A DNA stretch of 55,282 nucleotides from a virus (Duplodnaviria > Caudoviricetes). This document shows positions 1 through 55,282 of this stretch, piece after piece (the stretch's first letter is position 1; the number at the start of each line of letters is the position of its first letter). A program made the translations under genes and the position numbers. The notes below the pieces were generated by a model. That model saw nothing but the letters and a program-made list of their open reading frames with translations. It was not told where the DNA came from and did no database searches. The stretch spans positions 1-55,282 of IMG/VR virus record IMGVR_UViG_3300008120_000334. One strand, written 5' to 3'.

Positions 1-206
1 AATAGCAGCGTCACACTGTTAATAATATATCTGCCCTTAATTATAGCATTTGCGCTATCGGGCAAACCTTCGCTAAGTATAGCGTTACATTGTACTATAT
101 CTTGCTCTAATAGAATACAATCACCTTGTACAAGACTATCAAGATGATGTGTATTGATATAGTCTCTATACAATACACCGTTCAATTCAATATTTGTTTT
201 TGTCAT
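1..206 (-). CDS. Hypothetical protein, runs off the left edge
   Basis: ATG at 204-206 (minus), frame open to position 1 (MTKTNIELNGVLYRDY...). Confidence 0.45.
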   Translation of the reverse strand, partial: MTKTNIELNGVLYRDYINTHHLDSLVQGDCILLEQDIVQCNAILSEGLPDSANAIIKGRYIINSVTLL

Positions 207-290
207 GTTTGTTTTACAATTATTGCTTACAATTATTATTAGTATAACAACTATCTAATTAAGACAGTTGCATTGTGGCATTAAGCCTAT

Positions 291-557
291 CTACTCCTTT
301 ATTTCCTTCTTACATTCACAACCACAACGAGCGCAAAGCATAGCATTATGAAACTTACTGCTATCTATTGTTGCGTTGTGTAACACTCCTTTTCTTTTCA
401 GGATAGTAGCTATACTTTCTGTTTTGTCGGTCTTTGCTGTTATCCTTATATACGATTCACCAAACGCATCCAGGTTGGTCCTGTGTTTTTCTAACTGGTC
501 GGCTGGTATTCCTATGATTGACTCGTTTAATACAGTTCCTTCTATTACGTTCTTCAT
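291..557 (-). CDS. Hypothetical protein with C-terminal CxxCxCxC
   Basis: ORF coupled to the HNH gene by an ATGA-type overlap at 554-557. Confidence 0.6.
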   Translation of the reverse strand: MKNVIEGTVLNESIIGIPADQLEKHRTNLDAFGESYIRITAKTDKTESIATILKRKGVLHNATIDSSKFHNAMLCARCGCECKKEIKE

Positions 558-904
558 TGTCTTTCTTTTATTTCCTTACTTGTCTTTCTTGTGTGGCACA
601 CGTGGCATAGCTGCTGCAAGTTGCTATACTCGTACATTTCACCACCCAGGCTAATAGGCTTAACGTGGTCAATCTCACGTTCTAAATACTTAATCATTCG
701 GCCCTTAACCATTCGAGACTTGAAACCAAAATCTTTCTTGCATATATCGCAAGTGGCTTGGCCTAACGATAGTCTATACTGAATATAACGCTTCTTGTAA
801 TCGCGCCACCTTTGCGTATTATAGTCTGCACTACTAACACCCCACTTTTGCGGTTTCTTTTCTTCTACCTGATAGGCCGACTTTAATGTTTTCCGTACTG
901 CCAT
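554..904 (-). CDS. HNH endonuclease (packaging-associated, HK97 gp74-like)
   Basis: CxxC...IDHVKPISLGG...NLQQLCHVCHTRKT HNH motif; lies upstream of TerS on the circular map. Confidence 0.9.
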   Translation of the reverse strand: MAVRKTLKSAYQVEEKKPQKWGVSSADYNTQRWRDYKKRYIQYRLSLGQATCDICKKDFGFKSRMVKGRMIKYLEREIDHVKPISLGGEMYEYSNLQQLCHVCHTRKTSKEIKERQ

Positions 905-1021
905 AATTAATATTTTATCTTTTTTGATTGGCTATTTTATAAAATATATCTGCGTAATACCGTGAAATCGTTGTACTATTTAAAGAATATTACACTTTAT
1001 TACTCTTTTTTGTATAACAAG

Positions 1022-1054
1022 TTTGTTATTATAACATTTGTTATATTACCTTTG
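1022..1054 (+). promoter_or_regulatory. Bacteroidota housekeeping-sigma promoter
   Basis: TTTG at 1022-1025 and TACCTTTG at 1047-1054 (TAnnTTTG consensus). Confidence 0.7.
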
Positions 1055-1094
1055 TATCAAGCAAACGGGAAAACAACTTTAAACAACTACTACA

Positions 1095-1274
1095 ATGACT
1101 ATTACTTGCACAGTTACAAAAAAGAGTTATAAGGTAAAAAAACAAGCTCATGTAAGCGCACTGCCTGAATGTAACATCTATGCAGATGCTTACATTTTTA
1201 CAGAAAATGGATGTAAAACTGTTAATATATATATATCAAAATCGGGTATATTTTATGCAGGCTTACCTAATTAA
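1095..1274 (+). CDS. Hypothetical 59-aa protein (not in ORF track)
   Basis: ATG 1095 to TAA 1274, directly after the promoter; its start context is identical to that of the next gene. Confidence 0.6.
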   Translation: MTITCTVTKKSYKVKKQAHVSALPECNIYADAYIFTENGCKTVNIYISKSGIFYAGLPN

Positions 1275-1315
1275 TTAATCAATCCAATCCCTCAACACTT
1301 AAAACAACTACTACA

Positions 1316-3394
1316 ATGACTCCTCAAATCTTACCAACAGAAACAAAAGAAACCTTAATCGCTGGTCAATACACTAAAAGCGAATGGTTGCAACTAACAC
1401 AAACTGAACGCCGCGAAATTAGCTATAATCGTTATTTGCAAAACGTTGCCAAGGCACCAAAAGTAAACTATGATAGCTTTATTTTGTCGGCACTGTACGA
1501 AATTATCTACTACATCTCAAACGGCTTATTTGAAGCGTTTAGCGTAGTAAAAGGCGATGTTACTGCAAACGTAACAATCAAAGATGAAAACGATTTTGTA
1601 GTTCAAATTCAAACACCTACACAGTACTTTCAAATTTGCGACGATAAGGACTTATTTTTTACCAAGTTGAATGTTAAAACTTTCGAGAAATTGGTAGGCG
1701 CAAAAACGGCCAAATTGTTGAAAGCTGAACTACCTACCGAAACAGTTAGCACAACTAACGAAGTTTTTGAAATTAGCAAAAGTAGCTGCAAAAAATTGTC
1801 TGCCATTCAGGTTAAAACCTACTCAACACCAAAAGAGTACAAAGCGATTTACTCCAATACTTCACATCAGTATTGGACGATAAATATATCAAGTAACAAC
1901 GAAATATTTTTTAAGCCTGTCAATGCCGTCGATTTTAAAATAAATCTTGAATACTTCGCAGGTTTTGAGTTTTTTTATTTTGAATCACGTGATTTTGTAA
2001 CCGTAACCGAAAAAACTACTGGAATGGTGATAGTGAAAAACTACAAAAATGAGTCTATGAATGAGAAATTATTCAAAATATCAGAAAATCAAAAACCATT
2101 TGCCGAAATTATAGCAAACAGCACAAAAAAACAACCATTCACAATTGAACCAAACGAAAGTATTGAATCAATCAACCAAAAAAGAATAGCACAAAATGAG
2201 ATTTATGTTTTTGGCACTACTCCAGAAGTTGAGCCGATAACCGAAACACAGCCCGAAACCAACGAAGAAAACGAAGTAGTAGAAAACGAAATTGAATCAG
2301 AAACTAACCAAGAACCACAAAACCAAACCGAAACCATGACAATTCAACCAACACAACCGCAAAAAGGACAAAGAGTAACAAGAAACGGAGAAAACGGCAC
2401 GATTGTTTCTGTCGAAAAAAACAGAGTTCAAGTAAATTTTGATGGCGGTTTTGCTTCGCTATTAAGATACGACGAATTTGAACTTTTGCAACCAACACAA
2501 CCGCAAATCAACGAAGCAAGCATTTTAGAGGCTAAAATCAAAAAAGCTGAAAAATTAGTACAAGTACTTGCTAATATTAAAAACCCATTAACCCACGCAA
2601 GAACTGACCGTTACTACTATGTTTTAAGAATCTACCAGTCATTAAAAGCAAAATTAAACGACCTGCGTAGTGCTTTACAACCGCAAACCCTAACAGTAGG
2701 TCAAGCTATCCAGTGCGACGGGTATAGATTAGTTGTAACAGCCGTTAAACAGGCTAAAAACGAAGTTGAGCCATCACAGGACGAACCAGTAGAACAACCA
2801 GCACAAGAACCAATCAAACCAAAAAGCAATATGAATTTTTACCCAACAACCGAAAAAGTAACCGTAGAAAATTACCCTTACGGCTACACACAAAGAACAA
2901 CCGCTTTTTATTCAATAGAATTTAAAAAGGGCTTTGGCTTTCGCAAAGTATTCCAAACCGTCAACCCCAAAACAGGCCGTTTAAACAATCCAAAAAACGG
3001 TAGCTATCACACAGCCGTACTTCTTAACAAAAACGAAGAAAACGGACATATTGAAAGCTACGCTTTGAGTTTTAATGGCTCAAAAGAAATAAATAGCGGA
3101 TGCAAGTTTATGGCTATAAACTTCGACCTATTTACGCCTGAACAAATCAAGTACATCTACAAAGAGCTTTACACCTACATTAAAGCAGATTTTCAAGCCC
3201 TTTGTACTTATTGTGGCGCAAATCCAGAAACATCTATTTGTGAATACAAAGACGCTTTAAACAACGCTGCAAAAGGCTTTAATACAGGCGAAAATGTTTT
3301 CTCTGAAATTACTTTAGACATTCAAGCAATTGAAGCTTTAAAAGTTCCCGATTTTCAACCGTTCAAAATTACAAGATACGAACGAATAGCATAA
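1316..3394 (+). CDS. Large mosaic early protein (692 aa) with acidic linkers and an SH3/KOW-like module
   Basis: Long ORF; E/P/Q/T-rich linkers; KGQRVT..GTIVSVEKNRVQVNFDGG module flanked by QPTQPQ repeats. Confidence 0.75.
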   Translation: MTPQILPTETKETLIAGQYTKSEWLQLTQTERREISYNRYLQNVAKAPKVNYDSFILSALYEIIYYISNGLFEAFSVVKGDVTANVTIKDENDFVVQIQTPTQYFQICDDKDLFFTKLNVKTFEKLVGAKTAKLLKAELPTETVSTTNEVFEISKSSCKKLSAIQVKTYSTPKEYKAIYSNTSHQYWTINISSNNEIFFKPVNAVDFKINLEYFAGFEFFYFESRDFVTVTEKTTGMVIVKNYKNESMNEKLFKISENQKPFAEIIANSTKKQPFTIEPNESIESINQKRIAQNEIYVFGTTPEVEPITETQPETNEENEVVENEIESETNQEPQNQTETMTIQPTQPQKGQRVTRNGENGTIVSVEKNRVQVNFDGGFASLLRYDEFELLQPTQPQINEASILEAKIKKAEKLVQVLANIKNPLTHARTDRYYYVLRIYQSLKAKLNDLRSALQPQTLTVGQAIQCDGYRLVVTAVKQAKNEVEPSQDEPVEQPAQEPIKPKSNMNFYPTTEKVTVENYPYGYTQRTTAFYSIEFKKGFGFRKVFQTVNPKTGRLNNPKNGSYHTAVLLNKNEENGHIESYALSFNGSKEINSGCKFMAINFDLFTPEQIKYIYKELYTYIKADFQALCTYCGANPETSICEYKDALNNAAKGFNTGENVFSEITLDIQAIEALKVPDFQPFKITRYERIA

Positions 3395-3448
3395 AGCGGC
3401 CAAAAACTAAGGGTGAAAAAATAATTTAAAAAAATTCACCCTTACCTA

Positions 3449-3478
3449 TTGTATATTACAACTATTGTTGTATATTTG
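3449..3478 (+). promoter_or_regulatory. Bacteroidota-type promoter preceded by a 10-bp inverted repeat
   Basis: TATATTTG at 3471-3478; TAAGGGTGAA (3408-3417) / TTCACCCTTA (3435-3444). Confidence 0.6.
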
Positions 3479-3513
3479 TACAGGATTTAACGATAACCAA
3501 AAACATTAAAAAA

Positions 3514-3723
3514 ATGACACACATACAAGCACTCGAAAACGCTGTAAATAGCACAAAAGTAGAAGGTTTAAAAATTAACCAGTACTATTTTGAAGACAAA
3601 AGAAAAAAAACAGAAATGTATTTTCTTAGCCTAAATAATACTTGCATAAGCCCTAAACTTAATTATGACAATATGAATCATTTTATTTTAGGATTTTCTA
3701 AAGCATTAAGTTTAAATTTTTAA
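3514..3723 (+). CDS. Hypothetical protein
   Basis: First ORF after the promoter, A-rich leader. Confidence 0.65.
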   Translation: MTHIQALENAVNSTKVEGLKINQYYFEDKRKKTEMYFLSLNNTCISPKLNYDNMNHFILGFSKALSLNF

Positions 3724-3735
3724 ATCAGTACCGCA

Positions 3736-4200
3736 ATGAATAAGCCAACTTGTATAATCACGATAGGAATGGGCGGAGCTGGTAAAACAACCGTTTTAAA
3801 CCGCCTTTTTCCAAATGTCACCATTAACGATTGCGACAAATGGAAAGTTTCACACCCTGAATACGACCCAAAAAGACCCGAACTTGTACATGAATGGTCA
3901 ACGATTCAGCAAGAACGTGAGCGGTTTCAACTACTTGCAAAAGGCGAAACTTTCGCTATTGACTCAACAGGAAAAAATATTGAAAAAGTCGCCCGTTGGA
4001 TTAATGACGCAAAATTGGCAGGTTTCAATGTCCACGTTCTTTATGTTCGTGTAAAAGTTCAAACCGCTTTAGCCCGTAACGCTAAAAGAACACGTGTCGT
4101 GCCTTTAGAGGTGATTTTAGAGGCCGCTGGTATGGTTGAGACTGCTTACAGTGTTTTAAGTGCTTATAGTGATTCAAACGAAGTTATTGAAAACGATTAA
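3736..4200 (+). CDS. P-loop kinase (AAA_33 / zeta-toxin-like)
   Basis: Walker A GMGGAGKTT, IDSTG Walker-B-like motif, ALARNAKRTRVVP lid motif. Confidence 0.8.
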   Translation: MNKPTCIITIGMGGAGKTTVLNRLFPNVTINDCDKWKVSHPEYDPKRPELVHEWSTIQQERERFQLLAKGETFAIDSTGKNIEKVARWINDAKLAGFNVHVLYVRVKVQTALARNAKRTRVVPLEVILEAAGMVETAYSVLSAYSDSNEVIEND

Positions 4201-4206
4201 ACTAAT

Positions 4207-4416
4207 ATGACAATGAAAACTCAAAACGAACTAATTGCTTACTATACAAAAAACCTCAACAAAGTAATAGCTTCACATGGAGTTGACAGCGATTTTACAA
4301 ATTATGCGTTTTTTCTATTGCAAGCCGTAAAAATAAATGTTCCATTTGAAAAGATATTTGAATGGGCAAAAAATAAATGCGAAGCACTTCATTTAGAGGC
4401 GTTAGAACTAATTTAA
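4207..4416 (+). CDS. Hypothetical protein
   Basis: Tightly packed ORF in the operon. Confidence 0.6.
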   Translation: MTMKTQNELIAYYTKNLNKVIASHGVDSDFTNYAFFLLQAVKINVPFEKIFEWAKNKCEALHLEALELI

Positions 4417-4437
4417 CCATTTAAACCACCAAAAACC

Positions 4438-4704
4438 ATGAAACCTACCTTAAAACCTGCCAATATTGAGCAAATTTTAAATTTTGCCAATAACAACCCC
4501 TCAGCAATTGAGCCAACTAAACTAAAAGCCCTTTACACATTGATTCAAAAAAGAGGCGAACCAATAGAGACGGAAGACCCAAAACTAAACGGTGTTTTCT
4601 GCCTAAGAATAACAGACAATCAACTTATTGCCATTAAGCGAATTGGGCCAAAAGATAAATTTTTTCCTTGCGCCCTTAATACTTACCTTTTAAACGAGAT
4701 TTAA
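4438..4704 (+). CDS. Hypothetical protein
   Basis: Tightly packed ORF in the operon. Confidence 0.6.
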   Translation: MKPTLKPANIEQILNFANNNPSAIEPTKLKALYTLIQKRGEPIETEDPKLNGVFCLRITDNQLIAIKRIGPKDKFFPCALNTYLLNEI

Positions 4705-4707
4705 CTA

Positions 4708-4932
4708 ATGACACCCGAACAAACAAAAATCATGGCCAAACGTCTCAAGCAATTGAGAATTGAAAGCGGCCTTACTCACGCGCAAATTGCCGAAAAAATG
4801 GGGCCAGGATATAAGGCCCCCCGAATTTACAACATTGAATCTGGATTAAAGCCCGTTGGCCTAAAAATGATTGAAAGCTATGCCTCTGCTTGTGGTTATA
4901 GGCTCAATTTGGAGTTTGAAAAAATAAAATAG
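4708..4932 (+). CDS. XRE-family HTH transcriptional regulator
   Basis: LKQLRIESGLTHAQIAEKMG...IYNIESG HTH_3 pattern. Confidence 0.85.
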   Translation: MTPEQTKIMAKRLKQLRIESGLTHAQIAEKMGPGYKAPRIYNIESGLKPVGLKMIESYASACGYRLNLEFEKIK

Positions 4933-5136
4933 CCAATACGTCAAATAGCTTTTAGGGCTGCTTAAATGTAGCCCTATTGCAAATATAACAATTATTAACA
5001 AAACAATGATTGTTACACAAATATTTTGCATGGCAACGGGTCAAAACAGGCGAATTTTATCTAACTCCATTCATCCTTAATTTAAACCGTTCATACTATA
5101 TCTTGATTTTTGTATTGACAGCAACCAAAAAAGTGC

Positions 5137-5144
5137 TATCTTTG
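5137..5144 (+). promoter_or_regulatory. Bacteroidota -7 promoter element
   Basis: TATCTTTG followed by TATCAAG, as at the 1047 promoter. Confidence 0.6.
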
Positions 5145-5175
5145 TATCAAGTTAAACGCTAAACAAAAAGACAAA

Positions 5176-5508
5176 ATGAAATTTCACTTAGTTTTCGCCC
5201 AAAACACAAAAAGCCCATATTACGTAGGAGATGATAGATTGTTTTCTCTATGGAAGGCTTCAGAAAACATTCTTCGGAATATGGATAAAAATTTCCGTTC
5301 CGCAAAATTTGAAATCCCGCAATTTAGACTTGATAAACCTACTGGAAAATCAATAGAAGGGTTTGTTATCGAATGTAGCGACATAGTAGCATTGTCGGTT
5401 GCGTTTGGTGAAATTGCAAAAATGATAAGTATAGACGCTACTGTAAAGTTCCCTGTTGAAATTCACCCAGAAGGCTTGACAGACACTTACTCAAGATTTT
5501 TAATATGA
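5176..5508 (+). CDS. Hypothetical protein
   Basis: First ORF after the promoter. Confidence 0.65.
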   Translation: MKFHLVFAQNTKSPYYVGDDRLFSLWKASENILRNMDKNFRSAKFEIPQFRLDKPTGKSIEGFVIECSDIVALSVAFGEIAKMISIDATVKFPVEIHPEGLTDTYSRFLI

Positions 5509-5551
5509 CCCCAAACACACACGGCTTTACGCCATCAAACAATTACGCAAA

Positions 5552-5866
5552 ATGAAAACTACAAACACTATCCGCAAAGCAATCGCCAATGGTTTTACTC
5601 GTAAAAATTACTCTTGTGACCTTATCGCAGACGCGGCTTGCTATTTAGAAAATTTGGCAAGAACTGGAAAACTCTCATACGAAGAAATTGAAGGAGAAAT
5701 AAGAGGCGGAAGAACGCAGTTTTTGTACGCATTTGACCAAAAGACAGGATTTACTTTTGAACAAGATGGTGATATTACCGAAATAATAGACCAGCCTTAC
5801 ACTACGTTTCAATGTGACTTTGAAACTGGTGTTGTGTACAAAATTACAGCTAACTGGACAAAATAA
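5552..5866 (+). CDS. Hypothetical protein
   Basis: ORF coupled to the next gene (TAATG). Confidence 0.65.
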   Translation: MKTTNTIRKAIANGFTRKNYSCDLIADAACYLENLARTGKLSYEEIEGEIRGGRTQFLYAFDQKTGFTFEQDGDITEIIDQPYTTFQCDFETGVVYKITANWTK

Positions 5867-6057
5867 TGACCCCAAAAAACACGCACGGCGGCTCCCGTGG
5901 TGGTGGCCGCCCCCCAAAACCAGAAAGCCAGAAAAAAGCCAAGATGGTACAGTTTCGCCCATCACACGAAGTCGCTCAGATATTGAGCAAGCAAAAGAAT
6001 AAGACAAAGTTTATTGAGGAGGTGGTTTTGTATTTTACCGAAAAAACCCAAAAATAA
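5866..6057 (+). CDS. Small DNA-binding protein (GGxRxGGGRP hook plus RHH-like segment)
   Basis: HGGSRGGGRPPK followed by a beta-strand and helices; last gene of a promoter-led module. Confidence 0.6.
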   Translation: MTPKNTHGGSRGGGRPPKPESQKKAKMVQFRPSHEVAQILSKQKNKTKFIEEVVLYFTEKTQK

Positions 6058-6082
6058 ATATTAAAAATCTCTTGTTTAGTAT

Positions 6083-6102
6083 TGTATGAAATCATACATT
6101 TG
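6083..6102 (+). promoter_or_regulatory. Palindromic operator overlapping a promoter
   Basis: TGTATGA-AA-TCATACA (6083-6098) overlaps TACATTTG (6095-6102); second copy at 6300-6321. Confidence 0.65.
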
Positions 6103-6118
6103 CAAAACCTAATACAAA

Positions 6119-6286
6119 ATGACGGGCGAAGAACTTAAAATATTGAGAGAAAAAGCGGGATTAACGCAAATAGAACTTGCTGAAAAGATAGGGACATTTC
6201 ACCCTGTTATTTCAGGATGGGAAAACGGTAAGCACAAAATAAGCCGTGCTTATTTGCGTATTTTGCAATCATTCTTTAAAGTTTGA
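6119..6286 (+). CDS. XRE/Cro-like HTH regulator, 55 aa (not in ORF track)
   Basis: MTGEELKILREKAGLTQIELAEKIGTFHPVISGWENGK... Confidence 0.85.
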   Translation: MTGEELKILREKAGLTQIELAEKIGTFHPVISGWENGKHKISRAYLRILQSFFKV

Positions 6287-6388
6287 TTTTTTTGCCTACT
6301 ATTGTATGAAGTTATACAATAAATTACTAACAAAAACCCCTTGTCGCCGTAGGAAGCATTAACAAGGGGTCTAAAACAAGCACGTTTT

Positions 6389-6541
6389 ATGTCACAAAGA
6401 ACACAAGTTTCGACCAAAAAAGCAAACCGTTCAGTAAACGGTAAAACTCAAACTACAAAGGTAGATGGGCTTCGAGAAAAAAGCCTCCGCGATTACGAAG
6501 AGATTTTAGGCAAATCATTGAGCACTGAAAACTTTGCTTAA
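6389..6541 (+). CDS. Hypothetical 50-aa protein (not in ORF track)
   Basis: ATG 6389 to TAA 6541, ends 2 nt before the antirepressor start. Confidence 0.45.
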   Translation: MSQRTQVSTKKANRSVNGKTQTTKVDGLREKSLRDYEEILGKSLSTENFA

Positions 6542-6543
6542 TC

Positions 6544-7245
6544 GTGCAGGAAATCATCAAGTTGATACCGAATGAGCAAGGCTCAAAAGCGGTAAGTGCA
6601 AGGGCGTTGTACGATTATTTGGGGTATGACAAAAGTCAATGGAAACGGTGGTATAAAAAGAACATTGAAGAAAATCCTTTTGCGCCACAAAATCAGGATT
6701 GGGTAGTTTTCGACATGATGTCGAGTACAGACGGAGGTAGGCCAACCAAAGATTTTGCCCTATCTCTGGAGTTTGCTAAGAAATTGGCGATGATGTCGAG
6801 AACTGAAAAAGGGGAACAAGCAAGAAACTATTTTTTGGAATGCGAAAAAGAAGCCGTTTCTGTAAAATCAAACACCACCTCTCCTGTTCAGCAAATTGAA
6901 GCCCATACCAAACGACCTGTTCAAGTAGAAAATGCCAAAGGTGCGAATAAGTATAGCTTTCAACATGGCAATAAAGAGGCGTGTATTGACTGGAATAGAA
7001 AGGTAGCTTTTCACTTTACCAAAATGACTCCTTACGAATTAAAGGAGTGGGCTAAAAAGAAAGGGCTTCCCGCTAAGGCTCGAACGTCGGGCAAAGAAGT
7101 GATTCGTCAGGTTAGGCCAGACAAAGCCGCAGGGGTATCAGTTGCGGATTTTTTTCATGCAATGGGCGAAGACGACGAAACCGCTTTAAAATTAGGAGAA
7201 ATGTCAATTCCTTTGGTAAACAAACTTTTGCAGTACAATAAGTAG
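6544..7245 (+). CDS. AntA/AntB-family antirepressor
   Basis: AVSARALYDYLG...GGRPTKDFALSLEFAKKLAMMSRTEKGEQARNYFLECEK. Confidence 0.9.
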   Translation: MQEIIKLIPNEQGSKAVSARALYDYLGYDKSQWKRWYKKNIEENPFAPQNQDWVVFDMMSSTDGGRPTKDFALSLEFAKKLAMMSRTEKGEQARNYFLECEKEAVSVKSNTTSPVQQIEAHTKRPVQVENAKGANKYSFQHGNKEACIDWNRKVAFHFTKMTPYELKEWAKKKGLPAKARTSGKEVIRQVRPDKAAGVSVADFFHAMGEDDETALKLGEMSIPLVNKLLQYNK

Positions 7246-7264
7246 TATTTTAACTTTATCCACA

Positions 7265-7302
7265 TCATTAACCATCTTATTAATTTAAGGTGGTTAATGA
7301 TA
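7265..7302. terminator. Hairpin between convergent antirepressor and integrase remnant
   Basis: ATCATTAACCATCTTA / TAAGGTGGTTAATGAT inverted repeat. Confidence 0.55.
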
Positions 7303-7313
7303 TCTTTGTATAC

Positions 7314-7790
7314 CTACTGCCACTTCACCACCAAATCCACGCGCTCACGTTCAACCTTGGCGTAATCGCGTATATTCTTTACTTCGCAGCCCATCATTCG
7401 AGCAGTAGTTTCAAGGTCGTACTTATGAACATTTAGGCAGATATGAGCAAAAGTTTTCCGACCAATCTTGGAAGAAAGCCCAATGCTGATACCTGCCATT
7501 TGTTCGAGTACCTTTAGGCGTTCATTGAACTTTACGGGGTGCATAGCAGGAAGCCCCGAAACCTGCTTTTTATTGCGTCGTTGACCCTTAAAAGTGGCTT
7601 CAATCTGTCCTCCGTAATCTGAAATTATTTTTATCGGTATTGGGTGCATTTTTTGCTCAATGGTGGATAAGTGTTCGTCAAAAGTTTTTTTTCGGTTTTT
7701 GATAAGCCAAACGTAGCCGTCAATCACTTTAAAGTCTTCCTTGGTTAGTTCCAGATAATCCCCAATGCGCGTACCCCGTGTGATTCTTGA
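7314..7790 (-). pseudogene. 5'-truncated tyrosine recombinase (integrase catalytic domain only)
   Basis: The frame extends upstream of the GTG to GTRIGD (box I Arg) and then hits a stop with no ATG; SSKIGRKTFA...MMGC...DYAKV box II; arm- and core-binding domains are absent. Confidence 0.75.
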
Positions 7791-7877
7791 AACCGAGCAT
7801 TTCCGACACCTCCTGTTGGGTCAAATTGGCCTGTTTTCTAAGTTTTTTTAAATTTTCTCCTATTTTCATAGTAACAA

Positions 7878-7909
7878 TTTGTTATTTTAAATATAATTAA
7901 CTAATTTTG
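7878..7909 (+). promoter_or_regulatory. Promoter of the replication operon
   Basis: TTTG 7878-7881 and TAATTTTG 7902-7909; similar to the 14218-14249 promoter. Confidence 0.65.
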
Positions 7910-7990
7910 ATAATCAAATGGTACGACAAATATTATACTAAATACTTTAAGTACCTAATTAAGGTAATATTAATTTATTAAACGGTAAAC

Positions 7991-8206
7991 ATGAAACTAA
8001 TTGACAGAACGCTAAAAATGAGAATGGAGAACATTCACGACGAAATCCCTAAGTTTTGGAGGAATTTGGCGAAGGATATTGACCCAGAGGTTGATTTAAT
8101 GACAATGCGAAATGTCTATAAAGGCAGGTCGCACGATGAATACTCTGTTAAAATGTTCGAGAAAATTGTTATTAAAAATAGAGCTTTACAGGCCGTAGAA
8201 CACTAA
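7991..8206 (+). CDS. Small protein, possibly Cro-like
   Basis: First gene of the replication operon; TMRNVYKGRS resembles a recognition helix. Confidence 0.5.
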   Translation: MKLIDRTLKMRMENIHDEIPKFWRNLAKDIDPEVDLMTMRNVYKGRSHDEYSVKMFEKIVIKNRALQAVEH

Positions 8207-8210
8207 AGCC

Positions 8211-8501
8211 ATGTCCTACTTTAACACCACCCACGAAACAGGCCAAACTTTGGTAGAAGCCAAAGCAAAAGCCAATACACAAAACGAATTGATTATGGAC
8301 TTCTTTAAAGGCGGTGCAAAGTTCACCCCTTGGGGAGTGTACAGCCAATTACTTGCCTTGGGGCGCATCAGCAACAGCGTACCAATTACTTCTATTCGCA
8401 GGTCAATTTCAAGCCTGTACAAAGAGGGGTATTTGGTGAAATTGAAAGAAAAGAGACGCGAGAGACTTGGGAAGCCGAATTATTTTTATCAGAAAGCATA
8501 A
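8211..8501 (+). CDS. Winged-helix-like DNA-binding protein
   Basis: PITSIRRSISSLYKEGYLVK helix-wing pattern. Confidence 0.65.
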   Translation: MSYFNTTHETGQTLVEAKAKANTQNELIMDFFKGGAKFTPWGVYSQLLALGRISNSVPITSIRRSISSLYKEGYLVKLKEKRRERLGKPNYFYQKA

Positions 8502-9280
8502 TGAATACAGGGCAGATAGTACGAAGCAAGTCAACAAATAAGTTTGTGTCAATCCCTAACTCAATTGCTCAGGGAAAAGATTTGAGCCTTGGAGAAAGAG
8601 GGCTTATGCTATACCTTTTATCCCTCCCTAACGATTGGGTTGTAAACAAATCAAACCTTCACGAATTAGTAGGGGAGAAGAAGGGTACAGTTGACGGCAT
8701 TTTTAAAGCACTTCAATTAAAAGGCTTCATTGTATCGGAAAAGGTAGTTAATGAGCAAGGCCATTTTAAAGGCTGGAATCATGTAGTTTATGATGAGCCA
8801 ATCTTGCCCGACTCCGAGAATCACCGAAATCGGTTTTTACCGAAATCGGAAACGACCGACATCGGTAAAAGTTGCTCTATACAAAAGACTAACTTAAAAG
8901 GATTACAAAGTACTAAAGATATTACAAATACCGTTTTTGAAAATTTTGAAGAAAATTCAAAAAACGAAGTACCAGCATTTGTTGAGGCAGACCGTCAAAA
9001 AGCAAGAGAGGCGGTAAACCAATCTGGCGACCTTTATGTGCAAATAAAGAAGTTAGGCAGTGATTTAAAAGCCGATAAAATTACGAGTGAAATACTTTGC
9101 GCCAATAACAAAATCACACCCTTCCAACTGCACCAACTGATTGATATTTTTTGCGATAGATTGGTTGTTTCGGGCGAACAAAAGAATAGGGCGAGTTTTA
9201 GAAGCTATTTTAATAATTGGCTACCTCTAAACCTTGACAAGGTAGTACCTAAGAAAGTGGAAAGTAGAATGGTCTATTAA
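8501..9280 (+). CDS. Replication initiator-like protein (N-terminal wHTH); likely start is ATG 8501
   Basis: FVSIPN...LSLGERGLMLYLLSLPNDW N-terminus; TAATG coupling at 8499-8503; internal iterons; precedes the helicase. Confidence 0.75.
   Translation: MNTGQIVRSKSTNKFVSIPNSIAQGKDLSLGERGLMLYLLSLPNDWVVNKSNLHELVGEKKGTVDGIFKALQLKGFIVSEKVVNEQGHFKGWNHVVYDEPILPDSENHRNRFLPKSETTDIGKSCSIQKTNLKGLQSTKDITNTVFENFEENSKNEVPAFVEADRQKAREAVNQSGDLYVQIKKLGSDLKADKITSEILCANNKITPFQLHQLIDIFCDRLVVSGEQKNRASFRSYFNNWLPLNLDKVVPKKVESRMVY
8807..8865. repeat. Four iteron-like CCGAnnTCGG repeats (putative origin of replication)
   Basis: Copies start at 8807 (degenerate), 8823, 8839 and 8855, exact 16-bp period, followed by an AT-rich tract. 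Confidence 0.7.
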
Positions 9281-9297
9281 CCCTAAACCCCTAAACC

Positions 9298-11163
9298 ATG
9301 AGCGGGCAAAAAGTTTTTCATCGTTGGAGTGATACAGGTATAGACCTAAAAGGGCGCAACCACGGACAATTAAAGACGCGTTGCCCGAAATGTTCTGATA
9401 CACGAAACGATAAGCGCGATAAAAGTTTGAGCGTTGATATAGATAAGAAAGTTTGGAACTGCCATTATCCACCTTGTTCTTGGTCGGGCGGCATTATGGA
9501 AGAAATGCAAAATAAGACTTCTTATATTCGACCTGAACCAAGAAGCCGACAGTTTGGAGAAAAAGTAGAAGGATGGTTTAAAAGTCGCGGTATCAGCAAG
9601 GAAACGTTGGAGTATTTCCAAATTACCGAAAGTGTTGAATGGATGCCACAAACCGACAAAAACGGTAACTGTATTAACTTCAACTACTACCGAGACAAAG
9701 AGTTAATAAATATCAAATTCCGTGACGGAGCCAAGAACTTTAAAATGGTTTCAAAGGCTGAATTGATATTTTACAACCTCAACGCTATCAAAGGCCGCGA
9801 CGAGTGTATTATTTGCGAAGGGGAGGTTGATTGTATGAGTCTATACGAAGCAAGCCTTTTTAACGCGGTAAGCGTGCCGAATGGAGCAAGTAAGGGTAAC
9901 GCCAAATTAGAATACTTGGATAACTGCTGGCCGTACTTTCAACACATGAAAAAGGTGGTTATTGCCACTGACGGAGACGACGCAGGTTTAATGCTTCGTG
10001 AGGAGTTAGCCAGACGCATTGGAAAGGAGATTTGCTACTTTGTGGAGTACCCAGAAGGCTGTAAGGATTCCAACGAGGTACTGGTAAAGTTTGGACGAGA
10101 GAAGTTAAATGAAGTAATACGGAGTGCAAAACAATATCCTTTAGAGGGCATTCAGACGCTTAATGATGTTGAAGACGAATTGGAGTATATCTATAAATAC
10201 GGTTTCCCTAAAGGCGACACAATAGGCTACCCAAACTTTGATAGGCTTATTTCATGGAGACGCGGAGAGTTTACAACAATCACAGGCATACCTCAAAGCG
10301 GCAAAAGTAACTTCATTGACCAAATTATGATACGGCTATCAGCCCGTCATGGTTGGAAATTTGGGGTTTTTTCTCCCGAAAGCGCACCTGTTCAACTTCA
10401 TTCAATCAGTTTAATTCAAAAGTACGTCGGCCAAACTTTTGCAGGTAAAAATAAAATGTCGGTCGAACACAAAGACAGAGCTAAAAAGTTTGTCAATGAA
10501 AATTACTGGTTTCTAAAGTTTAACGAAATCGACCTTACCATTGACGGTATATTGGCTAAAGCGCGTGAATTGGTTTTGCGTTACGGAATTGACGGGTTAG
10601 TAATTGACCCATTTAACTATATTGAATTTAACATGACTCAGGGCGAAACGGAAACACAGTACATATCTAAGGTTCTAACAAAAATCAAGACGTTTTGCGA
10701 ATTAAACAACGTGCATATCTGGTTAGTGGCACACCCGACAAAGATTGCAAAGGATAAAAATACGAAAATGTTTGAAGTGCCAAACCTGTACAGTATTAGC
10801 GGGAGTGCCAACTTTTTCAATAAAACCTACAATGGCTTTACTGTTTATCGGAATTACAAAACGGGAGTAGTGGACGTACACGTTCAAAAGGTGAAGTTCT
10901 TTTTTATGGGTGAGGTTGGAATGGCTTCTTTCCTGTACGACAAAGAAGGCGTAACGGGTAGATACGCAGAAGTGGAAGTTGACCCAGATACTGAGCAGAT
11001 AGTAGCCCGTCAAGCATGGGAGAATGAAATGGGAGATTTTGCGGTACAAGCCGAAATACCACTGGAAGAAGTAAAAGTGCCGCAACTAACACCAATTAAC
11101 GAACTTTTAAGAAAACCCGCTTGGGATGAAATAATGCAGGAGGAGGAGGCCGCCCCATTTTGA
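9298..11163 (+). CDS. Primase-helicase (Zn finger + TOPRIM + SF4 helicase; T7 gp4/Twinkle-like)
   Basis: CPKC...WNCHYPPC, ICEGEVD, ATDGDDAG, GIPQSGKS Walker A, VIDP, LVAHP motifs. Confidence 0.95.
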   Translation: MSGQKVFHRWSDTGIDLKGRNHGQLKTRCPKCSDTRNDKRDKSLSVDIDKKVWNCHYPPCSWSGGIMEEMQNKTSYIRPEPRSRQFGEKVEGWFKSRGISKETLEYFQITESVEWMPQTDKNGNCINFNYYRDKELINIKFRDGAKNFKMVSKAELIFYNLNAIKGRDECIICEGEVDCMSLYEASLFNAVSVPNGASKGNAKLEYLDNCWPYFQHMKKVVIATDGDDAGLMLREELARRIGKEICYFVEYPEGCKDSNEVLVKFGREKLNEVIRSAKQYPLEGIQTLNDVEDELEYIYKYGFPKGDTIGYPNFDRLISWRRGEFTTITGIPQSGKSNFIDQIMIRLSARHGWKFGVFSPESAPVQLHSISLIQKYVGQTFAGKNKMSVEHKDRAKKFVNENYWFLKFNEIDLTIDGILAKARELVLRYGIDGLVIDPFNYIEFNMTQGETETQYISKVLTKIKTFCELNNVHIWLVAHPTKIAKDKNTKMFEVPNLYSISGSANFFNKTYNGFTVYRNYKTGVVDVHVQKVKFFFMGEVGMASFLYDKEGVTGRYAEVEVDPDTEQIVARQAWENEMGDFAVQAEIPLEEVKVPQLTPINELLRKPAWDEIMQEEEAAPF

Positions 11164-11360
11164 GAACACTGCACACAGGGGAAACCTACCAACACGAAAA
11201 CGGTAGTTCGATTGTAATTGTAAGCCCAATTTACGTTAGTCTGAGCCTGCCGCCGATTCGTTATCGGGTAAAAAAAGTGGACGGGCAAAAAGAGTTCACT
11301 TACTCAAAAGAAGAAATGCAGGATTTAATTAACCAAGGAAAATTAAAACGAACCTACTAA
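11160..11360 (+). CDS. Hypothetical protein
   Basis: Overlap-coupled ORF. Confidence 0.55.
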   Translation: MRTLHTGETYQHENGSSIVIVSPIYVSLSLPPIRYRVKKVDGQKEFTYSKEEMQDLINQGKLKRTY

Positions 11361-11539
11361 TGCCTAAAAAACCACAACCCCAACAAACCCCCGTCCAAGA
11401 CGCACGGGAACGCGTCGAAAGCATCCTGTTTATGCCGTTTCCTTATCAGCGAGACATGGCAATAGAAGTATTAGAAATTCTTTGGAGTTCAACGAGTGAA
11501 GAAGAGTATTTTCATCGGATTAAAGAAGTGAAGGTGTAA
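11360..11539 (+). CDS. Hypothetical 59-aa protein (not in ORF track)
   Basis: TAATG coupling at 11358-11362, TAA 11537-11539. Confidence 0.55.
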   Translation: MPKKPQPQQTPVQDARERVESILFMPFPYQRDMAIEVLEILWSSTSEEEYFHRIKEVKV

Positions 11540-11558
11540 AAAGCAAAAACCAACAACC

Positions 11559-11911
11559 ATGATTTACATTGGAATAGACCCAGGAGTTAACACAGGCGTT
11601 GCAGTCTGGAACTCCGAAACAAAAAACTTTTACTGCATTGAATCTATGACCATACTTGATGCAATGTACATTGTCAATGACCAACATATCGGCTGCAAAA
11701 TAAATGTAATCATTGAAGATGCCAGACAAAGAAAATGGTTTGGAAACAGTGGTAAAGAAGTTCTGCAAGGTGCAGGAAGTATAAAAAGAGACTGCCAAAT
11801 ATGGCAGGAGTTCTTAGAAGCCAACGAAATTACCCACTATTGGGTTGCGGTTACACAGGCAAAACCAATGAGCATGGTCGCGATGCCGCGATGCTTGTAT
11901 TTAAACGATGA
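11559..11911 (+). pseudogene. RuvC-like Holliday junction resolvase with an internal deletion/frameshift near 11849
   Basis: IGIDPG...IIE N-terminus; the expected C-terminus GYTGKTNEHGRDAAMLVFKR* is in the -1 frame (11849-11911) and its TGA overlaps the next ATG. Confidence 0.75.
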
Positions 11912-12342
11912 AACTAAAAACCCTTGGCAGCGTTAAAAAAGGTCAGCTTTCTATCTACAAAAGAGACAAGTTTCTGACAGCCCTGCAAGACTACGAAGGG
12001 TGTATAGTTGAGGTGATTATCCGAAAGAAAACTAAGGGTCGTAGTCTTCAAGCAAATAGGTACTATTGGGGTGTCGCACTGGATATTGTCAAAGACGGAC
12101 TAAGGGAGGAACACGGCAATCGGTACGGTTTGGAAGAGGCTCACGAAGAGGTTAAGAAAAACCTCAACGGCTTTGAAGTACTTGACCTTGAAAACCTGAA
12201 GGTTGAAGTTGTACCAGAATCAACGGCTGATTTGCCGAGCGAAGAATTTGAAGCCTTAATGGAAGATTTACGCAGGTGGGCTTACGAGTTTTTGAAGGTT
12301 ACAATTCCCCTGCCGAATGAAATTGAAGTATTGAATTTTTAA
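11908..12342 (+). CDS. NinB/YbcN-like recombination protein
   Basis: RSLQANRYYWG...STADL...EF..LME...WA...IPLP pattern. Confidence 0.7.
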   Translation: MKLKTLGSVKKGQLSIYKRDKFLTALQDYEGCIVEVIIRKKTKGRSLQANRYYWGVALDIVKDGLREEHGNRYGLEEAHEEVKKNLNGFEVLDLENLKVEVVPESTADLPSEEFEALMEDLRRWAYEFLKVTIPLPNEIEVLNF

Positions 12343-12359
12343 CATAAACAAACAAGACG

Positions 12360-12881
12360 ATGAAAGTATTAATTACGGGATGTAGCCATAATAGTTTCTG
12401 GTATTCTTCCAAAGTTGGGGAATTATTTGATATAGAGAACACCGTTGAGCATGGAGTTTGTGTACATACCGATGAAGATGTAGATAATGGGTTTATTAAG
12501 CGCAAAGACTGCCACGTTATCCAATCAATCGGCACGGTATTGACGGAGTGGGAGAAAGACGGGGGAGAGTTGGAGTTTTGGGGGAAAAGTTCCAAAGCGT
12601 GGCTTAAAGTTGATGATAGAGACGAGTTTCGCTTAAATAGCATCCTACGCATCAAGCCCGTCGAACAGCCTCAATACCGACCTTATACCTTTGAAGAGGC
12701 CAAGGAGGTGTTTACAAAGAATGCGTGGATGATAGACAAGCAAACAGGAGAATTGGTAATGGTTTTCAGGATAAAAGAAGGTGGGGTTTTCTTGGCGAGT
12801 TGCCCTAAAACTGAATACGATTTATTGCTTTCAAATTTCAATCACCTCGACGGAACACCGTGCGGGGTAAAAATTAACTAA
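12360..12881 (+). CDS. Hypothetical protein
   Basis: 173-aa ORF in the operon; QYRPYTFEE...DGTPCG phage-type motifs. Confidence 0.7.
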   Translation: MKVLITGCSHNSFWYSSKVGELFDIENTVEHGVCVHTDEDVDNGFIKRKDCHVIQSIGTVLTEWEKDGGELEFWGKSSKAWLKVDDRDEFRLNSILRIKPVEQPQYRPYTFEEAKEVFTKNAWMIDKQTGELVMVFRIKEGGVFLASCPKTEYDLLLSNFNHLDGTPCGVKIN

Positions 12882-12894
12882 TCAAATCAAGATA

Positions 12895-13296
12895 ATGAAA
12901 AACGAAATAATGCCACCCATGCCAAAACAGGCAGAAATTACAGAGGATTTTGTAGATAGTATTTTGGCTATCAACGCAGCCGCAGGATTTAACATTTTTC
13001 TCATTGACGAACTCGAAAGAAAGCACAACGTTAAGTACAATTTCAAGCTAAAAAAGTACGGCAATATGTTTCGAGACGAACTTCTAAAATCGGTCAATCA
13101 AGTATGGCTAAAAGGTGGGGAGTTTGATTCAGAACAAATCTCACAACAACAAATGGATACCTACCTAATGACGGAGCAAATGTTTAAGATGTCGTTGGAA
13201 GTGTCTCGGAAACTATCGCCAGAGCAAACCGAAAAGTTTAAGCTGTCTTTTCAAAACCTTCTTTATTCCTTCAAACTTGAATTACCTACTGTATAA
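12895..13296 (+). CDS. Hypothetical protein
   Basis: ORF coupled to the HU gene. Confidence 0.65.
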   Translation: MKNEIMPPMPKQAEITEDFVDSILAINAAAGFNIFLIDELERKHNVKYNFKLKKYGNMFRDELLKSVNQVWLKGGEFDSEQISQQQMDTYLMTEQMFKMSLEVSRKLSPEQTEKFKLSFQNLLYSFKLELPTV

Positions 13297-13829
13297 TGAC
13301 AAAACAAGACATAATATCCAACGTAGCAAAGGCTACTAATCTCCCATTAGACGACTCACGCAATGCAATAGAGGCGTTCATAGAAACTGTTAAGCAAAGT
13401 TTGGCCGAAGGTCACGCGGTTATTATTAGAGGGTTTGGCAGCTTCTCACCTTTGTACCGCCCAGCCAAAAAGGGTCGAAACATTAAAAAGAACCTATCTA
13501 TTGACATACCCGAAACGACTGTACCCAAGTTCAAAGCGTCTGACGAATTTAAGGCAGCTTTGGGCGGCGCGCCCATCAAACGCAAGGTAAAAAAGTCAAC
13601 AAAACTAACCCATACAGAGGCTAAACCACTTGCCAACGTAGGCGACAATTACAAAACCAACAGAGGCAATTTGTGGCAGGTTTACGACGTGCAGCCTGTT
13701 TTGGTTAAAGGTAAAGTAACTGATTATGAGTACAAGATTTGGCGTAAAGCAGCGCGGCGGGTTTCCAGACGGAAAGTGACAAATAGTACAATTTTTGGTA
13801 ATGTCGTTAAAAAGGAGGCAAAGCAATGA
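13296..13829 (+). CDS. HU/IHF-family DNA-binding protein with C-terminal basic extension
   Basis: MTKQDIISNVA...IIRGFGSF...KKGRN...IDIP...PKFKAS. Confidence 0.9.
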   Translation: MTKQDIISNVAKATNLPLDDSRNAIEAFIETVKQSLAEGHAVIIRGFGSFSPLYRPAKKGRNIKKNLSIDIPETTVPKFKASDEFKAALGGAPIKRKVKKSTKLTHTEAKPLANVGDNYKTNRGNLWQVYDVQPVLVKGKVTDYEYKIWRKAARRVSRRKVTNSTIFGNVVKKEAKQ

Positions 13830-13984
13830 AAGCAGCAGTACAAGAAATGAAGCAACTGCGTGACGAACTTCTGCTAAAAAAGCGAAACGCACTAAAAAAC
13901 GGAGATAAGCAGCAAGCGCAAGACGCAAACTTACAGGTGAAAAACCTGAATAAGCACTTAAGGATTATTAGAAGAGACTACTAA
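13826..13984 (+). CDS. Hypothetical 52-aa coiled-coil protein (not in ORF track)
   Basis: ATGA overlap with HU; ends just before the terminator. Confidence 0.55.
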   Translation: MKAAVQEMKQLRDELLLKKRNALKNGDKQQAQDANLQVKNLNKHLRIIRRDY

Positions 13985-13985
13985 G

Positions 13986-14005
13986 GCCCCACACGGGGCT
14001 TTTTT
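13986..14005 (+). terminator. Rho-independent terminator
   Basis: GCCCC-ACAC-GGGGC followed by T6. Confidence 0.8.
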
Positions 14006-14217
14006 ATTGCCTCGGATAAAACAACCCCAATACGTCGTTTACCAAAATCCTAACGATTTGCACGGCACTTGCTAAGAGTGTTTTCTTTTTCATCGCATTT
14101 TTTTGCCAAAACTACGGAAAAGATAAAAGAGGTGAAAAATATTTTTTCTTCTAAGTTTCTGAATCTCAAATTGTTATTTAAAATATAAAAATTTTATTTA
14201 AAATATCTTTACCTAAA

Positions 14218-14249
14218 TTTGGTATTTAAAATAACATTTACTAATTTTG
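14218..14249 (+). promoter_or_regulatory. Promoter of the long plus-strand accessory operon
   Basis: TTTG 14218-14221 and TAATTTTG 14242-14249. Confidence 0.65.
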
Positions 14250-14277
14250 AATCATCAAACAAAAAGGAAAAAACACA

Positions 14278-14487
14278 ATGGCACAGCACGATTGGACAAC
14301 CAGCAAAAAAGTAGGTCGCACCTGCTTAAAGTGCGATTCATACCAAGAAGCTATGGATATGTGCTACGAGTACGGTGGTAACACTCAGCAAATCGAAGGC
14401 CATTGGTACAACGTTTGGCCTTTGGAAGTGCAAGACGCGGGGCTGGACGAAAGGCCTTATTTGTTTGATGTTTCTTCAATTCGATAA
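14278..14487 (+). CDS. Hypothetical protein
   Basis: First ORF after the promoter. Confidence 0.6.
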   Translation: MAQHDWTTSKKVGRTCLKCDSYQEAMDMCYEYGGNTQQIEGHWYNVWPLEVQDAGLDERPYLFDVSSIR

Positions 14488-14506
14488 CTCTAAAACCCCT
14501 ATCACA

Positions 14507-14827
14507 ATGAATAGCCTTTTAGAAAAGTACAAGATACAGCAAATTCACATTGCTGGTGCAACCAAAAAGATTGAATACTTGCAAGCCGAAATAAAAAAGC
14601 ATGAGGCTATGCTTGACCTTATCGAAATTGACGCAGTAACTCCAAGCGAACTAATAGCCGAAGCACTTGAAAACGCTGGCATTAACGGTTTTTATGTGCT
14701 AAACGCCCCTGCTGGTTCTATTCCCGCCGCTGGCCTTATCCGCCGCGACGTAATGATTGACAGCATTAGGGCCGTCGTTTCCCTCGACATTGATACCTCA
14801 GATTTACTTATTAAAATCAGCCTGTAA
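14507..14827 (+). CDS. Hypothetical protein (start ATG 14507)
   Basis: Non-overlapping ATG with an A/C-rich leader inside the 14375 ORF. Confidence 0.6.
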   Translation: MNSLLEKYKIQQIHIAGATKKIEYLQAEIKKHEAMLDLIEIDAVTPSELIAEALENAGINGFYVLNAPAGSIPAAGLIRRDVMIDSIRAVVSLDIDTSDLLIKISL

Positions 14828-15068
14828 ACAGCCTTGAAGTTTTAGTTTAACCTCTACCCCCTTCACTCTTGCGCAAAACAGGAGCAAAAGTATTTTGATA
14901 AAGGGTTTATTGAAAAACATCTTTCCCCCTGCGTTTGCAGGGGGCAAGGGTGAAAGGGTTTAGAAGTAGTTAAAAGAGGAACGTTGAGTATAAGTAAGTT
15001 AGTAGGGTAGGATTCACTCCCTACTACTTAAATTTTTCACCGAAAACAACTTTTAAAATCATAAAACT

Positions 15069-15290
15069 ATGTCATTTATCAAATTCACAATCGAAAACGG
15101 AAGTACATATATTGTCAATATAAATGAAATTACTGACGTAACAGTTTCTCAAGACGGAAATGCTCGCATTAGCTTTTCTGACATCGACAACTACGTTAAA
15201 ATTGACAATTTCCCATTGGGAGAATTTGAGGCCGCACTAAGAGTTTTAGGCGTACAGTGCGTAGAAATAAAGCTACAAAAAAAACAGTGA
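15069..15290 (+). CDS. Hypothetical beta-rich protein
   Basis: ORF with A-rich leader. Confidence 0.65.
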   Translation: MSFIKFTIENGSTYIVNINEITDVTVSQDGNARISFSDIDNYVKIDNFPLGEFEAALRVLGVQCVEIKLQKKQ

Positions 15291-15331
15291 TAACCTTATT
15301 TTTTCACCGAAACCTTTAAACTCAAAATATC

Positions 15332-15448
15332 ATGCAAAAACCACAAATCACCGAAGAAGACCATGAAGGTATGTTTTGGATGTTTATAGCGATTCTTGTC
15401 TGCGCTGTAAGCTTTGTAACTCTAATCATTTACCTAATATTTCAATGA
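15332..15448 (+). CDS. 38-aa single-TM micropeptide
   Basis: MQKPQITEEDHEGMFWMFIAILVCAVSFVTLIIYLIFQ; ATGA-coupled to the next ORF. Confidence 0.55.
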   Translation: MQKPQITEEDHEGMFWMFIAILVCAVSFVTLIIYLIFQ

Positions 15449-15561
15449 AAGCCCCACGCAAAGAAAATCTTCTTTTTGGCCTTGTGGGTATTCTTTCCGC
15501 AATAATCATACTGGCCGTAGTTCTTATCCAAATTCAAAGAATCTTAATCTTTTCACCATGA
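15445..15561 (+). CDS. 38-aa single-TM micropeptide
   Basis: MKAPRKENLLFGLVGILSAIIILAVVLIQIQRILIFSP; ATGA-coupled on both sides. Confidence 0.55.
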   Translation: MKAPRKENLLFGLVGILSAIIILAVVLIQIQRILIFSP

Positions 15562-15668
15562 ACGCTTCAAACAACTTTCAAAAACCACAACCAGGTGAAT
15601 CTACTTTCATGCACGTTGTGGTGATTTTATCGGCTGCCGCGCTTGCTTGGGTGGCGTTATTTCTTTAG
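15558..15668 (+). CDS. 36-aa single-TM micropeptide
   Basis: MNASNNFQKPQPGESTFMHVVVILSAAALAWVALFL. Confidence 0.5.
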   Translation: MNASNNFQKPQPGESTFMHVVVILSAAALAWVALFL

Positions 15669-15701
15669 CAAATTTTCAACTAATCATAACTACTTAGCAC
15701 A

Positions 15702-16349
15702 ATGTCACTAATTATTTCAGAATCCCAATCAACGCCAAGAACACCTATCCCCGCTGGAATGTATCTTGCTCGCTGCTATGGCCTTATCCAAGTTGGCCGT
15801 TATACAGAGTATTCAGATTTTCTTAAGAAAGACGTAATCGAAAACAAAATACGCATTACTTGGGAATTACCAGCCCTTACAAAAGAGTTCAAAGAAGGTG
15901 AAGGAGAAAGACCTTATTCAATCTCCAAGGAGTTCACTATGTCGCTCAACGAAAAAGGCAACCTACGCCCATTCCTTAACTCGTGGCGCGGCCGTTCTTT
16001 TACAGAGGACGAGCTGAAAGGCTTCGACATTCTTACAATCGTTGGTGCACCGTGTATGCTTAACATCATTCACAAAAAGTCAAAAGATGGCTCAAAGACC
16101 TACGAAGAAATCGCAACAATTACGCCTTTGATGAAAGGTACAGAAATGCCACCAGCTTTCAACGAAAAGCAAATATTGACCTACTCAGGCTGGAATCAAT
16201 CTTTGTTTGATTCACTCCCTGACTTCATCAAAGATAAAATGAAAAAGTCTGACGAGTACTTGGCAATGGTTGCACCATCTCACGTTGAGTCTGCACAGTC
16301 TCCCGTAAATGCTGAATCGTCAGACAAAGACGAAGCCTTGCCGTTTTAG
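15702..16349 (+). CDS. Phage ssDNA-binding-like protein (NGO0469-like)
   Basis: PAGMYLARCY...SLNEKGNLR.FL.SWRG...PCMLNI; acidic tail ending DEALPF. Confidence 0.7.
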   Translation: MSLIISESQSTPRTPIPAGMYLARCYGLIQVGRYTEYSDFLKKDVIENKIRITWELPALTKEFKEGEGERPYSISKEFTMSLNEKGNLRPFLNSWRGRSFTEDELKGFDILTIVGAPCMLNIIHKKSKDGSKTYEEIATITPLMKGTEMPPAFNEKQILTYSGWNQSLFDSLPDFIKDKMKKSDEYLAMVAPSHVESAQSPVNAESSDKDEALPF

Positions 16350-16396
16350 TTTACCCCATAAGGGGAGCGTCAAACCTCCCCAAAAATTCTACTACA

Positions 16397-16627
16397 ATGC
16401 AAAAATTCAAAATTAAACAGTGGGCGTATTTCATACATACCCACGGAGGCGTAAAGTTTGGCTACGAACCAATTACACAGGTGCTTGAATCCGAAAAAGA
16501 AGTAAAGTATTGGTTTGATAATGTTGTATGCCATCAATCGCAGGTTTTTGAAACCAAACAAGAGCTGAAGGCAGAACTGAACAATGCAGTTGATAAGTTG
16601 GGAAGTGTTGAACCTTTTAACCCCTAA
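16397..16627 (+). CDS. Hypothetical protein
   Basis: ORF in the operon. Confidence 0.6.
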   Translation: MQKFKIKQWAYFIHTHGGVKFGYEPITQVLESEKEVKYWFDNVVCHQSQVFETKQELKAELNNAVDKLGSVEPFNP

Positions 16628-16639
16628 CCCCTAACCATC

Positions 16640-16852
16640 ATGGCAATACAAATCAAAAACAAAGCGGCACTTGCGCATAGGCTTGACCAGCAAACCTATA
16701 AAGGCGAGATTAGGAAAGACCCAGATTATTACATTACCTGCGTGGTGATGGACGAAAGAAAACCTTTTACAATCACTTTTAACCCTGTGCTTCTTGATAA
16801 GAAGATTGAGAAGTACGGTGATAGGTTGATTTTACCGAATGTAACCAAATGA
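16640..16852 (+). CDS. Hypothetical protein
   Basis: ORF in the operon. Confidence 0.6.
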   Translation: MAIQIKNKAALAHRLDQQTYKGEIRKDPDYYITCVVMDERKPFTITFNPVLLDKKIEKYGDRLILPNVTK

Positions 16853-16887
16853 GCGCAAACCCCAAAAAACTAACCGCCACGTTCAGG

Positions 16888-16917
16888 ATAATGCCTTGAG
16901 CGGCTTTGTAAAACTCA
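16888..16917 (+). repeat. 30-bp leader element, copy 1
   Basis: ATAATGCCTTGAGCGGCTTTGTAAAACTCA, identical to 49748-49777. Confidence 0.9.
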
Positions 16918-16925
16918 TAATTAAA

Positions 16926-17117
16926 ATGCTTAAAAAATTAGAAACATTAAAAGCAGAACTTGAGAAGATGTATGCAGTTGAACTTCTTGAGTATTACGAC
17001 AAAAATCATTTGTCTGGCGATAATAAAACCAGAAGTGAAACAAGACAAGAACAACTGCAATACTCAATTCGATTAATTAACGAAATAAATGAAACAGCTC
17101 AGAAAGTTGTAAACTAA
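16926..17117 (+). CDS. Hypothetical helical protein (start ATG 16926)
   Basis: ATG lies 8 nt after the 30-bp element, the same spacing as at copy 2. Confidence 0.65.
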   Translation: MLKKLETLKAELEKMYAVELLEYYDKNHLSGDNKTRSETRQEQLQYSIRLINEINETAQKVVN

Positions 17118-17166
17118 TTTTTGTGGCTCGTAGGATGCTCGGTGTTAGGTGTAGTGGAATCGTATT

Positions 17167-17289
17167 TAATTTGCGATTGCCGATGGCGGGGACTTAGAAC
17201 CAAAAACGTTCGGCTTAACAACAAAATTTAATAAGATGTCAGAAATATTAACAACAACCGAAACCCCCGCTATTGGCAATGTGCTGTTA
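17167..17289. repeat. attC-like site 1 (degenerate left core, TAAT)
   Basis: ATTGCCGATGGCGGGG / CCCCGCTATTGGCAAT arms; GTTA at 17286. Confidence 0.7.
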
Positions 17290-17577
17290 TGCGATGTTTA
17301 TCCTAATTGGCTATACATTGAGCTGATTGGAAATAAGTTGCTAATGCACATTTTGAAAGAATACGGCACATTGAATAAAGAAGATTACGAAAGAGTATAT
17401 AAGAGTTATGTTCTTCCATACTTTACAACATGGGACAATTTCAGTTGCTGTATGAATGGAGATGTTCAATACAGCCCCGTTGTCTTGGCTTGGTATGCAG
17501 AAAAAATAGGAGTTAAGCCAACTTATCCTTTAAGAGTAATGAGGCGGGTTGCTTGGTCGCTACGAAATATCGCATAA
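17236..17577 (+). CDS. Cassette 1 hypothetical protein
   Basis: Starts inside site 1; stop is the TAA of the next TAAC. Confidence 0.7.
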   Translation: MSEILTTTETPAIGNVLLCDVYPNWLYIELIGNKLLMHILKEYGTLNKEDYERVYKSYVLPYFTTWDNFSCCMNGDVQYSPVVLAWYAEKIGVKPTYPLRVMRRVAWSLRNIA

Positions 17578-17700
17578 CGATAGGTATTTGCGATGGTTGG
17601 ATATTTGAAAATATAAAGATGAATAACTTGATACAGACTGATTTATTTACTACTGCTGATGTGCCAACGTCAAGCCCAACTATTGCAAATACCCATGTTA
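17575..17700. repeat. attC-like site 2
   Basis: TAAC..GGTATTTGCGATGGTTGG / CCAACTATTGCAAATACC..GTTA. Confidence 0.85.
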
Positions 17701-18296
17701 GCTGTAGTTGTGGGCAATCGGGGAAATATAAAACAATAGTAATAGACCCACCGTGGAAGTATGGCGTTTGGGGTAAAAGAAATGAAATAACATCTTCCTA
17801 TAAAAAGTTTAAAGTAAATATCGAAACCCCATTGCCATACCCTTATATGACGCTGGATGAAATAAAAGCATTGCCTATAAAGGATTTGGCTGATGAAAAT
17901 TGCGAATTATATGTATGGACTACGCAAAAATATTTGCCTGTAACTTTTGAACTTATAGACCATTGGGGGTTTAAATATTGTACAACGTTAAGCTGGTGTA
18001 AAAAGCCAAGAGGTACGGGTCAAGGTGGTGTTTATTGCCCGACTACTGAATTTATTGTACATGGAAGAATAGGTAATATGCCAAAAGTTAAAAGGATTGA
18101 TAGTACATGGTTTGAGGTAAAAAGACCGCATAATAGCCACAGTACAAAACCTGAATTTTTCCAAGATATGATTGAGACAGTTTCAGATGCTCCACGACTT
18201 GAAATGTTTGCAAGGCGTGAACGTGAAGGGTGGGACGTTTTCGGTAACGAGGTGTCAAACTCTATAAAATTAAACGCTGGTAACAATTACAGCTAA
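17619..18296 (+). CDS. Cassette 2: MT-A70-family adenine methyltransferase (likely start ATG 17619)
   Basis: YKTIVIDPPW, LYVWTT, WGFKY, HSTKP, RLEMFAR, GWDVFGNE. Confidence 0.92.
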   Translation: MNNLIQTDLFTTADVPTSSPTIANTHVSCSCGQSGKYKTIVIDPPWKYGVWGKRNEITSSYKKFKVNIETPLPYPYMTLDEIKALPIKDLADENCELYVWTTQKYLPVTFELIDHWGFKYCTTLSWCKKPRGTGQGGVYCPTTEFIVHGRIGNMPKVKRIDSTWFEVKRPHNSHSTKPEFFQDMIETVSDAPRLEMFARREREGWDVFGNEVSNSIKLNAGNNYS

Positions 18297-18417
18297 CGGT
18301 TTGCAGGTATATTTAGTGCCGAATTTGAAAAACAAAATTATATGACAACACAAAACTTGATTGAAAAACTAAACTCCGATTATACACGATGCTCGGCATT
18401 GAATATACCTGCTGTTA
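18294..18417. repeat. attC-like site 3
   Basis: TAAC..GCAGGTATATTTAGTGCCGA / TCGGCATTGAATATACCTGC..GTTA. Confidence 0.85.
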
Positions 18418-18584
18418 GCAGCCGTTTATTCTATCCGATTTATGAAAGTGTAATTGGAGATGAACCGCACCTTAAAGAAGGTGAATTTATTGAAGCCATA
18501 GGTGATGACTTTATGGCGAGGATATTTGGAGTTGGCAAGTTTAGGGATAAAGCCGAAAAGTTCTTTGTTTTAAATGGCTGCTAA
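18342..18584 (+). CDS. Cassette 3 hypothetical protein
   Basis: Starts inside site 3; stop in the next TAAC. Confidence 0.65.
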   Translation: MTTQNLIEKLNSDYTRCSALNIPAVSSRLFYPIYESVIGDEPHLKEGEFIEAIGDDFMARIFGVGKFRDKAEKFFVLNGC

Positions 18585-18706
18585 CGTTAAAACGCTTGGC
18601 GAAGAAGCGGACTTTGAAGCACAAACTTTCAGTTTAGCACAAATGCCAATAGAAAGCACGAATGTTGAATTTAGCACTAAACCCGCTTTTTGCCAAGCGT
18701 GTGTTA
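18582..18706. repeat. attC-like site 4
   Basis: TAAC..ACGCTTGGCGAAGAAGCGG / CCGCTTTTTGCCAAGCGT..GTTA. Confidence 0.85.
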
Positions 18707-18751
18707 GCACCAGTACTTTTTTAATTAGTAACAATTTAAAACAATAATAAA

Positions 18752-19000
18752 ATGCAAGAATTTAATTTAGAACATCAGTATCAACTTTATCTACAAAGAA
18801 TGGCTTTGTCAGAAAGCACAATGCACCCACAACAAAAAATCCAACTACGCCAAACTTTTTTTGGTGCAAGTGGTCAAATGCTAATTCTTTTAAGAGACGA
18901 ATTATCAAAACTTGAAGAAGAAAAAGCAATGGAAACTTTACAAGATTTAATTAACCAAGTAGGCAATTTCTTTTTAGCCGAAACAAACAAAATGAATTAA
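18752..19000 (+). CDS. Cassette 4 hypothetical protein A
   Basis: ORF with A-rich leader. Confidence 0.7.
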   Translation: MQEFNLEHQYQLYLQRMALSESTMHPQQKIQLRQTFFGASGQMLILLRDELSKLEEEKAMETLQDLINQVGNFFLAETNKMN

Positions 19001-19001
19001 T

Positions 19002-19259
19002 ATGACACCAAAGCAATTTAAAGAAGCAAATGTAACTTTTGCAAAAGACCAACCCGAATATCAGCCATTACCTGCTTTTAGAAGTGATAGCCCACAAGGT
19101 GAAGTAATTACTTGCTGGAACTTATCATTCAAAGAACGATTAAGGATTTTGTTTAAAGGCGAAATTTGGCTTTGTCTCTTAACATTCAATAAACCATTAA
19201 CACCTACTTTTATAACCACTCAAAAATCAGAGGTATTGTCTGACGGTAGCGGTTCGTAG
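19002..19259 (+). CDS. Cassette 4 hypothetical protein B
   Basis: DQPEYQPLPA...ITCW.LSFKERL.IL..G.IWL phage-type small protein; stop overlaps the cassette end. Confidence 0.75.
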   Translation: MTPKQFKEANVTFAKDQPEYQPLPAFRSDSPQGEVITCWNLSFKERLRILFKGEIWLCLLTFNKPLTPTFITTQKSEVLSDGSGS

Positions 19260-19268
19260 TATTGGTGC

Positions 19269-19393
19269 TAACGTTCGAGTATTGGCGAAGAAGCGGACTT
19301 ATACCATTAAAGTTGATACGAAGCACCAATGTTGATGCTACTACAAATGTTCATACGAAGCACTAAAACCGCTTTTTTGTCAATACTTTGTTA
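19269..19393. repeat. attC-like site 5
   Basis: TAAC..AGTATTGGCGAAGAAGCGG / CCGCTTTTTTGTCAATACT..GTTA. Confidence 0.85.
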
Positions 19394-19472
19394 TGCGTTC
19401 GCCTTTTTTTCTGTTGATTTTCAGTTAGTTAGAAACTAATTTAAAAATAAATGAAAAATACTTTGAAAAAAG

Positions 19473-19503
19473 TTTGCAGTTATCAAAATAGAACCTATAT
19501 TTG
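19473..19503 (+). promoter_or_regulatory. Cassette-internal promoter (cassette 5)
   Basis: TTTG 19473-19476 and TATATTTG 19496-19503. Confidence 0.65.
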
Positions 19504-19533
19504 TACTCAGATAACAAATAAAAAATAAACAAA

Positions 19534-19710
19534 ATGACAACGATAATTTTTAAAAACGAAAAGAAAGCAAAAGTTTACGAAGTTAGAGCAGCAAAACCAT
19601 TTCATATTTATTCTGCTGGCGAGTTAATCAAAAGAGTAAAAACTGACAAAATTGAAAACCTAAACGAAAACTACGCAACTGATGAAATCACAGTTACAGA
19701 AATTAAATAA
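19534..19710 (+). CDS. Cassette 5 hypothetical 58-aa protein (not in ORF track)
   Basis: ATG 19534 after the promoter, TAA 19708-19710. Confidence 0.6.
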   Translation: MTTIIFKNEKKAKVYEVRAAKPFHIYSAGELIKRVKTDKIENLNENYATDEITVTEIK

Positions 19711-19894
19711 TCAACTCCAAAAAATCGAAACAGAGCTTTCTAAATGTAGAGGCTCTGTTTTAGAGGATGGATGGCAAACACAGCGTTATGCTAAAAAGAT
19801 GCGTAAATGGGATTATTACGCAATAGAAAAAATGAAAATTTTACAACAAATAGAAGATTATGAAAATAAAATTTGTATCAATGAGGAAGTATAA
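19682..19894 (+). CDS. Cassette 5 coiled-coil hypothetical protein
   Basis: ORF overlapping its neighbours in the operon. Confidence 0.6.
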   Translation: MKSQLQKLNNQLQKIETELSKCRGSVLEDGWQTQRYAKKMRKWDYYAIEKMKILQQIEDYENKICINEEV

Positions 19895-20102
19895 AATGTG
19901 TATAGGTTGGAAATATCGCCTAAAAAACTTTTTTACTATTGAGAAATATTGGTCTGGCAAAATAATTCAATTCAGAATTTTATGTGAATATGGTTTTGAT
20001 ATTGATTTGCGGGATGGTGGTTTTAAATTAACCGATTTACTTAATGAGAAAGAAAAAAAGCGTTTTTATTTAGGTATGTGGTTAAGGAAAAATCGGAACT
20101 AA
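19860..20102 (+). CDS. Cassette 5 hypothetical protein (start uncertain)
   Basis: TAATG-coupled to the next gene. Confidence 0.55.
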   Translation: MKIKFVSMRKYKMCIGWKYRLKNFFTIEKYWSGKIIQFRILCEYGFDIDLRDGGFKLTDLLNEKEKKRFYLGMWLRKNRN

Positions 20103-20269
20103 TGAAAAAGAAAAAAGAAAATAGAGGAGGCAAACGCCCTCTCTCTGGTCGTAAAAAAGCGGACCACGAAACTAAAACTATTGCATTTCGTGTTCGTGTC
20201 GAATTTGTCGAACCGATTAAAAAGATGGTAAAAGATTATGTTTCTGAGCGTCTGCAAGGTGACGCATAA
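20102..20269 (+). CDS. Cassette 5 small DNA-binding protein (RGGKRxxSGRK hook plus RHH-like segment)
   Basis: RGGKRPLSGRKK...TKTIAFRV; stop in TAAC. Confidence 0.7.
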   Translation: MKKKKENRGGKRPLSGRKKADHETKTIAFRVRVEFVEPIKKMVKDYVSERLQGDA

Positions 20270-20392
20270 CGGTTTGCAGCTATATTTAGTTGCGGACTTA
20301 GAAGCACAAAACTTGAATTATTCACAAAATTAAATTAGAAAATATGAACTTGAATGAACCACAAAAACCGCAATTGAATATAGGTGCTGTTA
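20267..20392. repeat. attC-like site 6
   Basis: TAAC..GCAGCTATATTTAGTTGCGG / CCGCAATTGAATATAGGTGC..GTTA. Confidence 0.85.
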
Positions 20393-20544
20393 GCGGTAGT
20401 GCCACTCCGAACTTTTTAAAGGTTGCCGTTGATGAACTGCTAACCTACAGAACACCGAAAAAGATAATTGATTACATAGAAGCTGAAAAGATGAAATCAA
20501 TAATAGGGAACCCACCGTTTGATGTTTTTGGGCATTACCGCTAA
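20344..20544 (+). CDS. Cassette 6 hypothetical protein
   Basis: Starts inside site 6; stop in the next TAAC. Confidence 0.6.
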   Translation: MNLNEPQKPQLNIGAVSGSATPNFLKVAVDELLTYRTPKKIIDYIEAEKMKSIIGNPPFDVFGHYR

Positions 20545-20668
20545 CGGTTCAGGGCTTTGCGAAGGCAGGGCTAAATAGCACAAAAGTTTAAATTAATTAC
20601 AAATGTCAAATAGAAATACAAAAGTTCAAAATCAGCACCAAAGCCCTGCTTTTGCAAAGCCCTTGTTA
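20542..20668. repeat. attC-like site 7
   Basis: TAAC..AGGGCTTTGCGAAGGCAGGGCT / AGCCCTGCTTTTGCAAAGCCCT..GTTA. Confidence 0.88.
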
Positions 20669-21100
20669 CCTGCCGTTTTTTCTATTAGCAGTAAGGTTTG
20701 TCCAATATGTAAAACAGAAAAAGACTTGTCAAATTTTGGTAAATACTTTTCTAAAGAACGCCAAAAATACAGAGTTCAAAACTATTGCAAAAGTTGTGAA
20801 AAATCAGAAAAGAAAAGGCGTTCAGCAGAATATTACGAAGCTAATAAAGAAGCAAGAAAACAATATCAAAAAGAACACAGGGCAAACCCAAACAACAAAG
20901 AAAAGTTAAAAGCAGTATCGCAAAAATTCAAAATAAAATATCGTGAGGAATTGCAAGACTGCTATGTTAGAGATAGGCTGACACAAGATAATAAAATACC
21001 AAATTATGTTTCAAGGGAATTGCCTGAAATAGTAGAAGCGAAAAGATTACAAATAAAAATTAAACGTAAAATAAAATCATTAAACAATGGCAAAAAATAA
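20603..21100 (+). CDS. Cassette 7 basic Zn-ribbon protein
   Basis: CPICKTEK..F...YCKSC; starts inside site 7. Confidence 0.7.
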   Translation: MSNRNTKVQNQHQSPAFAKPLLPAVFSISSKVCPICKTEKDLSNFGKYFSKERQKYRVQNYCKSCEKSEKKRRSAEYYEANKEARKQYQKEHRANPNNKEKLKAVSQKFKIKYREELQDCYVRDRLTQDNKIPNYVSRELPEIVEAKRLQIKIKRKIKSLNNGKK

Positions 21101-21356
21101 ATTATCAGACTTAAACGACCATCTTTTTATGGCATTAGAAAGATTAAATGACGAGGAATTGACAACCGAACAAATTGAATCTGAAAGTAAAAGAGCAGAA
21201 GCAATTATAGGTGTTGCAAATCAAATTATAGGAACTGCTAAAATTACACTTGACGCTATGAAATTAGTTTCAAATGGAAATTTAGACACAACTGAATTAC
21301 CTGAAAATTTTGGATTTAAACGACTGGTTTCGGATTCTACGCAAAATGGCAGGTAA
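21087..21356 (+). CDS. Cassette 7 helical phage protein
   Basis: KNKLSDLNDHLFMALERLNDE...RAEAI; stop in TAAC. Confidence 0.75.
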   Translation: MAKNKLSDLNDHLFMALERLNDEELTTEQIESESKRAEAIIGVANQIIGTAKITLDAMKLVSNGNLDTTELPENFGFKRLVSDSTQNGR

Positions 21357-21477
21357 CGTTGAAGCATTGGCGAAGGCAGGGAATAGTAGCACAACTGCCG
21401 AACCAAGTACAAAAGTTAAATAGTGCTACCATTGTTGAAAGTAGAACGTCTGCCCTGCTTTTGCCAATGCAATGTTA
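21354..21477. repeat. attC-like site 8
   Basis: TAAC..GCATTGGCGAAGGCAGGG / CCCTGCTTTTGCCAATGC..GTTA. Confidence 0.88.
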
Positions 21478-21498
21478 TAGGCAGCCTAATTTTAGGAT

Positions 21499-21903
21499 AT
21501 GGAATTTCAAATTATAATGGCTCACGGTGCTATGGGTGCTGATGCAAGCGACACAATGTTAGACACTTTTCTTCGTCAGTTTTCCCAAAAGCACCAAGAA
21601 GAAGGCGAATGGGCTGAAAAATATGGAACTGATTTAGAAACTGAAAAAGTAATGATGAAACGTTATTGCTGGTGCGAAAAAGAAGTTTGTCCATACTGCT
21701 TTGATTTAGAAGAAGAAAAGGTAACACAAGAATTGAAAGAAAAGTATGGAATGGAAGATGATAGAACAGCACCGAACTTTTGGTATAAGCCATTAGATTT
21801 TAAAGTGTGGTGGTATAAATACATTGGTCGTTCTGTCGAGGTTAATAAGCAATTGTCTGATGATGATTTTAAAAAGATGGTTGATGATTGTATGTCGTCA
21901 TAG
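21499..21903 (+). CDS. Cassette 8 Cys-containing hypothetical protein
   Basis: YCWCEKEVCPYC...PNFWYKP...WYKYIGRS; stop overlaps the cassette end. Confidence 0.75.
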   Translation: MEFQIIMAHGAMGADASDTMLDTFLRQFSQKHQEEGEWAEKYGTDLETEKVMMKRYCWCEKEVCPYCFDLEEEKVTQELKEKYGMEDDRTAPNFWYKPLDFKVWWYKYIGRSVEVNKQLSDDDFKKMVDDCMSS

Positions 21904-21911
21904 GTTGCCTA

Positions 21912-22036
21912 TAACGTACAGGTGTTTAAGATGAAGTGGACTTTGAAAAACGTCAGCTCGTTTACTTACTGATGTTAAATAGGATTCTAAAGGTGCAATT
22001 AATTCCGCCCACCACTTTATATTAAACACCATGTTG
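21912..22036. repeat. attC-like site 9
   Basis: TAAC..GGTGTTTAAGATGAAGTGG / CCACTTTATATTAAACACC..GTTG. Confidence 0.8.
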
Positions 22037-22136
22037 TGTGCTGCTGTTTTTATGTCTGTCAAAACCTATATATTGCCAATTTTTAGTTATACTTGTTATC
22101 AAATCAATAAAGTCTTAAACTTAAAACAAAAGAAAC

Positions 22137-22688
22137 ATGAAGGCATTAGACGAGAAGTTATTATATCTCGCATCTGAAAATACGTTGGTCAATTTAAAAG
22201 CCGATGCTACGGAGTTGTTAAAAAGTTATCACGAAACAGAAACAATAATTACAAACAAATCAACGTCTTTGTTGCAGTTTTTATTCCCTGTCTTTGTTGG
22301 TATTTTTGGCTATATTTTAGTTGAAATACAAACTAAAAGCAACCCGAAACTATTTTGGTTTGCTTGTATTGAAGAAATTGTGATTTTCTTGTCATGTTAT
22401 TATTTGTTTGAGTTACTTTATTTAAAGAAAGTCGCTCTAAGCGGGGTGAAACCTTCAAATATGTTACATGATGATATTGTCAAAAACGACGAAAATGGAA
22501 ATACTTTGCAGTATTTAAGATTACGTGTTTTTGGGTTACAAAATGCAATAACCGCTTGTGAAGCAAGTCACGATAAAAGAAAAACAAACTTCAAAAATGC
22601 TTTAAACATTTTAATGATAGGCACTTCTGTTGTTGTCCTTATTTTTTCGTTAGTCCTGATTGGTCAAGGCCTCTTTCTTCATAAGTAG
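22137..22688 (+). CDS. Cassette 9 three-TM membrane protein
   Basis: Two N-half hydrophobic helices and one C-terminal TM. Confidence 0.75.
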   Translation: MKALDEKLLYLASENTLVNLKADATELLKSYHETETIITNKSTSLLQFLFPVFVGIFGYILVEIQTKSNPKLFWFACIEEIVIFLSCYYLFELLYLKKVALSGVKPSNMLHDDIVKNDENGNTLQYLRLRVFGLQNAITACEASHDKRKTNFKNALNILMIGTSVVVLIFSLVLIGQGLFLHK

Positions 22689-22800
22689 TCGTCTCTCTCA
22701 TGGGTTGTCTAACAGGTTGTTGAGCGGGAGTAACAGTTTGTTGTTGTTGGCTTTGTTGTCCTTGCTCTTGGCTGTTATTGTTGTCGTTATTGTTGGTCAT
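22639..22800 (-). CDS. Cassette 9 convergent 53-aa N/Q-rich peptide (not in ORF track)
   Basis: MTNNNDNNNSQEQGQQSQQQQTVTPAQQPVRQPMRETTTYEERGLDQSGLTKK*. Confidence 0.55.
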   Translation of the reverse strand: MTNNNDNNNSQEQGQQSQQQQTVTPAQQPVRQPMRETTTYEERGLDQSGLTKK

Positions 22801-22857
22801 ATTTTTCTATTATTTAAATATCTAAATCTTACGGATGTGTTTTTTTACAGTTGCACA

Positions 22858-22982
22858 CAACGTTTTGCATATTGGAGCAGTAGGGGATTTGGAACACGAA
22901 AGTTTCTATACCCACTACACTTCATTAGATGCAATACCGTTCAATTTACCACTTAAACCCCTATTGCTCTAATATGCTGTTA
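22858..22982. repeat. attC-like site 10
   Basis: CAAC..GCATATTGGAGCAGTAGGGG / CCCCTATTGCTCTAATATGC..GTTA. Confidence 0.85.
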
Positions 22983-23075
22983 TGCTCTCGTTGCGGATTT
23001 TTAGCAGTAAACTTCAATCGGAGCAATGTTTTTTGTTCTTTTTTGTAGGTGGTAAAAAATATTTTTGATAAATAG

Positions 23076-23106
23076 TTTGTAAATACAAAATAAATACTTA
23101 CCTTTG
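23076..23106 (+). promoter_or_regulatory. Cassette-internal promoter (cassette 10)
   Basis: TTTG 23076-23079 and TACCTTTG 23099-23106. Confidence 0.65.
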
Positions 23107-23148
23107 AAGTGTTGTTAGCAATGAAGCTACAATCTAAAATTAAAAACA

Positions 23149-23346
23149 ATGGAAAAGTTAATCACAAATGCAAAAAGTCAATTTGAGAAATTCGGTCAAG
23201 TTAGAATCACTATTTATCCTAATCGTAGTGTAAATGATAGCTACGATATAGTTGAGAAGACAATGGATTCAGCTATTGAATCAATATCACATTTATACCA
23301 ATCGGTAACAGACGACCTTAGTGTTTCACACGCAAATGCAATGTAA
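23149..23346 (+). CDS. Cassette 10 hypothetical protein
   Basis: First ORF after the promoter. Confidence 0.65.
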   Translation: MEKLITNAKSQFEKFGQVRITIYPNRSVNDSYDIVEKTMDSAIESISHLYQSVTDDLSVSHANAM

Positions 23347-23510
23347 TGAGCAACACGAAAAAAGTAACGATAAGCCTTACTCCTGAACAACAGGATAAGG
23401 CTCGTTCTTTATCAAAAGATTTATTTGGTAAAGAAAATATATCTGGACTAATCGGATTTTTGATTGAGCGTTGGGAAAAAGAACAAAAAACTTCCACAAA
23501 TGTCAAATAG
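23346..23510 (+). CDS. Cassette 10 ribbon-helix-helix-like 54-aa protein (not in ORF track)
   Basis: MSNTKKVTISLTPEQQDKARSLSKDLFGKENISGLIGFLIE; TAATG coupling. Confidence 0.65.
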   Translation: MSNTKKVTISLTPEQQDKARSLSKDLFGKENISGLIGFLIERWEKEQKTSTNVK

Positions 23511-23534
23511 AAGCGGTCACGTAGCAATGGAGCA

Positions 23535-23557
23535 TAACGAGTTTATTTGCGAAACTC
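23535..23557. repeat. Terminal half-site of the array (attI-like candidate)
   Basis: TAAC followed only by GAGTTT-N7-AAACTC; no long hairpin and no GTT partner. Confidence 0.5.
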
Positions 23558-23583
23558 TACCCCCGTCAACTACTTAATAATCA

Positions 23584-23808
23584 ATGAAAATACAGGTTAC
23601 ATACTACGCAAAATGGCAGATAAAAGATGCTACTTGGTATAAGTGGACTACCTGTAAAAAGTTGATAAATTGCAAAACAGGGCGTGAGATTAAAAAGACC
23701 ACAAAGGGCGCACAGGCGGGGTATTATATTGAAGGAGAGTTTGTAAAAATTTCCGACCTCAAAAATAGAGTAGAACTAATACCTTTTAAGGAGAAATTGC
23801 CATTTTAA
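23584..23808 (+). CDS. Hypothetical protein
   Basis: ORF following the array. Confidence 0.65.
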   Translation: MKIQVTYYAKWQIKDATWYKWTTCKKLINCKTGREIKKTTKGAQAGYYIEGEFVKISDLKNRVELIPFKEKLPF

Positions 23809-23819
23809 AATCAACCCCT

Positions 23820-24164
23820 ATGAACTGGAAAGAAATAAACGAGAAGTACCCGAAAGCGTTTTTGGAGTGGGTGAAGAATCAGAACGAGTCGGAGATAAGC
23901 AACATCCATTACTTTCTCGCTGATAACGCCTGCTTAGTCAATAATGGCCGTATTACTTTTGATAGTAGCGACCTTATTCACTTGCCTTACTACTTTGATA
24001 CGTTGGGGATTGAAATAGAATCGTCAAAGTACAGTTGTCGGGTAACTGACAGAACATTACAAAATAAGTATTTTCTTGGCTATAAAGATGGCCGCCTCTC
24101 CGCCACAATAGCAGGGGCTGAGAAAGCATTTGAGATTCGGGATGCGCAATTAAATAACAACTAA
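23820..24164 (+). CDS. Hypothetical protein
   Basis: ORF in the operon. Confidence 0.65.
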   Translation: MNWKEINEKYPKAFLEWVKNQNESEISNIHYFLADNACLVNNGRITFDSSDLIHLPYYFDTLGIEIESSKYSCRVTDRTLQNKYFLGYKDGRLSATIAGAEKAFEIRDAQLNNN

Positions 24165-24284
24165 TCATACCCACCCCCTCCCTCATCCACCGAAAGGGCG
24201 TTAGATTTAAAGGGGTTTTTGTCAGACGTGCGGCTGTGTTGGCTGCTGGATGATGGAGGGGTCAAATACTAAAACACTAAAAAT

Positions 24285-24578
24285 ATGTTTTACCGTGTAA
24301 GTGACAGGGAATACCCAAGTATTATATTTGGAGAGGGTAAAATTGTGCTTTATGGAAGAATAAGCACAGATAAACAGGCTACTGAACTGGTCTTTCACAA
24401 TTCGGAAGAGCCAAGAGAAGTAGGGTCTGTTTTTGATAAAGAACTTTGTGACCCCAAGTTTAGCCTTTTCTTCAAAAACAAAAAAGGACTTCAAGTACTT
24501 ATTAAAAACCTTCAAGACCTTGAGCGAAAAATGGAAGGAGAAGATGCAAGATTAAGCGATTTAGGAGAGGGGAACTAA
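24285..24578 (+). CDS. Hypothetical protein
   Basis: Last plus-strand ORF before the terminator. Confidence 0.65.
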   Translation: MFYRVSDREYPSIIFGEGKIVLYGRISTDKQATELVFHNSEEPREVGSVFDKELCDPKFSLFFKNKKGLQVLIKNLQDLERKMEGEDARLSDLGEGN

Positions 24579-24579
24579 C

Positions 24580-24609
24580 AAAAAAGCCGCGTCAAACGAT
24601 GCGGCTTTT
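24580..24609. terminator. Bidirectional terminator between the early and late arms
   Basis: AAAAAAGCCGCGTC-AAAC-GATGCGGCTTTT. Confidence 0.8.
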
Positions 24610-24634
24610 AACATTACCTAACCTATCTCTACTA

Positions 24635-25117
24635 CTAAATCTCTTTTAACTGAAAGTGCATCCCGTCTTTTTTAGCCCAATAGCCGCCCCAATCAAACCC
24701 CGCGTCCTCAAAGCACTTTACAAATCCTGCTGAAAGCGTAGGTTCTGCACCAAATTGATTCCACGCTGCGTTTAGGTCAATAGCCACCGCCCAACAATGA
24801 AGGCTTAACGTTTTCTGTTCCCGCTTTAGTCGAATATTGTACGAACCATCCCACGTTTTCAACTCACCCGAAAAGCCACGTTGAATAAGGTCTCGAAATG
24901 CAGCTTCCAGAGGCTTTACCATGAGCTTGTTAGTATAAATTCGATTGGGCAAAGCGAGTATTGCATCGTTAATACTTTGCGGCACATCCCAACTTACCAA
25001 AAGTCGAGACTCCCAGGCGGCGATTGGCTGTGGCCTCCCCCATCTTTTTTGGCAGTCGTTACTTGTTAGCATTTTGCGACAATTTAAAAAACGGCTTCCA
25101 ATCACTTGCCCATTCAT
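24635..25117 (-). CDS. Endolysin, M15-family peptidase (true start probably MLTSND at 25072)
   Basis: R...SLHCWAVAIDLN...WGGYW..KDGMHFQL. Confidence 0.9.
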   Translation of the reverse strand: MNGQVIGSRFLNCRKMLTSNDCQKRWGRPQPIAAWESRLLVSWDVPQSINDAILALPNRIYTNKLMVKPLEAAFRDLIQRGFSGELKTWDGSYNIRLKREQKTLSLHCWAVAIDLNAAWNQFGAEPTLSAGFVKCFEDAGFDWGGYWAKKDGMHFQLKEI

Positions 25118-25472
25118 TGCGTATCATATCCCAAAGAATAACACCCTCCGAAGCCCAATATGTAATAAGTATGTATTCGAGTAGCATTACTTGAATGGCG
25201 TTATACCCAACCAAAATCTGCACTAAAATACAGAACGCTGCCACCCCCGCGCATTGTTTAAAAAACGCCCGTTTAACTTCCCCATTTCTTGCGTCTTTCA
25301 TACGAATGACGCTTAGAGCCAAAAACGCTACATTTGTAAAAAAGTACAGTGCTTTTATTACAATCGCAGCTATCATGTAAGTGTACACAATTATTACCGT
25401 TGCGTTAGTGAGTGAGAGGCCCCACGAATAAAGCAATTCAATCAACTTTCCCATCGTCTGCTTTTTTTTCAA
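25059..25472 (-). CDS. Multi-TM membrane protein in the lysis cassette
   Basis: Three to four hydrophobic segments; adjacent to the endolysin. Confidence 0.65.
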   Translation of the reverse strand: MKKKQTMGKLIELLYSWGLSLTNATVIIVYTYMIAAIVIKALYFFTNVAFLALSVIRMKDARNGEVKRAFFKQCAGVAAFCILVQILVGYNAIQVMLLEYILITYWASEGVILWDMIRNEWASDWKPFFKLSQNANK

Positions 25473-25770
25473 TTCGTTTATAAGTCCATTTGATTATATC
25501 CAAGTTACCAAAGGCTAAAGCCGCTGCCGCTATTACCATCAATGCGTCAACTGCAATATCTTTCACATTGAAAAATGCGGTTAATAGCGTCAATGTCCTT
25601 TCAGGCAAGAAATAGCCCATCACAGCCCCAAGTACAATACGAAGTAGCACCCTAATCGGTTTTTCGTCTTGGTTCTCTTGTTCTTTGGCAATGTAGGCTA
25701 CCACGCCCACAAACATTCCAATCAAGAGCGTTTTGTTATTACCTGTTTCTATGTATTGTAAAAAATCCAT
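25438..25770 (-). CDS. Holin-like membrane protein
   Basis: Three TM segments, charged C-terminus, lysis context. Confidence 0.65.
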   Translation of the reverse strand: MDFLQYIETGNNKTLLIGMFVGVVAYIAKEQENQDEKPIRVLLRIVLGAVMGYFLPERTLTLLTAFFNVKDIAVDALMVIAAAALAFGNLDIIKWTYKRIEKKADDGKVD

Positions 25771-25784
25771 CTTTTAGCGGGTTA

Positions 25785-26189
25785 TTATGGTTGCCTCAAA
25801 AGTATTACTGCCACTCCTACCGCAACCCCTCCAACCGCCCACGTTGCGCCACGTATTTTTAGCCATCGAATCCGACGTTTTACCGTTTTGATGTTCCACT
25901 CTTTGAGATCCAAAACTTTCATTATTGCAGCTTGCTCGCTTTTGCTTATCGTCCTTTCGTCGCTAAGAATCTGCAACACCAAAACCTTTGAGCGCAACAA
26001 ATCAGGATAATCATTTAGGATTTTGAGCGTGCTATCAATTTCTTTTTGACTTCCGCACAGACAAATTGAATCCGTTTTTTGCGTTGGCTGAATCAAGAAA
26101 AACTTGGCGTGTAGCGTTTGACTTAAAAGGGATAGGCACAGCATTGCGAGTGTTACGCGTTGAATCCAATAATTTAAGTTCTTTTTCAT
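25785..26189 (-). CDS. Putative spanin-like lysis protein (start uncertain)
   Basis: Overlaps the upstream ORF out of frame; coiled coil and C-terminal hydrophobic tail. Confidence 0.5.
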   Translation of the reverse strand: MKKNLNYWIQRVTLAMLCLSLLSQTLHAKFFLIQPTQKTDSICLCGSQKEIDSTLKILNDYPDLLRSKVLVLQILSDERTISKSEQAAIMKVLDLKEWNIKTVKRRIRWLKIRGATWAVGGVAVGVAVILLRQP

Positions 26190-26295
26190 TTTGCTCTATT
26201 CTCTGTTTTAAGTTTGTCTCTTTGCACGTTTTTAAAATCAGCACCAGTGCCGAAATTGCCACCAGCACTAACAATAGTGTCTTTGTTGCCTTCAT
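26035..26295 (-). CDS. Putative i-spanin-like protein
   Basis: N-terminal TM followed by a coiled coil; Rz/Rz1-like overlap. Confidence 0.5.
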   Translation of the reverse strand: MKATKTLLLVLVAISALVLILKTCKETNLKQRIEQNEKELKLLDSTRNTRNAVPIPFKSNATRQVFLDSANAKNGFNLSVRKSKRN

Positions 26296-26308
26296 AGTCC
26301 CAATGCTT

Positions 26309-26842
26309 TTAATATCCGTACTTCTTCAGTTCTGCCTTGGTTATTTTCCTAAAAAATATCCCACCATTTGAGGCAAAGTTTTTATCTTCAGTAGATAGCT
26401 TTTTAAATTGCGCTAACGTAGGCCGACAAAAAATATAACCAGGCACTAAGTCTTGTGGCACTTGCCATAACGAAGAAACCAGCGTAATGTCAGAAAATAA
26501 AGGGTGTTTAATCTCTGTTTTTACATTGCCCCAAAGCGGTTCTAATGTCACGATATAATCCCACGCAAAATAAAACCCGCCTTTAACTTTACCTTTTACC
26601 TTGTAAACATTGATTTTTTTAGCAGGTATATTTCCCGCCTTGTCAGCAATAGCAGGATTAGGGTAAACAAAGCAATTTTTCATCGCATCATTCATGTACT
26701 TTTCAATACTTACGTTGTCAATGGGCTTGCCCACTATCCGAGCGTTTTCCTGAAATTCAGAAAATGCCTCTGGACTCCATCCTCTTTGTGCCTGTGCTGC
26801 CACTCCCGACAACACAAACAATAGTATAATTAGCTTTCTCAT
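26309..26842 (-). CDS. Secreted hypothetical protein
   Basis: Signal peptide MRKLIILLFVLSGVAAQA|Q. Confidence 0.7.
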   Translation of the reverse strand: MRKLIILLFVLSGVAAQAQRGWSPEAFSEFQENARIVGKPIDNVSIEKYMNDAMKNCFVYPNPAIADKAGNIPAKKINVYKVKGKVKGGFYFAWDYIVTLEPLWGNVKTEIKHPLFSDITLVSSLWQVPQDLVPGYIFCRPTLAQFKKLSTEDKNFASNGGIFFRKITKAELKKYGY

Positions 26843-27186
26843 TGTGACGCTTTTTTAGTGTGTTCTTTATCTAACCAATCCAGAAATTTCACTACTCGCT
26901 TTTCAAGCTTTATAAGGTCATTTGTTCTTTCATTCTTACCCAATACTCTACTTATTGTATCAGTCCTTTTCCCGTAAGGGTGCTTATTCCACTTGCCAAA
27001 AATATCGTTAAACAAATCACCGTAGCAAACATTAATCAATACGTCGTAAACGTAACCCAGACTAAAAAAATAGTCGCCTATCGGAATCCTTAAAAAGAGC
27101 CTTCTTATAATGGTATAAGCCAAGCCAAGAGGCATTAGTAAAATAGCCAAAGTTCTGCCTATTAAAAACAACAAATACCCTATCAT
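26839..27186 (-). CDS. Phage membrane-associated hypothetical protein
   Basis: DVLINV..GD...DTISRVLGK...LD..DKEH. Confidence 0.7.
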   Translation of the reverse strand: MIGYLLFLIGRTLAILLMPLGLAYTIIRRLFLRIPIGDYFFSLGYVYDVLINVCYGDLFNDIFGKWNKHPYGKRTDTISRVLGKNERTNDLIKLEKRVVKFLDWLDKEHTKKASQ

Positions 27187-27189
27187 TGC

Positions 27190-27597
27190 CTATTCTTTTA
27201 AGGTGTAACCGTATAGACTCAATAAAGCCACTATTGCCGTGCGCTTTGTGGTATAATTAGTACCTAATAAAGCAGGAATAGTAGTAGTCCAAACGTATTC
27301 CGCTTGCCCTTGCGCTTGTTGTAAAGGCATACCTGCGTCCGTCAAGTTTTGCGTATAACTACCTTGCGTAAATACACGTGAGCGAAACACCGAGCCGTTA
27401 GGTTTATGGAAGTTGATATTCAACTCAATCCCGCTATTTGCCGTACTTGAAATATACCCGTAGGCAACCCTACCAGATATGTACTTTACCGTGTCGGTCT
27501 GTCCTATCTCGTTTTCAAACGATTTAACATTGACCTCCCACAAAGTTTGGGCGTTTGCTGAAACCGCAAACAGTAAAAAGAAAATTAACTTTTTCAT
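27190..27597 (-). CDS. Secreted hypothetical protein
   Basis: Signal peptide MKKLIFFLLFAVSANA|Q. Confidence 0.7.
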   Translation of the reverse strand: MKKLIFFLLFAVSANAQTLWEVNVKSFENEIGQTDTVKYISGRVAYGYISSTANSGIELNINFHKPNGSVFRSRVFTQGSYTQNLTDAGMPLQQAQGQAEYVWTTTIPALLGTNYTTKRTAIVALLSLYGYTLKE

Positions 27598-28329
27598 GGT
27601 ATGCCGAATATTGGTTTTAAACTTGAATAATTCTGTGTTACCTCTGATTGTGTTAAGGCTTTGTTATAGGCACTTACATAAGCTAAGTGTCCACGCAACA
27701 CAGCACAGCAGTAGTTATAGCCTATATAAGCCCCTGTTGACTGAAACTGTGTATTACCAGAAGCTCCGGCCGTTATTGTTGCGTTACCAGTAGCAACGCC
27801 ATCCTTATACCCATAAACTTTGTAACTACCTAATTCAGCCGCTCTATCAAAGACAATAGTAAGTAGATGAAATTGGCTATCTCCTATACCGCTCCCCCCC
27901 AAGCTGCCGTCCTGCCACCCTGCACCCTGCATTTCCTGTGTTAGTAAACAACTGCTCGCTATTGCCAAAGGGGTGTGTAGTTGAATTTCTTCTAATGACG
28001 ATATTTACCGAAAAACTTCCAGAACGTTGCACTGGCACAGTCGCGCTACCTATTGCGTTTGCTGTTGATTGGCTTGAAGGCGTTGAATTGAAATTAAAAA
28101 ATCCTGAGTTATCGTAAGGAATATTGGTGTTCGAGCCGATTGTAAAATGATTACCACTACCGCTAACATCGCTCCACGTAGTGCCACTACCCCCATAACT
28201 TAAAGGGTCTTTGGTATTAAGAATCAACACAGCCCCAGAGACAATAGGAGGTGCATACCAAAACGAATTGACCAGAAATTGCGCTTTTGCTTGCAGACCA
28301 ATCAAAAGCAAAAGAATTAGCTTTTTCAT
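27594..28329 (-). pseudogene. LamG/concanavalin-A-like lectin domain protein split by a frameshift near 27925
   Basis: SYGGSGTTWSDVSGSGNH N-half and HLLTIVFD..VYGYKDG...YNKALTQSEVTQNY C-half lie in different frames; signal peptide present. Confidence 0.7.
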
Positions 28330-31300
28330 TGTCTGTACCCGTTTATGATTATCTTGCCGCCTACCGCAATGCCTGATGACTGGTCAACGTCTATCGTCAT
28401 TGTTGCCCATTTTGCCAGTGATGTGTCACTAATTACCGCAGGTGTTGCAGCCGTTGAACTCTTTGTCTCCGTGTTGTCTAAGGTTAGTTTTGTACTTAGA
28501 ATCGAAACCCCTTCTTCGTTAATGTCAACCGTGAAGACCGCCCCAGAACTTTGCGCTGTTTTCACCGCTAAAAACACCTCTGTTACGGTAAAAGCATAGG
28601 GCATATAAAACGTTTCTTTGCCGTTGCCCGTCGTTATACCCGTCGTTCCGTCGCTAAATGCCACTTCTATACTCTCAAGCGTTTTGTTCTTTGCATCCTC
28701 AACGTAGGCTGTTGTGGCTATTTGCGTGGTGTTTGTCCCTGATGTTGCCGTTGGGGCTGTTGGAACTCCTGTAAACGCAGGATTTGCCAATGTTGCGTAG
28801 CTTGCTATCGTGGCATAAGCCCCTGTGCCTAATGTGCCACCGCTGCCAATGTTTAATGTACTTCCATCCGTTCCAGATAAAGTCAGGCTATTGGCTACGT
28901 TGAACACTTTTGCATCTGTAATGCCTAATGTTCCCGTGGTGGATGATATAGTAAGGCCATTGTAGGTTTTACCCGTTAAGGCTGTTGCTATTTTGCCATC
29001 TGCAATGGCAGTTCCATCCCAAACCCCAGCTCCAATAGTTCCGAGCGTCGTAATATTGCTCGACCCAGCCCAGGTAGATATTGCGGTATTTTCTGCCGCA
29101 CCTAAACCAATGAGTGTTTTTACTTGCGACCCACTTAGAGCCTCAACTATGCCAGTTGCAGCCGTAGCGCGGCCTAATATTGTACCAGAGGCTACGTTTG
29201 CCATCTTAGCCAATGTTACCGAACTATTTGCAATTGTAGCCGAAAACGTACCCGTCCCCGAGCCTGTCACGTCACCAATAAGTGTGATAGTCTGGTCGCC
29301 TGTGTTTGTGCCACTACTCGATCCGCTAAACGTTCCTGATTGGGTTGCCAATGTTCCAAGCCCTAAATTAGTTCTTGCTTGTGCAGCCGTAGTTGCGCCC
29401 GTTCCTCCGTTGGCTATTGCCACCGTTCCCGAAACATTTGAAGCAATACCTGTCGTATTTTGGTTGAAAGTAGGCCACGTAAAAGACCCCGTACTAAAAT
29501 CCCCCGATTGAGGTACGCCCAAGGCAGGGGTCGTTAGCACGGGGCTTGTCGCCAGTACCACATTGCCGCTACCCGTTGTCGTGGCCGCCGATACCGTACC
29601 GCTACCGTTGGCCGTTAAGATACCATTCACAGACCCCGCCCCGCCTTTATTGGCAGGCACTACGTTGTTATAGGTTAAGGTTGTTGACCCTATCACGTCG
29701 CCCGTGTGGGTTGCGTTGCTCACCTTTGCGCTATTAGCCACTACTGCGCTATTAGCCGCTACTGCCGCGTCAAAGTCTGTAATATTGCTTGCAGTATGAT
29801 TGTGGGCCGTGGGCGTTCTTGCGTCGCTTAGTCTTGTGTCGTTACCTTTTACAACCTCACCCGTTGCCGCGTTACCCGTTGCCGCTACATCCAAAGCCGA
29901 AGCTGTACCCAAAGTGGGTTTATTTAAAATTTGGGCATCACCACTTACCGCGTTCCAGTCGGCATTTACGTTGACTTCCGCCCCCGAAGCGATGCCCGCT
30001 AACTTGCTTTTTTCGGCTGCTGTAAAATTGTTCTGACTCAAAGCCCATCCTGAAACTTTGCGAACGTACAAAGTAGTGTCCGACTTTGGTAGGTAAGCTG
30101 CTAAATCTGCTGACACCAAATAAGAGCCAATTGGCTGATAAGTGCTTGCGGCCGTTGCACTCGTTAAGTATGGACTTAACGCACTACTCGTAATATACCC
30201 ACTTGGATTAGTTGAATTATAGGGCGTAAAACCAAGTGCAGTAGTTACTTGACTGGAATTTATCGAAGTTAGATAAGAGCCTTTAGGCTGATACAACCCC
30301 GCCGCTGTGGTCTTTTGCAGAAAGAGTGTTGTGTCTATCGCTGTACCGCTACCACTAATTACAATATTGCCAGACCCCAATAACGACGCGCCATTGACCG
30401 TTTTAATCGTTGTGCCACTCGTTAAAATTTGCTGATAAGTGCTTGCAGCGGTCGAAGTGGTTAAGTACGGGCTTAGTGCCGAACTTGTAATATACCCACT
30501 CGGGTTGGACGCATCATACGGAGTAAAACCAAGCGCGGTCGTTACTTGTGACGAATTAATTGAAGTCAAGTAGCTACCCTTTGGTTGATACAAACCCGCT
30601 GCCGTGGTTTTTCTAAGCAGCCCCGTCGTGTCGGCAATATTTAGCTTTGCCGCTAAATCACTAACCAGATTGGTTACAGTGCTTTGCGCCTGTACGCCCG
30701 TGTGAGTTGAACGGTCACGCAATTGGGCATCCGTGCTGTTGGCCGTTGCCCCCGAAGCAATACCCGCCAATTTGCTTTTTTCGGCTGTGGTGTAGCTATT
30801 TTGGCTTAAAGCCCACCCCGAAACCTTACGCACATAAAGCGTTGTGTCAATTGACGTTCCACCACCACCAGAACCGTCCCCAGGGTCGCCCTTATCGCCC
30901 TTCATTACTTGAGCAAGTACCGTATTAGTCGTGATACTTGTTGCCGAAATGGTCATATTAATGGTAGCATCTACGCCAGTATTAACACTGCCATTGTTAA
31001 ACCCATTTTGTGAAGCTGATACAATCAAGGTTAAAGGTGAAATGCGTCTAACGCCCAAGATTGAATCATCAACTGCAATTTCCAAAGTATTCGACCCTTG
31101 GTAACGCCTCATAGTTGCCGAACTTAAAGGCATCCGAAAAGCCCTAACGTTATTAGTCGCCACAATGCCGCCCGTTGACTTTTTGGCCACCTCCTGACGA
31201 TTAATTGACACGCTAATATCTTGCAGTCTATTCACGTCATAAGCATTGTCAAAGACCAGTAAGGCCGTAAAGCTATCGCCCTGCTTTACTGTTATAGGGC

Positions 31301-31361
31301 TTTGGGAGTACCCTACCAAGGATATTCCCAAAAAAAGTAGCAAAATTTTGAATTTATTCAT
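28326..31361 (-). CDS. Tail-fibre-like repeat protein (1011 aa) with N-terminal signal peptide
   Basis: AEKSKLAGIA x2, ~60-aa duplicated block, ANGGTGATTAAQARTNLGLG, PTAPTA..GTNTTQIATTAYV; MNKFKILLLFLGISLVGYS|Q. Confidence 0.8.
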   Translation of the reverse strand: MNKFKILLLFLGISLVGYSQSPITVKQGDSFTALLVFDNAYDVNRLQDISVSINRQEVAKKSTGGIVATNNVRAFRMPLSSATMRRYQGSNTLEIAVDDSILGVRRISPLTLIVSASQNGFNNGSVNTGVDATINMTISATSITTNTVLAQVMKGDKGDPGDGSGGGGTSIDTTLYVRKVSGWALSQNSYTTAEKSKLAGIASGATANSTDAQLRDRSTHTGVQAQSTVTNLVSDLAAKLNIADTTGLLRKTTAAGLYQPKGSYLTSINSSQVTTALGFTPYDASNPSGYITSSALSPYLTTSTAASTYQQILTSGTTIKTVNGASLLGSGNIVISGSGTAIDTTLFLQKTTAAGLYQPKGSYLTSINSSQVTTALGFTPYNSTNPSGYITSSALSPYLTSATAASTYQPIGSYLVSADLAAYLPKSDTTLYVRKVSGWALSQNNFTAAEKSKLAGIASGAEVNVNADWNAVSGDAQILNKPTLGTASALDVAATGNAATGEVVKGNDTRLSDARTPTAHNHTASNITDFDAAVAANSAVVANSAKVSNATHTGDVIGSTTLTYNNVVPANKGGAGSVNGILTANGSGTVSAATTTGSGNVVLATSPVLTTPALGVPQSGDFSTGSFTWPTFNQNTTGIASNVSGTVAIANGGTGATTAAQARTNLGLGTLATQSGTFSGSSSGTNTGDQTITLIGDVTGSGTGTFSATIANSSVTLAKMANVASGTILGRATAATGIVEALSGSQVKTLIGLGAAENTAISTWAGSSNITTLGTIGAGVWDGTAIADGKIATALTGKTYNGLTISSTTGTLGITDAKVFNVANSLTLSGTDGSTLNIGSGGTLGTGAYATIASYATLANPAFTGVPTAPTATSGTNTTQIATTAYVEDAKNKTLESIEVAFSDGTTGITTGNGKETFYMPYAFTVTEVFLAVKTAQSSGAVFTVDINEEGVSILSTKLTLDNTETKSSTAATPAVISDTSLAKWATMTIDVDQSSGIAVGGKIIINGYRQ

Positions 31362-33341
31362 AGGTAGTTTCTTTAATATCTACATGAGTTGTGCTTAGTC
31401 CTTCTTCGTCAGGATTTACCGCTGACACCCATCCCGCGTTGGTGTTGTTAGGGTTGTTCGTTGCTGTCAGTACGTGCGTCCAGTTATAGGTCATGGTGCT
31501 ACTTACCGTTGGCAACGTTCTACTTTGCCCCGTCACGTAGGTACTTACGCCTAATTGTGAGTCGGCCAAAAATGAAAGTGTAGTACCATTGATTGAATAA
31601 TACACCGCCTCATCCCATTCCGCCTCTGTGTCATAAAACACGTAGATAGTCCACGTTGCGCCCTGTGCATAAGCTGTACGCATTAAGCGTGAAGGCCCGA
31701 TTCTATGACCATTTGCGCTTAGTGCGTCTTTATCCATTTCCTGACCAAACTCTTTAGTCGGCAAAGTTCCACGTAACAGAGACATCATGCGAGCAAAACC
31801 CTTTAGGTAGTTGCTACCCACGTGTGCGCCATCCGTTGCGCCAATTGAAGAAAAGATAATATCAAAATCCCGTAGCATTGAAACAATTCCCGAAGCCCAA
31901 AACACCCCTTGCCCCGTCAAGCCCTCCGTAAGATAGGCCGCAACCTTAATGCCTGTATTGGTGCTTGTCAAAGCCGCATCTACGCTGTTAGGGTTTTTTG
32001 TTGCCTGAATTACTTTTTGGACCAGTCCTTTGTACGCTGGTTGTCATTGTAGCCTACTTGCCCAGAATATAAGGCTGGTCTATAATGCCCAATTTCAACC
32101 GCGTTAAATGTTGGCAGGTTTACACCCCAAGCAGAATTTAAGGCCGAAACAGTACTATACTTGCTTTGTAGCCATACTTTGAAATCGTTGGTTGTGGCAT
32201 TGTTATAGTCTCCGTCGTCAATGTTTCCGCCAAATTCAGAGGTATAAAACCCTGTTTCGTTGCTGCCTCCGTCTATAAACAAAAACTCTTGACAGGCCGC
32301 TTTTGCCGCAGGGTTGTTATTAATGTAGTCCGCAATGCGAGCGATAAGTTTTAACTGTCTTGCGGCATAGTTTGGATTTGCTTTACAACCCCAAGCCCCC
32401 TCAATGTTTGAGGTAGCCCTGCGGCCAGAGCGCAATAGCATTGCCGCGCCCAAATCAATGTAGGCGTTTGATGAATTGTTTTCCATCCCGTCAAAGGCAA
32501 ACAAAAACGGCAATTGCAATACAATCTTTAAATTTTTGCTGGTAAAATACGTTACAGCATTACCAATAACCGTGAAATTGTAAACGTCTTGTGAAGGCTC
32601 AATCCACCACCATTTTAGGGGTAGCGTTATGTGAGTAGCCCCACCATCTACAACCTTTGCAACCTTACTGTCATTGCTACTTAGGCTTTCCCAATCCCAC
32701 TCGACTTGGTTGTGACATAATACTTTTCTTGAAAATGGGTCTGTGTTTTCATCGGTTGCCGTAACGCTTACTACATTTGAGAAGTTAGACGATTCGCCAG
32801 TACTTTGCCTTGCCTTCATCCGAAAGAAATACAGTGTATCGGTTTCCAAGTCCGTCACCTCCGCAGTTCGTAGCGAATTGCTGTAAATACCGCCCGTTAA
32901 ATCACTCCACGTCTCACCATCAAAGCTAACCTGCGTAAAGTAGTCCGTTGCGCCAGAGTGTACCCAGTTCAATTCTATCGTATCAGCATTTACGCTTTCG
33001 GCCTCCAATATTGGAGGACTTAAAGGCTCTGGAATTACAACCCCGCTGCCGATTGTAAAAGTAAAAGGTACACTCTCACCTTCGCAATTGGCCGAACTGC
33101 CTACCAATTCGTAAACACCGTTTGCTACGCCCGAAAGGTCTATCTGGCATTGCACATCACCACTTACGCAGTTTACAGTACCTTGCTTTACAGGCACTCG
33201 ACACCCCTCAACGCGTACCGCCCAATTTAAGGGGTTTACATTGCAAGCATCAAACGACACATTGTAGGTAGTGCCACTTGATAGCGCAACCTTCGTGAAA
33301 AACCAGTGCTTTGTACAGCACCCGCAGGTAGGTTTACTCAT
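31354..33341 (-). pseudogene. FN3 + glycoside-hydrolase-like (GH42/GH-A TIM barrel) protein split by a frameshift near 32015
   Basis: FN3 domain, WWWIEPSQDVYNF and FKVWLQSKYSTVSALNSAWG motifs; the downstream 205-aa frame is open across the upstream stop and lacks its own good start. Confidence 0.65.
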
Positions 33342-33837
33342 TTGAGTTTTCGATTAATGTTGTGCTTACAATCGAAATTAAGTTCACGATTGGAAGGGCT
33401 GGCAAGTACTCTGTTTGCCCCGTTGTTGGATTGGTTGTTGTGCGCTGGTAAGGCTGTAATTTTTCAATCTCTTCCTCTGTTGGAAACTCCTCCAACTTCA
33501 AAAGAGGGCTTGTAATTACAATCTCTTTTTTGTCGCAGGTGCGTTGTAAATCATACAATTTACTTTGCAAATCAAGCACGTCGCCAGCGGGAACATATTG
33601 GGTATTAGCCGCCTGTGCAGCCGCTTTCCCAGACGAAAGTTTTTGGTTAAATTCAATTTCTTTCGGAGTCAATTCGTCGTAGGCCGCAGAAACTTTTTGC
33701 TCAAGTTCTCGTTTTAAAACCCAAAGCTTGTTTTTGTACACTTGCTTTCCAGCCGATGCCGACCATAAGCCCGTCACTGCAATCAATAACTCTGTATTCG
33801 CTTCCTTTGCTGTCACTTTTACGCTTTGCTTTGCCAT
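33334..33837 (-). CDS. Hypothetical tail-associated protein
   Basis: Helical ORF following the large tail protein. Confidence 0.7.
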   Translation of the reverse strand: MAKQSVKVTAKEANTELLIAVTGLWSASAGKQVYKNKLWVLKRELEQKVSAAYDELTPKEIEFNQKLSSGKAAAQAANTQYVPAGDVLDLQSKLYDLQRTCDKKEIVITSPLLKLEEFPTEEEIEKLQPYQRTTTNPTTGQTEYLPALPIVNLISIVSTTLIENSNE

Positions 33838-33902
33838 GTTTTTGTTCTGTTTTTGTAGTACGAAGATAATAAATTATTTATAATTAGTCTAATTGCAAAT
33901 AG

Positions 33903-36900
33903 TTATATCATTACGTTTGCACTCAGGCTTGTTCCGTCTCTAAGGGTAAGCGTAATTGTTAGGGTTGAACCCACTTTATCGGCCATAATTGAAGCCACCC
34001 CTTTAGGGTCTTCTTCGTTAAGGGTAGCTAAACTAAATCCATAATATGAGCTATTCACATAGCGTTTTATGTACAAATTATGACTACCTAAGCCAGAGCC
34101 AGCCTGTCTTTCGATATTGTAATAGTCGGAAGTAGGCGATGGAGATGGAACATTAAAATTTGCAAACGCTTGACTACCATTTCTTCGCTGAATACCAAGG
34201 GTTACGGTGCTTCCAGAAGTAGAAAACCAATGAGAATCAAATCCCCAAGGGTCGCTTTCCGAAGTTAGCAAAGAAGGCTTGTTAGAAATGTTATTCCAAT
34301 GAACCGAGCCACCCGCGCCAGAAGTATTTAATTGCCCTTGTGTGTAATAGCGGTCATCGTGGTTATGCCCATTGTTAGACTTATTATCTAATGCACTTTG
34401 TAGGCCCGAAATATCGCCTATTCCGTGAGTGTGACCCGCGTAACTCAAAGAAGGTACTCCCGTAAGGTTGTTCCAATGAACTACACCCCCCGCACCCGAC
34501 GTGTTTAATTGAGTGCGAGTGTAAACGTCGCCCCAAGTTGGCCGATTATCTAAGGCACTTTGCAAACCCGTTATGTCACTTATTGCGTGGCTGTGACTTG
34601 GTAGGCTCTGCAAGTATCTTGCGTCCGATTGGGTCTTTGTGTAGTAGTCTCCGTCGTGGTTGTGAACCAAAGGCGCAAAAGTGTCATTGGCAACTGTTAA
34701 GATATTGCCGCTTGCATCAAAACCCAATAAACCCGCACGTGTGCCAGTAAATGAACTTGACGAAGTGTAGTTGACAAACTGCATTTGACCCGTTGCCCGA
34801 ATACCACCAGTTACTTGAAGGGTCTTAGTTCCGTTTACCGTCACCGTACCCATAAGCACATAAGACCCCGCCAAAGTCATGCTGTAAGCATAGCCCGCTG
34901 TGGTTCTGAAATACATATTGCCAGCCCCTGCGTCTATGAACATATCACCCAAAGCCCTAATTGCTTGCCCCGCACCCAAATACATCGCCACCGCAGACCC
35001 ATCACCATCGGCATACATCGCCCCGTTCACTCTAAACTTGTACCCGCCCAAACTTGCCGTTCCAATCCCTACGCCTGTACCGTTATCAAATATTTGTGAA
35101 GGGGTAAGAGTGTTTGTCGCACTGTATTTTGCAACATAGTTAATCGTTCCATCACCCGAAAGTTTAGCGTTCCAGCTATTAATATCACCCGTACCAATCG
35201 CTTTTACGTGATTAGGAACCGTTGGGTCTGTTTCGGTGTAGCTTGTAAGAAAATTAGGAACACCTGTAATCTTGCTGTAAGCCAAAGACGTTATCCAAGT
35301 AGGATTAGCGTAACTACCCGCAAGCTGTACATACAGGTCGTTATGGTTGTGAGTTGGCAACGACGTAAGGTAGCCCGCTAATGCGTGATTTCCCCACCCA
35401 AAAGACACATCCCAGTTGCTTATTTGCGTGGCAGTTATGGCTTTTACCCAACTTGGTACAGTAGGGTCGGTTTCCGCAGGAAAAGCAATATTGGCATTAG
35501 TGATACCCGTAACCCTACCGTAAATATCCGTCGTAATCTGTGGCACTTGGGTAGTGCTGCCACCTGTTAGGGGTGATACGTGCAAAGCTGCAAGATTCAC
35601 CGTCCAAGTTCTATCCGCGCCCAAGGTTTGCGCCCCACCTGTCACTACGATATTGCTGGTAGTACCTGCGACGGTCAAAGAGCGAGTAAGGGGAACGTAA
35701 GTTGCTGCAAAATCGGGTTTACCAGTAATGTCAGCCCACGCGTGAGTATGCCCAAGTAATGAATAGCGAGCGTCACCTCTTGCGTTAGTCCAATACAAGT
35801 TTGTACCCTCTGGAATGTTTGTAGTCGTAAGTGACACCGCCCCGCTTTGCCCATTAACTGACGTAACAGGAAACAATATTGTTGAATAACTCAAAGAAGT
35901 TACCCTGCCATAAGCATCTACGTTTATAGAAGGGGTTGTGATTGTACTACCTCCCGACAAACCCGCATGAATCGTATTTAGATCAAAATTCCAAGTTCTA
36001 TCTGCCGCTAAAGTTTGAATACTTGCGCTGATAGAAATGCGAGCCGAGCCGTTTAGGGTAATCGAACGCGTTAGAGGCACGTAAGTACCAGCAAAATCAG
36101 GAACGCCCGTGATTTTGCTATAAGCTAACGAAGTAATCCAAGAAGGGTTTGAGTAGCTACCACTCAATAAAGGGTATCTTGCGTCGCCACGGGCGTTAGT
36201 CCAATAAAGGTTAGTACCCTCCGCGATATTGGTCGTAGTCAATACAGCCGCCCCCGTAAGCCCATTCACCGACGTTACAGGGAAAGAAATATTCGTAGCC
36301 GTTAAAGCCGTCACCCTACCGTAAATATCAACCGTAGGTACTGCTACCTGTGTACCACTACCTCCCGTCAATCCTGCATGAATAGAAACCAAGTCTGCTG
36401 TCCATGTACGGTTAGCCCCTAACGTTTGAGTGCCGCCACTTATTGATATTCTGCCAGCCGTTCCCGCAACGGTCAAACTCCTTACTAAAGGCACATACTT
36501 TGTATCCACAAACGCTTCTACTCGCCAGTCGGCATAGTAAGGCCGCGTACCCTCTGGTAAGTCTGACGTTGTACCGCTAAAGGTCAGTGCGCCCGTTGTG
36601 CCGTTATAATACAAAGGAGGCGTTGCTGATAGTGCTAAGGTTGCACCTGTGTAAGAAATTACGCCTGTTGGACTAATAGCAATAGCTGTTCCTGCACTAA
36701 ATGCAGCCCGTGCCATCGCGTCGGTGTATTGGGTAATGAGTGAATTTATCGCGCCCGTAGTAGGGTTGTAATAAATTCCCGTTCCCGATATTATAGGCGT
36801 AGTAGTACCTGTGTAAGATATTACATTATCAGGGCTAATAGCAATACCCGTACCAGCGGTATAGTTTGTGACTTGGTCTATGTGGTCGGCATCGTAAACA

Positions 36901-39830
36901 TCTACGTAATCATTGCCTGAGCCGTAGCCCCTCAAGTACTTTACTGGTATGCGAATCTTGCCATCCTTGCGAACAACACCCGACGTTGCTGTAAACCATT
37001 CACCCCAAACATCGTTAGTCTTTTCCCTCAGTAAAAGCCCGTCATTATTCCCGCTGTTAGGCCAATAGATTTGTATAACATCACACCCGTTTGATTTTAC
37101 TTCAAACTTACCCTCGCTGTCCGTCGTTGGTGGATAAAAGGTTGAGCCATTGACTGCAAAACCTCCAACGTTCTTTATTTTGTACAGGCCATTTTCAATC
37201 AACTTATTAAAATTGATTGCACCCGTCTTTGTGCCTCTCGATAGCGTTGCTGCTTCCTTTAAGTATTCAGCCGTATAAACTTTTCGACCTAAATCAATGG
37301 CCTTTCCATCCACATAATTAGATGGAACATTAACCATGTTGTAATCATCGGTAGAGCCTTCTACGTAGTAAGTCCAACTTCCTGCCGTTCCGTTGATAAC
37401 CAACAAAGAACCGCTACGATAACTATTGCAGTTGATTGTTACCGCTTGGTCGGCAATGTATCGTATCTCTTTGGTATTTTCACCAGCCTCAAATACTTCA
37501 AAGTGGCCTTTGTGGTATAGGTTAGGAGGGTTTGTTACGCCTGTCCAGCTGTCGGCATCTTGGCGGTAAGAGCCTATTTTTAAAGCTGTAACGTCATAGG
37601 GGGCATTTAGATTGAATCGGTTTTTATATACTTCGTTGTTGGATATAGAATTATCTACTTCTTCGCCTCCTACTGCATCTACTACGCCTTGTCTGACATT
37701 GTTTTTATTGCCATTTGATTGTCCATTTCCCAAAAGCCCTTTTAATATTGAGCCACCAAAAACAAATAAGCCCCCGTAAAATTGATTTAGCTTTATGCCA
37801 TTTTTGTAGTAGTAAGTAGGCTCAAAGTCGCTCGTTACTACCTCCATTAAAGTTACGCTATACGTGTCGGTTTTTAGCCCTCCTTCAATGCCTGTTACCA
37901 CAAACACCGTAGAGTCAAAGCCGTTCATCGTAAAGCTATCGCCCATTTGTAAAGCATCACCCCGAAGCCTACCTTCTAACACCATGCAATATTTACTATG
38001 CTGACGCAAATACATTGCGCCCATCATGGCCTGAATATTTGAAGGTGGTGTTATGCCGCTACTTTGCCATTGCTCAGTGGTTTTATCACCATTGAGTTTG
38101 GATAGGTAAGAGTAATTTAGTGTATTAACAGGCTCACCAAATGGAATACTTATCTGTACTTTTTGGTCGCCAAACTCCGTATCTGGATTATCAAGCACAA
38201 CCGTTGTGCTATTAACCGCGTCAGAGTCTTTACTTCCAAAAGAAATGTTCCTAATAAATAATTCAGCATTATTGTTTTGGGCGTTAAAGTTACAGCCTCT
38301 AAAAAAATACACCTTTACCCACCCGTCAGCGGGTGCGCCATCGGCTGATTCAATACTGTATGTTTCCCAATTTTGCTTTATTACAGCGTCGCCCGAAGCG
38401 TTTGTAGCTACATTTTTTACCAGTAAGTGCCGTACTTGTTTTCCTCCTTTTACTTTCTCCGCTCCATACCATTTTCCATCTGAACCCAAACCGTCGTAAT
38501 CTATCGTTGATAAATCATCGTATAAATTACTGGTTGTTTTCTCTGTGCCTTTGTAGTCTTTGTAGGTAAATACTACTGCAATTTTAACGTCAGTGTGTTC
38601 AGTAGCCAAGTATTCAAACTCCAACTTTACCGACTCGCTTTTCTTTATTTCAAAATAAGTAGAAGCGTATTTTTCATCATAGCCAAATGCCGAAGATGTT
38701 GTTAAATGGTCAGGTGTTTTTAAGGCAGTAGGGGGTACGGTAGGCGTAAAATCGTCCTTCTTTGCCGCGCCTCTAATCCTGAGCATATAGCTACCAATAC
38801 TATCGTCGCTTTGAACGAGTGCGTAATCAATACTACCACCAAACACCCAACCCGTCGTATCACCTCCAAAAAAGTTGCCGTTAATTTGGCTTTTCATTCG
38901 CCCGTAGTCATAAGCTACTTCCAGCCGCTTTATGGGTCGAGTCTTGGTTTTTTGTGCAGGTTCTTCTACCCACACAATAGAATTGTTTAACTGCGATTGG
39001 GTGCGAATAGGAACGGTTTGCCCTATTGATTCATACGTGCCATCACTATTGATTAATTTTCTATTAGTATAAACCGTTGTGGTAAATACCTGATTACCAT
39101 TAGGCAGATACTCGTAAGCCGTAGGCGTAGCACTCTTAAAAGCGTCAATGCAAATGAAATGCCATTTACCTTTGCGTTGGTATGCCCACGCATAAAACGT
39201 TTGGCACAATCGTTCTAAAACCTCACGTACCGAAACGGTTTTTTCATCTTCAATAAACGCTTTGGGGTCTATCTGTACTTGGTTAATTGCGTTTGCGCTA
39301 TTTGACATATAGCTGTCAAACAATAGCACAGACGTAACGGTGTTTAGCCCTAAGCCCGTTAAATTAAACGCGTATTGCAAAAACGCCCTTACGGATTCGC
39401 GGTCTTTGTAGATACTCCCGTCAGGTGCTTTAAAATCAATATCCGCAAGGTCGCCTAATCCATCCGTGGCCGATATTTCAAATATCCGCGTCCTGTCCTC
39501 TGCCGCGTAAATATCCTTTGCCAAATCACTTTGAAGCCAGCCCGAAAAAAGCACAGTACCCCCGTCTATTACCTCTGCTTTGTAATGACGTGGATTAGCA
39601 TTGAATAGCGTTTCTACATTAAAAGTACTTGTATGAAGAAACTGAAACGTACAGATTAGCCCTACTACCCCCGCAACTTTTTTGCCGCTGCCATTCCATT
39701 CTAAATTAGGCTCATTATAGGCTGTAATAGTAACAACATCGCCCGTATAGCCATCTTCGTAAATAGCAATTTCGCGGGTTGCGCCTGTTTCAGCAATAAA
39801 GTAACCTCTATATTTTTGTCCGTAGGCCAT
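33903..39830 (-). CDS. Large tail tip/hub-fibre fusion protein (1975 aa)
   Basis: Directly follows the TMP; N-terminal ISATDGLGDL tail-hub region; C-terminal fibre repeats (EGTNLYWTNARGDARY, ETDPTVP, HxISDITGLQSALD). Confidence 0.85.
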   Translation of the reverse strand: MAYGQKYRGYFIAETGATREIAIYEDGYTGDVVTITAYNEPNLEWNGSGKKVAGVVGLICTFQFLHTSTFNVETLFNANPRHYKAEVIDGGTVLFSGWLQSDLAKDIYAAEDRTRIFEISATDGLGDLADIDFKAPDGSIYKDRESVRAFLQYAFNLTGLGLNTVTSVLLFDSYMSNSANAINQVQIDPKAFIEDEKTVSVREVLERLCQTFYAWAYQRKGKWHFICIDAFKSATPTAYEYLPNGNQVFTTTVYTNRKLINSDGTYESIGQTVPIRTQSQLNNSIVWVEEPAQKTKTRPIKRLEVAYDYGRMKSQINGNFFGGDTTGWVFGGSIDYALVQSDDSIGSYMLRIRGAAKKDDFTPTVPPTALKTPDHLTTSSAFGYDEKYASTYFEIKKSESVKLEFEYLATEHTDVKIAVVFTYKDYKGTEKTTSNLYDDLSTIDYDGLGSDGKWYGAEKVKGGKQVRHLLVKNVATNASGDAVIKQNWETYSIESADGAPADGWVKVYFFRGCNFNAQNNNAELFIRNISFGSKDSDAVNSTTVVLDNPDTEFGDQKVQISIPFGEPVNTLNYSYLSKLNGDKTTEQWQSSGITPPSNIQAMMGAMYLRQHSKYCMVLEGRLRGDALQMGDSFTMNGFDSTVFVVTGIEGGLKTDTYSVTLMEVVTSDFEPTYYYKNGIKLNQFYGGLFVFGGSILKGLLGNGQSNGNKNNVRQGVVDAVGGEEVDNSISNNEVYKNRFNLNAPYDVTALKIGSYRQDADSWTGVTNPPNLYHKGHFEVFEAGENTKEIRYIADQAVTINCNSYRSGSLLVINGTAGSWTYYVEGSTDDYNMVNVPSNYVDGKAIDLGRKVYTAEYLKEAATLSRGTKTGAINFNKLIENGLYKIKNVGGFAVNGSTFYPPTTDSEGKFEVKSNGCDVIQIYWPNSGNNDGLLLREKTNDVWGEWFTATSGVVRKDGKIRIPVKYLRGYGSGNDYVDVYDADHIDQVTNYTAGTGIAISPDNVISYTGTTTPIISGTGIYYNPTTGAINSLITQYTDAMARAAFSAGTAIAISPTGVISYTGATLALSATPPLYYNGTTGALTFSGTTSDLPEGTRPYYADWRVEAFVDTKYVPLVRSLTVAGTAGRISISGGTQTLGANRTWTADLVSIHAGLTGGSGTQVAVPTVDIYGRVTALTATNISFPVTSVNGLTGAAVLTTTNIAEGTNLYWTNARGDARYPLLSGSYSNPSWITSLAYSKITGVPDFAGTYVPLTRSITLNGSARISISASIQTLAADRTWNFDLNTIHAGLSGGSTITTPSINVDAYGRVTSLSYSTILFPVTSVNGQSGAVSLTTTNIPEGTNLYWTNARGDARYSLLGHTHAWADITGKPDFAATYVPLTRSLTVAGTTSNIVVTGGAQTLGADRTWTVNLAALHVSPLTGGSTTQVPQITTDIYGRVTGITNANIAFPAETDPTVPSWVKAITATQISNWDVSFGWGNHALAGYLTSLPTHNHNDLYVQLAGSYANPTWITSLAYSKITGVPNFLTSYTETDPTVPNHVKAIGTGDINSWNAKLSGDGTINYVAKYSATNTLTPSQIFDNGTGVGIGTASLGGYKFRVNGAMYADGDGSAVAMYLGAGQAIRALGDMFIDAGAGNMYFRTTAGYAYSMTLAGSYVLMGTVTVNGTKTLQVTGGIRATGQMQFVNYTSSSSFTGTRAGLLGFDASGNILTVANDTFAPLVHNHDGDYYTKTQSDARYLQSLPSHSHAISDITGLQSALDNRPTWGDVYTRTQLNTSGAGGVVHWNNLTGVPSLSYAGHTHGIGDISGLQSALDNKSNNGHNHDDRYYTQGQLNTSGAGGSVHWNNISNKPSLLTSESDPWGFDSHWFSTSGSTVTLGIQRRNGSQAFANFNVPSPSPTSDYYNIERQAGSGLGSHNLYIKRYVNSSYYGFSLATLNEEDPKGVASIMADKVGSTLTITLTLRDGTSLSANVMI

Positions 39831-42412
39831 TAAATGCGTCTTCTTTTAACTATTGCTTTGTCAATCTGCGTTAATAGCACTTTGTTACCAAAATACACGT
39901 TGGTTTGTGTATTGATTGCCTGTGTTGCCAATTGTGGGCTATTGTATCTACCCATGTTGACAGCCCTCTGAAAATAGGGTGTAAACAAATTCCCTAACTT
40001 GCTCAAAGGGGCTATTACTTCGGGGTTGTTTTTCGCGCCTCTATACTCTCCCGTCATCGAGAAAGTGGGGCCAGAAACAATACCGCCATCCGCAAATTTT
40101 ACGGCTTTAATAGCCGCCCCTGCCGTAGTCAGAGCTGCGCCCGTTGCTGCTGTTTTAGCAAAAAACGGACTCAATGCCCCACCACTTAAAATAGACGCAC
40201 CCAACATAAGACCAGCCTGCGCAAGCATTATCTGTCCCGCTTGCAACAACATATCCCCAAAGGCGTGAACAAGCCCTTCACCAAACGCCTTAAATGGATT
40301 TTCTCCTTGGGCAATTGCCGTCCCAAGTCCAGCAAAGCCATTTTGTAAAGCACTTCCTATTCCGTTGCCGACTATATCACCAAATATTGCTGCATTGGCC
40401 TCCCATACACCACCTAAGTCAGTAAAATACTTCTCAATAGCTTGGACTGACCCTTTGACGCTTTTATCAAAATCATTAATAAACTGCGGCTCTACGGGCT
40501 TTATCTTTATTTTACTTAAATCAATAACTTCTTTGGTTAGTCCAGTATTTATATCGTAAACAAGCCCTTCGATTTTGTCGAGCATTTTACGACGAACAAC
40601 CGAAACCATTTTATCTAATCTATCTTGCTGAATGGCATTTGCCAACAATTCGCTACCTCCACCAGTTTGTATAGTAGCAACACCTTTTCCAAAAACTTGC
40701 GAAGGACTACCAATAGGACTGTTACTAAAAGCGGCAGGGTTATTAGCAATCAATTCAGCATCAAGACGTGCTTGCTTTATCATTGCAAGCCGTACTTTAA
40801 ATAAATCCTCCCCCGCTTTGTTTTCTTTACGAAGTTGTTTTTCAAATTCCGACTCCCCTGTTGAGGGTTTACCAAGTTTGCCAAATGCTTCCAAGTCGGC
40901 TTTCTCTTTGTTGAGTCTGCCGATTTTCTCCATCAAAGCAATACCTTCTTTGCTCCGTGTAAAGCCAGTAGGGTCTTTTTTCTTTAGGTCATTTAATAGC
41001 GTCCTGTTTTTGTCAATTTCTTTGTTTATATCTTTTAATTGGGTCAGCTCTTTTGCCCCCAATCCTAATTTTTCTTGCGCGGCTTTTTTTGCTGTTTGCC
41101 GTTGGGTTATTTCCCCTTCGTAGGCTTGCTTTCTTAAAGTATAGTTTACCCTTATTGCCTCGCGCTCACGCTTGTAAGATTCTAATTGCTGACTATTTGC
41201 AGCAATATTATTATTAGGGTCTGCGGCTTTGTCTAAAAACTTCATGCGGTTATAATCCACATCAAGCCGTTTCTTTTGACTGGTAAGACTGGCTCCCGAG
41301 GCTTCCTTAATTGCCTCTACTTTTGTTATTTTTCTATATTTATCCTGACCCTTATCGTATCTTGATTTAGCATCAAATGCGTTATAAACTATACCTACTG
41401 GAGATATTCGCAAAACTGAATCTGCTATTCTCTCCAAATACCCACCTCTAACTACGCTCGCTGCACCATTAAGAATAGAGGCAAAAAAACCGTTAATATT
41501 AGACTCCCTACCAAAAGATGTAAGCATTAAATCAACCTCATTTCTAAGGTTGTTCATTGCGCCAGTAGTTGTTTCTAAGTTTTTGGCGTAAGAGTCTTTG
41601 GAAATTTTATCAAGACCTTGAGCAAGTTTGGGTAAAGCATCTTCCGATAACACCGCACCCGCTTTTAACAGGTCGTTGAGTTGGGCAGTAGTTACGCCCA
41701 TTTCTTGCGCCAAAATATTGAAAGCCCCAGGAAGACGTTCTGATAATTGCCCCCGTAATTCTTCGGCCTGAACATTGCCCTTAGACATCATTTGCGATAC
41801 CGCCAACAACGAGCCTTTAACCTGCTCATTGGATAGCATCATTGCCGACCCAGCCTTTACAATCGAAGTGAAAATCCTTTCGGTTTCTTTGCCTTCTAAT
41901 TTAGTACCTCTCGAAGCTGCCGAAAATCCTTTGTAAGAATCTGCTAAGTCGTCAATTCTAAGACCCGTTTGTCTTGCAAGGGAAGTTACAAAAGAAAAAG
42001 CCTCCGCACCTTTTATAGTGCTACCCGTGGCCGTATCTAAGGCTATTTGAAGGCGGTTGTATCTTTCGGTTGTGGCCGATATTTCTTTTCCAACGGCAAG
42101 TAGCCCGTCTAATCCTGCACCAATAGCCGCACCACCTAAACCGCCTACTGCGCCACCCAGACCACCCAACGCGCCAGACTGCATACCAATAAGCGTAGAG
42201 GCAACGTCAGAAACATCCTTCTTAAAGAAAGCCATTTCTTTACGTTGCCTCTCTAAGCCTCTTGACCAAAACTTACCTTCCGCGTCTGCTCTTGAATAAG
42301 ATTGGGCTAATTCAATATTTTTTTGAACCAACGCAGCCGTTGCCTCTCCCTGTTTTTTTAAGGAGTTGATAACTTCAATTTCTTGCGCGGTAAACTTTAT
42401 ATTAATTGCCAT
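39830..42412 (-). CDS. Tape measure protein
   Basis: SQMMSKGNVQAEELRGQLSERLPGA tape-measure domain; FADGGIV...GE...NPEVIAPLSKL C-terminus. Confidence 0.95.
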   Translation of the reverse strand: MAINIKFTAQEIEVINSLKKQGEATAALVQKNIELAQSYSRADAEGKFWSRGLERQRKEMAFFKKDVSDVASTLIGMQSGALGGLGGAVGGLGGAAIGAGLDGLLAVGKEISATTERYNRLQIALDTATGSTIKGAEAFSFVTSLARQTGLRIDDLADSYKGFSAASRGTKLEGKETERIFTSIVKAGSAMMLSNEQVKGSLLAVSQMMSKGNVQAEELRGQLSERLPGAFNILAQEMGVTTAQLNDLLKAGAVLSEDALPKLAQGLDKISKDSYAKNLETTTGAMNNLRNEVDLMLTSFGRESNINGFFASILNGAASVVRGGYLERIADSVLRISPVGIVYNAFDAKSRYDKGQDKYRKITKVEAIKEASGASLTSQKKRLDVDYNRMKFLDKAADPNNNIAANSQQLESYKREREAIRVNYTLRKQAYEGEITQRQTAKKAAQEKLGLGAKELTQLKDINKEIDKNRTLLNDLKKKDPTGFTRSKEGIALMEKIGRLNKEKADLEAFGKLGKPSTGESEFEKQLRKENKAGEDLFKVRLAMIKQARLDAELIANNPAAFSNSPIGSPSQVFGKGVATIQTGGGSELLANAIQQDRLDKMVSVVRRKMLDKIEGLVYDINTGLTKEVIDLSKIKIKPVEPQFINDFDKSVKGSVQAIEKYFTDLGGVWEANAAIFGDIVGNGIGSALQNGFAGLGTAIAQGENPFKAFGEGLVHAFGDMLLQAGQIMLAQAGLMLGASILSGGALSPFFAKTAATGAALTTAGAAIKAVKFADGGIVSGPTFSMTGEYRGAKNNPEVIAPLSKLGNLFTPYFQRAVNMGRYNSPQLATQAINTQTNVYFGNKVLLTQIDKAIVKRRRI

Positions 42413-42755
42413 CTTTTTGCTGGTTCATTCGTTTAGCGGCCTCTCGCGCTTTGGCTATTAATTCCTCCGATGGTAGTTTCGACTTTATCGGTTTATCGTC
42501 AGGCAATGGGTAAACTTCCTCTCCTGAAATGGCGGGAGTATTTTCGCCACGATTGATATTATAGGTTAGTGCGTATTGCTCCCGAAAGAAATACGCCATC
42601 ATTCCACGTTCACGGGTAACTTTTGTATTGTAGCCTTCAATAATGCACCACACATCCGCCCAATGAAGTCGCTTGTATTCCCAAGGTTTATACCCCAACT
42701 CCCCGCAGACAAAACTCTTTAGTCTGTACCACGTCCACGGGGTTGTTAGTTTTTT
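42402..42755 (-). CDS. Tail assembly chaperone, frameshift extension (gpGT-like)
   Basis: The -1 frame is open from the slippery AAAAAAC (42749-42755) into the 98-aa ORF. Confidence 0.75.
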   Translation of the reverse strand, partial: KKLTTPWTWYRLKSFVCGELGYKPWEYKRLHWADVWCIIEGYNTKVTRERGMMAYFFREQYALTYNINRGENTPAISGEEVYPLPDDKPIKSKLPSEELIAKAREAAKRMNQQKDGN

Positions 42756-43123
42756 GTTTCTTCGGCCTGTTCTTCGGCTATTTCCTCCTGTGTTTCCTCT
42801 TGGTTAGAAGAAAGTAACACTTGTGAAGCCACCGCAACAAACGACGAAAGCAATGGGTAGTTGATTGGCCCTTTTGTGCCTTTTAACCACCCTTCAACTT
42901 GGGTAAGGCTATAAGGCATTTTTTCGCCTAAGTCCTCAAACCCTGCTTTTACAACGTGGTATAGCAAGCGGGTTGCCGTCTTAAACTGGCCTTTCCCTCT
43001 TACCAGAGTATAGTAGATATAAGGCAAGCCCGTTTCGGTTTCTTCGCAGAAGTCCTCTAAGGCTTCAATGGTAAAAGCCAAGGGGACTTTAACCCCTTTG
43101 GCTACTTCAATTGTTTTTTGCAT
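42746..43123 (-). CDS. Tail assembly chaperone (gpG-like)
   Basis: Between tail tube and TMP; ends ...EETKN* on A AAA AAC. Confidence 0.8.
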   Translation of the reverse strand: MQKTIEVAKGVKVPLAFTIEALEDFCEETETGLPYIYYTLVRGKGQFKTATRLLYHVVKAGFEDLGEKMPYSLTQVEGWLKGTKGPINYPLLSSFVAVASQVLLSSNQEETQEEIAEEQAEETKN

Positions 43124-43125
43124 AA

Positions 43126-43569
43126 TTAAGCTGCGGTATAGTCGGCTACTGCGTCAGCACCCAATCCAATGTTGTAAGTAGAAGCATCCCCGTTCTTGTG
43201 GGCTACGTTGATAGACGAAATCATGCAACCTGTGTACTCTTGGCCTTTATCGCCAGTAGTAATACCCGCCCCAATACGAACGTCTAATTTCGTCTTTGCG
43301 CGCATTGCTCCACGAAAATCGGCAATAGAGAAGTTAGTAGCTTCATCCGTATTGTCGTAGATAAAATACACACCCCCAAGAGTGATTTTCTTCTCTCTTG
43401 TGCCGTAAAATTTCAAAGGGTCAACTCCGTTGTTGTCGCAATTGACTGAAATTTCGCTTGAGGTTTCATCTTCGGTAATACTGTTTGCACAACCTACCAT
43501 AATCCAAGCAGTACTTACTTTGACGTAAATGAATATGCTTACGCCTTCTTCGGCCAGTGTTTTTGCCAT
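43126..43569 (-). CDS. Major tail (tube) protein
   Basis: Position, size, and VGCANSIT...YTGCMISSIN...STYNI beta pattern. Confidence 0.8.
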   Translation of the reverse strand: MAKTLAEEGVSIFIYVKVSTAWIMVGCANSITEDETSSEISVNCDNNGVDPLKFYGTREKKITLGGVYFIYDNTDEATNFSIADFRGAMRAKTKLDVRIGAGITTGDKGQEYTGCMISSINVAHKNGDASTYNIGLGADAVADYTAA

Positions 43570-43574
43570 CGCTG

Positions 43575-43961
43575 TTAATTGGTTAAAATAGTCATTTGAT
43601 ATACCTGCTTGACAAAGTGCATACGAGCCTCTTCGTCAAAGTCATTTTCTCCGTTCATTAGGCGAATATGGTGTACTACCACGCCCCCCGCAGTGCCTCT
43701 ATAAAAGTTTAGCACTCTTTTTATTTCTACCCCAATGGTTTCAGCCGTTAGTAGGCTTTCACTCAAAACCGCTATTGCTACTTCGTTGTAAATAATACCG
43801 TTGCCGTTGTCGCAGTACTGAATGGGCTTTTCATCTACCATGTAGCATACCGACGGCTCAATCGCTCCCTGTGGTATCGGCCAAGGGAATACCCTTGTAC
43901 CAATATACCCCTGTATGGTAGCATCGTTGGTCAATAGTGCGTATATGGCTTTTTCTATCAT
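43575..43961 (-). CDS. Tail terminator/completion protein (DUF3168-like)
   Basis: IEKAIYALL..D....IGTRVFP..IPQGA..P. Confidence 0.8.
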   Translation of the reverse strand: MIEKAIYALLTNDATIQGYIGTRVFPWPIPQGAIEPSVCYMVDEKPIQYCDNGNGIIYNEVAIAVLSESLLTAETIGVEIKRVLNFYRGTAGGVVVHHIRLMNGENDFDEEARMHFVKQVYQMTILTN

Positions 43962-44410
43962 TGCTCTTGCCTAAATTCCTCTTGCATTGAGGCGTTTACC
44001 CCCGTTCCCAATCGTCGCTCAACCAAATCCTTTGTTTGCGTTTCGGCAGGTTTTGCAAACGGTTTGTGCCTCCAAAATCTTTTGCCAGTTATCGGCCCTT
44101 TTTCGGACAGGTGCGCTCTGTTGCCAGCGTTCCACTTACCTGCTACCATTTTCTTTCCAGACCCCACCAACCCTTTAATTTCATAGGGAGAATCCCGCAC
44201 TACTTTTGTTCTAAGCGTCTTTTTTAATGCCCCCGTAGCATAGCCGTAGCTATTTCCAGGTTGTGGCACTAATCTTTCCATTACGTCCAAAGTGGGCTTA
44301 ATGGCTTGCTTCATTATCTTTCTTGACGTAAGCCCTTGCTTACTCTGTGCCATCCGTTTGTACTTCTTTTCCAGATTTTGAAGGTCGCTGTAATCCACTT
44401 TCCTTGCCAT
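43958..44410 (-). CDS. HK97 gp10-like neck protein
   Basis: TGALKK...AHLSEKG...KPFAKPA. Confidence 0.75.
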   Translation of the reverse strand: MARKVDYSDLQNLEKKYKRMAQSKQGLTSRKIMKQAIKPTLDVMERLVPQPGNSYGYATGALKKTLRTKVVRDSPYEIKGLVGSGKKMVAGKWNAGNRAHLSEKGPITGKRFWRHKPFAKPAETQTKDLVERRLGTGVNASMQEEFRQEQ

Positions 44411-44522
44411 ACCCGAATCTAATAAGGTGTTTAGCTACTCCTTCTTCATACTCTCCAAACTCCCCTACTTTCTTGCCTTGCCCTTCGTGGTCTTTGATAA
44501 ATTCGATCTTAATCTTTTTCAT
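44340..44522 (-). CDS. Small virion-associated protein
   Basis: ATGA-coupled; KIEFIKDH...GE...A.HLI..GYG. Confidence 0.6.
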   Translation of the reverse strand: MKKIKIEFIKDHEGQGKKVGEFGEYEEGVAKHLIRFGYGKESGLQRPSKSGKEVQTDGTE

Positions 44523-44845
44523 TCTTTCCGTCTTGATTTTAATTGCCAGCCTAAACGCCTCCCAATTTCATCCACGCGCTCAATGTCGTAAACCGTGCCT
44601 GTATCGTCAATAATCCGCATCAAAGTAGTAGGAGTGCCTATATTGCGTATTTTCCAAGCTACTGCCGCCTCTGCTACCAACTGGTTTTTTAGATAGTCTT
44701 CTTCCTTGCGATAAGTAGCAATTGCTTCAACTTTTTCAGCGTAGCAAGTTTTCCACGTAGTCCAGCTTTTTACCTCTTGCCCCATACCGTCACGCGTTAC
44801 GGTATAGCTTTCAATAGTGATTACCCTATCTAATTTCCATTTCAT
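44519..44845 (-). CDS. Head closure / head-tail adaptor (SPP1 gp16-like)
   Basis: LDRVITIE...DGMGQ...W...IR...MRI...YDI. Confidence 0.85.
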   Translation of the reverse strand: MKWKLDRVITIESYTVTRDGMGQEVKSWTTWKTCYAEKVEAIATYRKEEDYLKNQLVAEAAVAWKIRNIGTPTTLMRIIDDTGTVYDIERVDEIGRRLGWQLKSRRKE

Positions 44846-45405
44846 GCGAATACGTCTAAGGCAAAAGTTCTGATAATATCATCCACCAACGTAGGGGCTT
44901 CATGCTTTGGACTGTCTGGGTTGTTATACCAGTGCATTACCAAGTGCCGTACCGCCTCCGCCATGTTAGCGGGTAAAGTTTCGGGTGAATAACCCGCCCT
45001 GAACGTAATTTTTACCGCGTCCTCACGGTCATAGAGTGTGGGCAATGTCGTTGAAGTGTACTTCAACACCTTATCCACCTTTGAGTAAGATATAGCCGTA
45101 TAATTGCCGCTACCCAATACTTGTAGTGCATTGTCTTGGTCGTAGTATTCAACACTTTCAATGCCTACAAATGGGTATCTGTCAATCTCAAAATCACAAA
45201 ACAATGAAAGGGATAAAGTATAGAGTCGGTACTGTGGCACTACCCGTGATTTAGCCTCTACATAGAGCAAAGCGGCCAATCCTTGTTTTAACAGCGTTGC
45301 GTCGGATATTTCGTCCTCAGTCGTGCGCGTCCACTCACGAAGCTCTTCAATGCTTAATGCTGCTTCGTAAGTTGCGTCAACTGGTTCTGAAAATACTTTC
45401 CTCAT
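44842..45405 (-). CDS. Head-tail connector (HK97 gp6-like)
   Basis: DAVKITFRAGY...LPANMAEAVRHLVMHWYNN; follows the capsid gene. Confidence 0.85.
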   Translation of the reverse strand: MRKVFSEPVDATYEAALSIEELREWTRTTEDEISDATLLKQGLAALLYVEAKSRVVPQYRLYTLSLSLFCDFEIDRYPFVGIESVEYYDQDNALQVLGSGNYTAISYSKVDKVLKYTSTTLPTLYDREDAVKITFRAGYSPETLPANMAEAVRHLVMHWYNNPDSPKHEAPTLVDDIIRTFALDVFA

Positions 45406-45426
45406 TGCTGTTATAAAGTTTTAAGT

Positions 45427-45457
45427 ATTCCCCCAACCCTTAGAGAATTGGGGGAAT
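45427..45457 (-). terminator. Hairpin downstream of the major capsid gene
   Basis: ATTCCCCCAA / TTGGGGGAAT. Confidence 0.6.
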
Positions 45458-45464
45458 GTTGTTA

Positions 45465-46748
45465 TTAGGCAGTTAAGAAGTCTTTGTACCCTGCAAAAGC
45501 GGCAGTACGCGCTACTTCAACATCCCAATAGGCGTTTGCTACAATCTTCACTTGGTCAGTAGATGCCAAGGTGATATTGTCAACTGTGAATGACATACCG
45601 CCCCACATACCCACATACAAGTAAGAAAAGTCACCAAAAATATGAGCCGAACAAACACCGTTGGCAGTACCTTTTGTAAGGTTAGAAGGCACAAGGTTTG
45701 TTACAATTGCGGGATAATCATTGATAACGCTATCCTTGAAAATAGGCACACCGTTAGTAGAAGCAAATTGCTGAGTTGTTTTTAACTTACCGCGCAATTT
45801 GGGGTTAATCAAGTGGCGCAAAGATGCGTTATCCGCGTTGGCGTTGGCTACGGTTGTTTCTAACAAAACCATATTGTCATACGTAGGGGCTAAACCGTTT
45901 GTACCAGCGGCAAGCAAGTTTCCGTTACCAGATACAATAGCGGCCAAAAGTGCGGTAATAGCGTCTTGATTCAATTTTTTGTCCAAAGCCAAACGGATTT
46001 GATTCAAGATAAATGCCTGAATATCCTGCGTAGAATTAGCAAGCAATTGGCGTGAAATTGGGATTTGAGTACCACGACGATTAGGAGTCATTGTAATCTC
46101 AGAGAACAATACCTCGTCATTAGTAATAGCCTCAATCTCTGTTTTTTCCTGAATAGTTGGCTTGGTGATTTGCACAGGGAATTTTTGCGTACCCATCAAG
46201 TTTGCAAAGCGAGTTGCGCCAACCTCCGAAAGAAAGTTCTTATCCCACAAATCACCCAAAAGGCCGTTAATTTCCGTAGGAACAATAAGCCCCCCTTGGT
46301 CGCCCGCAGTCGTCGTTTGGCCTGTTGCCGTTTGGCCACGAAGGTTTGAAGGAACGTTAAATGTACCTGTCATTTCTACGCCTTGCGCTCTTGCTTGCTT
46401 ACGGGCTTCTTGGTCAACTTCTGCTTCTACGCCATCTAATTGCTTGTTGTTTGCCAAAAGCTGCAAGCCGCGAAGGATAGACAACTTGCTAAAGTCTTTT
46501 TCGTCTTTAGGAGAAAAATCCGTGTTGCCATTTGCGCCAGTGTTTGGGGTAAACGAACGGGTTTCTTCCAATACCAAAAGACGCTTTTCTTCATCACGCA
46601 ATGAGGTAATTTCTGTTTGATAAATGTCAAACTGCGCCACCTCTTCGGCAGTTAGCGCAGTGGCGTTTTCTTGCTTTTCAACAAGAGCGTTACGCTTTTG
46701 AATTGTCTCGCCGATTAAATCGCGGACGAATTTTAGGTTTCTTTTCAT
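45465..46748 (-). CDS. Major capsid protein (HK97 fold with N-terminal delta domain)
   Basis: Coiled-coil N-terminus, GGLIVPTE, ISRQLL, IFGDFS. Confidence 0.95.
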   Translation of the reverse strand: MKRNLKFVRDLIGETIQKRNALVEKQENATALTAEEVAQFDIYQTEITSLRDEEKRLLVLEETRSFTPNTGANGNTDFSPKDEKDFSKLSILRGLQLLANNKQLDGVEAEVDQEARKQARAQGVEMTGTFNVPSNLRGQTATGQTTTAGDQGGLIVPTEINGLLGDLWDKNFLSEVGATRFANLMGTQKFPVQITKPTIQEKTEIEAITNDEVLFSEITMTPNRRGTQIPISRQLLANSTQDIQAFILNQIRLALDKKLNQDAITALLAAIVSGNGNLLAAGTNGLAPTYDNMVLLETTVANANADNASLRHLINPKLRGKLKTTQQFASTNGVPIFKDSVINDYPAIVTNLVPSNLTKGTANGVCSAHIFGDFSYLYVGMWGGMSFTVDNITLASTDQVKIVANAYWDVEVARTAAFAGYKDFLTA

Positions 46749-46774
46749 TTGTTTTCGCTGTTAATAAGTAATCT

Positions 46775-47449
46775 TTAGTCAATTCTGTATTTTAATTTCC
46801 GAAGAACTTTTTCATCTTCATTGTCTTGCTTATCTTCCTGCGGCTCTTGTGTTCCTTCATCAGGAGTAGGCTTTTCCAGTTGCGCCCGAAACTCGTTAAA
46901 GCTGTCTAATGTGCGCTTTGAAACTGATATACTATCGTTGGTGTCAGGGTAAGCAGGACGCATAACAGGAGCAAAATCGTAAACACCCTCAAATTGGGTG
47001 ATGGTCACGATGTTTACTTTTTCTCCGTCTTCAACTTCTTCACGCCAAAGCATACCGTTTTCTGCTGGCATAAACTCAAAGCTATTACCTCGCAAGTCGC
47101 CACGCTCGGCCAATGCTTTTACTTTTCTGCCTGTTTCAGTATCTAAGGGCAACTCAACCTTATAGCGAACTTCATTAGGGGTAATTTCATAGGTAAGCGT
47201 ACCCGCCCAAGTAGTACCCAAAACTTCGTTTATGTCGTGGTTAAACTTGCAAATGATTTCATCCATCCTTGCGCCATTACAAGCGTCAGGAGAAATAATT
47301 TCATATACTTTATAGTCACGCCATCCAAGGTTTGCGCTGCGTTTGTTAAACACAATAGCCGTACCTTCTAAGTAAGATTTACCATCTTCCTCAGTCAAAA
47401 CCCTAAATTGAGTTTCGCTTTTAGGAAGTACTCTGCGTTCCATTTCCAT
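46775..47449 (-). CDS. HK97-family prohead protease
   Basis: GTAIVFN..S...FNHD...LG...ERGD..GNSFEF...PAYPDT. Confidence 0.92.
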   Translation of the reverse strand: MEMERRVLPKSETQFRVLTEEDGKSYLEGTAIVFNKRSANLGWRDYKVYEIISPDACNGARMDEIICKFNHDINEVLGTTWAGTLTYEITPNEVRYKVELPLDTETGRKVKALAERGDLRGNSFEFMPAENGMLWREEVEDGEKVNIVTITQFEGVYDFAPVMRPAYPDTNDSISVSKRTLDSFNEFRAQLEKPTPDEGTQEPQEDKQDNEDEKVLRKLKYRID

Positions 47450-48725
47450 TGCCTTTATCGTATTGTTTACCCACGTCAGAGACGGGTATCATGTTTCCAT
47501 TTACCATGTAATTACCACCGCCTTCGTAGTGCGGCATTTCTTCTAAACCTCGAATATCATTAGGGCTTAACCACCCGTTTTGAAGCCCTACTGCGTAGCT
47601 ATCGTAGCGGGTTTTCATGTCAGCACGTAGCAAAGCATTAAAGTTGTGCTTTACATACTTGCCTTTCTTTTGCTCGCTTGTTCTTAGGCACTTATAGCTA
47701 ATTTCTTGCTCCAACTGAATTACCGCAGGGCGAAGCGTCAATGTATAAAAGCCCGTAGTTTGGCTTTCAAGACCACTACCAAATGATGTTTGCTTTGTGG
47801 TATCACCTACCAAGTGAGGAGGCACGCCAAATGCCTGATATATTTCAAACTTGTCAAGTTGTAAAAACTCAACTAATTGACTATCTACCAGAGTATTAGC
47901 AATAGGCTGAAACTTCAACCCGCCAGACAACACCGCTACCTTACCTGCTTTATCGCTTCCTCCGTGTGCTTGTTGCCAACTTTCTCTATTGCGAGTGGCA
48001 ACGTCCTTGTCCATATTGTTTTCGGAAGTCAAAATACCCCCCAAAAACGTACCGTTCTGATAGTAGCTGTTAATAAATTGACGAGTAGTTAAACCCGTTC
48101 TAATTACCTCCGTCAAGCAGCCCGTAATACCTCTAAAATAAAGGCCATCCATTGAGATACTGCCCCATATAATTAGGTCTTCCTCTTTGTGCGGCGTTCC
48201 GTCAACTTCAATGTAAGTTCGCTCTCTTTTGCCGCTTACTACCTCCGATGTTTCGTAAATAGTGTATTCTTGAGGCTGTAAAACCCGAAAGCCTATTGTG
48301 TTTCTATAAACGTCTCGCTCAATAGCCGCTACGCCCACTCCAAAAAAGTCTCTATGAACGCCCATAGTCTTACGAAGCATAAAGGGCGTTTGGTGGGCGT
48401 TTGGTCGAATATTTAAAGCGTAGTCAAGCGTATGATTTTCGTCAAGTTTTGGCCCTTTATTTGTAGCTCCATAAACCCGAAGCGGCACTGATGCCATATT
48501 GTTATTACGAATCTCAGAACAAGCAAGTACGGCAGGAATACTAACAGCGGTTCTATCATTAACCGCAATTCCCGATAACGACACCCCCAGCACTTGCGCC
48601 AGTCTCTCAATGTCGGAGTTGGTAGAAAAGGTAGAATTGGAACGCAGTTGCATCTCCGTACTATTTTTGCGAATAGACGACAATGTTTTAAACTGCCAAA
48701 ACTCTTTTTGAAAGATATTAGCCAA
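47421..48725 (-). CDS. Portal protein (HK97 family)
   Basis: PNAHQT, GKVAVLSGGLKF, FGVPPHLVG, LLRADMKTR, GWLSPNDIR. Confidence 0.95.
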   Translation of the reverse strand: MANIFQKEFWQFKTLSSIRKNSTEMQLRSNSTFSTNSDIERLAQVLGVSLSGIAVNDRTAVSIPAVLACSEIRNNNMASVPLRVYGATNKGPKLDENHTLDYALNIRPNAHQTPFMLRKTMGVHRDFFGVGVAAIERDVYRNTIGFRVLQPQEYTIYETSEVVSGKRERTYIEVDGTPHKEEDLIIWGSISMDGLYFRGITGCLTEVIRTGLTTRQFINSYYQNGTFLGGILTSENNMDKDVATRNRESWQQAHGGSDKAGKVAVLSGGLKFQPIANTLVDSQLVEFLQLDKFEIYQAFGVPPHLVGDTTKQTSFGSGLESQTTGFYTLTLRPAVIQLEQEISYKCLRTSEQKKGKYVKHNFNALLRADMKTRYDSYAVGLQNGWLSPNDIRGLEEMPHYEGGGNYMVNGNMIPVSDVGKQYDKGNGNGTQSTS

Positions 48726-48795
48726 TTCTTTGAAAATTTTTCAATAAAATACGTGATTTATTAGCATAATATCAAAAAATATCAAATAATATGCT

Positions 48796-48803
48796 TATCT
48801 TTG
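48796..48803 (+). promoter_or_regulatory. Promoter of the inserted plus-strand block
   Basis: TATCTTTG upstream of ORF 48851. Confidence 0.55.
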
Positions 48804-48850
48804 ATAGTAAATAATACCAATCAATACCAATTAATTATTTTATAACGAAT

Positions 48851-49093
48851 ATGACTATACGTACAACAGAATCAAGAATTAATTGTAAAGATGTAAGTGA
48901 GCTTCTAAATATTAGTCTCGCACATGGTAAGGCTCAATTTGGGTGTATTAGATTATTTGCCAAAAAACCCAGCTACGGGATTGTTACTTTTGGCGATTAC
49001 ACGGAGTGGCTAAAATGGTTTAATAGCTGTACGCCAAAACAAAGAAAGGAAGCCTATAAGGAGTGGAAGAAGGAAATTAATCAAAACAAATAA
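48851..49093 (+). CDS. Hypothetical protein
   Basis: First ORF of the inserted block. Confidence 0.6.
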   Translation: MTIRTTESRINCKDVSELLNISLAHGKAQFGCIRLFAKKPSYGIVTFGDYTEWLKWFNSCTPKQRKEAYKEWKKEINQNK

Positions 49094-49098
49094 CAACC

Positions 49099-49290
49099 AT
49101 GAAACTATCAGAATTATCATTGGCGGATTTATTTGCATTGCGTAACCACTTTGAAAAGTCGGGACGTATTCAACATCTTTTTGGGTTAGATAATGAAGAA
49201 GTATCTTTCTTTGAGCCTGACGACAAAAGATACTATCTTGTTATTGAAGAAATTGAACGACGCTTAAACTTAATAGAAGAAGGAAATTAA
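49099..49290 (+). CDS. Hypothetical protein
   Basis: ORF in the operon. Confidence 0.6.
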   Translation: MKLSELSLADLFALRNHFEKSGRIQHLFGLDNEEVSFFEPDDKRYYLVIEEIERRLNLIEEGN

Positions 49291-49311
49291 AAATATTAAC
49301 CAATAGCAATC

Positions 49312-49671
49312 ATGTACGAAATACACCACGCACCAAAAGAATTAGATGGAGATATTTCCGTTATTAAATTCTGCCCTATTGATACCCTGCTTAAATTTAT
49401 TGATAAACTCTCAGAGAGCGATGCGGGCAATACGGTTTATTTGCTAACATACGACAATAAAGACAGCGAACAAGACGAGTCGGAAGTGTTTATTACCTCT
49501 AACTTAGATGCTCTTGCTGGCATCCTACAAAGTGGTATTTGCTTATTTGAATTAAAGGAAAGGTTTTTCATATTTGAGTATGCAAGTTACGAGGAAGCGT
49601 ATGCAACCGCGCTTAATTTGAAAGAATCAAGCCCCTTGTGTTATGAGGAGAAAGGAGGGGTTGAACCATGA
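49312..49671 (+). CDS. Acidic hypothetical protein
   Basis: ORF in the operon. Confidence 0.65.
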   Translation: MYEIHHAPKELDGDISVIKFCPIDTLLKFIDKLSESDAGNTVYLLTYDNKDSEQDESEVFITSNLDALAGILQSGICLFELKERFFIFEYASYEEAYATALNLKESSPLCYEEKGGVEP

Positions 49672-49747
49672 CAGCAAAACCTATATTTACCGTTGGTATC
49701 CCGAAGAGGGAGGAGTTAATAAAAAAATAGCGATATTATTTTTTATA

Positions 49748-49777
49748 ATAATGCCTTGAGCGGCTTTGTAAAACTCA
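49748..49777 (+). repeat. 30-bp leader element, copy 2
   Basis: Identical to 16888-16917. Confidence 0.9.
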
Positions 49778-49785
49778 ATTTGATT

Positions 49786-50124
49786 ATGGTTGAAAACCAA
49801 AATTTTGGACAGGCAATTGAAGCCTTAAAAGAAGGCAAGAAAGTTGCAAGACAAGGATGGAATGGTAAAGGGATGTTTATCTTTGAAAGACCTGCCGATG
49901 AATTAGAAGTAGGCTTTATTATTGAAAAAGTAAAGTCATTGCCACAATCGGTAAAGGACTTTTTTAAGGCAAAAGATGCAAAGGAAACTCCAAGCGAACA
50001 AGGATTAGCCAAAGTGAAATTTGGAAACTACTTGTGTATGTATACTGCCGATGGGTCTATCGTAAATGGCTGGCTTGCAAGTCAGACAGATATACTCTCA
50101 AACGACTGGTGTATTCTTGACTAA
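49786..50124 (+). CDS. DUF2829 / Tad2-like anti-defence sponge family protein (start ATG 49786)
   Basis: [27 protein letters not shown]...[14 protein letters not shown] family signature. Confidence 0.85.
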
Positions 50125-50189
50125 AAACTGCGATTTGTAGGGTGCTTAGAGTTAAGCATCCTACTACTACCTAAAACCGATTAATAGCC

Positions 50190-50348
50190 ATGAAAAAATT
50201 ATCAATTATAATCGCAATTATTGTAATCATAGGGCTAATGGGCTTTTTTGACCAAAAAGGATATTGTAACATTTGGGCATCTATCCTTTTTGTATTATTA
50301 GGAGTTTTGATTTGCAACCTGTTTCACTATGATGCTGATTCGCTATGA
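50190..50348 (+). CDS. 52-aa two-TM membrane protein (not in ORF track)
   Basis: MKKLSIIIAIIVIIGLMGFF...; ATGA-coupled to the next ORF. Confidence 0.55.
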   Translation: MKKLSIIIAIIVIIGLMGFFDQKGYCNIWASILFVLLGVLICNLFHYDADSL

Positions 50349-50512
50349 AGAAATTACTGCCAACTATGGCTATTACCTGTTTAACAAGTATTGTTTGCTA
50401 TACTATGCTTAGGCTTATTATTCCTCCTATGGAGGCTAATGTCATTTGCTTCATAATTAGCATATTTTATTTCAAGCTGGATTTGATTCATCAAGACCTA
50501 AAGAAACCATGA
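50345..50512 (+). CDS. 55-aa two-TM membrane protein (not in ORF track)
   Basis: MKKLLPTMAITCLTSIVCY...; ATGA-coupled on both sides. Confidence 0.55.
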   Translation: MKKLLPTMAITCLTSIVCYTMLRLIIPPMEANVICFIISIFYFKLDLIHQDLKKP

Positions 50513-50743
50513 GCCTACTACAAAAAGCGCAAGAACTTCATAAATTTGCTACCCAAATATTGCCAAAGAGACGAATCTTTACGCGCCAACTACATACTGC
50601 TACTTGAAAACCTTCAAGACTGGACAGACCTTTGCCACAGTCAATTATTGGCAAGCAAAGCCGAAGAAGAAGCTACCCGTACCCTGTCCGCCTTAGAGGA
50701 AATGAGAGAAAAACTTTTAGCAAAGAAAAACCCCTTAAAGTAG
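50509..50743 (+). pseudogene. Helical hypothetical protein, probable 1-nt frameshift near 50543
   Basis: The coupled ATG at 50509 (MSLLQKAQELH) is one base out of frame with the 50546 TTG ORF. Confidence 0.4.
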
Positions 50744-50763
50744 AAATATTTTGACGGTAAGTC

Positions 50764-50794
50764 TTTGTTGGTCAACGTATTATGCTTATATTTG
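50764..50794 (+). promoter_or_regulatory. Promoter of the antirepressor, followed by a structured leader
   Basis: TTTG 50764-50767 and TATATTTG 50787-50794. Confidence 0.65.
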
Positions 50795-51008
50795 TATGTA
50801 GGTGTACGAGACCACAATAAGACATTTTCCACTTGTACTGGAAAACAAAGAACCGTCATTAAGGACTCGTACTCCTTTTTGGCGGTTTCTTTTTTATTCC
50901 TTCCACGTTTTACTACTTCTTCGTTAGGTTCGCTTTGGTTTCCCATTTGGGATTAGTACGCGGGTTAGAGTTGAGTATCAAAAAATCTTTTTTACACACT
51001 AAAATAAA

Positions 51009-51764
51009 GTGAGCAACTTAGTAAAACACACATCAATCACAAGTTTACAATTGGTAGACGAAATAAATATCTTTCGCAAGGAAGAGGGTAATCGTTCAGA
51101 AGTTCGCCACGCCGACCTTTTAAAAGTTATTCGGGATGAATTTGAGGAGGAGATAGGTCAGGGAAAAATTTCCCATACCCCCTACATTCATCCACAGAAT
51201 GGGCAAACTTATGAAATGTACGAACTTACCAAAACGCAAGCTACTCAGGTGCTTGTTAGAGAATCTAAGTTTGTCCGCAAGGCCGTTGTTGCCAAACTCG
51301 AAAAGATGGATGCAACCCAAACGCCAAAGCCAGATTTAGCAAGCCTATCAAGGCTCGATATTCTGCAAATGGCTATCGAATCAGAAACAGAGCGTTTGCG
51401 ATTGGAGGCCGAAAACAAGAAACTTGCACCAAAAGCAGAAGTAGTTGATATTATCCTGACGGCCAAAAACTGCTACACTACGACCGACATTGCAAAAGAA
51501 CTTGGAATGGGGCCACAAACACTCAATAAGAAACTTTGCGAGATGCGTATTCAACGTAAATTCCAAGACCATTACGTGCTTTACGCCAAATATCAGGACA
51601 AAGGGTACACAGAAACCAAAACAGAGTTAATCCAGCCCAAAAACAAAGACCCATTTACGGTATTACAAATGGTTTGGACGCAAAAAGGGCGTTTATTCAT
51701 TCACAGTAAGATGAATCCAAAGTTAAGTTTCTACAATCCGCAACAACAGATAGCAACCGCATAA
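51009..51764 (+). CDS. Rha-like/KilAC (ANT) antirepressor
   Basis: ITSLQLVDEIN..R...HADLLK N-terminus; LAPKA...YTTTDIAKELG...LNK.L...WTQKGRLFI KilAC domain. Confidence 0.9.
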   Translation: MSNLVKHTSITSLQLVDEINIFRKEEGNRSEVRHADLLKVIRDEFEEEIGQGKISHTPYIHPQNGQTYEMYELTKTQATQVLVRESKFVRKAVVAKLEKMDATQTPKPDLASLSRLDILQMAIESETERLRLEAENKKLAPKAEVVDIILTAKNCYTTTDIAKELGMGPQTLNKKLCEMRIQRKFQDHYVLYAKYQDKGYTETKTELIQPKNKDPFTVLQMVWTQKGRLFIHSKMNPKLSFYNPQQQIATA

Positions 51765-51820
51765 CCACTAACGGGGTGGCATAACAACCACCCCAAATAA
51801 AACCACTAAACAATAAATCC

Positions 51821-52042
51821 ATGAAACAACCTACTTTTTCGTCAAACGCTTCCGTTTCAGAGAAATTAATCTCGTTTGCATTGGCTATTGTGGTTATTGC
51901 ACCACTATTGGCCGCATTGTTTGTGTTCTTTTGCTTTGCCTTTTTAGGGTTAGAGTTTGAATTTACTGGTAAATGCTTCTTACTTTGCGCCTCATTGTTT
52001 TTTTGCTTCTCTGCTTGGTTTGGGATTTATGTTATTCAATAA
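51821..52042 (+). CDS. Small two-TM membrane protein
   Basis: Two hydrophobic segments. Confidence 0.6.
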   Translation: MKQPTFSSNASVSEKLISFALAIVVIAPLLAALFVFFCFAFLGLEFEFTGKCFLLCASLFFCFSAWFGIYVIQ

Positions 52043-52173
52043 AATGAAGTTGTAGCCACTAAACTGCTACAAAAACCCCGTTTTATAGCGGTTTTTATCA
52101 CTTTTTTAAGAAAAGTATCGGCTTTGTGCGCATTTTTTGGCGAAAATTGTATAACTTTTCTAATAATCAAAGT

Positions 52174-54927
52174 CTACCAAACCTCAACCGTAGGCTCTGA
52201 TTTTAAGTTGTAAGGGGCTAACACCCAACAAGTACGGGCAAACAGTCCGCTCATTATACCGTCTATCTTGGTGTTCTTGCTTTGCTTGGTAAGTATTAGG
52301 TTGTTGCCCTTTACCAAACAAAGAACGTTTGATGCCATCCATCCAAGTACAGGGTCGTTTTGGTGAAACAAAACCTTCTTTTTAATATCCGTCTCAAAGT
52401 CTCGAATAAACGGAGTTAAGAACCTGGGGGATTGGCTGATTTTAAACATGACAATTCCCTCATTCTCTAAATCGGTAAACATATTGCCTGTATAGGCTTG
52501 GTCAGCAGCAATACTTTGCAGATTTACAACCTTGGTACGCTCAACGATAAAGTCCTTTGCTTGGTTTAGGTCAATGCAGTTTCCTTCGCACACAAACAAA
52601 ATACCATTCTTAACCCACTCCCTAACACTTGCAAGCCCTAACTTTTCAAGTTCTTTGTACTTTTCTTCGTGAGTCCATGCCCATTGCTTCCACGATAACC
52701 CACCTTCTACGGGGTAAACTTCGGAGTAGCTTAGAAGGTCGTTTGTTACGGCCACGTCAAGGCCGCCATAAGCCACGGGGTATTCATCGAGTGGTATTAT
52801 TGTAGGATTTTCCCAAACGTCGGCTGTAATCCAAGTAACCGCGCTATCCGTCCAAACGTTAAGGTGTTTTGTTTTGAAGTCAACCTCTTTACTACCCGAT
52901 ACCTTTGCCTCTTCAAACTCCGATAACAAAGACGCTTTTGTAACTGACACCCCGTAATTAGGATTTGCTTTCTCCCAAACTTTCGGGTCTTGCCAGTCGT
53001 CGCCTTCGTCTATTGAATAGATAACGCCAAATAACCCTTCGTTTGATATTGTACCATCAAGTACTTTCTTTACAATGCTGTTTCTATATTCGTAGCAAGG
53101 GCCGTTTCTATCGCTTCCTGCGGTTGTGATAATAAAAAACAAAGGCTGCTTTCTTGCGGCCATACCTGAGCGCAAAGAGTTCTTTACATCGTCATTTTTG
53201 TGAACGTGGTATTCGTCAAAAATTACACAGTGGGCGTTTTTCCCTTCGGTATTGTTGGCATCGTGGCTAACGGCCTCAAACTTTGATCTGTCTCCAAATT
53301 TAAAATGGTGTACCCTAAACTGTGCGTGAGTTTTAATATAAGCCGATTCTTCCGCCAGACGTTTTAACATTGAGGCCGATTCGTCATAGCATATTTTTGC
53401 TTGGTCGCGGGTAAAAGCAGCCGCGTAAACCTCCGCCCCTAACTCTCCATCGGCCACCAAACAGCAATTTCCAACCGCCGCGCCCAAGGAGGTATTGTGA
53501 GTAGGTATAAATGACTTTGTTACCAAAAATAGGCTTCTTGGGGAATCTACTTGAATACACCTAACTGGAACTGATTCTACATCGTTTATCTCGACAATTT
53601 GACGGTAATTTGAACGCTTACTTTCTCCACTTCCATTTTTTAGCCTATCTTTTTTTCTTTGTAGCTTAAAGCATGTATTTTCGGAGAAACACCAAAATTG
53701 AACTCTATATTTTAATCCCATCCTACGCCCTTCAAAATAACTATCTGCTATTTTAACACTTGGCTTTAATCCTAAGCTACGGCACAATTCCATAAAACCT
53801 TTACATAGCAATTCGGAAGTAGTAGTAAATTCGCATTGTCCAGCTTTTGAGCAATACCCATCGGTATCCATCAACCCTTTTAGCAACTCCCATCTATCCT
53901 CAATACTGGATTGAAGGTATAGGTCTGGAATATGTTTGTTGCCAAATAAGTTTAACTTTCTTAATCTCGCAGCAATAGAATTGTCTCTTTCTTTTTGCGA
54001 TTTTCCACAGGCTCCTAATGTGTAGTATCCGCAATTATTTCGCTTATCAATATTGGGTACGCCTAATGGAGTAATTGCTTTTATATGCTCTATTAATTCA
54101 ATATCAGCACCCCCAATAGTAACTCTGCCGCTTTCACTATCTCCATCACCAAGCCAAAAACCAAGAATATAAGGGTTTACAGGCAAGTCTTTTTTAGGGT
54201 ATTCTACTGCTTGACAATTCTTTATTCTATGATTGGCAACCAAATCTTTTTTTACCCCTTGTTCAAAATAAAGAGTTTCTTTTATTTTCTCAGTAGTAAA
54301 AACAATACGTTTGTCAAGGTTTGACCAGTCCTTCTTTTTCTTTCCCTTAAAATCTTTTCTACAATCCCTACCAGTTCTATACGGCTGTGTCTCCCACAGG
54401 TGTTCTGCATCAGCAATAACTTTTGTGCCGTCCGAAAACACCATTTCGTAGCATTTTCGATTGTACATTACATCGGTCGCAAATGTCACATGGCACACTT
54501 TTCCATTTTCATCAAAAAGAGCGTCACCCTCTTTTAATGACCCCATAGTTTTCCATCCATCTGGCGTTGGAATAGGAGTATCAAGAGCTAAAGCCTTCCC
54601 ATTTTTTTTGGGAATTTCTACATAAGCCTCTCTAAAACGCCTTGTTCCGTCTGCAATCCATCGCCAGCCAAAGATATTCCAGTAAATGAACTTTTGCCAC
54701 GGCTCAAGTATAAAACGCTTCTTTTCGCCCTTTGTGAGCCAAAGAGTCTCAGTAAAGGCTATTTTAATACTTGCGGCTTGTTCGTCGAAATAAAACCCTT
54801 TGGATTTGGCATTTATTTGGTCGTCAAGGTAGCGTTTACAAGCAAGTTTTACATCCATGCCAGCCGCTTTTTTACCTGTTAGCACGTCGTTTACATACTT
54901 GTCAACCTCTCTTTTGTAACTTTTCAT
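52174..54927 (-). CDS. terL: Terminase large subunit containing an intein
   Basis: LEPWQ.F, RRFREAYVEIPKKNGK/T Walker A, IFDEYH, ITTAG, KANPN, KIDG. Confidence 0.97.
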   Translation of the reverse strand: MKSYKREVDKYVNDVLTGKKAAGMDVKLACKRYLDDQINAKSKGFYFDEQAASIKIAFTETLWLTKGEKKRFILEPWQKFIYWNIFGWRWIADGTRRFREAYVEIPKKNGKALALDTPIPTPDGWKTMGSLKEGDALFDENGKVCHVTFATDVMYNRKCYEMVFSDGTKVIADAEHLWETQPYRTGRDCRKDFKGKKKKDWSNLDKRIVFTTEKIKETLYFEQGVKKDLVANHRIKNCQAVEYPKKDLPVNPYILGFWLGDGDSESGRVTIGGADIELIEHIKAITPLGVPNIDKRNNCGYYTLGACGKSQKERDNSIAARLRKLNLFGNKHIPDLYLQSSIEDRWELLKGLMDTDGYCSKAGQCEFTTTSELLCKGFMELCRSLGLKPSVKIADSYFEGRRMGLKYRVQFWCFSENTCFKLQRKKDRLKNGSGESKRSNYRQIVEINDVESVPVRCIQVDSPRSLFLVTKSFIPTHNTSLGAAVGNCCLVADGELGAEVYAAAFTRDQAKICYDESASMLKRLAEESAYIKTHAQFRVHHFKFGDRSKFEAVSHDANNTEGKNAHCVIFDEYHVHKNDDVKNSLRSGMAARKQPLFFIITTAGSDRNGPCYEYRNSIVKKVLDGTISNEGLFGVIYSIDEGDDWQDPKVWEKANPNYGVSVTKASLLSEFEEAKVSGSKEVDFKTKHLNVWTDSAVTWITADVWENPTIIPLDEYPVAYGGLDVAVTNDLLSYSEVYPVEGGLSWKQWAWTHEEKYKELEKLGLASVREWVKNGILFVCEGNCIDLNQAKDFIVERTKVVNLQSIAADQAYTGNMFTDLENEGIVMFKISQSPRFLTPFIRDFETDIKKKVLFHQNDPVLGWMASNVLCLVKGNNLILTKQSKNTKIDGIMSGLFARTCWVLAPYNLKSEPTVEVW
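53494..54594 (-). mobile_element. 367-aa intein with LAGLIDADG homing endonuclease (Ala1, class-3 signature)
   Basis: ALALDTPIPTPDGW...DAEHLW...LGFWLGDG...LLKGLMDTDG...PVRCIQVD...PTHN|T. Confidence 0.92.
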
Positions 54928-55282
54928 CCAATTTTACCAAGTAATTCCTCCATTGGGTCTTTTGCCTTATCGTCTTTTTTAGGCTCTGCAATTTTTAGCC
55001 GTGAAATAGGGGTTGCGCCAAATTGAATAACTATCTTTTGGTATGTCGCCAACTGCCTCCCCGATTCGATAGCTTCGGCAGAAAGTACAGTCATGCCATT
55101 AGGTGTAGAGCTAAATCTTGAACTTACATAAGTCATTGAATTTTCTAACTCAATATACACCCCCCACGCCCTGCAAGCTATCTCTAAAAGTCCTAAATCT
55201 TGCGGGTGTATCAAGTTTGAAACGTTACGCATGAGTCTATCCCACTCCGTTCGGGCATACTCATTTAGCCCGTCTGGTGCAG
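54924..55282 (-). CDS. terS: Terminase small subunit (P27 family), 5'-partial
   Basis: Frame is open to the edge (APDGLNEYARTEWDRLMRNV...); QFGATPISRLKI motif; overlaps the terL start. Confidence 0.88.
   Translation of the reverse strand, partial: APDGLNEYARTEWDRLMRNVSNLIHPQDLGLLEIACRAWGVYIELENSMTYVSSRFSSTPNGMTVLSAEAIESGRQLATYQKIVIQFGATPISRLKIAEPKKDDKAKDPMEELLGKIG

Follow-up and report, generated by a model that had tools for sequence, protein, structure and literature searches.

Integron cassettes and their counterparts in phages

Integron cassettes are promoterless genes, and how such genes come to be translated after a move is a standing question. In T4-type phages, the PeSL (promoter-early stem-loop) cassettes are characterised by short stem-loops with a promoter. 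Regarding resistance cassettes, the available part of one source has attC overlapping the stop codon in most of them (PMC11511950), and the available sections of another describe ORF-11, ORF-17 and ORF-18 in the attI1 site of class 1 integrons as well as short ORFs inside attC; the attI1 ORFs encode coupling peptides of 11-18 aa, which end at or near the core and aid re-initiation (PMC8876359). As for phages, the accessible text of Qi et al. (2023) reports CALINs (clusters of attC sites lacking an integrase), i.e. integrase-less attC-type arrays, in phages of environmental bacteria, where they carry DNA methyltransferases, one example being a Polaribacter (Flavobacteriaceae) phage (PMC9892861). 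In that paper, the term 'start codon' does not occur and the two uses of 'overlap' concern primers; besides, two sites of the Polaribacter phage are tested there, and one of these, attC1, stands alone among six in lacking a verified IntI1 product (PMC9892861). Our literature search found no paper describing hairpin-borne start codons and leaders of such cassettes.

A ten-site cassette array in a complete phage record

The window analysed here is a whole stretch of 55,282 nucleotides, i.e. a complete 55-kb phage record without a tyrosine recombinase gene, in which positions 17164-23545 (+) form an integron-like cassette array. The reading that we hold to be probable is that of an integron-like array in which the hairpin borne by a cassette carries the translation start and the leader of its first gene. 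The array consists of the following features (CM, covariance model).

17164..17292 (+): E0, first hairpin of the array; CM score of 77.6 bits; degenerate 5' core (TAAT); loop ATG at 17236
17236..17577 (+): ORF of 113 aa with its ATG in the E0 loop; terminated by the TAA within the E1 TAAC core
17572..17703 (+): E1 hairpin; CM score of 59.1 bits; loop ATG at 17619
17619..18296 (+): MT-A70 DNA methyltransferase of 225 aa; 35-aa leader encoded by the hairpin; terminated by the TAA within the E2 TAAC
18291..18420 (+): E2 hairpin; CM score of 91.4 bits; loop ATG at 18342
18342..18584 (+): ORF of 80 aa, 24 leader codons and 56 further codons; its stop is the TAA of the E3 TAAC
18579..18709 (+): E3 hairpin; CM match; no long loop-start ORF
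19266..19396 (+): E4 hairpin; CM match; four small ORFs (19534-20269) in its cassette
20264..20395 (+): E5 hairpin; CM score of 101.9 bits; loop ATG at 20344
20344..20544 (+): ORF of 66 aa, 15 leader codons and 51 further codons; its stop is the TAA of the E6 TAAC
20539..20671 (+): E6 hairpin; CM score of 122.9 bits; loop ATG at 20603
20603..21100 (+): zinc-finger, endonuclease VII-like protein of 165 aa with a 20-aa leader; PHROG matches from residues 28-30
21351..21480 (+): E7 hairpin; CM match; ORF 21499-21903 begins 22 nt downstream
21909..22039 (+): E8 hairpin; CM match; 3' core GTTG, matched by CAAC at E9
22855..22985 (+): E9, last hairpin of the array; CM match; 5' core CAAC
23531..23545 (+): closing inverted repeat of the last cassette and array end; ends in TAAC, with no hairpin behind

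The ten CM matches are AAC...GTT hairpins of ~130 nt, all ten on the + strand and within 5.8 kb, and 65 further matches in 100 related viral loci are likewise all on the + strand (65/65). The hairpins are no product of chance: those of the TAAC/GTTA type scoring at least 30 number six in the window vs. 0-1 per shuffle in 20 shuffles. Over 48 aligned sites, 88% of the stem cells are paired, vs. 60% in shuffles and 38-48% with slid partners; the covariation score reaches 0.661 vs. 0.181 in shuffles (0.661 being attained by 0/500 of them) and 0.10-0.15 with slid partners, compensatory changes are found in 15/15 main-stem pairs, and the AAC and GTT columns of the 48 sites are invariant or nearly so. 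On the + strand, the arm mismatches of 109 distinct arm pairs comprise 195 G:T vs. 68 A:C, and the fold of this strand is the more stable one at 9/10 window sites, the window hairpins having -31 to -48 kcal/mol as RNA. Each cassette is further bounded by complementary ends, as the 11 nt after GTT and the 11 nt before the next AAC form a mean of 8.0/11 pairs (83 consecutive element pairs) vs. 4.4/11 in 415 control pairs; the variant cores GTTG and CAAC also match each other, and the repeat at 23531..23545, read by eye, complements the flank behind E9. Six upstream ORFs take their stop codon from the TAA of the next 5' core.

Repeated ACAAA(A/T)GTT-like motifs occur in the hairpin loops, in which no consistent Bacteroidota -7 promoter motif was seen by eye. 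A tRNA scan of the window returned no match, and a BLAST search of the array against the phage collection matched one hairpin only, in Flavobacterium phages 6H and 2A (4 records). Another hairpin, at 14848-14972, looked member-like at first and was dropped, as the CM gives it no match at E <= 1.

As in integron attC sites and cassettes, these are imperfect AAC...GTT hairpins whose structure is conserved rather than their sequence, the two cassette ends are complementary, gain or loss takes place at the core, and a stop codon sits in the AAC core. Unlike in integrons, where the attC follows its gene and the folding (bottom) strand is non-coding, no integrase gene (intI) lies beside the phage array, a cassette read in the sense of its gene begins with the site, the hairpin travels with the downstream gene, and the folding strand is the coding strand, with a start codon in the loop and a translated arm. 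The ten-site array corresponds to a CALIN (at least two attC sites close together, no integrase nearby), an assignment which, like the attC-type call, rests on our own CM and not on IntegronFinder. In the Polaribacter phage P12002L, CM matches are weak (31-41 bits) and therefore do not link the site family to the published IntI1 assays; by eye, attC1 in the supplementary primer table resembles the family. With PeSL cassettes, the array shares repeated stem-loop linkers between small accessory phage genes that are shuffled there; it differs by sites of ~130 nt with AAC/GTT cores, self-complementary cassette ends and translated arms.

Start codons and leaders encoded in the hairpins

The initial annotation had placed the ATGs at 17236, 17619, 18342, 20344 and 20603 in hairpin loops, with frames reading through the right arm. 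Each of them lies inside a CM hairpin (E0, E1, E2, E5 and E6, respectively), with the GTT core 45-78 nt further downstream, and the 3' arm is read in frame, which gives ORFs of 113, 225, 80, 66 and 165 aa with 15 to 26 hairpin-derived leader codons (8-29 residues in relatives); the leader peptides it quoted agree with the ORF translations. The five other window elements (E3, E4, E7, E8 and E9) have no long loop start, and their first long ORFs begin 22-164 nt past the hairpin. Among 111 distinct viral elements, a loop ATG with a frame open for at least 25 codons past GTT is present in 59 vs. 8/111 in the reverse-strand control, an excess that chance does not account for, and the claim that the hairpins supply start codons and N-terminal leaders is thus well founded, the start of translation being one that we infer; the 20 runs listed for the stretch include 0 RNA runs. 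With no loop start in 52/111 viral elements and in 5/10 window elements, the loop start is an option of the site and not a fixed property.

Upstream of the loop ATGs, A occupies position -12 in 47/59 cases, -13 in 38, -3 in 36 and -6 in 34; these are the positions where A raises translation in F. johnsoniae according to the available text of PMC6847099, and on sequence grounds the loop ATGs share the A-rich surroundings of start sites in Flavobacterium. Around the ATG, the unpaired probability is 0.67, vs. 0.09 in the arm. Of note, the stable hairpin could hinder initiation rather than help it. In the GenBank annotation of Flavobacterium phage 6H, three CDS starts (gp53, gp47 and gp48) fall inside such loops.

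That unrelated proteins receive related leaders is apparent from the relatives, where the same leader is found on different proteins and the same protein with different leaders; leaders are alike because the hairpin arms are homologous. For instance, an intact homologue of E0 (L147) has the same leader with a different protein attached, L009 13642-13774, at 85% identity to the E6 interior, stands ahead of a different protein, and the endonuclease VII-like body bears a different leader in L145. Homologues with no hairpin in front lack the leader and start at their own ATG, which stands beside the KYKTIV motif in the MT-A70 homologues (L082 and L083) and 6 codons before the CPIC motif in the endonuclease VII-like one (L146). 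The leader also works as a search tag, as had been suggested, leader-only matches having been recovered in searches.

The mobile unit and its exchange points

In metagenome variants, one or two whole cassettes are missing and the deletions run from an AAC core to the next AAC core. Contigs of runs X4 and X5 skip from 17574 to 18294 and from 20266 to 21354, with otherwise the same letters on both sides; run X5 also skips from 21912 to 22859, i.e. the E8 cassette, and joints of runs X4 and X6 end at 23534-23536, at the closing repeat. Only 5 nt are common to the two sides of each skip joint, in the AAC core. Together with the self-complementary cassette ends, this loss at AAC cores substantiates the designation of the hairpins as exchange sites. 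At the joint 17574>18294, the E1 hairpin and the methyltransferase are gone together. As the cut that removes whole cassettes from the variants falls in the 5' AAC core, a mobile unit comprises the hairpin and the gene or genes after it; the start consequently belongs to the cassette and not to the preceding site.

This bears on the model, put forward in the initial annotation, in which a resident hairpin donates its start codon to any DNA captured behind it and new small genes arise there. Such a model would accommodate that the body of ORF 20344-20544 is found with three different leaders and its leader family on other bodies in six further loci, that the leader/body junction lies exactly at GTT in every case compared, and that similar downstream bodies have a different hairpin in 8/16 pairs (a similar one in the other 8/16, in a locus set biased toward hairpin-body linkage as L145-L164 were fetched with leader-plus-body queries, only three pairs with at least 80% similar interiors being free of this bias, namely L003/L005 twice and L003/window). 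We nonetheless regard it as unlikely: the natural deletions remove the hairpin with the gene after it, the hairpin interior is similar in 0/8 pairs with a similar upstream gene end, and at least two reading frames are commonly used. The E4 hairpin and downstream start region are 87% identical to L003 with a different upstream gene, the E9 interior shares 86.5% identity with L082 5636-5761 while the flanks of the two differ, and five different sequences follow the closing TAA(C) core of the ORF 18342-18584 gene in five contexts.

The small genes of cassettes 3 and 6 do add about 50 codons, as stated (56 after GTT in ORF 18342-18584 and 51 in ORF 20344-20544), but the proposal that they arose de novo fails: other viral contigs contain both of them, 72-96% identical and with pN/pS of 0.06-0.42. 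The former has seven related loci, six at 90-96% identity and one at 49%, and pN/pS of 0.06-0.12; for the latter, pN/pS is 0.16-0.42. Being conserved under purifying selection, neither is a new gene in this phage.

Coming back to hairpins that move with their downstream genes, the similar bodies with different hairpins require a second exchange point at GTT. The broader idea that almost any captured DNA in frame becomes a protein stands in part only: there is no universal frame (39 of the 59 loop starts read GTT as a codon and 16 read TTA, the other 4 being in the third frame), but as leaders and bodies are exchanged at GTT, some frame-dependent new fusions are possible.

Alternatives to a start within the loop

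The loop ATGs might be incidental, with translation starting downstream and the hairpins acting only as exchange sites or RNA structures. The 52/111 elements without a loop start would fit, as would the bacterial arrays of the family, where a loop start occurs in only 22/106 elements and most frames, on inspection, are of low complexity and probably spurious; besides, ORF 17236-17577 has an alternative in-frame ATG 19 codons past the hairpin, so that its loop start is not forced. We give this reading little credence, however, as 4/5 window ORFs offer no alternative start codon. Behind E1, E2, E5 and E6, no in-frame start-like codon lies between the hairpin and the conserved protein; in ORF 17619-18296, where the Pfam MT-A70 match spans residues 37-211, the only ones are at 17619, 17628 and 17661, all within the hairpin. 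The same applies to two C5 methyltransferases (L005 and L009), whose motif I lies ~10 residues past GTT with no ATG between. Moreover, purifying selection acts on the bodies right from the codon that follows GTT, the A-rich context has its peak at -12, and the 59/111 loop starts exceed the reverse-strand control.

That the hairpins regulate at the RNA level (as terminators, processing sites or translational operators) instead of being recombination sites is more improbable still, their fold on the mRNA strand with G:U pairs and their repeated loop motifs being outweighed by the precise cassette loss between AAC cores, the own inverted repeat that boxes each cassette, the zero Rfam matches at gathering threshold over the whole window, and bacterial arrays whose genes lie on the other strand (33/43 cassettes), where the structure is kept though not mRNA-sense.

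A start borne by the cassette hairpin has a parallel in the attI1 ORFs as portrayed in the available part of PMC8876359, for there also the site carries a translation initiation region and the frame crosses the exchange point, the outcome being set by the DNA behind. Unlike these ORFs, the frame is here fused to the cassette protein (66-225 aa), in about half of the cassettes and on an attC-type site. No coupling ORF of the ORF-11 type was found, the only short frame being that from the E3 loop ATG, which stops at 18747, 4 nt ahead of the ATG at 18752.

Gene orientation, recombinases and a proposed mechanism

Viral cassettes have their genes on the folding strand in 40/76 cases, opposite to it in 1/76 and ambiguously in 35/76, whereas the bacterial arrays of the same site family keep the classical integron orientation, with genes opposite to the folding strand in 33/43 cassettes. 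This opposite orientation within one family offers a handle on which strand is exchanged.

As regards the enzyme, the complete 55,282-bp record contains no PF00589 match, and scans of 63 + 37 ORF entries with Pfam and PHROG revealed no recombinase in the window (the 692-aa ORF 1316-3394 remaining without assignment in these scans). Four other viral array records, one of which is rated 100% complete, were tested and yielded no tyrosine recombinase either. Phage 6H has one, far from its array. The longest 90 of 190 open frames of at least 170 aa neighbouring bacterial sites, taken from 80 loci, include two tyrosine recombinases at less than 2 kb from a site: that of L202 is Xer-like (118.6 bits for a cut-off of 220, and 83 bits against the integron-integrase model for a cut-off of 265), and that of L229 adjoins an IS91-type transposase. 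This is too little evidence to name either as the exchange enzyme, which would probably be a host Xer-like tyrosine recombinase.

In the mechanism that we propose, a cassette consists of an imperfect hairpin site of ~130 nt, then one to four genes, then an inverted repeat closing on TAA|C, and the folded substrate may be single-stranded DNA. The best-folding strand, which is the one with the G:T pairs, is the coding strand, so the mRNA of each cassette opens with a hairpin of its own. For about half of the cassettes, translation of the first gene would be initiated in the unpaired, A-rich loop; the ribosome would start at the loop ATG and read the 3' arm, the GTT core and the 5' inverted repeat of the cassette, and the leader sequence would thereby be dictated by the site. 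More tentatively, and as a possibility that we do not favour over its negation, phages may have taken over an integron-type cassette system from their Bacteroidota hosts, with the gene orientation inverted, which would make the site a portable translation start, with the folding strand as mRNA, the A-rich loop as ribosome entry and the arm as the first exon-like module of the protein, exchange at AAC (whole cassettes) and at GTT (leader against body) re-heading proteins and expressing start-less gene fragments. If true, this takeover would provide a route to new fusion genes in a phylum with no Shine-Dalgarno signal to carry along.

Concluding remarks

In these phages, starts will be misplaced by any gene caller or cassette finder for which attC sites are non-coding, and the leader peptides offer a means of locating such arrays. 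Phage methyltransferases and other counter-defence proteins would have N-termini that are dictated by the site and are not functional. More generally, the recombination site here appears to solve the problem of translation after a move, by providing a start signal that suits the ribosomes of Bacteroidota and by being itself incorporated into the protein.

The hairpin site family and its fold

Strong TAAC...GTTA hairpins numbered six in the scan of the window, against zero or one in each of 20 shuffles. A covariance model of the site family (R1), built from 48 aligned sites of the window and its relatives, recognises ten sites in the window (E0 to E9), which are themselves part of the training set, all on the plus strand from 17164 to 22985 and with nothing credible elsewhere; applied to 100 related viral loci, it returns 65 matches, all on the plus strand and many of them outside the training set, with none in the remaining 43 loci. 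In the 48-site alignment, compensatory changes occur at all 15 main-stem pairs, 88% of the stem cells are paired, compared with 60% in shuffles and 38-48% when the partners are slid, and covariation scores 0.661 (0.181 in shuffles, 0 of 500 shuffles reaching the observed value). A 125-nt TAAC...GTTA hairpin that encloses a GC hairpin, located at 14848-14972 between two ORFs upstream of the array, was rejected as a family member, being unrecognised by R1.

Regarding the strand that folds, stem mismatches on the plus strand amount to 195 G:T and 68 A:C (109 distinct arm pairs), G:U is the most frequent pair at one stem column (22 of 48 sites), and RNA folding gives the plus strand as the more stable one in nine of the ten window sites (means of -39.3 vs. 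-34.1 kcal/mol). From this G:T excess and this stability, it follows that the folding strand is the coding strand. Besides, the loops of E0-E9 (17164-22985) and of the aligned sites (A2) each contain two to four copies of a (C)ACAAA(A/T)GTT-like motif, and a GGA(C/T)TT(T/A)GAA-like box comes after the 5' arm. The site family, its bacterial copies included, reaches R1 scores of up to 124 bits, which suggests that the loop is kept for some reason besides translation.

Cassette boundaries

Between consecutive elements, the 11-nt flank after GTT pairs with the 11-nt flank ahead of the following AAC at 8.0 of 11 positions on average (mode 10; 83 consecutive element pairs), compared with 4.4 of 11 for mismatched flank pairs taken as control (n=415). 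The rare core variants also match, GTTG of E8 with CAAC of E9 and likewise in the viral locus L009. Every inter-hairpin segment is therefore boxed by its own inverted repeat, which is a likeness to integron cassettes. At E1, E2, E3, E5, E6 and E7, the upstream ORF stops at the TAA contained in the TAAC core. The array has a single minus-strand ORF (22639-22800), whose 53 aa are rich in N, Q and S; it overlaps the last part of ORF 22137-22688, which belongs to cassette 8.

Predicted start codons within the hairpin loops

As first annotated, five ATGs are located in hairpin loops, 45-78 nt upstream of GTT, and their frames cross the 3' arm:

17236, plus strand: loop ATG of E0; an alternative ATG 19 codons past the hairpin may also be the start
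17619, plus strand: loop ATG of E1, MT-A70 methyltransferase; in-frame start-like codons only at 17619, 17628 and 17661, all within the hairpin; MT-A70 domain from residue 37
18342, plus strand: loop ATG of E2, 80-aa ORF; next in-frame start-like codon 33 codons past GTT, of 56
20344, plus strand: loop ATG of E5, 66-aa ORF; next in-frame start-like codon 34 codons past GTT, of 51
20603, plus strand: loop ATG of E6, endonuclease VII-like protein of 165 aa; next in-frame start-like codon only after the conserved CPIC motif

The protein bodies encoded after GTT display pN/pS values of 0.06-0.12 (E2) and 0.16-0.42 (E5), which indicates purifying selection starting with the very first codon of the body; it follows that the sequence right behind the core is translated. 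Among 111 distinct viral elements, a loop ATG with a frame open for at least 25 codons past GTT is present in 59, vs. 8 on the reverse strand; GTT is read as a codon in 39 of these 59, TTA in 16 and the third frame in 4. Upstream of the same 59 ATGs, the counts of A are 47 for position -12, 41 for -11, 38 for -13, 36 for -3 and 34 for -6, G being nearly missing. According to a study on Flavobacterium johnsoniae (PMC6847099), the Shine-Dalgarno sequence is ignored in this bacterium, adenines at -3, -6, -12 and -13 increase translation and an open structure is favourable. The predicted unpaired probability is 0.67 around the loop ATG vs. 0.09 in the arm. Independently, the GenBank annotation of phage 6H, a Flavobacterium phage with seven of these sites, positions the starts of gp53, gp47 and gp48 within three such loops. 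Counting against generality, 52 of the 111 viral elements have no loop start, E3, E4, E7, E8 and E9 included.

E3 (18640-18755) is without a long ORF of this kind, but from an ATG in its loop a short frame crosses the 3' arm and ends with a stop codon at 18745-18747, leaving 4 nt to the start of ORF 18752-19000, an arrangement reminiscent of the attI1 coupling ORFs. In two other viral loci (L003 at 5671 and L005 at 4382), the hairpin-started ORF resembles a lipoprotein precursor, with a hydrophobic stretch and a Cys immediately past the GTT core; there, the signal peptide may be partly encoded by the site and its flank.

Natural cassette loss and the mobile unit

Public metagenome-run contigs carrying the phage (contigs, not reads) were aligned to 16800-24000. 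The joint 17574>18294, present in runs X4 and X5 with shorter sides of 158 and 255 nt and no other letters on either side, lacks the E1 hairpin together with the methyltransferase; two cassettes are missing at the joint 20266>21354 (X4 and X5 contigs) and one at 21912>22859 (X5 contig), X4 and X5 sharing year and habitat and possibly belonging to one campaign. A repeat-induced assembly error is unlikely since just 5 nt per joint, namely the AAC core with adjacent letters, are compatible with both sides. The E8/E9 joint opens with the T of E8 and not the C of E9, so the cut falls within AACGT. Weaker joints (X6, X4) end at 23534-23536, that is the closing TAAC of the array. As the deletions span from one 5' core to the next 5' core, the cassette consists of a hairpin and the genes after it.

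The comparison of relatives agrees with the deletions in pointing to a mobile unit made of the hairpin and its downstream genes. The hairpin interior is similar (at least 0.9) in 0 of 8 locus pairs with a similar upstream gene end and in 8 of 16 with a similar downstream gene body; L145-L164 were retrieved by leader-plus-body queries, which biases the set toward hairpin-body linkage, and the unbiased interior pairs of at least 80% similarity (two for L003/L005, one for L003/window) go in the same direction as the whole set. Across five contexts, the 80-aa cassette together with its hairpin has a different, unrelated sequence behind its closing TAA(C) core each time. The initial annotation had considered that the site supplies a start to whatever DNA it captures: the site would indeed double as translation start and leader, but the start belongs to the cassette, as indicated by the AAC-core deletions and these locus pairs.

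Leaders and bodies as modules

Matches between the methyltransferase and its 62 viral relatives all begin at residue 23 or beyond, mostly at 33-37. The two closest relatives, L082 (69% identity) and L083 (65%), lie within arrays, yet no hairpin directly precedes them, and each starts at an ATG of its own next to the KYKTIV motif. In L146, the endonuclease-like protein (52% identity) has no hairpin within 1.5 kb on either side and starts at an ATG of its own, 6 codons ahead of the CPIC motif. The leader, i.e. the hairpin-encoded N-terminal peptide, is thus absent from homologues that are not directly preceded by a hairpin.

The same body carries another leader in the endonuclease-like protein (L145 vs. 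the window) and in the C5 methyltransferases of L005 and L009, and the 66-aa body is found with three different leaders. The same leader precedes another body in E0 vs. L147, in E6 vs. L009 and in L004 (N6 methylase) vs. L005 (C5 methylase), and the E5 leader family occurs on other bodies in six further loci. In every case, the leader/body junction is at GTT. This pattern may partly arise from sites of the same type being simply alike, as in chromosomal integrons; the 66-aa body with its three leaders needs exchange or re-creation. GTT is a second breakpoint, which the AAC-core deletions do not explain.

The two short ORFs (80 and 66 aa), once viewed as candidate de novo genes, have counterparts in 7 and 10 further viral loci, with full-length matches at 72-96% identity in 6 and 3 of those loci and one more at 49%. 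Such recurrence, together with purifying selection, contradicts gene birth, and both are old genes that phages share.

Bacterial arrays, phage context and published systems

A degenerate pattern for one site subtype matched at least 125 bacterial genome stretches, nearly all from Bacteroidota, where about 10 were expected by chance, and R1 detected 139 sites in the 80 bacterial loci fetched, often several per locus and on one strand within each locus. Of 43 bacterial cassettes, 33 have their genes opposite the folding strand (same 5, ambiguous 5), whereas of 76 viral ones, 40 have them on that strand (opposite 1, ambiguous 35, these being multi-gene). The bacterial arrays thus exhibit the classical integron layout, with gene then site and a non-coding folding strand, and the phage arrays the inverse. 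In keeping with this layout, loop starts are rare in the bacterial loci (22 of 106), most such frames looking spurious by inspection. These Bacteroidota chromosomal arrays (L165-L244) contain many defence-type genes, including OLD-like ATPase/TOPRIM, GmrSD, DarT, SIR2-like, SMODS with 4TM effector, HEPN and HsdM/Eco57I methylases; these genes, too, are encoded opposite the strand that folds. Xer-like recombinases of the hosts were detected next to bacterial arrays.

The phage record, rated 100% complete (55,282 bp, the entire virus record), carries tailed-phage genes on the minus strand (terminase, portal, capsid, tape measure and endolysin) and replication and recombination genes on the plus strand; no tyrosine recombinase is encoded in these 55,282 bp. 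Its DNA relatives in the phage collection are restricted to Flavobacterium phages 6H and 2A, with a match confined to one hairpin. The 917-aa terminase large subunit (52174-54927, minus strand) shows LAGLIDADG/Hom_end homing-endonuclease matches at residues ~333-402, between terminase parts, and probably holds an intein. A 122-aa ORF (49756-50124) gives a hit, with E = 2.9e-23, to the Tad2-like Thoeris anti-defence domain.

Integrase-less attC clusters were reported in phages, including a Polaribacter phage with methyltransferases, with IntI1 activity on 5 of 6 sites, in an article whose accessible text does not mention start codons (Qi et al., 2023; PMC9892861). In class 1 integrons, ORF-11, ORF-17 and ORF-18 in attI1 as well as short attC ORFs assist translation of the next cassette, as stated in two sources (PMC8876359; PMC11511950). 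No description of cassette proteins starting inside an attC-type loop was found in the literature searched. The initial interpretation was wrong on two points, namely whose start the loop ATG is and gene birth; its core is right, in that the recombination site also acts as leader and as predicted translation start.

Follow-up and report, generated by a model that had tools for sequence, protein, structure and literature searches.

Ten hairpin-bounded gene cassettes in a siphovirus genome point to an integron-like system shared with Bacteroidota

Ten hairpins alternate with small genes

The window, that is, the whole stretch of DNA that was analysed, is a complete 55-kb siphovirus record of 55,282 bases. 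It contains ten hairpins between positions 17167 and 22982, all on the + strand and all at the places that a sequence-only reading of this DNA had reported. They span 123-127 nt from TAAC to GTTA (n = 10), with exceptions at the 5′ ends of h1 (TAAT) and h10 (CAAC) and at the 3′ end of h9 (GTTG). In each, an asymmetric internal loop separates the outer 4-bp TAAC/GTTA helix from a stem of about 19-20 bp, which is closed by a loop of roughly 70 nt.

Every hairpin is followed by one or more genes on the + strand, and we refer to these units as cassettes. Cassette 1 (17167..17574) consists of h1 (17167-17289), with its degenerate start, and an ORF of 113 aa (17236-17577). Cassette 2 (17575..18293) carries, after h2 (17575-17700), an MT-A70 DNA methyltransferase gene (17619-18296), whose product matches Pfam MT-A70 (6.6e-21) and a PHROG DNA methyltransferase (3.9e-44). 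Cassette 3 (18294..18581) has h3 (18294-18417) and an ORF of 80 aa (18342-18584). In cassette 4 (18582..19268), h4 (18582-18706) has four AGCAC motifs spaced 18 nt in its loop and a loop ORF of 34 aa (18643-18747), followed by ORFs 18752-19000 and 19002-19259. Cassette 5 (19269..20266) includes h5 (19269-19393), a promoter-like TTTG..TAnnTTTG (19473-19503) and ORFs 19534-19710, 19682-19894, 19860-20102 and 20078-20269. Cassette 6 (20267..20541) comprises h6 (20267-20392) and an ORF of 66 aa (20344-20544), and cassette 7 (20542..21353) comprises h7 (20542-20668) and ORFs of 165 aa (20603-21100; weak endonuclease-like PHROG matches) and 89 aa (21087-21356; phrog_2044). Single ORFs follow h8 (21354-21477) in cassette 8 (21354..21911; ORF 21499-21903, 134 aa) and h9 (21912-22036) in cassette 9 (21912..22857; ORF 22137-22688, 183 aa). 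Cassette 10 (22858..23532) carries h10 (22858-22982), a promoter-like motif (23076-23106) and ORFs 23149-23346 and 23346-23510. The loops of h1, h2, h3, h6 and h7 contain the start codons of their downstream genes, and the TAA of TAAC is the stop codon of six ORFs (17577, 18296, 18584, 20269, 20544 and 21356), as had been read from the sequence. No immunity family was found among the window genes using Pfam and PHROG.

The array is followed by a terminal half-site on the + strand (23521..23560), with a left flank, TAAC at 23533-23536 and a hairpin-like 5′ arm that has no 3′ arm. If one base is skipped, the left flank is complementary to the sequence that follows h10, a pairing that an ungapped scan misses, and the whole-window covariance model scan described below gave no match there.

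The hairpins are conserved in structure and covary

The hairpin family is conserved in structure rather than in sequence, and its stems covary. Across the ten copies standard pairs occupied 93.5% of the pair cells versus 67.7% in shuffled copies, and the covariation score was 0.70 versus 0.20, neither value being reached in 500 shuffles; slid controls for hairpin pairing gave 38-47%. Compensatory changes were found at 16 of the 19 inner stem pairs, and conserved G.T and A.C positions both occur on the same strand. By folding energy alone, eight hairpins were outdone by just 0-2 of 200 shuffles, while h1 and h5 were no better than shuffled sequence (32 and 25 of 200 shuffles, respectively, fold as well). 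A covariance model made from the ten hairpins and run over all 55,282 bases with filters off matched these ten alone, on the + strand, at 93-138 bits; the next-best matches were their own reverse strands (24 bits at most). A search of the hairpins against Rfam gave no match.

The sequence-only reading had further claimed that the bases after each GTT are complementary to those before the next AAC and not to the hairpin's own flank, which is the signature of integron cassettes. This was borne out at all nine junctions of the window: 10, 11, 11, 11, 8, 11, 11, 11 and 10 of 12 bases pair, while the remaining 91 cells of the 10 × 10 flank matrix reach at most 8 of 12 and the hairpins' own flanks 3-6. 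Where a mismatch recurs, it is a T.G pair in a constant position (AAT-N7-AAC versus GTT-N7-GTT). At seven loci of related phages 17 of 34 consecutive flank pairs reach at least 10 of 12, and in a large bacterial array (G003, below) 151 of 305 consecutive pairs reach 10-11 of 12, versus 12 of 2,994 random pairs. Outside the window the match is thus absent from half of the neighbouring pairs (17/34 and 154/305), probably because some sites were missed and others are offset by one base.

Cassettes are lost and reordered precisely at TAACG

We looked for natural variants of the array among contigs from other public runs (X3-X6); these are short-read contigs, not raw reads, and X3-X5 possibly come from one sampling campaign. 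The same phage was found in other runs without cassette 2, cassettes 6 and 7, cassette 9 or cassette 10, and every joint lies within TAACG. Contigs of X4 and X5 join 17574 to 18294, where exactly 17575-18293 (cassette 2) is gone, and 20266 to 21354, where 20267-21353 (cassettes 6 and 7) is gone, in both cases with no other letters. An X5 contig of 1258 nt joins 21912 to 22859 and skips 21913-22858 (cassette 9), again with no other letters, and X6 contigs join 22858 to 23536, skipping 22859-23535 (cassette 10), and 20271 to 23535. The joints from h6, h9 and h10 arrive at the terminal half-site (23534-23536). The two partners of a joint have only 4-5 letters in common. Loose ends begin at hairpin starts (18582, 19267, 20540, 21354 and 22859); for example, the match begins at 18582 (cassette 4) in an X3 contig and at 21354 (cassette 8) in X6 contigs, with unlike sequence before it, and in an X6 relative (loose end at 17157) the same left flank leads into a canonical TAACG with another hairpin in the place of cassette 1. 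Among the contig joints no circle junction was found, all of them being deletions, replacements or changed neighbours. Joints internal to cassette 5 are present in X3 and X5, and the head and tail of this cassette are 87-89% identical to the related phage L003, with an unlike middle.

A comparison of related phages, which had been suggested along with the claim that the cassettes are bounded at the conserved core, placed the breaks at AACG. The backbones of L003 and L005 are 97.6% identical over 2,591 nt, and they share a 341-nt cassette (100% identical), third in one phage and first in the other, and a 325-nt cassette (99.4%), first in one and fourth in the other. Identity turns on and off exactly at AACG, and gain, loss and reordering thus respect the core both here and in the contigs of other runs. 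The mobile unit is the hairpin with its downstream gene, and the crossover is at the AAC side; the phage hairpin therefore lies 5′ of its gene and holds the start codon, unlike attC.

A Xer-like recombinase accompanies the hairpin family in bacterial and some phage arrays

When the custom model, another suggestion of the sequence-only reading, was run on Bacteroidota, the family was found in 79 of 151 sampled genomes, in two length classes of about 123 and 86 nt. One array, on the chromosome of G003, has at least 335 sites on one strand across about 500 kb. In G001 and G002 a Xer-like tyrosine recombinase abuts the AAC end of the array, in G003 it lies about 3 kb past the last hairpin, and in G004 and G005 a homologue is at or near the contig end; across the five proteins, identity to the first is 37-43%. 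L/AAC half-sites adjoin the recombinase in G001 and G002 and are 2.6 kb from it in G003. The half-site at 23533 of the window sits where these recombinase-proximal half-sites stand in the bacterial arrays. Four viral contigs (L443, L444, L445 and L449) likewise show an array followed by a relative of the array recombinase, read as ORFs of 266-289 aa in three of them. Adjacency is thus what suggests that recombinase and hairpins work together.

In the window itself, a Pfam scan of 82 ORFs detected no recombinase of the array type, and a six-frame PF00589 scan gave just a remnant of 13.8 bits (7383-7778). Nor was an array recombinase found in five related phage records, three of them only 30-62% complete. 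The suggestion that the phage carries a capture and shuffling platform therefore stands for the shuffled cassettes and falls for a complete platform, as the array is present and the recombinase is absent.

Phage genes run opposite to the genes of the chromosomal cassettes. In G003 the longest ORF is antisense to the hairpin model and ends beside the hairpin in 139 of 151 cassettes. Among 130 classifiable hairpins of viral contigs, 55 are associated with just a sense ORF that begins in the loop and 8 with just an antisense ORF, versus 3 and 40, respectively, of 61 hairpins in the bacterial scan. A site 3′ of a co-oriented, usually promoterless ORF, as integrons have it, is thus seen in the bacterial arrays and not in the window or the other viral contigs.

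Phage cassettes are enriched in methyltransferases: 31 of 81 loop-start ORFs encode DNA methyltransferases, and 41 of 81 have any Pfam match. The bacterial cassettes carry, among others, genes for toxin-antitoxin systems, immunity, acetyltransferases and restriction, with one Imm42 match among 36 array ORFs scanned in G003. The proposal of a store of counter-defence genes agrees with this methyltransferase-dominated phage cargo, and the unannotated genes may have such a role as well.

Alternative explanations

We considered whether these could be ordinary attC sites recombined by IntI, the array being the remnant of a canonical integron (a CALIN) callable by IntegronFinder. The AAC/GTT cores, the imperfect palindromes, the flank signature and the ORF-then-site order of the bacterial cassettes all fit, and the lengths of the hairpins fall within the range of attC sites. 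Moreover, attC clusters have been described on phages, including a Polaribacter phage and MW202573 (PMC9892861, in the text available), the latter a distant relative of the window phage via one protein. However, our hairpin model gives one weak match in the Polaribacter phage P12002L and none in MW202573, and Rfam has no match for the hairpins. The recombinase of the bacterial arrays aligns to the integron-integrase model TIGR02249 in two stretches that skip positions 178-240, at 178 bits against a cut-off of 265, and its top-scoring model is XerA-type; the IntI4 structure likewise aligns to it in two stretches. An integrase with the IntI-specific additional domain is absent both from the window and from beside the bacterial arrays. 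Furthermore, the accessible parts of surveys report almost no integrons in Bacteroidetes (PMC9024848, 10.1101/2024.07.02.601686), and yet 79 of 151 genomes carry this family. We therefore regard a canonical remnant as unlikely; of the proposed integron identity, the flank signature and core breakpoints hold, while canonical attC and IntI are not supported, the recombinase being Xer-like and without the IntI insertion. We judge the system to be an integron analogue, present in the window phage as an array without a recombinase.

It is still less likely that homologous or illegitimate recombination between repeated stem-loops shuffles the modules without a dedicated site-specific recombinase, as has reportedly been proposed for the stem-loops of T4-type phages. 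The repeats do lie on either side of small accessory genes in an early region that varies, and the phage, which has no recombinase of its own, has genes for a RuvC-like resolvase and a NinB/Orf-like mediator. But the crossover point never varies, hairpin interiors differ and the shared 4-5 letters are all that joint partners have in common; the swapped flanks require exchange at a fixed point in a palindromic site, and the arrays of bacteria and of the four viral contigs have a tyrosine recombinase at their end.

The hairpins might instead act purely at the RNA level, as stem-loops between cistrons of the early transcript that govern its processing, stability or translation, for which the RNase III sites of T7 are a model, with the flank pairing kept by selection on RNA and no DNA mobility. 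The uniform sense orientation of the phage copies, the start codons in loops, the stems of about 20 bp and the G.U pairs at fixed places favour this. We nevertheless consider it very unlikely, as the same elements are antisense to genes in the bacterial array (139/151), near-identical genomes lose and reorder cassettes exactly at TAACG, and the flank pairing would need to bridge whole translated ORFs; the hairpins may have an RNA role alongside recombination. That they are MITE-like small mobile elements inserted between genes that are not cargo, as many copies in many genomes and two length classes might suggest, is hardly credible, since hairpin and adjacent gene always move as one 99-100% identical block, deletions take both jointly and all copies of an array have a single orientation.

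Proposed mechanism

We thus favour, with a probability of roughly three in four, the reading of the region as an array of ten mobile gene cassettes belonging to an integron-like system that is widespread in Bacteroidota. Each cassette would run from AAC through a 124-nt hairpin and GTT to the gene or genes and a short flank. This flank is complementary to the bases that follow the GTT of the same cassette, and in an excised circle the hairpin would therefore gain about 13 bp and become a single long folded site. A Xer-like tyrosine recombinase, the probable catalyst, would break and reseal the DNA at the conserved (T)AAC(G) that precedes the hairpin when read along the phage + strand, presumably in folded single-stranded DNA, and would excise, insert and reorder whole cassettes, probably by way of cassette circles. 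The hairpin-less TAAC half-site at 23533 may be the end of the array or a recipient site. Since the phage does not encode the recombinase, this would be supplied in trans from a chromosomal array of the host or a co-infecting phage, or else the array may be passive for now. The cassettes would be transcribed with the early operon and from promoters carried by cassettes 5 and 10. As phage genes start in the hairpin loop, the site would double as a translation start and N-terminal leader. The cargo is predicted to be accessory and largely anti-restriction.

Comparison with known systems

The PeSL (promoter-early stem-loop) cassettes of T4-type phages reportedly have stem-loops flanking small accessory genes in a hyperplastic region, where modular shuffling is said to be proposed, and are said to act via homology of near-identical repeats and to carry a promoter. 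The sites of the window, in contrast, differ in sequence and have only the TAACG core in common at joints, and they bear the swapped-flank signature and, in relatives, come with a recombinase dedicated to them.

Residence on a phage, which the sequence-only reading considered unusual, is not new as such, given that Qi et al. 2023 (PMC9892861) describe integrase-less attC clusters in virulent and temperate phages, P12002L among them as a Bacteroidota phage, and mention methyltransferase cargo. As far as that account goes, these clusters were identified using canonical attC models and in most cases comprise 2-3 sites, and our hairpin model is weak or silent in the two phages compared above; a ten-cassette array, population-level turnover, reversed polarity and starts within the site do not appear in it. 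If accepted as attC analogues, the ten sites and the half-site make up a site cluster with no integrase, i.e. a phage CALIN.

rAID-1 of Bacteroidales (recombinase-associated acquired interbacterial defence clusters), as outlined in the available descriptions (10.1101/471110, PMC12247911), is headed by an XerD-like tyrosine recombinase (defined by >44% identity to a B. fragilis reference), followed by co-oriented short low-GC genes with intergenic repeats "reminiscent of integrons", and occurs in more than half of Bacteroidales genomes. The bacterial hairpin arrays resemble this description in their layout and in the Xer-like recombinase at their head. Unlike our arrays, rAID-1 is presented in these descriptions without a recombination site, a mechanism or a phage form, and with orphan immunity genes as cargo, while the phage cassettes here are rich in methyltransferases (31/81).

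The closest parallels are with integrons. In contrast to these, the recombinase here has no IntI-specific insertion and reads in the same direction as the cassettes, the paired flank is about 13 bp and not 7, the family belongs to a phylum that surveys found nearly integron-free, the phage ORF is reversed and starts inside the site, and the window has no integrase. As in integrons, a conserved AAC/GTT core bounds the cassettes, the sites are imperfect palindromes kept in structure rather than sequence, what remains of the core behind one site is complementary to the beginning of the following one, and cassettes are gained, lost and reordered precisely, with breakpoints at the core; the bacterial arrays are also very large, lie on one strand next to a tyrosine recombinase and have comparable cargo. 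As these are swappable cassettes with recombination-site hairpins of the kind that also builds the big arrays of Bacteroidota, such viruses appear to exchange accessory genes in much the way that integrons exchange resistance genes.

Hairpin sites with swapped flank pairing

Ten hairpins (h1 to h10, window 17167-22982, plus strand) had been described in the sequence-only reading as sites whose flanks pair with those of their neighbours, and both the sites and the swapped pairing were borne out by our analysis. Each hairpin runs from TAAC to GTTA over 123-127 nt, with end variants in h1 (TAAT), h10 (CAAC) and h9 (GTTG). Its fold comprises an outer helix of 4 bp, an internal loop that is asymmetric, with 4-5 nt on its 5′ side and 1 nt on its 3′ side, and a stem of approximately 19-20 bp closed by a loop of approximately 70 nt. 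The stem sequences vary among the ten copies while pairing is kept: 93.5% of the cells are paired versus 67.7% in shuffles (0/500), and the covariation score is 0.70 versus 0.20 (0/500), with 38-47% pairing in slid controls and compensatory changes at 16 of the 19 inner stem pairs. By folding energy alone, h1 and h5 were no better than shuffles. A covariance model built from the ten hairpins and run with filters off found no further site anywhere in the window genome, no Rfam family was matched at gathering thresholds, and a tRNA scan found no tRNA.

The 12 nt that follow the GTT of one hairpin pair with the 12 nt that precede the AAC of the next, scoring 10, 11, 11, 11, 8, 11, 11, 11 and 10 of 12 along the nine junctions, while all non-junction cells of the flank matrix reach at most 8 of 12. 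The constant mismatch is a T.G pair, and therefore the flanks read AAT-N7-AAC and GTT-N7-GTT. The array closes with a half-site, in which the partner flank of h10 (23521-23532, one base skipped) is followed by TAAC (23533-23536) with no hairpin behind it. Six ORFs terminate on the TAA of TAAC, as had also been noted.

One G.T is present in 150/150 aligned bacterial copies and in 48 of the 51 that were aligned from the window together with related phages; a second position is frequently A.C. These fixed non-Watson-Crick positions suggest recognition features. We rejected the fixed G.T as a mark of the folding strand, as it lies on the same strand as the frequent A.C. Motifs of the AGCAC type are present in the hairpin loops, and the h4 loop (18619-18680) holds four copies exactly 18 nt apart.

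Cassette boundary and turnover

The boundary of the mobile unit was read from two related phage loci, L003 and L005, whose backbones are 97.6% identical across 2,591 nt. Two blocks are shared at different positions: one of 341 nt (100% identical) occupies cassette position 3 in L003 and position 1 in L005, and one of 325 nt (99.4% identical) occupies position 1 in L003 and position 4 in L005. The identity begins or ends exactly at AACG at each of the four junctions, and the hairpin travels with the gene downstream of it. In this comparison, of a kind that the sequence-only reading had proposed, the related phages differ in cassette order, with breaks at AACG.

The same boundary was found in contigs of the window's phage from other public sequencing runs (X3 to X6). 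Contigs from X4 and X5 with zero mismatches join 17574 to 18294, where the MT-A70 cassette (cassette 2, 17575-18293) is missing, and 20266 to 21354, where cassettes 6 and 7 (20267-21353) are missing; a mismatch-free contig from X5 joins 21912 to 22859, where cassette 9 (21912-22857) is missing. Two joints in X6, from 22858 to 23536 and from 20271 to 23535, both end at the terminal half-site. No more than 4-5 letters are compatible with both sides of each joint. In contigs that carry unlike sequence before the match, the match begins at 18582, 19267, 20540, 21354 and 22859, and in X6 the flank preceding h1 leads into a canonical TAACG with a hairpin other than h1. The evidence for cassette-precise turnover in the window's phage is strong but not final, as the joints were seen in contigs rather than reads and X3 to X5 possibly belong to one campaign. 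Together with L003 and L005, these joints refute the earlier placement of the crossover at GTT, with each hairpin owned by the gene upstream.

In X3-X5 a contig departs from the window order at 21477, where h8 ends, and after 11 letters of other sequence resumes at 16882, upstream of the array; window 16870-16883 has TAAC-6 nt-GTT and no hairpin. In other variants the array may reach further to the left.

Start codons inside the loops and cassette cargo

In five hairpins (h1, h2, h3, h6 and h7) the loop contains the ATG of an ORF of 66-225 codons, which crosses the 3′ arm of the hairpin and reaches the next TAAC or its vicinity. For the MT-A70 methyltransferase the loop ATG is the sole in-frame ATG ahead of the catalytic motif, and therefore the 3′ arm of the hairpin is probably translated. 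Since the site lies in the mRNA and carries a start codon, an additional RNA role in phages is possible.

Methyltransferases dominate the annotated cargo. Viral loci gave 81 non-identical loop-start ORFs with a length of 60 codons or more; 41 of them had a Pfam match, and 31 of these were DNA methyltransferases (25 N6_N4_Mtase, 4 C5, 1 D12 and 1 MT-A70). This sample is biased, since the pattern that located its loci was made for a single hairpin subtype. The other matches were to DUF4326 (3), PAPS_reduct (2), cREC_REC (2), TRM, YopX and a ProQ-like domain. The window itself has one annotated methyltransferase cassette, cassette 2, and its other cassette genes have no annotation or weak PHROG matches.

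Setting of the array in the phage genome

The window record is rated in IMG/VR as 100% complete and linear, with 55,282 bases, and is a tailed phage, since it encodes a portal, an HK97-type capsid, a prohead protease, a tape measure and a terminase. The array sits within a plus-strand block of small genes, downstream of genes for replication and recombination (primase-helicase, HU, RuvC-like resolvase and NinB/Orf) and upstream of minus-strand lysis and structural genes.

Several other features of this genome were recorded. The motif TTTG-N17-23-TAnnTTTG is the Bacteroidota promoter consensus; the window has 11 copies versus 4.7 expected, a count reached by 1 of 100 shuffles. Plus-strand copies include those at 1022, 7878, 14218, 19473 and 23076; several precede plus-strand gene blocks, and copies also lie within cassettes 5 and 10. 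The large terminase (52174-54927, minus strand, 917 aa) has LAGLIDADG/Hom_end homing-endonuclease domains between its N-terminus and its ATPase domain, which suggests an intein. A protein with a Tad2-like (anti-Thoeris) domain is encoded at 49756-50124 on the plus strand (Pfam 2.9e-23), outside the cassette array, and the left arm carries a Zeta_toxin/AAA_33-like kinase ORF (3736-4200, plus strand) and an HNH endonuclease ORF (554-904, minus strand).

Related sites in phages and bacteria

Megablast of window 15000-25000 against 50,697 phage records gave zero matches. A custom model of the ten sites, a check proposed together with the original claim, found further members in both Bacteroidota phages and hosts. 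Related uncultivated phages carry 11 (L009), 10 (L010) and 7 (L024) copies, with more in L002-L005; their hairpins fall into two length classes of approximately 123 and 86 nt, and 17 of 34 consecutive pairs show flank pairing of at least 10/12. The isolate Flavobacterium phage 6H has five copies, in the same orientation as its genes. Clusters of attC sites have been reported in phages (PMC9892861); against the phages with such clusters, our model gave one weak match in P12002L and none in MW202573.

In species-representative genomes, scanned by pattern and then by model, the family was found mainly in Bacteroidota, where 79 of 151 sampled genomes had a match at E ≤1e-6 under stricter filters and with 20 candidates scored per genome. 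One bacterial chromosome (G003) gave 335 matches at this threshold within the 560 kb examined, and among the matches listed its sites lie on a single strand, from approximately 3.476 to 3.982 Mb. In this record, which has scattered N, the region C1:3475743-3982494 (loci L396-L422) reads as one array of at least 335 sites over approximately 500 kb, about 12% of the 4.27-Mb chromosome. Flank pairing was found for 151/305 consecutive pairs versus 12/2,994 random pairs. In 139 of the 151 confirmed cassettes the longest ORF is antisense to the model and ends 8-40 nt from the hairpin, so that, like in integrons, the ORF comes first and then the site. Sampled ORFs of this array matched HepT, ParE, Imm42, Mrr_cat, GNAT and MerC, among others.

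Phage and host cassettes are mirror images in polarity. Leaving out hairpins at locus edges or with no clear core (56 viral, 45 in the bacterial scan, 32 in G003), and counting as antisense an ORF that ends at the site, the 130 classifiable hairpins of viral contigs comprised 55 with only a sense loop-start ORF, 8 antisense-only, 17 with both and 50 with neither. The corresponding numbers were 3, 40, 7 and 11 for the 61 hairpins of the bacterial scan, and 13, 159, 25 and 109 for the 306 of the G003 array. Since the break is on the AAC side, a phage cassette is topologically normal (body plus site), with its gene on the other strand and beginning in the site.

Recombinases of the arrays

In the bacterial genomes G001 and G002 a tyrosine recombinase is encoded at the AAC end of the array, co-directional with the cassette genes, and beside it lies the partner flank of the last cassette, followed by AAC with no hairpin. 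In G003 the recombinase is approximately 3 kb past the last hairpin and the equivalent half-site is 2.6 kb from it, and in G004 and G005 a homologue is found at or near the contig end. The five bacterial recombinases have catalytic motifs in common, with 37-43% identity to the first. The best profile score of the array recombinases was to a XerA-type model (210.8 bits, cut-off 220). The integron-integrase model aligned in two stretches only, skipping positions 178-240, the place of the IntI insertion; the nearest solved structures were those of archaeal XerA-type proteins and of IntI4, and the IntI4 alignment was likewise split in two stretches.

The window half-site at 23533 has a position equal to that of the recombinase-proximal half-sites of bacterial arrays. 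Neither the window nor any of five related phage records, of which three are just 30-62% complete, yielded an array recombinase, and the window is a recombinase-less form of the array. On the minus strand at 7314-7869, a stretch of approximately 140 aa comes after a short HTH ORF, in a different frame from it; its similarity is confined to the catalytic half of tyrosine recombinases (PF00589, 13.8 bits, below cut-off), and the locus may hold a decayed or frameshifted integrase in the regulatory module.

Of 80 viral loci with a gene for a relative of the recombinase, 6 had hairpins nearby, and in four of the six (L443, L444, L445 and L449) a recombinase gene follows the array in the same direction. 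It is therefore probable that some phages carry complete systems, and the candidates by gene arrangement are L444, L445 and L449, with Xer-like ORFs of 266-289 aa directly downstream of the arrays (5983-6852, 3631-4440 and 5992-6792, respectively).

Mechanism and comparison with known systems

The simplest account is integron-like: a tyrosine recombinase would recognise the shape of a folded site and act on it at a fixed AAC, and this reaction would automatically leave swapped flanks. We infer that the adjacent recombinase catalyses the reaction, that the site folds in single-stranded DNA, that circles are formed and that the enzyme can be supplied in trans. To the following reading, taken as a whole, we give a probability of about one half. 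[quoted passage not shown] Phages would hold a separate cassette pool of mirror polarity, in which the site serves as translation start and N-terminal leader, and their populations would draw on it to exchange counter-defence genes, anti-restriction methyltransferases among them, within otherwise one strain. With mirror polarity and the site as translation start, cassettes on the phage would be expressed, and any that a host array captured would be silent.

The finding on the phage array is real and important. A phage population appears to trade whole accessory genes with single-site precision, and cassette exchange would offer a mechanism for fast counter-defence turnover that is directly testable here. 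The mirror polarity of phage and host, with sites doubling as translation starts, is a new design feature, and the sites and small recombinases could be developed for the modular insertion of genes into Bacteroidota and their phages.

In the literature searched, which covered few subscription journals, we found no description of the hairpin family, the cassette boundary, the phage form or the mirror polarity. The rAID-1 clusters have been described as arrays with a XerD-like recombinase and repetitive intergenic sequences, with no site defined in the available parts of these accounts (10.1101/471110, PMC12247911). Our analysis provides a concrete site, a cassette boundary and a crossover point for recombinase-associated arrays that were so far only "reminiscent of integrons". 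Integron surveys, as far as their text was available, score Bacteroidetes as nearly devoid of integrons (PMC9024848, 10.1101/2024.07.02.601686), and the arrays reported here are a class frequent throughout that phylum. They are best classed as an integron-type system outside the IntI/attC family.

Follow-up and report, generated by a model that had tools for sequence, protein, structure and literature searches.

Hairpins resembling integron attC sites lie inverted relative to the genes of a cassette-like array in a Bacteroidota siphovirus

Introduction

Integron attC sites are imperfect inverted repeats of 57-141 bp with RYYYAAC at one end and GTTRRRY at the other, and in the canonical geometry it is the bottom strand that recombines, with the extrahelical bases on its 3' arm and the cleavage on the other arm. 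What is known of integrons comes mainly from Proteobacteria. In Bacteroidetes they are nearly absent according to the accessible text of one report, which gives only In0 elements and one complete integron, in Salinibacter (bioRxiv 2022.02.28.482270). CALINs, clusters of attC-like sites without an integrase, are already published from virulent phages, including Polaribacter phage P12002L, and are described in the accessible text together with methyltransferase cassettes (Qi et al. 2023, Front Microbiol, PMC9892861). That portion of the paper gives no account of the site family presented here, of its polarity relative to genes or of a Bacteroidota recombinase, and in the published literature we found no account of inverted polarity, of the extent of the family or of a non-IntI recombinase.

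Strand-specific, hairpin-dependent transposition with boundaries beside a short conserved motif is the mode of IS200/IS605 elements, and PeSLs carry promoter and terminator motifs thought to act by homologous recombination. Like the sites described below, the PeSLs of T4-type phages are, in the accessible text of the papers on them, structured elements that recur between genes, delimit small accessory genes in plastic regions and coincide with insertion, deletion and replacement breakpoints between related phages (PMC2839356, PMC4122927).

Results

The window, by which we mean the whole stretch of 55,282 bases that was analysed, is the complete 55-kb genome of a Bacteroidota siphovirus whose early operon contains ten attC-like sites (S0-S9, 17156-22994; Table 1), every one on the + (coding) strand. 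A reading of the sequence alone, hereafter the sequence-only reading, had described nine intact sites running (T/C)AACG...TGTT along the coding strand; all nine were recovered, with the + strand consensus (T/C)AACG–arm–loop–arm'–TGTT(A/G) and a 5' core of TAACG in eight of them (S1-S8) and CAACG in S9, and a tenth site, S0, was added whose core has decayed to TAATT. At the position of S0, a contig of metagenome run X6 carries an intact TAACG and has a loose end at 17157. The AAC-to-GTT span of S1-S9 is 122-125 nt, close to the length of the VCR, with stems of 20-22 bp and loops of 70 nt. A covariance model built from the sites matched the 55,282 bases at these ten places only, each time on the + strand and with 88.6-130.8 bits, and its next best matches were the reverse strands of the same sites at 27 bits or less. 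With ten sites in 5.8 kb and neither a tyrosine recombinase, nor an integrase, nor an integron platform encoded anywhere in the 55-kb window, the array has the make-up of a CALIN. The methyltransferase ORF of the array starts at the ATG in the S1 loop (17619), such that its first ~26 codons lie inside the site.

Table 1. Coordinates of the array and its parts; letter counts after a joint refer to the joint's side.
Feature	Position	Strand	Remarks
S0	17156..17301	+	full hairpin, TAATT core; left end of array; ATG 17236 in loop; 107.7 bits
Gene	17236-17577	+	starts in S0 loop; stop codon is the TAA of the S1 core
S1	17564..17711	+	TAACG 17575-17579, GTT 17697; joint 17574|18294 (158 letters)
MT-A70 family DNA methyltransferase gene	17619..18296	+	Pfam PF05063, E = 4.8e-21, from residue 37; PHROG 359
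S2	18283..18428	+	loop ATG 18342 opens an 80-aa ORF
S3	18571..18717	+	loop with four ~18-nt repeats with AGCAC; cassette ORFs 18752-19000, 19002-19259
S4	19258..19405	+	cassette with promoter-like motif 19473-19503 and four small ORFs (19534-20269)
S5	20256..20403	+	loop ATG 20344 opens a 66-aa ORF; joint 20266|21354 (136 letters)
S6	20531..20679	+	loop ATG 20603 opens a 165-aa endonuclease-like ORF; also ORF 21087-21356
S7	21343..21489	+	cassette gene 21499-21903; joints at 21354
S8	21901..22048	+	cassette gene 22137-22688; joint 21910|23534 (only 24 letters)
S9	22847..22994	+	CAACG core; promoter-like motif 23076-23106; ORFs 23149-23346, 23346-23510; joint 22858|23536 (30 letters)
Right end of array	23523..23539	+	flank pairs with S9 3' flank, then lone TAACG 23535-23539, no large hairpin behind; core used by four joints: 21910|23534, 22858|23536, 23534->21354 (73 letters) and, less surely, 20271|23535

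As in the attC sites of class 1 integrons and the Vibrio VCR, these are imperfect palindromes with AAC and GTT cores in which structure is kept while sequence varies. The 24 modelled pairs in nine sites (216 cells) comprise 176 Watson-Crick pairs, 26 G.T pairs on the + strand, two A.C cells that would be G.T on the - strand, four other combinations and eight gaps; the sequence-only statement that arm mismatches are mostly G.T on the coding strand accordingly holds for 26 of the 32 non-Watson-Crick, non-gap cells of S1-S9. Across 14 sequences (ten from the window and four from Flavobacterium phage 6H, one site of which S3 matches), 90.5% of cells pair, compared with 63.8% in shuffles, none of 500 shuffles being as high. 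Changes on both sides were found in 15 of the 24 stem pairs, and this compensation argues for selection on the structure. When both strands of each site were folded with DNA parameters, the + strand was the more stable in nine of nine, marginally so for S3 (-26.2 on + and -26.0 on -). The main stem is separated from the TAACG core by 3-5 unpaired nt on the + strand's 5' arm, the arm to which crossovers map; if it is the + strand that recombines, this placement departs from the canonical one on the 3' arm.

The same family extends to nine other phage loci with 51 further sites, all on the gene strand. Among the resulting 61 phage sites the 5' core is TAACG in 51, CAACG in five and another sequence in five, the 3' core is TGTTA in 53, TGTTG in six and AGTTA in two, and the AAC-to-GTT span is 121-128 nt in 46, 66-90 nt in 12, 117 nt in two and 135 nt in one, which agrees with the inverse core, core and 57-141 bp of the attC definition. 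P12002L contains seven model matches, all on the gene strand, and the accessible text of PMC9892861 gives two predicted sites in this phage 'with divergent directions'. P12002L_attC1 of that paper is the model match at 29996-30067 of P12002L and the only tested member of the family that we found; with class 1 IntI1, the accessible text gives no verified recombination junction for it. The IntI1-active P12002L attC2, as described there, was not matched by the phage-site model.

Sites of this family also occur in five Bacteroidota genomes, with 1-13 matches each, and in Bacteroidia a tyrosine recombinase gene is followed directly by arrays of 11, 7, 3, 2 and 2 sites, whose model + orientation always points toward that gene. 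Here the relation between site and gene is reversed: in all 17 bacterial cassettes whose ORF is 48 aa or longer, the ORF runs opposite to the model's + orientation, whereas 49 of 50 phage cassettes run with it. This contrast within one site family supports what the sequence-only reading had claimed, namely that the phage sites are inverted relative to their genes, and the bacterial arrays also bear out its point of reference, a canonical attC with TAACA...CGTTA along the gene strand. The model's + strand is antisense to the genes in bacteria, and the strand bias goes with the site, not with the transcript; that strand folds more stably in 52 of the 61 phage sites and 18 of the 22 bacterial ones, the latter comparison being biased because bacterial orientation was set by a model trained on phage + strands.

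The recombinase beside the bacterial arrays is Xer/IntI-like but has no IntI-specific insert. Residues 178-246 of IntI4 correspond to 26 residues in these proteins, which align gap-free to XerA. They score 188-227 bits against TIGR02249, below its cut-off of 265 and in two stretches that skip the insert; with NF040815 (XerA / integron integrase) they reach 221-243 bits, above its cut-off of 220. The proteins are extended by 100-200 aa at the N-terminus and encoded in the same direction as the cassettes; the absence of the insert, the extension and the direction shared with the cassettes all differ from integrons. The combination of an intI with the additional domain around patch III, an attI and an array, which makes a complete integron, was found neither in the window nor beside the bacterial arrays.

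This neighbourhood bears on a further explanation, in which an IS200/IS605 (HUH) single-strand hairpin transposase inserts 3' of a short target such as TAA(C). The resemblance lies in the strand specificity, the hairpin at one end and the boundaries 3' of a conserved short motif. We nevertheless regard it as extremely improbable, since neither the window nor the surroundings of the bacterial arrays that were examined yielded an HUH or Y1 transposase, it is a tyrosine recombinase that adjoins those arrays, and the sites are arranged in tandem.

Consecutive sites pair through their flanks, the 3' flank of one with the 5' flank of the site that follows. This is the cassette signature of integrons, in which the cassette start complements the inverse core ahead of its own site. 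For the window, 8-11 bases of 12 pair in eight of eight consecutive pairs and 1-8 in all other pairs; of the 51 consecutive pairs in the phage loci, 30 reach 10 or more bases of 15, while the 3609 non-consecutive pairs average 5.2 and have their 99th percentile at 10; and in the bacterial arrays 7-11 of 12 pair in 20 of 20 consecutive pairs. The signature is therefore present in all three sets, although the pairing differs from that of integrons in extending over 12-15 nt with a conserved G.T wobble.

Could the hairpins instead be RNA elements of the phage early mRNA, acting in processing, translational coupling or stabilization, with the cassette pattern as a by-product? Such a role would fit the placement of all sites on the coding strand, where their wobbles are G.U-compatible, as well as the upstream gene's stop codon in the 5' core and the in-frame loop ATG of S0, S1, S2, S3, S5 and S6. 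It fits poorly with bacterial sites that show the same strand bias while antisense to their genes and that cluster beside a tyrosine recombinase, with flanks of consecutive sites that pair across whole genes, with gene-content differences that begin and finish inside the 5' core, and with an Rfam search in which the sites matched no family. We judge this explanation very unlikely, although the sites may have an additional RNA role in the phage.

The position of crossover was mapped from related genomes. In alignments of related phage loci, TAACG is the exact point at which identical sequence gives way to unrelated sequence (L005/L007, L011/L012 and L005/window; L005 and the window have the S4 hairpin and its downstream region in common), hairpin similarity tracks the downstream flank in four of four pairs, and pairs that are alike upstream have unlike hairpins in five of five; these independent exchange events are few, and most of the phage-to-phage breakpoints come from the single locus pair L005/L007. 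In contigs of other metagenomes whole cassettes are deleted or permuted with the joint inside the 5' TAACG, as read from assembled contigs rather than from reads. At joint 17574|18294, for example, the S1 hairpin and the methyltransferase gene are gone and the S2 hairpin is retained, and all well-supported skip joints link one 5' core to another and leave the hairpin of the downstream site in place. With joints inside the 5' TAACG, the hairpin moves with the downstream gene. The mobile unit proposed by the sequence-only reading, hairpin plus downstream gene, is consequently supported by breakpoints between phages and by cassette-precise deletions alike, and in other genomes hairpins travel with the downstream, not the upstream, gene.

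These same data weigh against canonical polarity, in which crossover would fall at the 3' core (G|TT), the hairpin would belong to the upstream gene and the - strand would be recombined. That arrangement would put the unpaired bases of the + strand's 5' arm on the 3' arm of the - strand, as in canonical bottom strands, and a few breakpoints do lie at the 3' core (L005_4922/L011_907, L006_587/L007_6818 and junction 21477->16882). Against the flank comparisons, the skip joints and the better folding of the + strand, we give it a very low probability.

Equally, the sites might be conserved boundary sequences, similar to PeSLs, that are shuffled by the general recombination of the phage with no site-specific enzyme. 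The window encodes NinB/Orf-like, Holliday-junction-resolvase-like and HU-like proteins and no integrase, and PeSL-mediated shuffling is described for T4-type phages in the accessible text of PMC2839356 and PMC4122927. Joints between unlike hairpins, on the other hand, fall within just 4-6 nt of shared sequence, the stem changes are compensatory, and neither the flank pairing nor bacterial arrays beside a tyrosine recombinase would be expected from this process. The sites further differ from PeSLs in their recombinase-type cores and covarying variable stems, and the early promoter plus terminator-like stem-loop that characterizes each PeSL repeat is not their pattern, a promoter motif being present in just 2 of 10 cassettes and outside the hairpins (19473, 23076). 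Shuffling of this kind is, in our judgement, very improbable.

Discussion

Our observations make it probable, at roughly 0.72, that an integron-like array of ten mobile gene cassettes occupies 17156-23539 in the early operon of a Bacteroidota siphovirus, with sites of folded single-stranded DNA on which a host recombinase acts. A cassette starts just inside the 5' core (TAA|CG), runs through a variable stem of ~22 bp, a loop of ~70 nt with conserved AGCAC-bearing repeats and often the gene's ATG, the 3' core (TGTTA) and the gene or genes, and closes with the TAA of the core that follows, usually also the stop codon. The sites would act as folded single strands, with the better-folding + strand, whose AAC core is the mapped crossover, equivalent to the 'bottom' strand of integrons, and a host Xer/IntI-like tyrosine recombinase would excise, insert and reorder the phage cassettes during infection. 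As the phage has no integrase and the window no such recombinase, we infer the action of a host enzyme and the strand that is cut, and the identity of that enzyme from adjacency in bacteria alone. The proposal of the sequence-only reading that the coding strand is recombinogenic is therefore consistent with the better folding of the + strand and the crossover in its AAC core, while the unpaired bases on its 5' arm and the few 3'-core breakpoints fit it less well.

The bacterial arrays have the gene first and the site downstream, with the gene strand as top strand. Phage genes lie on the opposite strand, which places the site upstream of the gene, where it would be transcribed within the phage operon and supply the start codon. 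Likeness to integrons extends to bacterial arrays beside a tyrosine recombinase and to crossover at the AAC core of the better-folding strand. The phage system is unlike integrons in that the gene lies downstream of the site on the strand equal to the bottom strand, the site holds this gene's start codon and the previous gene's stop codon, the unpaired bases are on the 5' arm, and integrase, attI and Pc are all absent from the phage.

A well-defined attC-like family is thus common in Bacteroidota phages and chromosomes; its bacterial arrays adjoin a recombinase without the feature that defines integron integrases, and in phages the polarity of genes to sites is the reverse. More tentatively, and with less than even confidence, we suggest that Bacteroidota and their phages share a form of cassette exchange missed by standard integron tools, built on attC-like sites and an insert-less Xer-like recombinase, with a mirror-image phage cassette whose hairpin precedes the gene and also serves as its translation start. 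Accessory and counter-defence genes, methyltransferases for instance, could then be exchanged between co-infecting phages by a host enzyme, and cassettes exchanged between the two parties would be antisense in the other's array and hence silent. The array pattern points to a way for Bacteroidota phages to swap accessory genes, and the mechanism, if true, would explain how phage plastic accessory regions with methyltransferases, nucleases and many small genes of unknown function are assembled and exchanged. It would also amount to a natural experiment on how attC orientation relative to transcription affects cassette mobility and expression, and, since polarity tells phage from bacterial cassettes, would make the question of cassette origin testable.

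Expression of the phage cassettes from phage promoters rather than from a Pc, as the sequence-only reading also held, is plausible. That view draws on a window free of integrase and integron platform and on Bacteroidetes-type promoter motifs at 14218, 19473 and 23076.

Structure and strand asymmetry of the hairpin sites

The attC-like sites that head the small gene cassettes of this phage (S0-S9) share a single architecture on the + strand, the coding strand of the array. S1-S9 read (T/C)AACG ... TGTT with 122-125 nt from AAC to GTT, and in each of them TAACG and TGTTA form a basal helix, above which come 3-5 bases left unpaired solely on the 5' side, then the main stem (~20-22 bp) and a ~70-nt loop. 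S0 has the same hairpin behind a decayed 5' core. The 216 modelled pair cells of S1-S9 comprise 176 Watson-Crick pairs, 26 G.T pairs on the + strand, 2 A.C cells, 4 mismatches of other kinds and 8 gaps, so that the sequence-only reading was correct in describing both these cores and mismatches that are mostly G.T. The stem structure is supported by covariation, both sides having changed in 15 of 24 pairs, and paired cells amount to 90.5% compared with 63.8% in shuffles, with none of 500 shuffles as high. Folding of both strands with DNA parameters, a comparison proposed in that earlier reading, gave a more stable + strand in all nine sites S1-S9. A covariance model of the site family (R1) matched only the ten sites S0-S9 in the window, all on the + strand, and no known RNA family was identified in an Rfam scan of the entire window at E <= 1, which returned a single weak unrelated match.

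This asymmetry extends beyond the window. The strand corresponding to the model + orientation is the more stable one at 52 of 61 phage sites (mean -15.6 vs -13.6 kcal/mol, Wilcoxon p = 3e-8) and in 18 of 22 bacterial sites (-18.7 vs -17.4 kcal/mol, p = 0.002), where it lies antisense to the genes; the bacterial strands were assigned by a model trained on phage + strands, and orientation toward the recombinase provides an independent criterion. Loop motifs are strand-specific and common to phage and bacterial sites, with AGCAC seen 30 times in loops against 2.5 expected and its reverse complement once. Because the model + strand is the better-folding one in bacteria even though it is antisense there, and because the loop motifs are strand-specific, the asymmetry of folding and motifs is a property of the site and not of the transcript. 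The ~70-nt loops of S3, S4, S6 and S7, like those of the bacterial loci L151, L105 and L106, are built from imperfect ~18-nt repeats, 3-4 per loop, in which AGCAC occurs, and the ATG of several phage ORFs sits within one such loop motif (CACAAATGT). An accessory domain may bind these repeats.

Sites are closely interlocked with the reading frames around them. At S1, S2, S3, S5, S6 and S7 the upstream ORF terminates on the TAA of the 5' core, and at S4 and S8 there is a TAG 10 nt ahead of the core. A loop ATG starts the downstream ORF at S0, S1, S2, S3 (a short ORF only), S5 and S6. In the ORF opened by the S1 loop ATG an MT-A70 methyltransferase domain starts at residue 37, and no other in-frame ATG was seen between S1 and this domain. 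One cassette gene (21499-21903) also exists outside cassettes, a site being present at 0 of 7 loci with viral-contig homologues; this shows only that the gene occurs in both settings.

Coordinates of features in the window and in compared loci
Feature	Position	Strand	Remark
Replication, recombination and numerous small genes	~1-24.6 kb	+
Small Zeta-toxin/AAA_33-like kinase ORF	3736-4200	+	early region; E about 1e-10
NinB/Orf-like and Holliday-junction-resolvase-like genes	11559-12342		near HU-type gene
HU-type DNA-binding protein	13296-13829	+	Bac_DNA_binding, E = 1.4e-23; C-terminal extension
Site S0	17156-17301	+
Example of loop repeats	18612-18690
Terminase, portal, protease, major head, tape measure and tail genes	~24.6-48.7 kb and 52.2-55.2 kb	-
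Tad2-like (Thoeris anti-defence 2) ORF	49756-50124	+	E = 2.9e-23
Large terminase, interrupted	52174-54927	-	917 aa; LAGLIDADG_3 and Hom_end matches at residues ~333-402
Phage 6H (L003), duplicated hairpin	5278-5430 and 7666-7814
Site pairs sharing hairpin and downstream flank	L003_5290/7678; L005_4611/L007_5695; L005_5598/L007_4309; L005_4922/window S4
Bacteroidia chromosomal locus L149	G240:C18:1-8923		sites downstream of recombinase
Bacteroidia chromosomal locus L151	G048:C56:91138-108000		sites downstream of recombinase
Bacteroidia chromosomal locus L118	G001:C17		sites downstream of recombinase

Cassette polarity in phages and bacteria

One early gene of the phage has relatives in Bacteroidota-labelled contigs (Segetibacter, Sphingobacterium, Flavobacteriales, Flavihumibacter, Nibribacter), and all five Bacteroidota genomes reached from these relatives contain matches to the site model, from 1 to 13 each. 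Genes neighbouring these chromosomal sites lie on the strand opposite the model + orientation. In the bacterial genome G001 the gene of a 475-aa tyrosine recombinase (Pfam PF13495 and PF00589) is followed, 600 nt after its stop codon, by a site; one small gene, preceded by GTTAGC, is situated between the two. Of 401 sampled same-class genomes, 213 encode relatives of this recombinase at E <= 1e-50, a tally that describes a broad family rather than proven site partners and includes a genome flagged as unpublished (G099). Among 28 loci scanned with a 1.5 kb flank only, seven have a site downstream of the recombinase gene that always points toward the gene, one of the seven (L134) being weak at E = 0.056. 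Extending the flanks revealed arrays of 11 (L149, with some weak matches up to E = 0.08), 7 (L151), 3 (L150), 2 (L153) and 2 (L152) sites. An ORF of at least 48 aa is present in 17 of the 20 bacterial inter-site intervals, the remaining three having no substantial ORF, and all 17 run opposite the model + orientation, placing the gene first and the site after it, as against 49 of 50 phage cassettes that are co-directional with their site. Compared in this way within one site family, phage cassettes are inverted relative to bacterial ones, and the inversion of sites versus genes claimed in the sequence-only reading is borne out.

The arrays of 7-11 sites at the tabulated chromosomal loci begin directly downstream of the recombinase and run in the same direction as it does. 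At L118 the interval separating the recombinase from the first cassette contains a palindrome, followed by GTTAGC, that may represent an attI. Single or paired sites are also found among ordinary genes far from any recombinase (L105, L106, L109, L110, L112 and L116, on chromosomes of G001-G003); the surrounding genes encode RDD, NUDIX, SnoaL-like and unknown small proteins, and these lone sites look like isolated cassettes inserted outside arrays.

The array-associated recombinase

The best NCBIfam match of the G001 recombinase is TIGR02249 (integron integrase), at 227 bits in two stretches and below the cut-off of 265. Four full-length array-associated relatives reach 188-220 bits against TIGR02249 and 225-243 bits against NF040815 ('XerA / integron integrase'), above its cut-off of 220. 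Among solved structures the G001 protein is closest to VchIntIA (2a3v, E = 2e-38), and residues 178-246 of IntI4, a span that includes the IntI-specific insert, match just 26 residues in the G001 protein. A further relative can be aligned over its whole length with XerA/XerC-like chains, and the array recombinases of L149, L151 and L118 are Xer-like, with an N-terminal extension of 100-200 aa and without the IntI insert. Since this insert is the feature described as defining integron integrases in the accessible text of bioRxiv 2022.02.06.479319, the array-associated recombinases are, by that feature, not IntI.

Within the window, neither a tyrosine recombinase nor any other integrase was found (60 ORFs against PHROGs, 56 ORFs against Pfam). 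A tblastn search of phage records with an array-associated recombinase returned only distant Xer-like phage integrases of Cellulophaga and Polaribacter phages, 34-38% identical to the query across two thirds of its length.

Flank pairing and the mobile unit

In all eight consecutive pairs from S1 to S9, the 12 bases past the GTT of one site complement the 12 bases ahead of the AAC of the next, with scores in order of 11, 11, 11, 8, 11, 11, 11 and 10 of 12, while all other combinations score 1-8. From S0 to S1 the pairing is 10/15, and core-adjacent changes co-vary across a gene, as with GTTG at S8 and CAAC at S9. Flank complementarity of at least 10/15 was also observed in 30 of 51 consecutive site pairs of the phage loci, whereas non-consecutive pairs (n=3609) averaged 5.2, with the 99th percentile at 10. 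At one fixed position the pairing has a conserved + strand G.T wobble; across the 30 well-paired cases there are 330 Watson-Crick, 39 G.T and 10 A.C cells, and bacterial arrays have like pairing of 7-11 of 12 in 20 of 20 pairs. This pattern is the one that a circular cassette with one long hairpin would leave on inserting by a single core crossover.

Beyond the window the model matched 51 further phage sites (E <= 0.001) in 9 of 81 scanned loci, Flavobacterium phage 6H among them and all on the early-gene strand, and seven more on the gene strand of Polaribacter phage P12002L. We compared hairpins and their 200-nt upstream and downstream flanks separately across all 1830 pairs of the window and locus sites. 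All four pairs alike in the hairpin and in a single flank have the downstream flank in common, and all five pairs that match over the upstream 200 nt (score >= 118) and not downstream have unrelated hairpins. The alignments begin or end their identity in or beside TAACG, the breakpoints being not all independent since most come from the pair L005/L007. Two comparisons depart from this pattern, with breakpoints at the 3' core: in L005_4922/L011_907 the hairpins differ and identity returns at TGTTA, and in L006_587/L007_6818 a nearly identical hairpin has unlike sequence on both sides. In phage 6H one hairpin and at least 200 nt downstream are present twice, with CCACA replacing TAACG as the 5' core of the second copy.

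Metagenome contigs from four runs, aligned to 16800-23700 as assemblies and not reads, contain joints at the same cores. In one X4 contig 17574 is fused to 18294, with 312 and 158 perfect letters on either side and 5 shared at the joint, so that exactly the S1 hairpin and the methyltransferase gene are missing and the S2 hairpin is kept; a second joins 20266 to 21354, where the S5 and S6 cassettes are gone. Joints with shorter sides connect the S8 and S9 cores to a lone TAACG at 23535-23539 (21910|23534, side 24; 22858|23536, side 30), and an X7 contig places the S7 cassette after this lone core (23534->21354, side 73). No more than 4-6 nt are shared at any of these joints. The flank ahead of 23535 pairs with the 3' flank of S9, and the lone core is therefore the right end of the array; no hairpin was found there, the 161 nt at 23520-23680 folding no better than shuffles (z = 0.10). 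An X6 contig has an intact TAACG at the place of the decayed S0 core. Joints with short sides or uncertain content were left out of the evidence (18586|20568, 19491|20113, 20309|20598, 20570|20642, 23003|23512, 23065|23476 and 20271|23535), and for each run only the covered parts of the region entered the interpretation. In X3 and X4 contigs the end of an S7-like site (21477) is joined via 11 other letters to 16882; the gene at 16896-17117, outside the array here, is therefore headed by a site in some relatives.

From these sequence comparisons, the unit gained and lost is the hairpin together with the downstream gene or genes, bounded by 5' cores. The mobile unit proposed earlier, a hairpin plus its downstream gene, thus agrees with the 4/4 and 5/5 phage comparisons and with contig joints at 5' cores, with a few 3'-core breakpoints to the contrary. 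Co-segregation in other genomes, suggested in the same reading as a check, gave the corresponding answer, hairpin similarity travelling with the downstream flank and upstream-only likeness accompanying unrelated hairpins.

Relation to integrons

Set against canonical integrons, the system behaves like an integron and departs from the canonical kind in two features, since the IntI insert is absent and the extrahelical bases lie on the opposite side; we therefore file it as a variant of the integron kind. Phage CALINs have already been published: Qi et al. 2023 (PMC9892861), in the text available, list 17 in phages, with two predicted P12002L sites among them. Of these two, attC1 is identical to our model match at 29996-30067 on the gene strand and is given there without verified IntI1 recombination, and the IntI1-active attC2, at ~29.2 kb on the other strand, is missed by the model. 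The consulted sections of the IntegronFinder 2.0 report (bioRxiv 2022.02.28.482270) record nothing in Bacteroidetes proper beyond In0 elements and a single complete integron, that of Salinibacter; in the wider Bacteroidetes/Chlorobi group, integrons are also listed for Chlorobi and Ignavibacteriae. In full-text literature outside subscription journals we met neither a description of inverted cassette polarity in phages nor a Bacteroidota array system whose recombinase is without the IntI insert. The earlier interpretation holds overall on the points that sequence can test; a single-stranded mechanism, the strand that would be cleaved and a host enzyme that would act on phage DNA are what we infer.

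Genomic context of the array

The virus record, all 55,282 bases of which fall within the window, has a completeness rating of 100%, and the phage is siphovirus-like. A tRNA scan of the window found none, and GC skew tracks the coding strand and is uninformative as a guide to replication direction. The HU-type protein of the early region could be a helper of folding or recombination at the sites, and a small kinase ORF also lies in that region. The Tad2-like ORF is a counter-defence gene situated outside the cassette array. In the large terminase, the stretch with endonuclease matches falls between the ATPase domain and the nuclease domain, suggesting that an intein or a homing endonuclease has been inserted.
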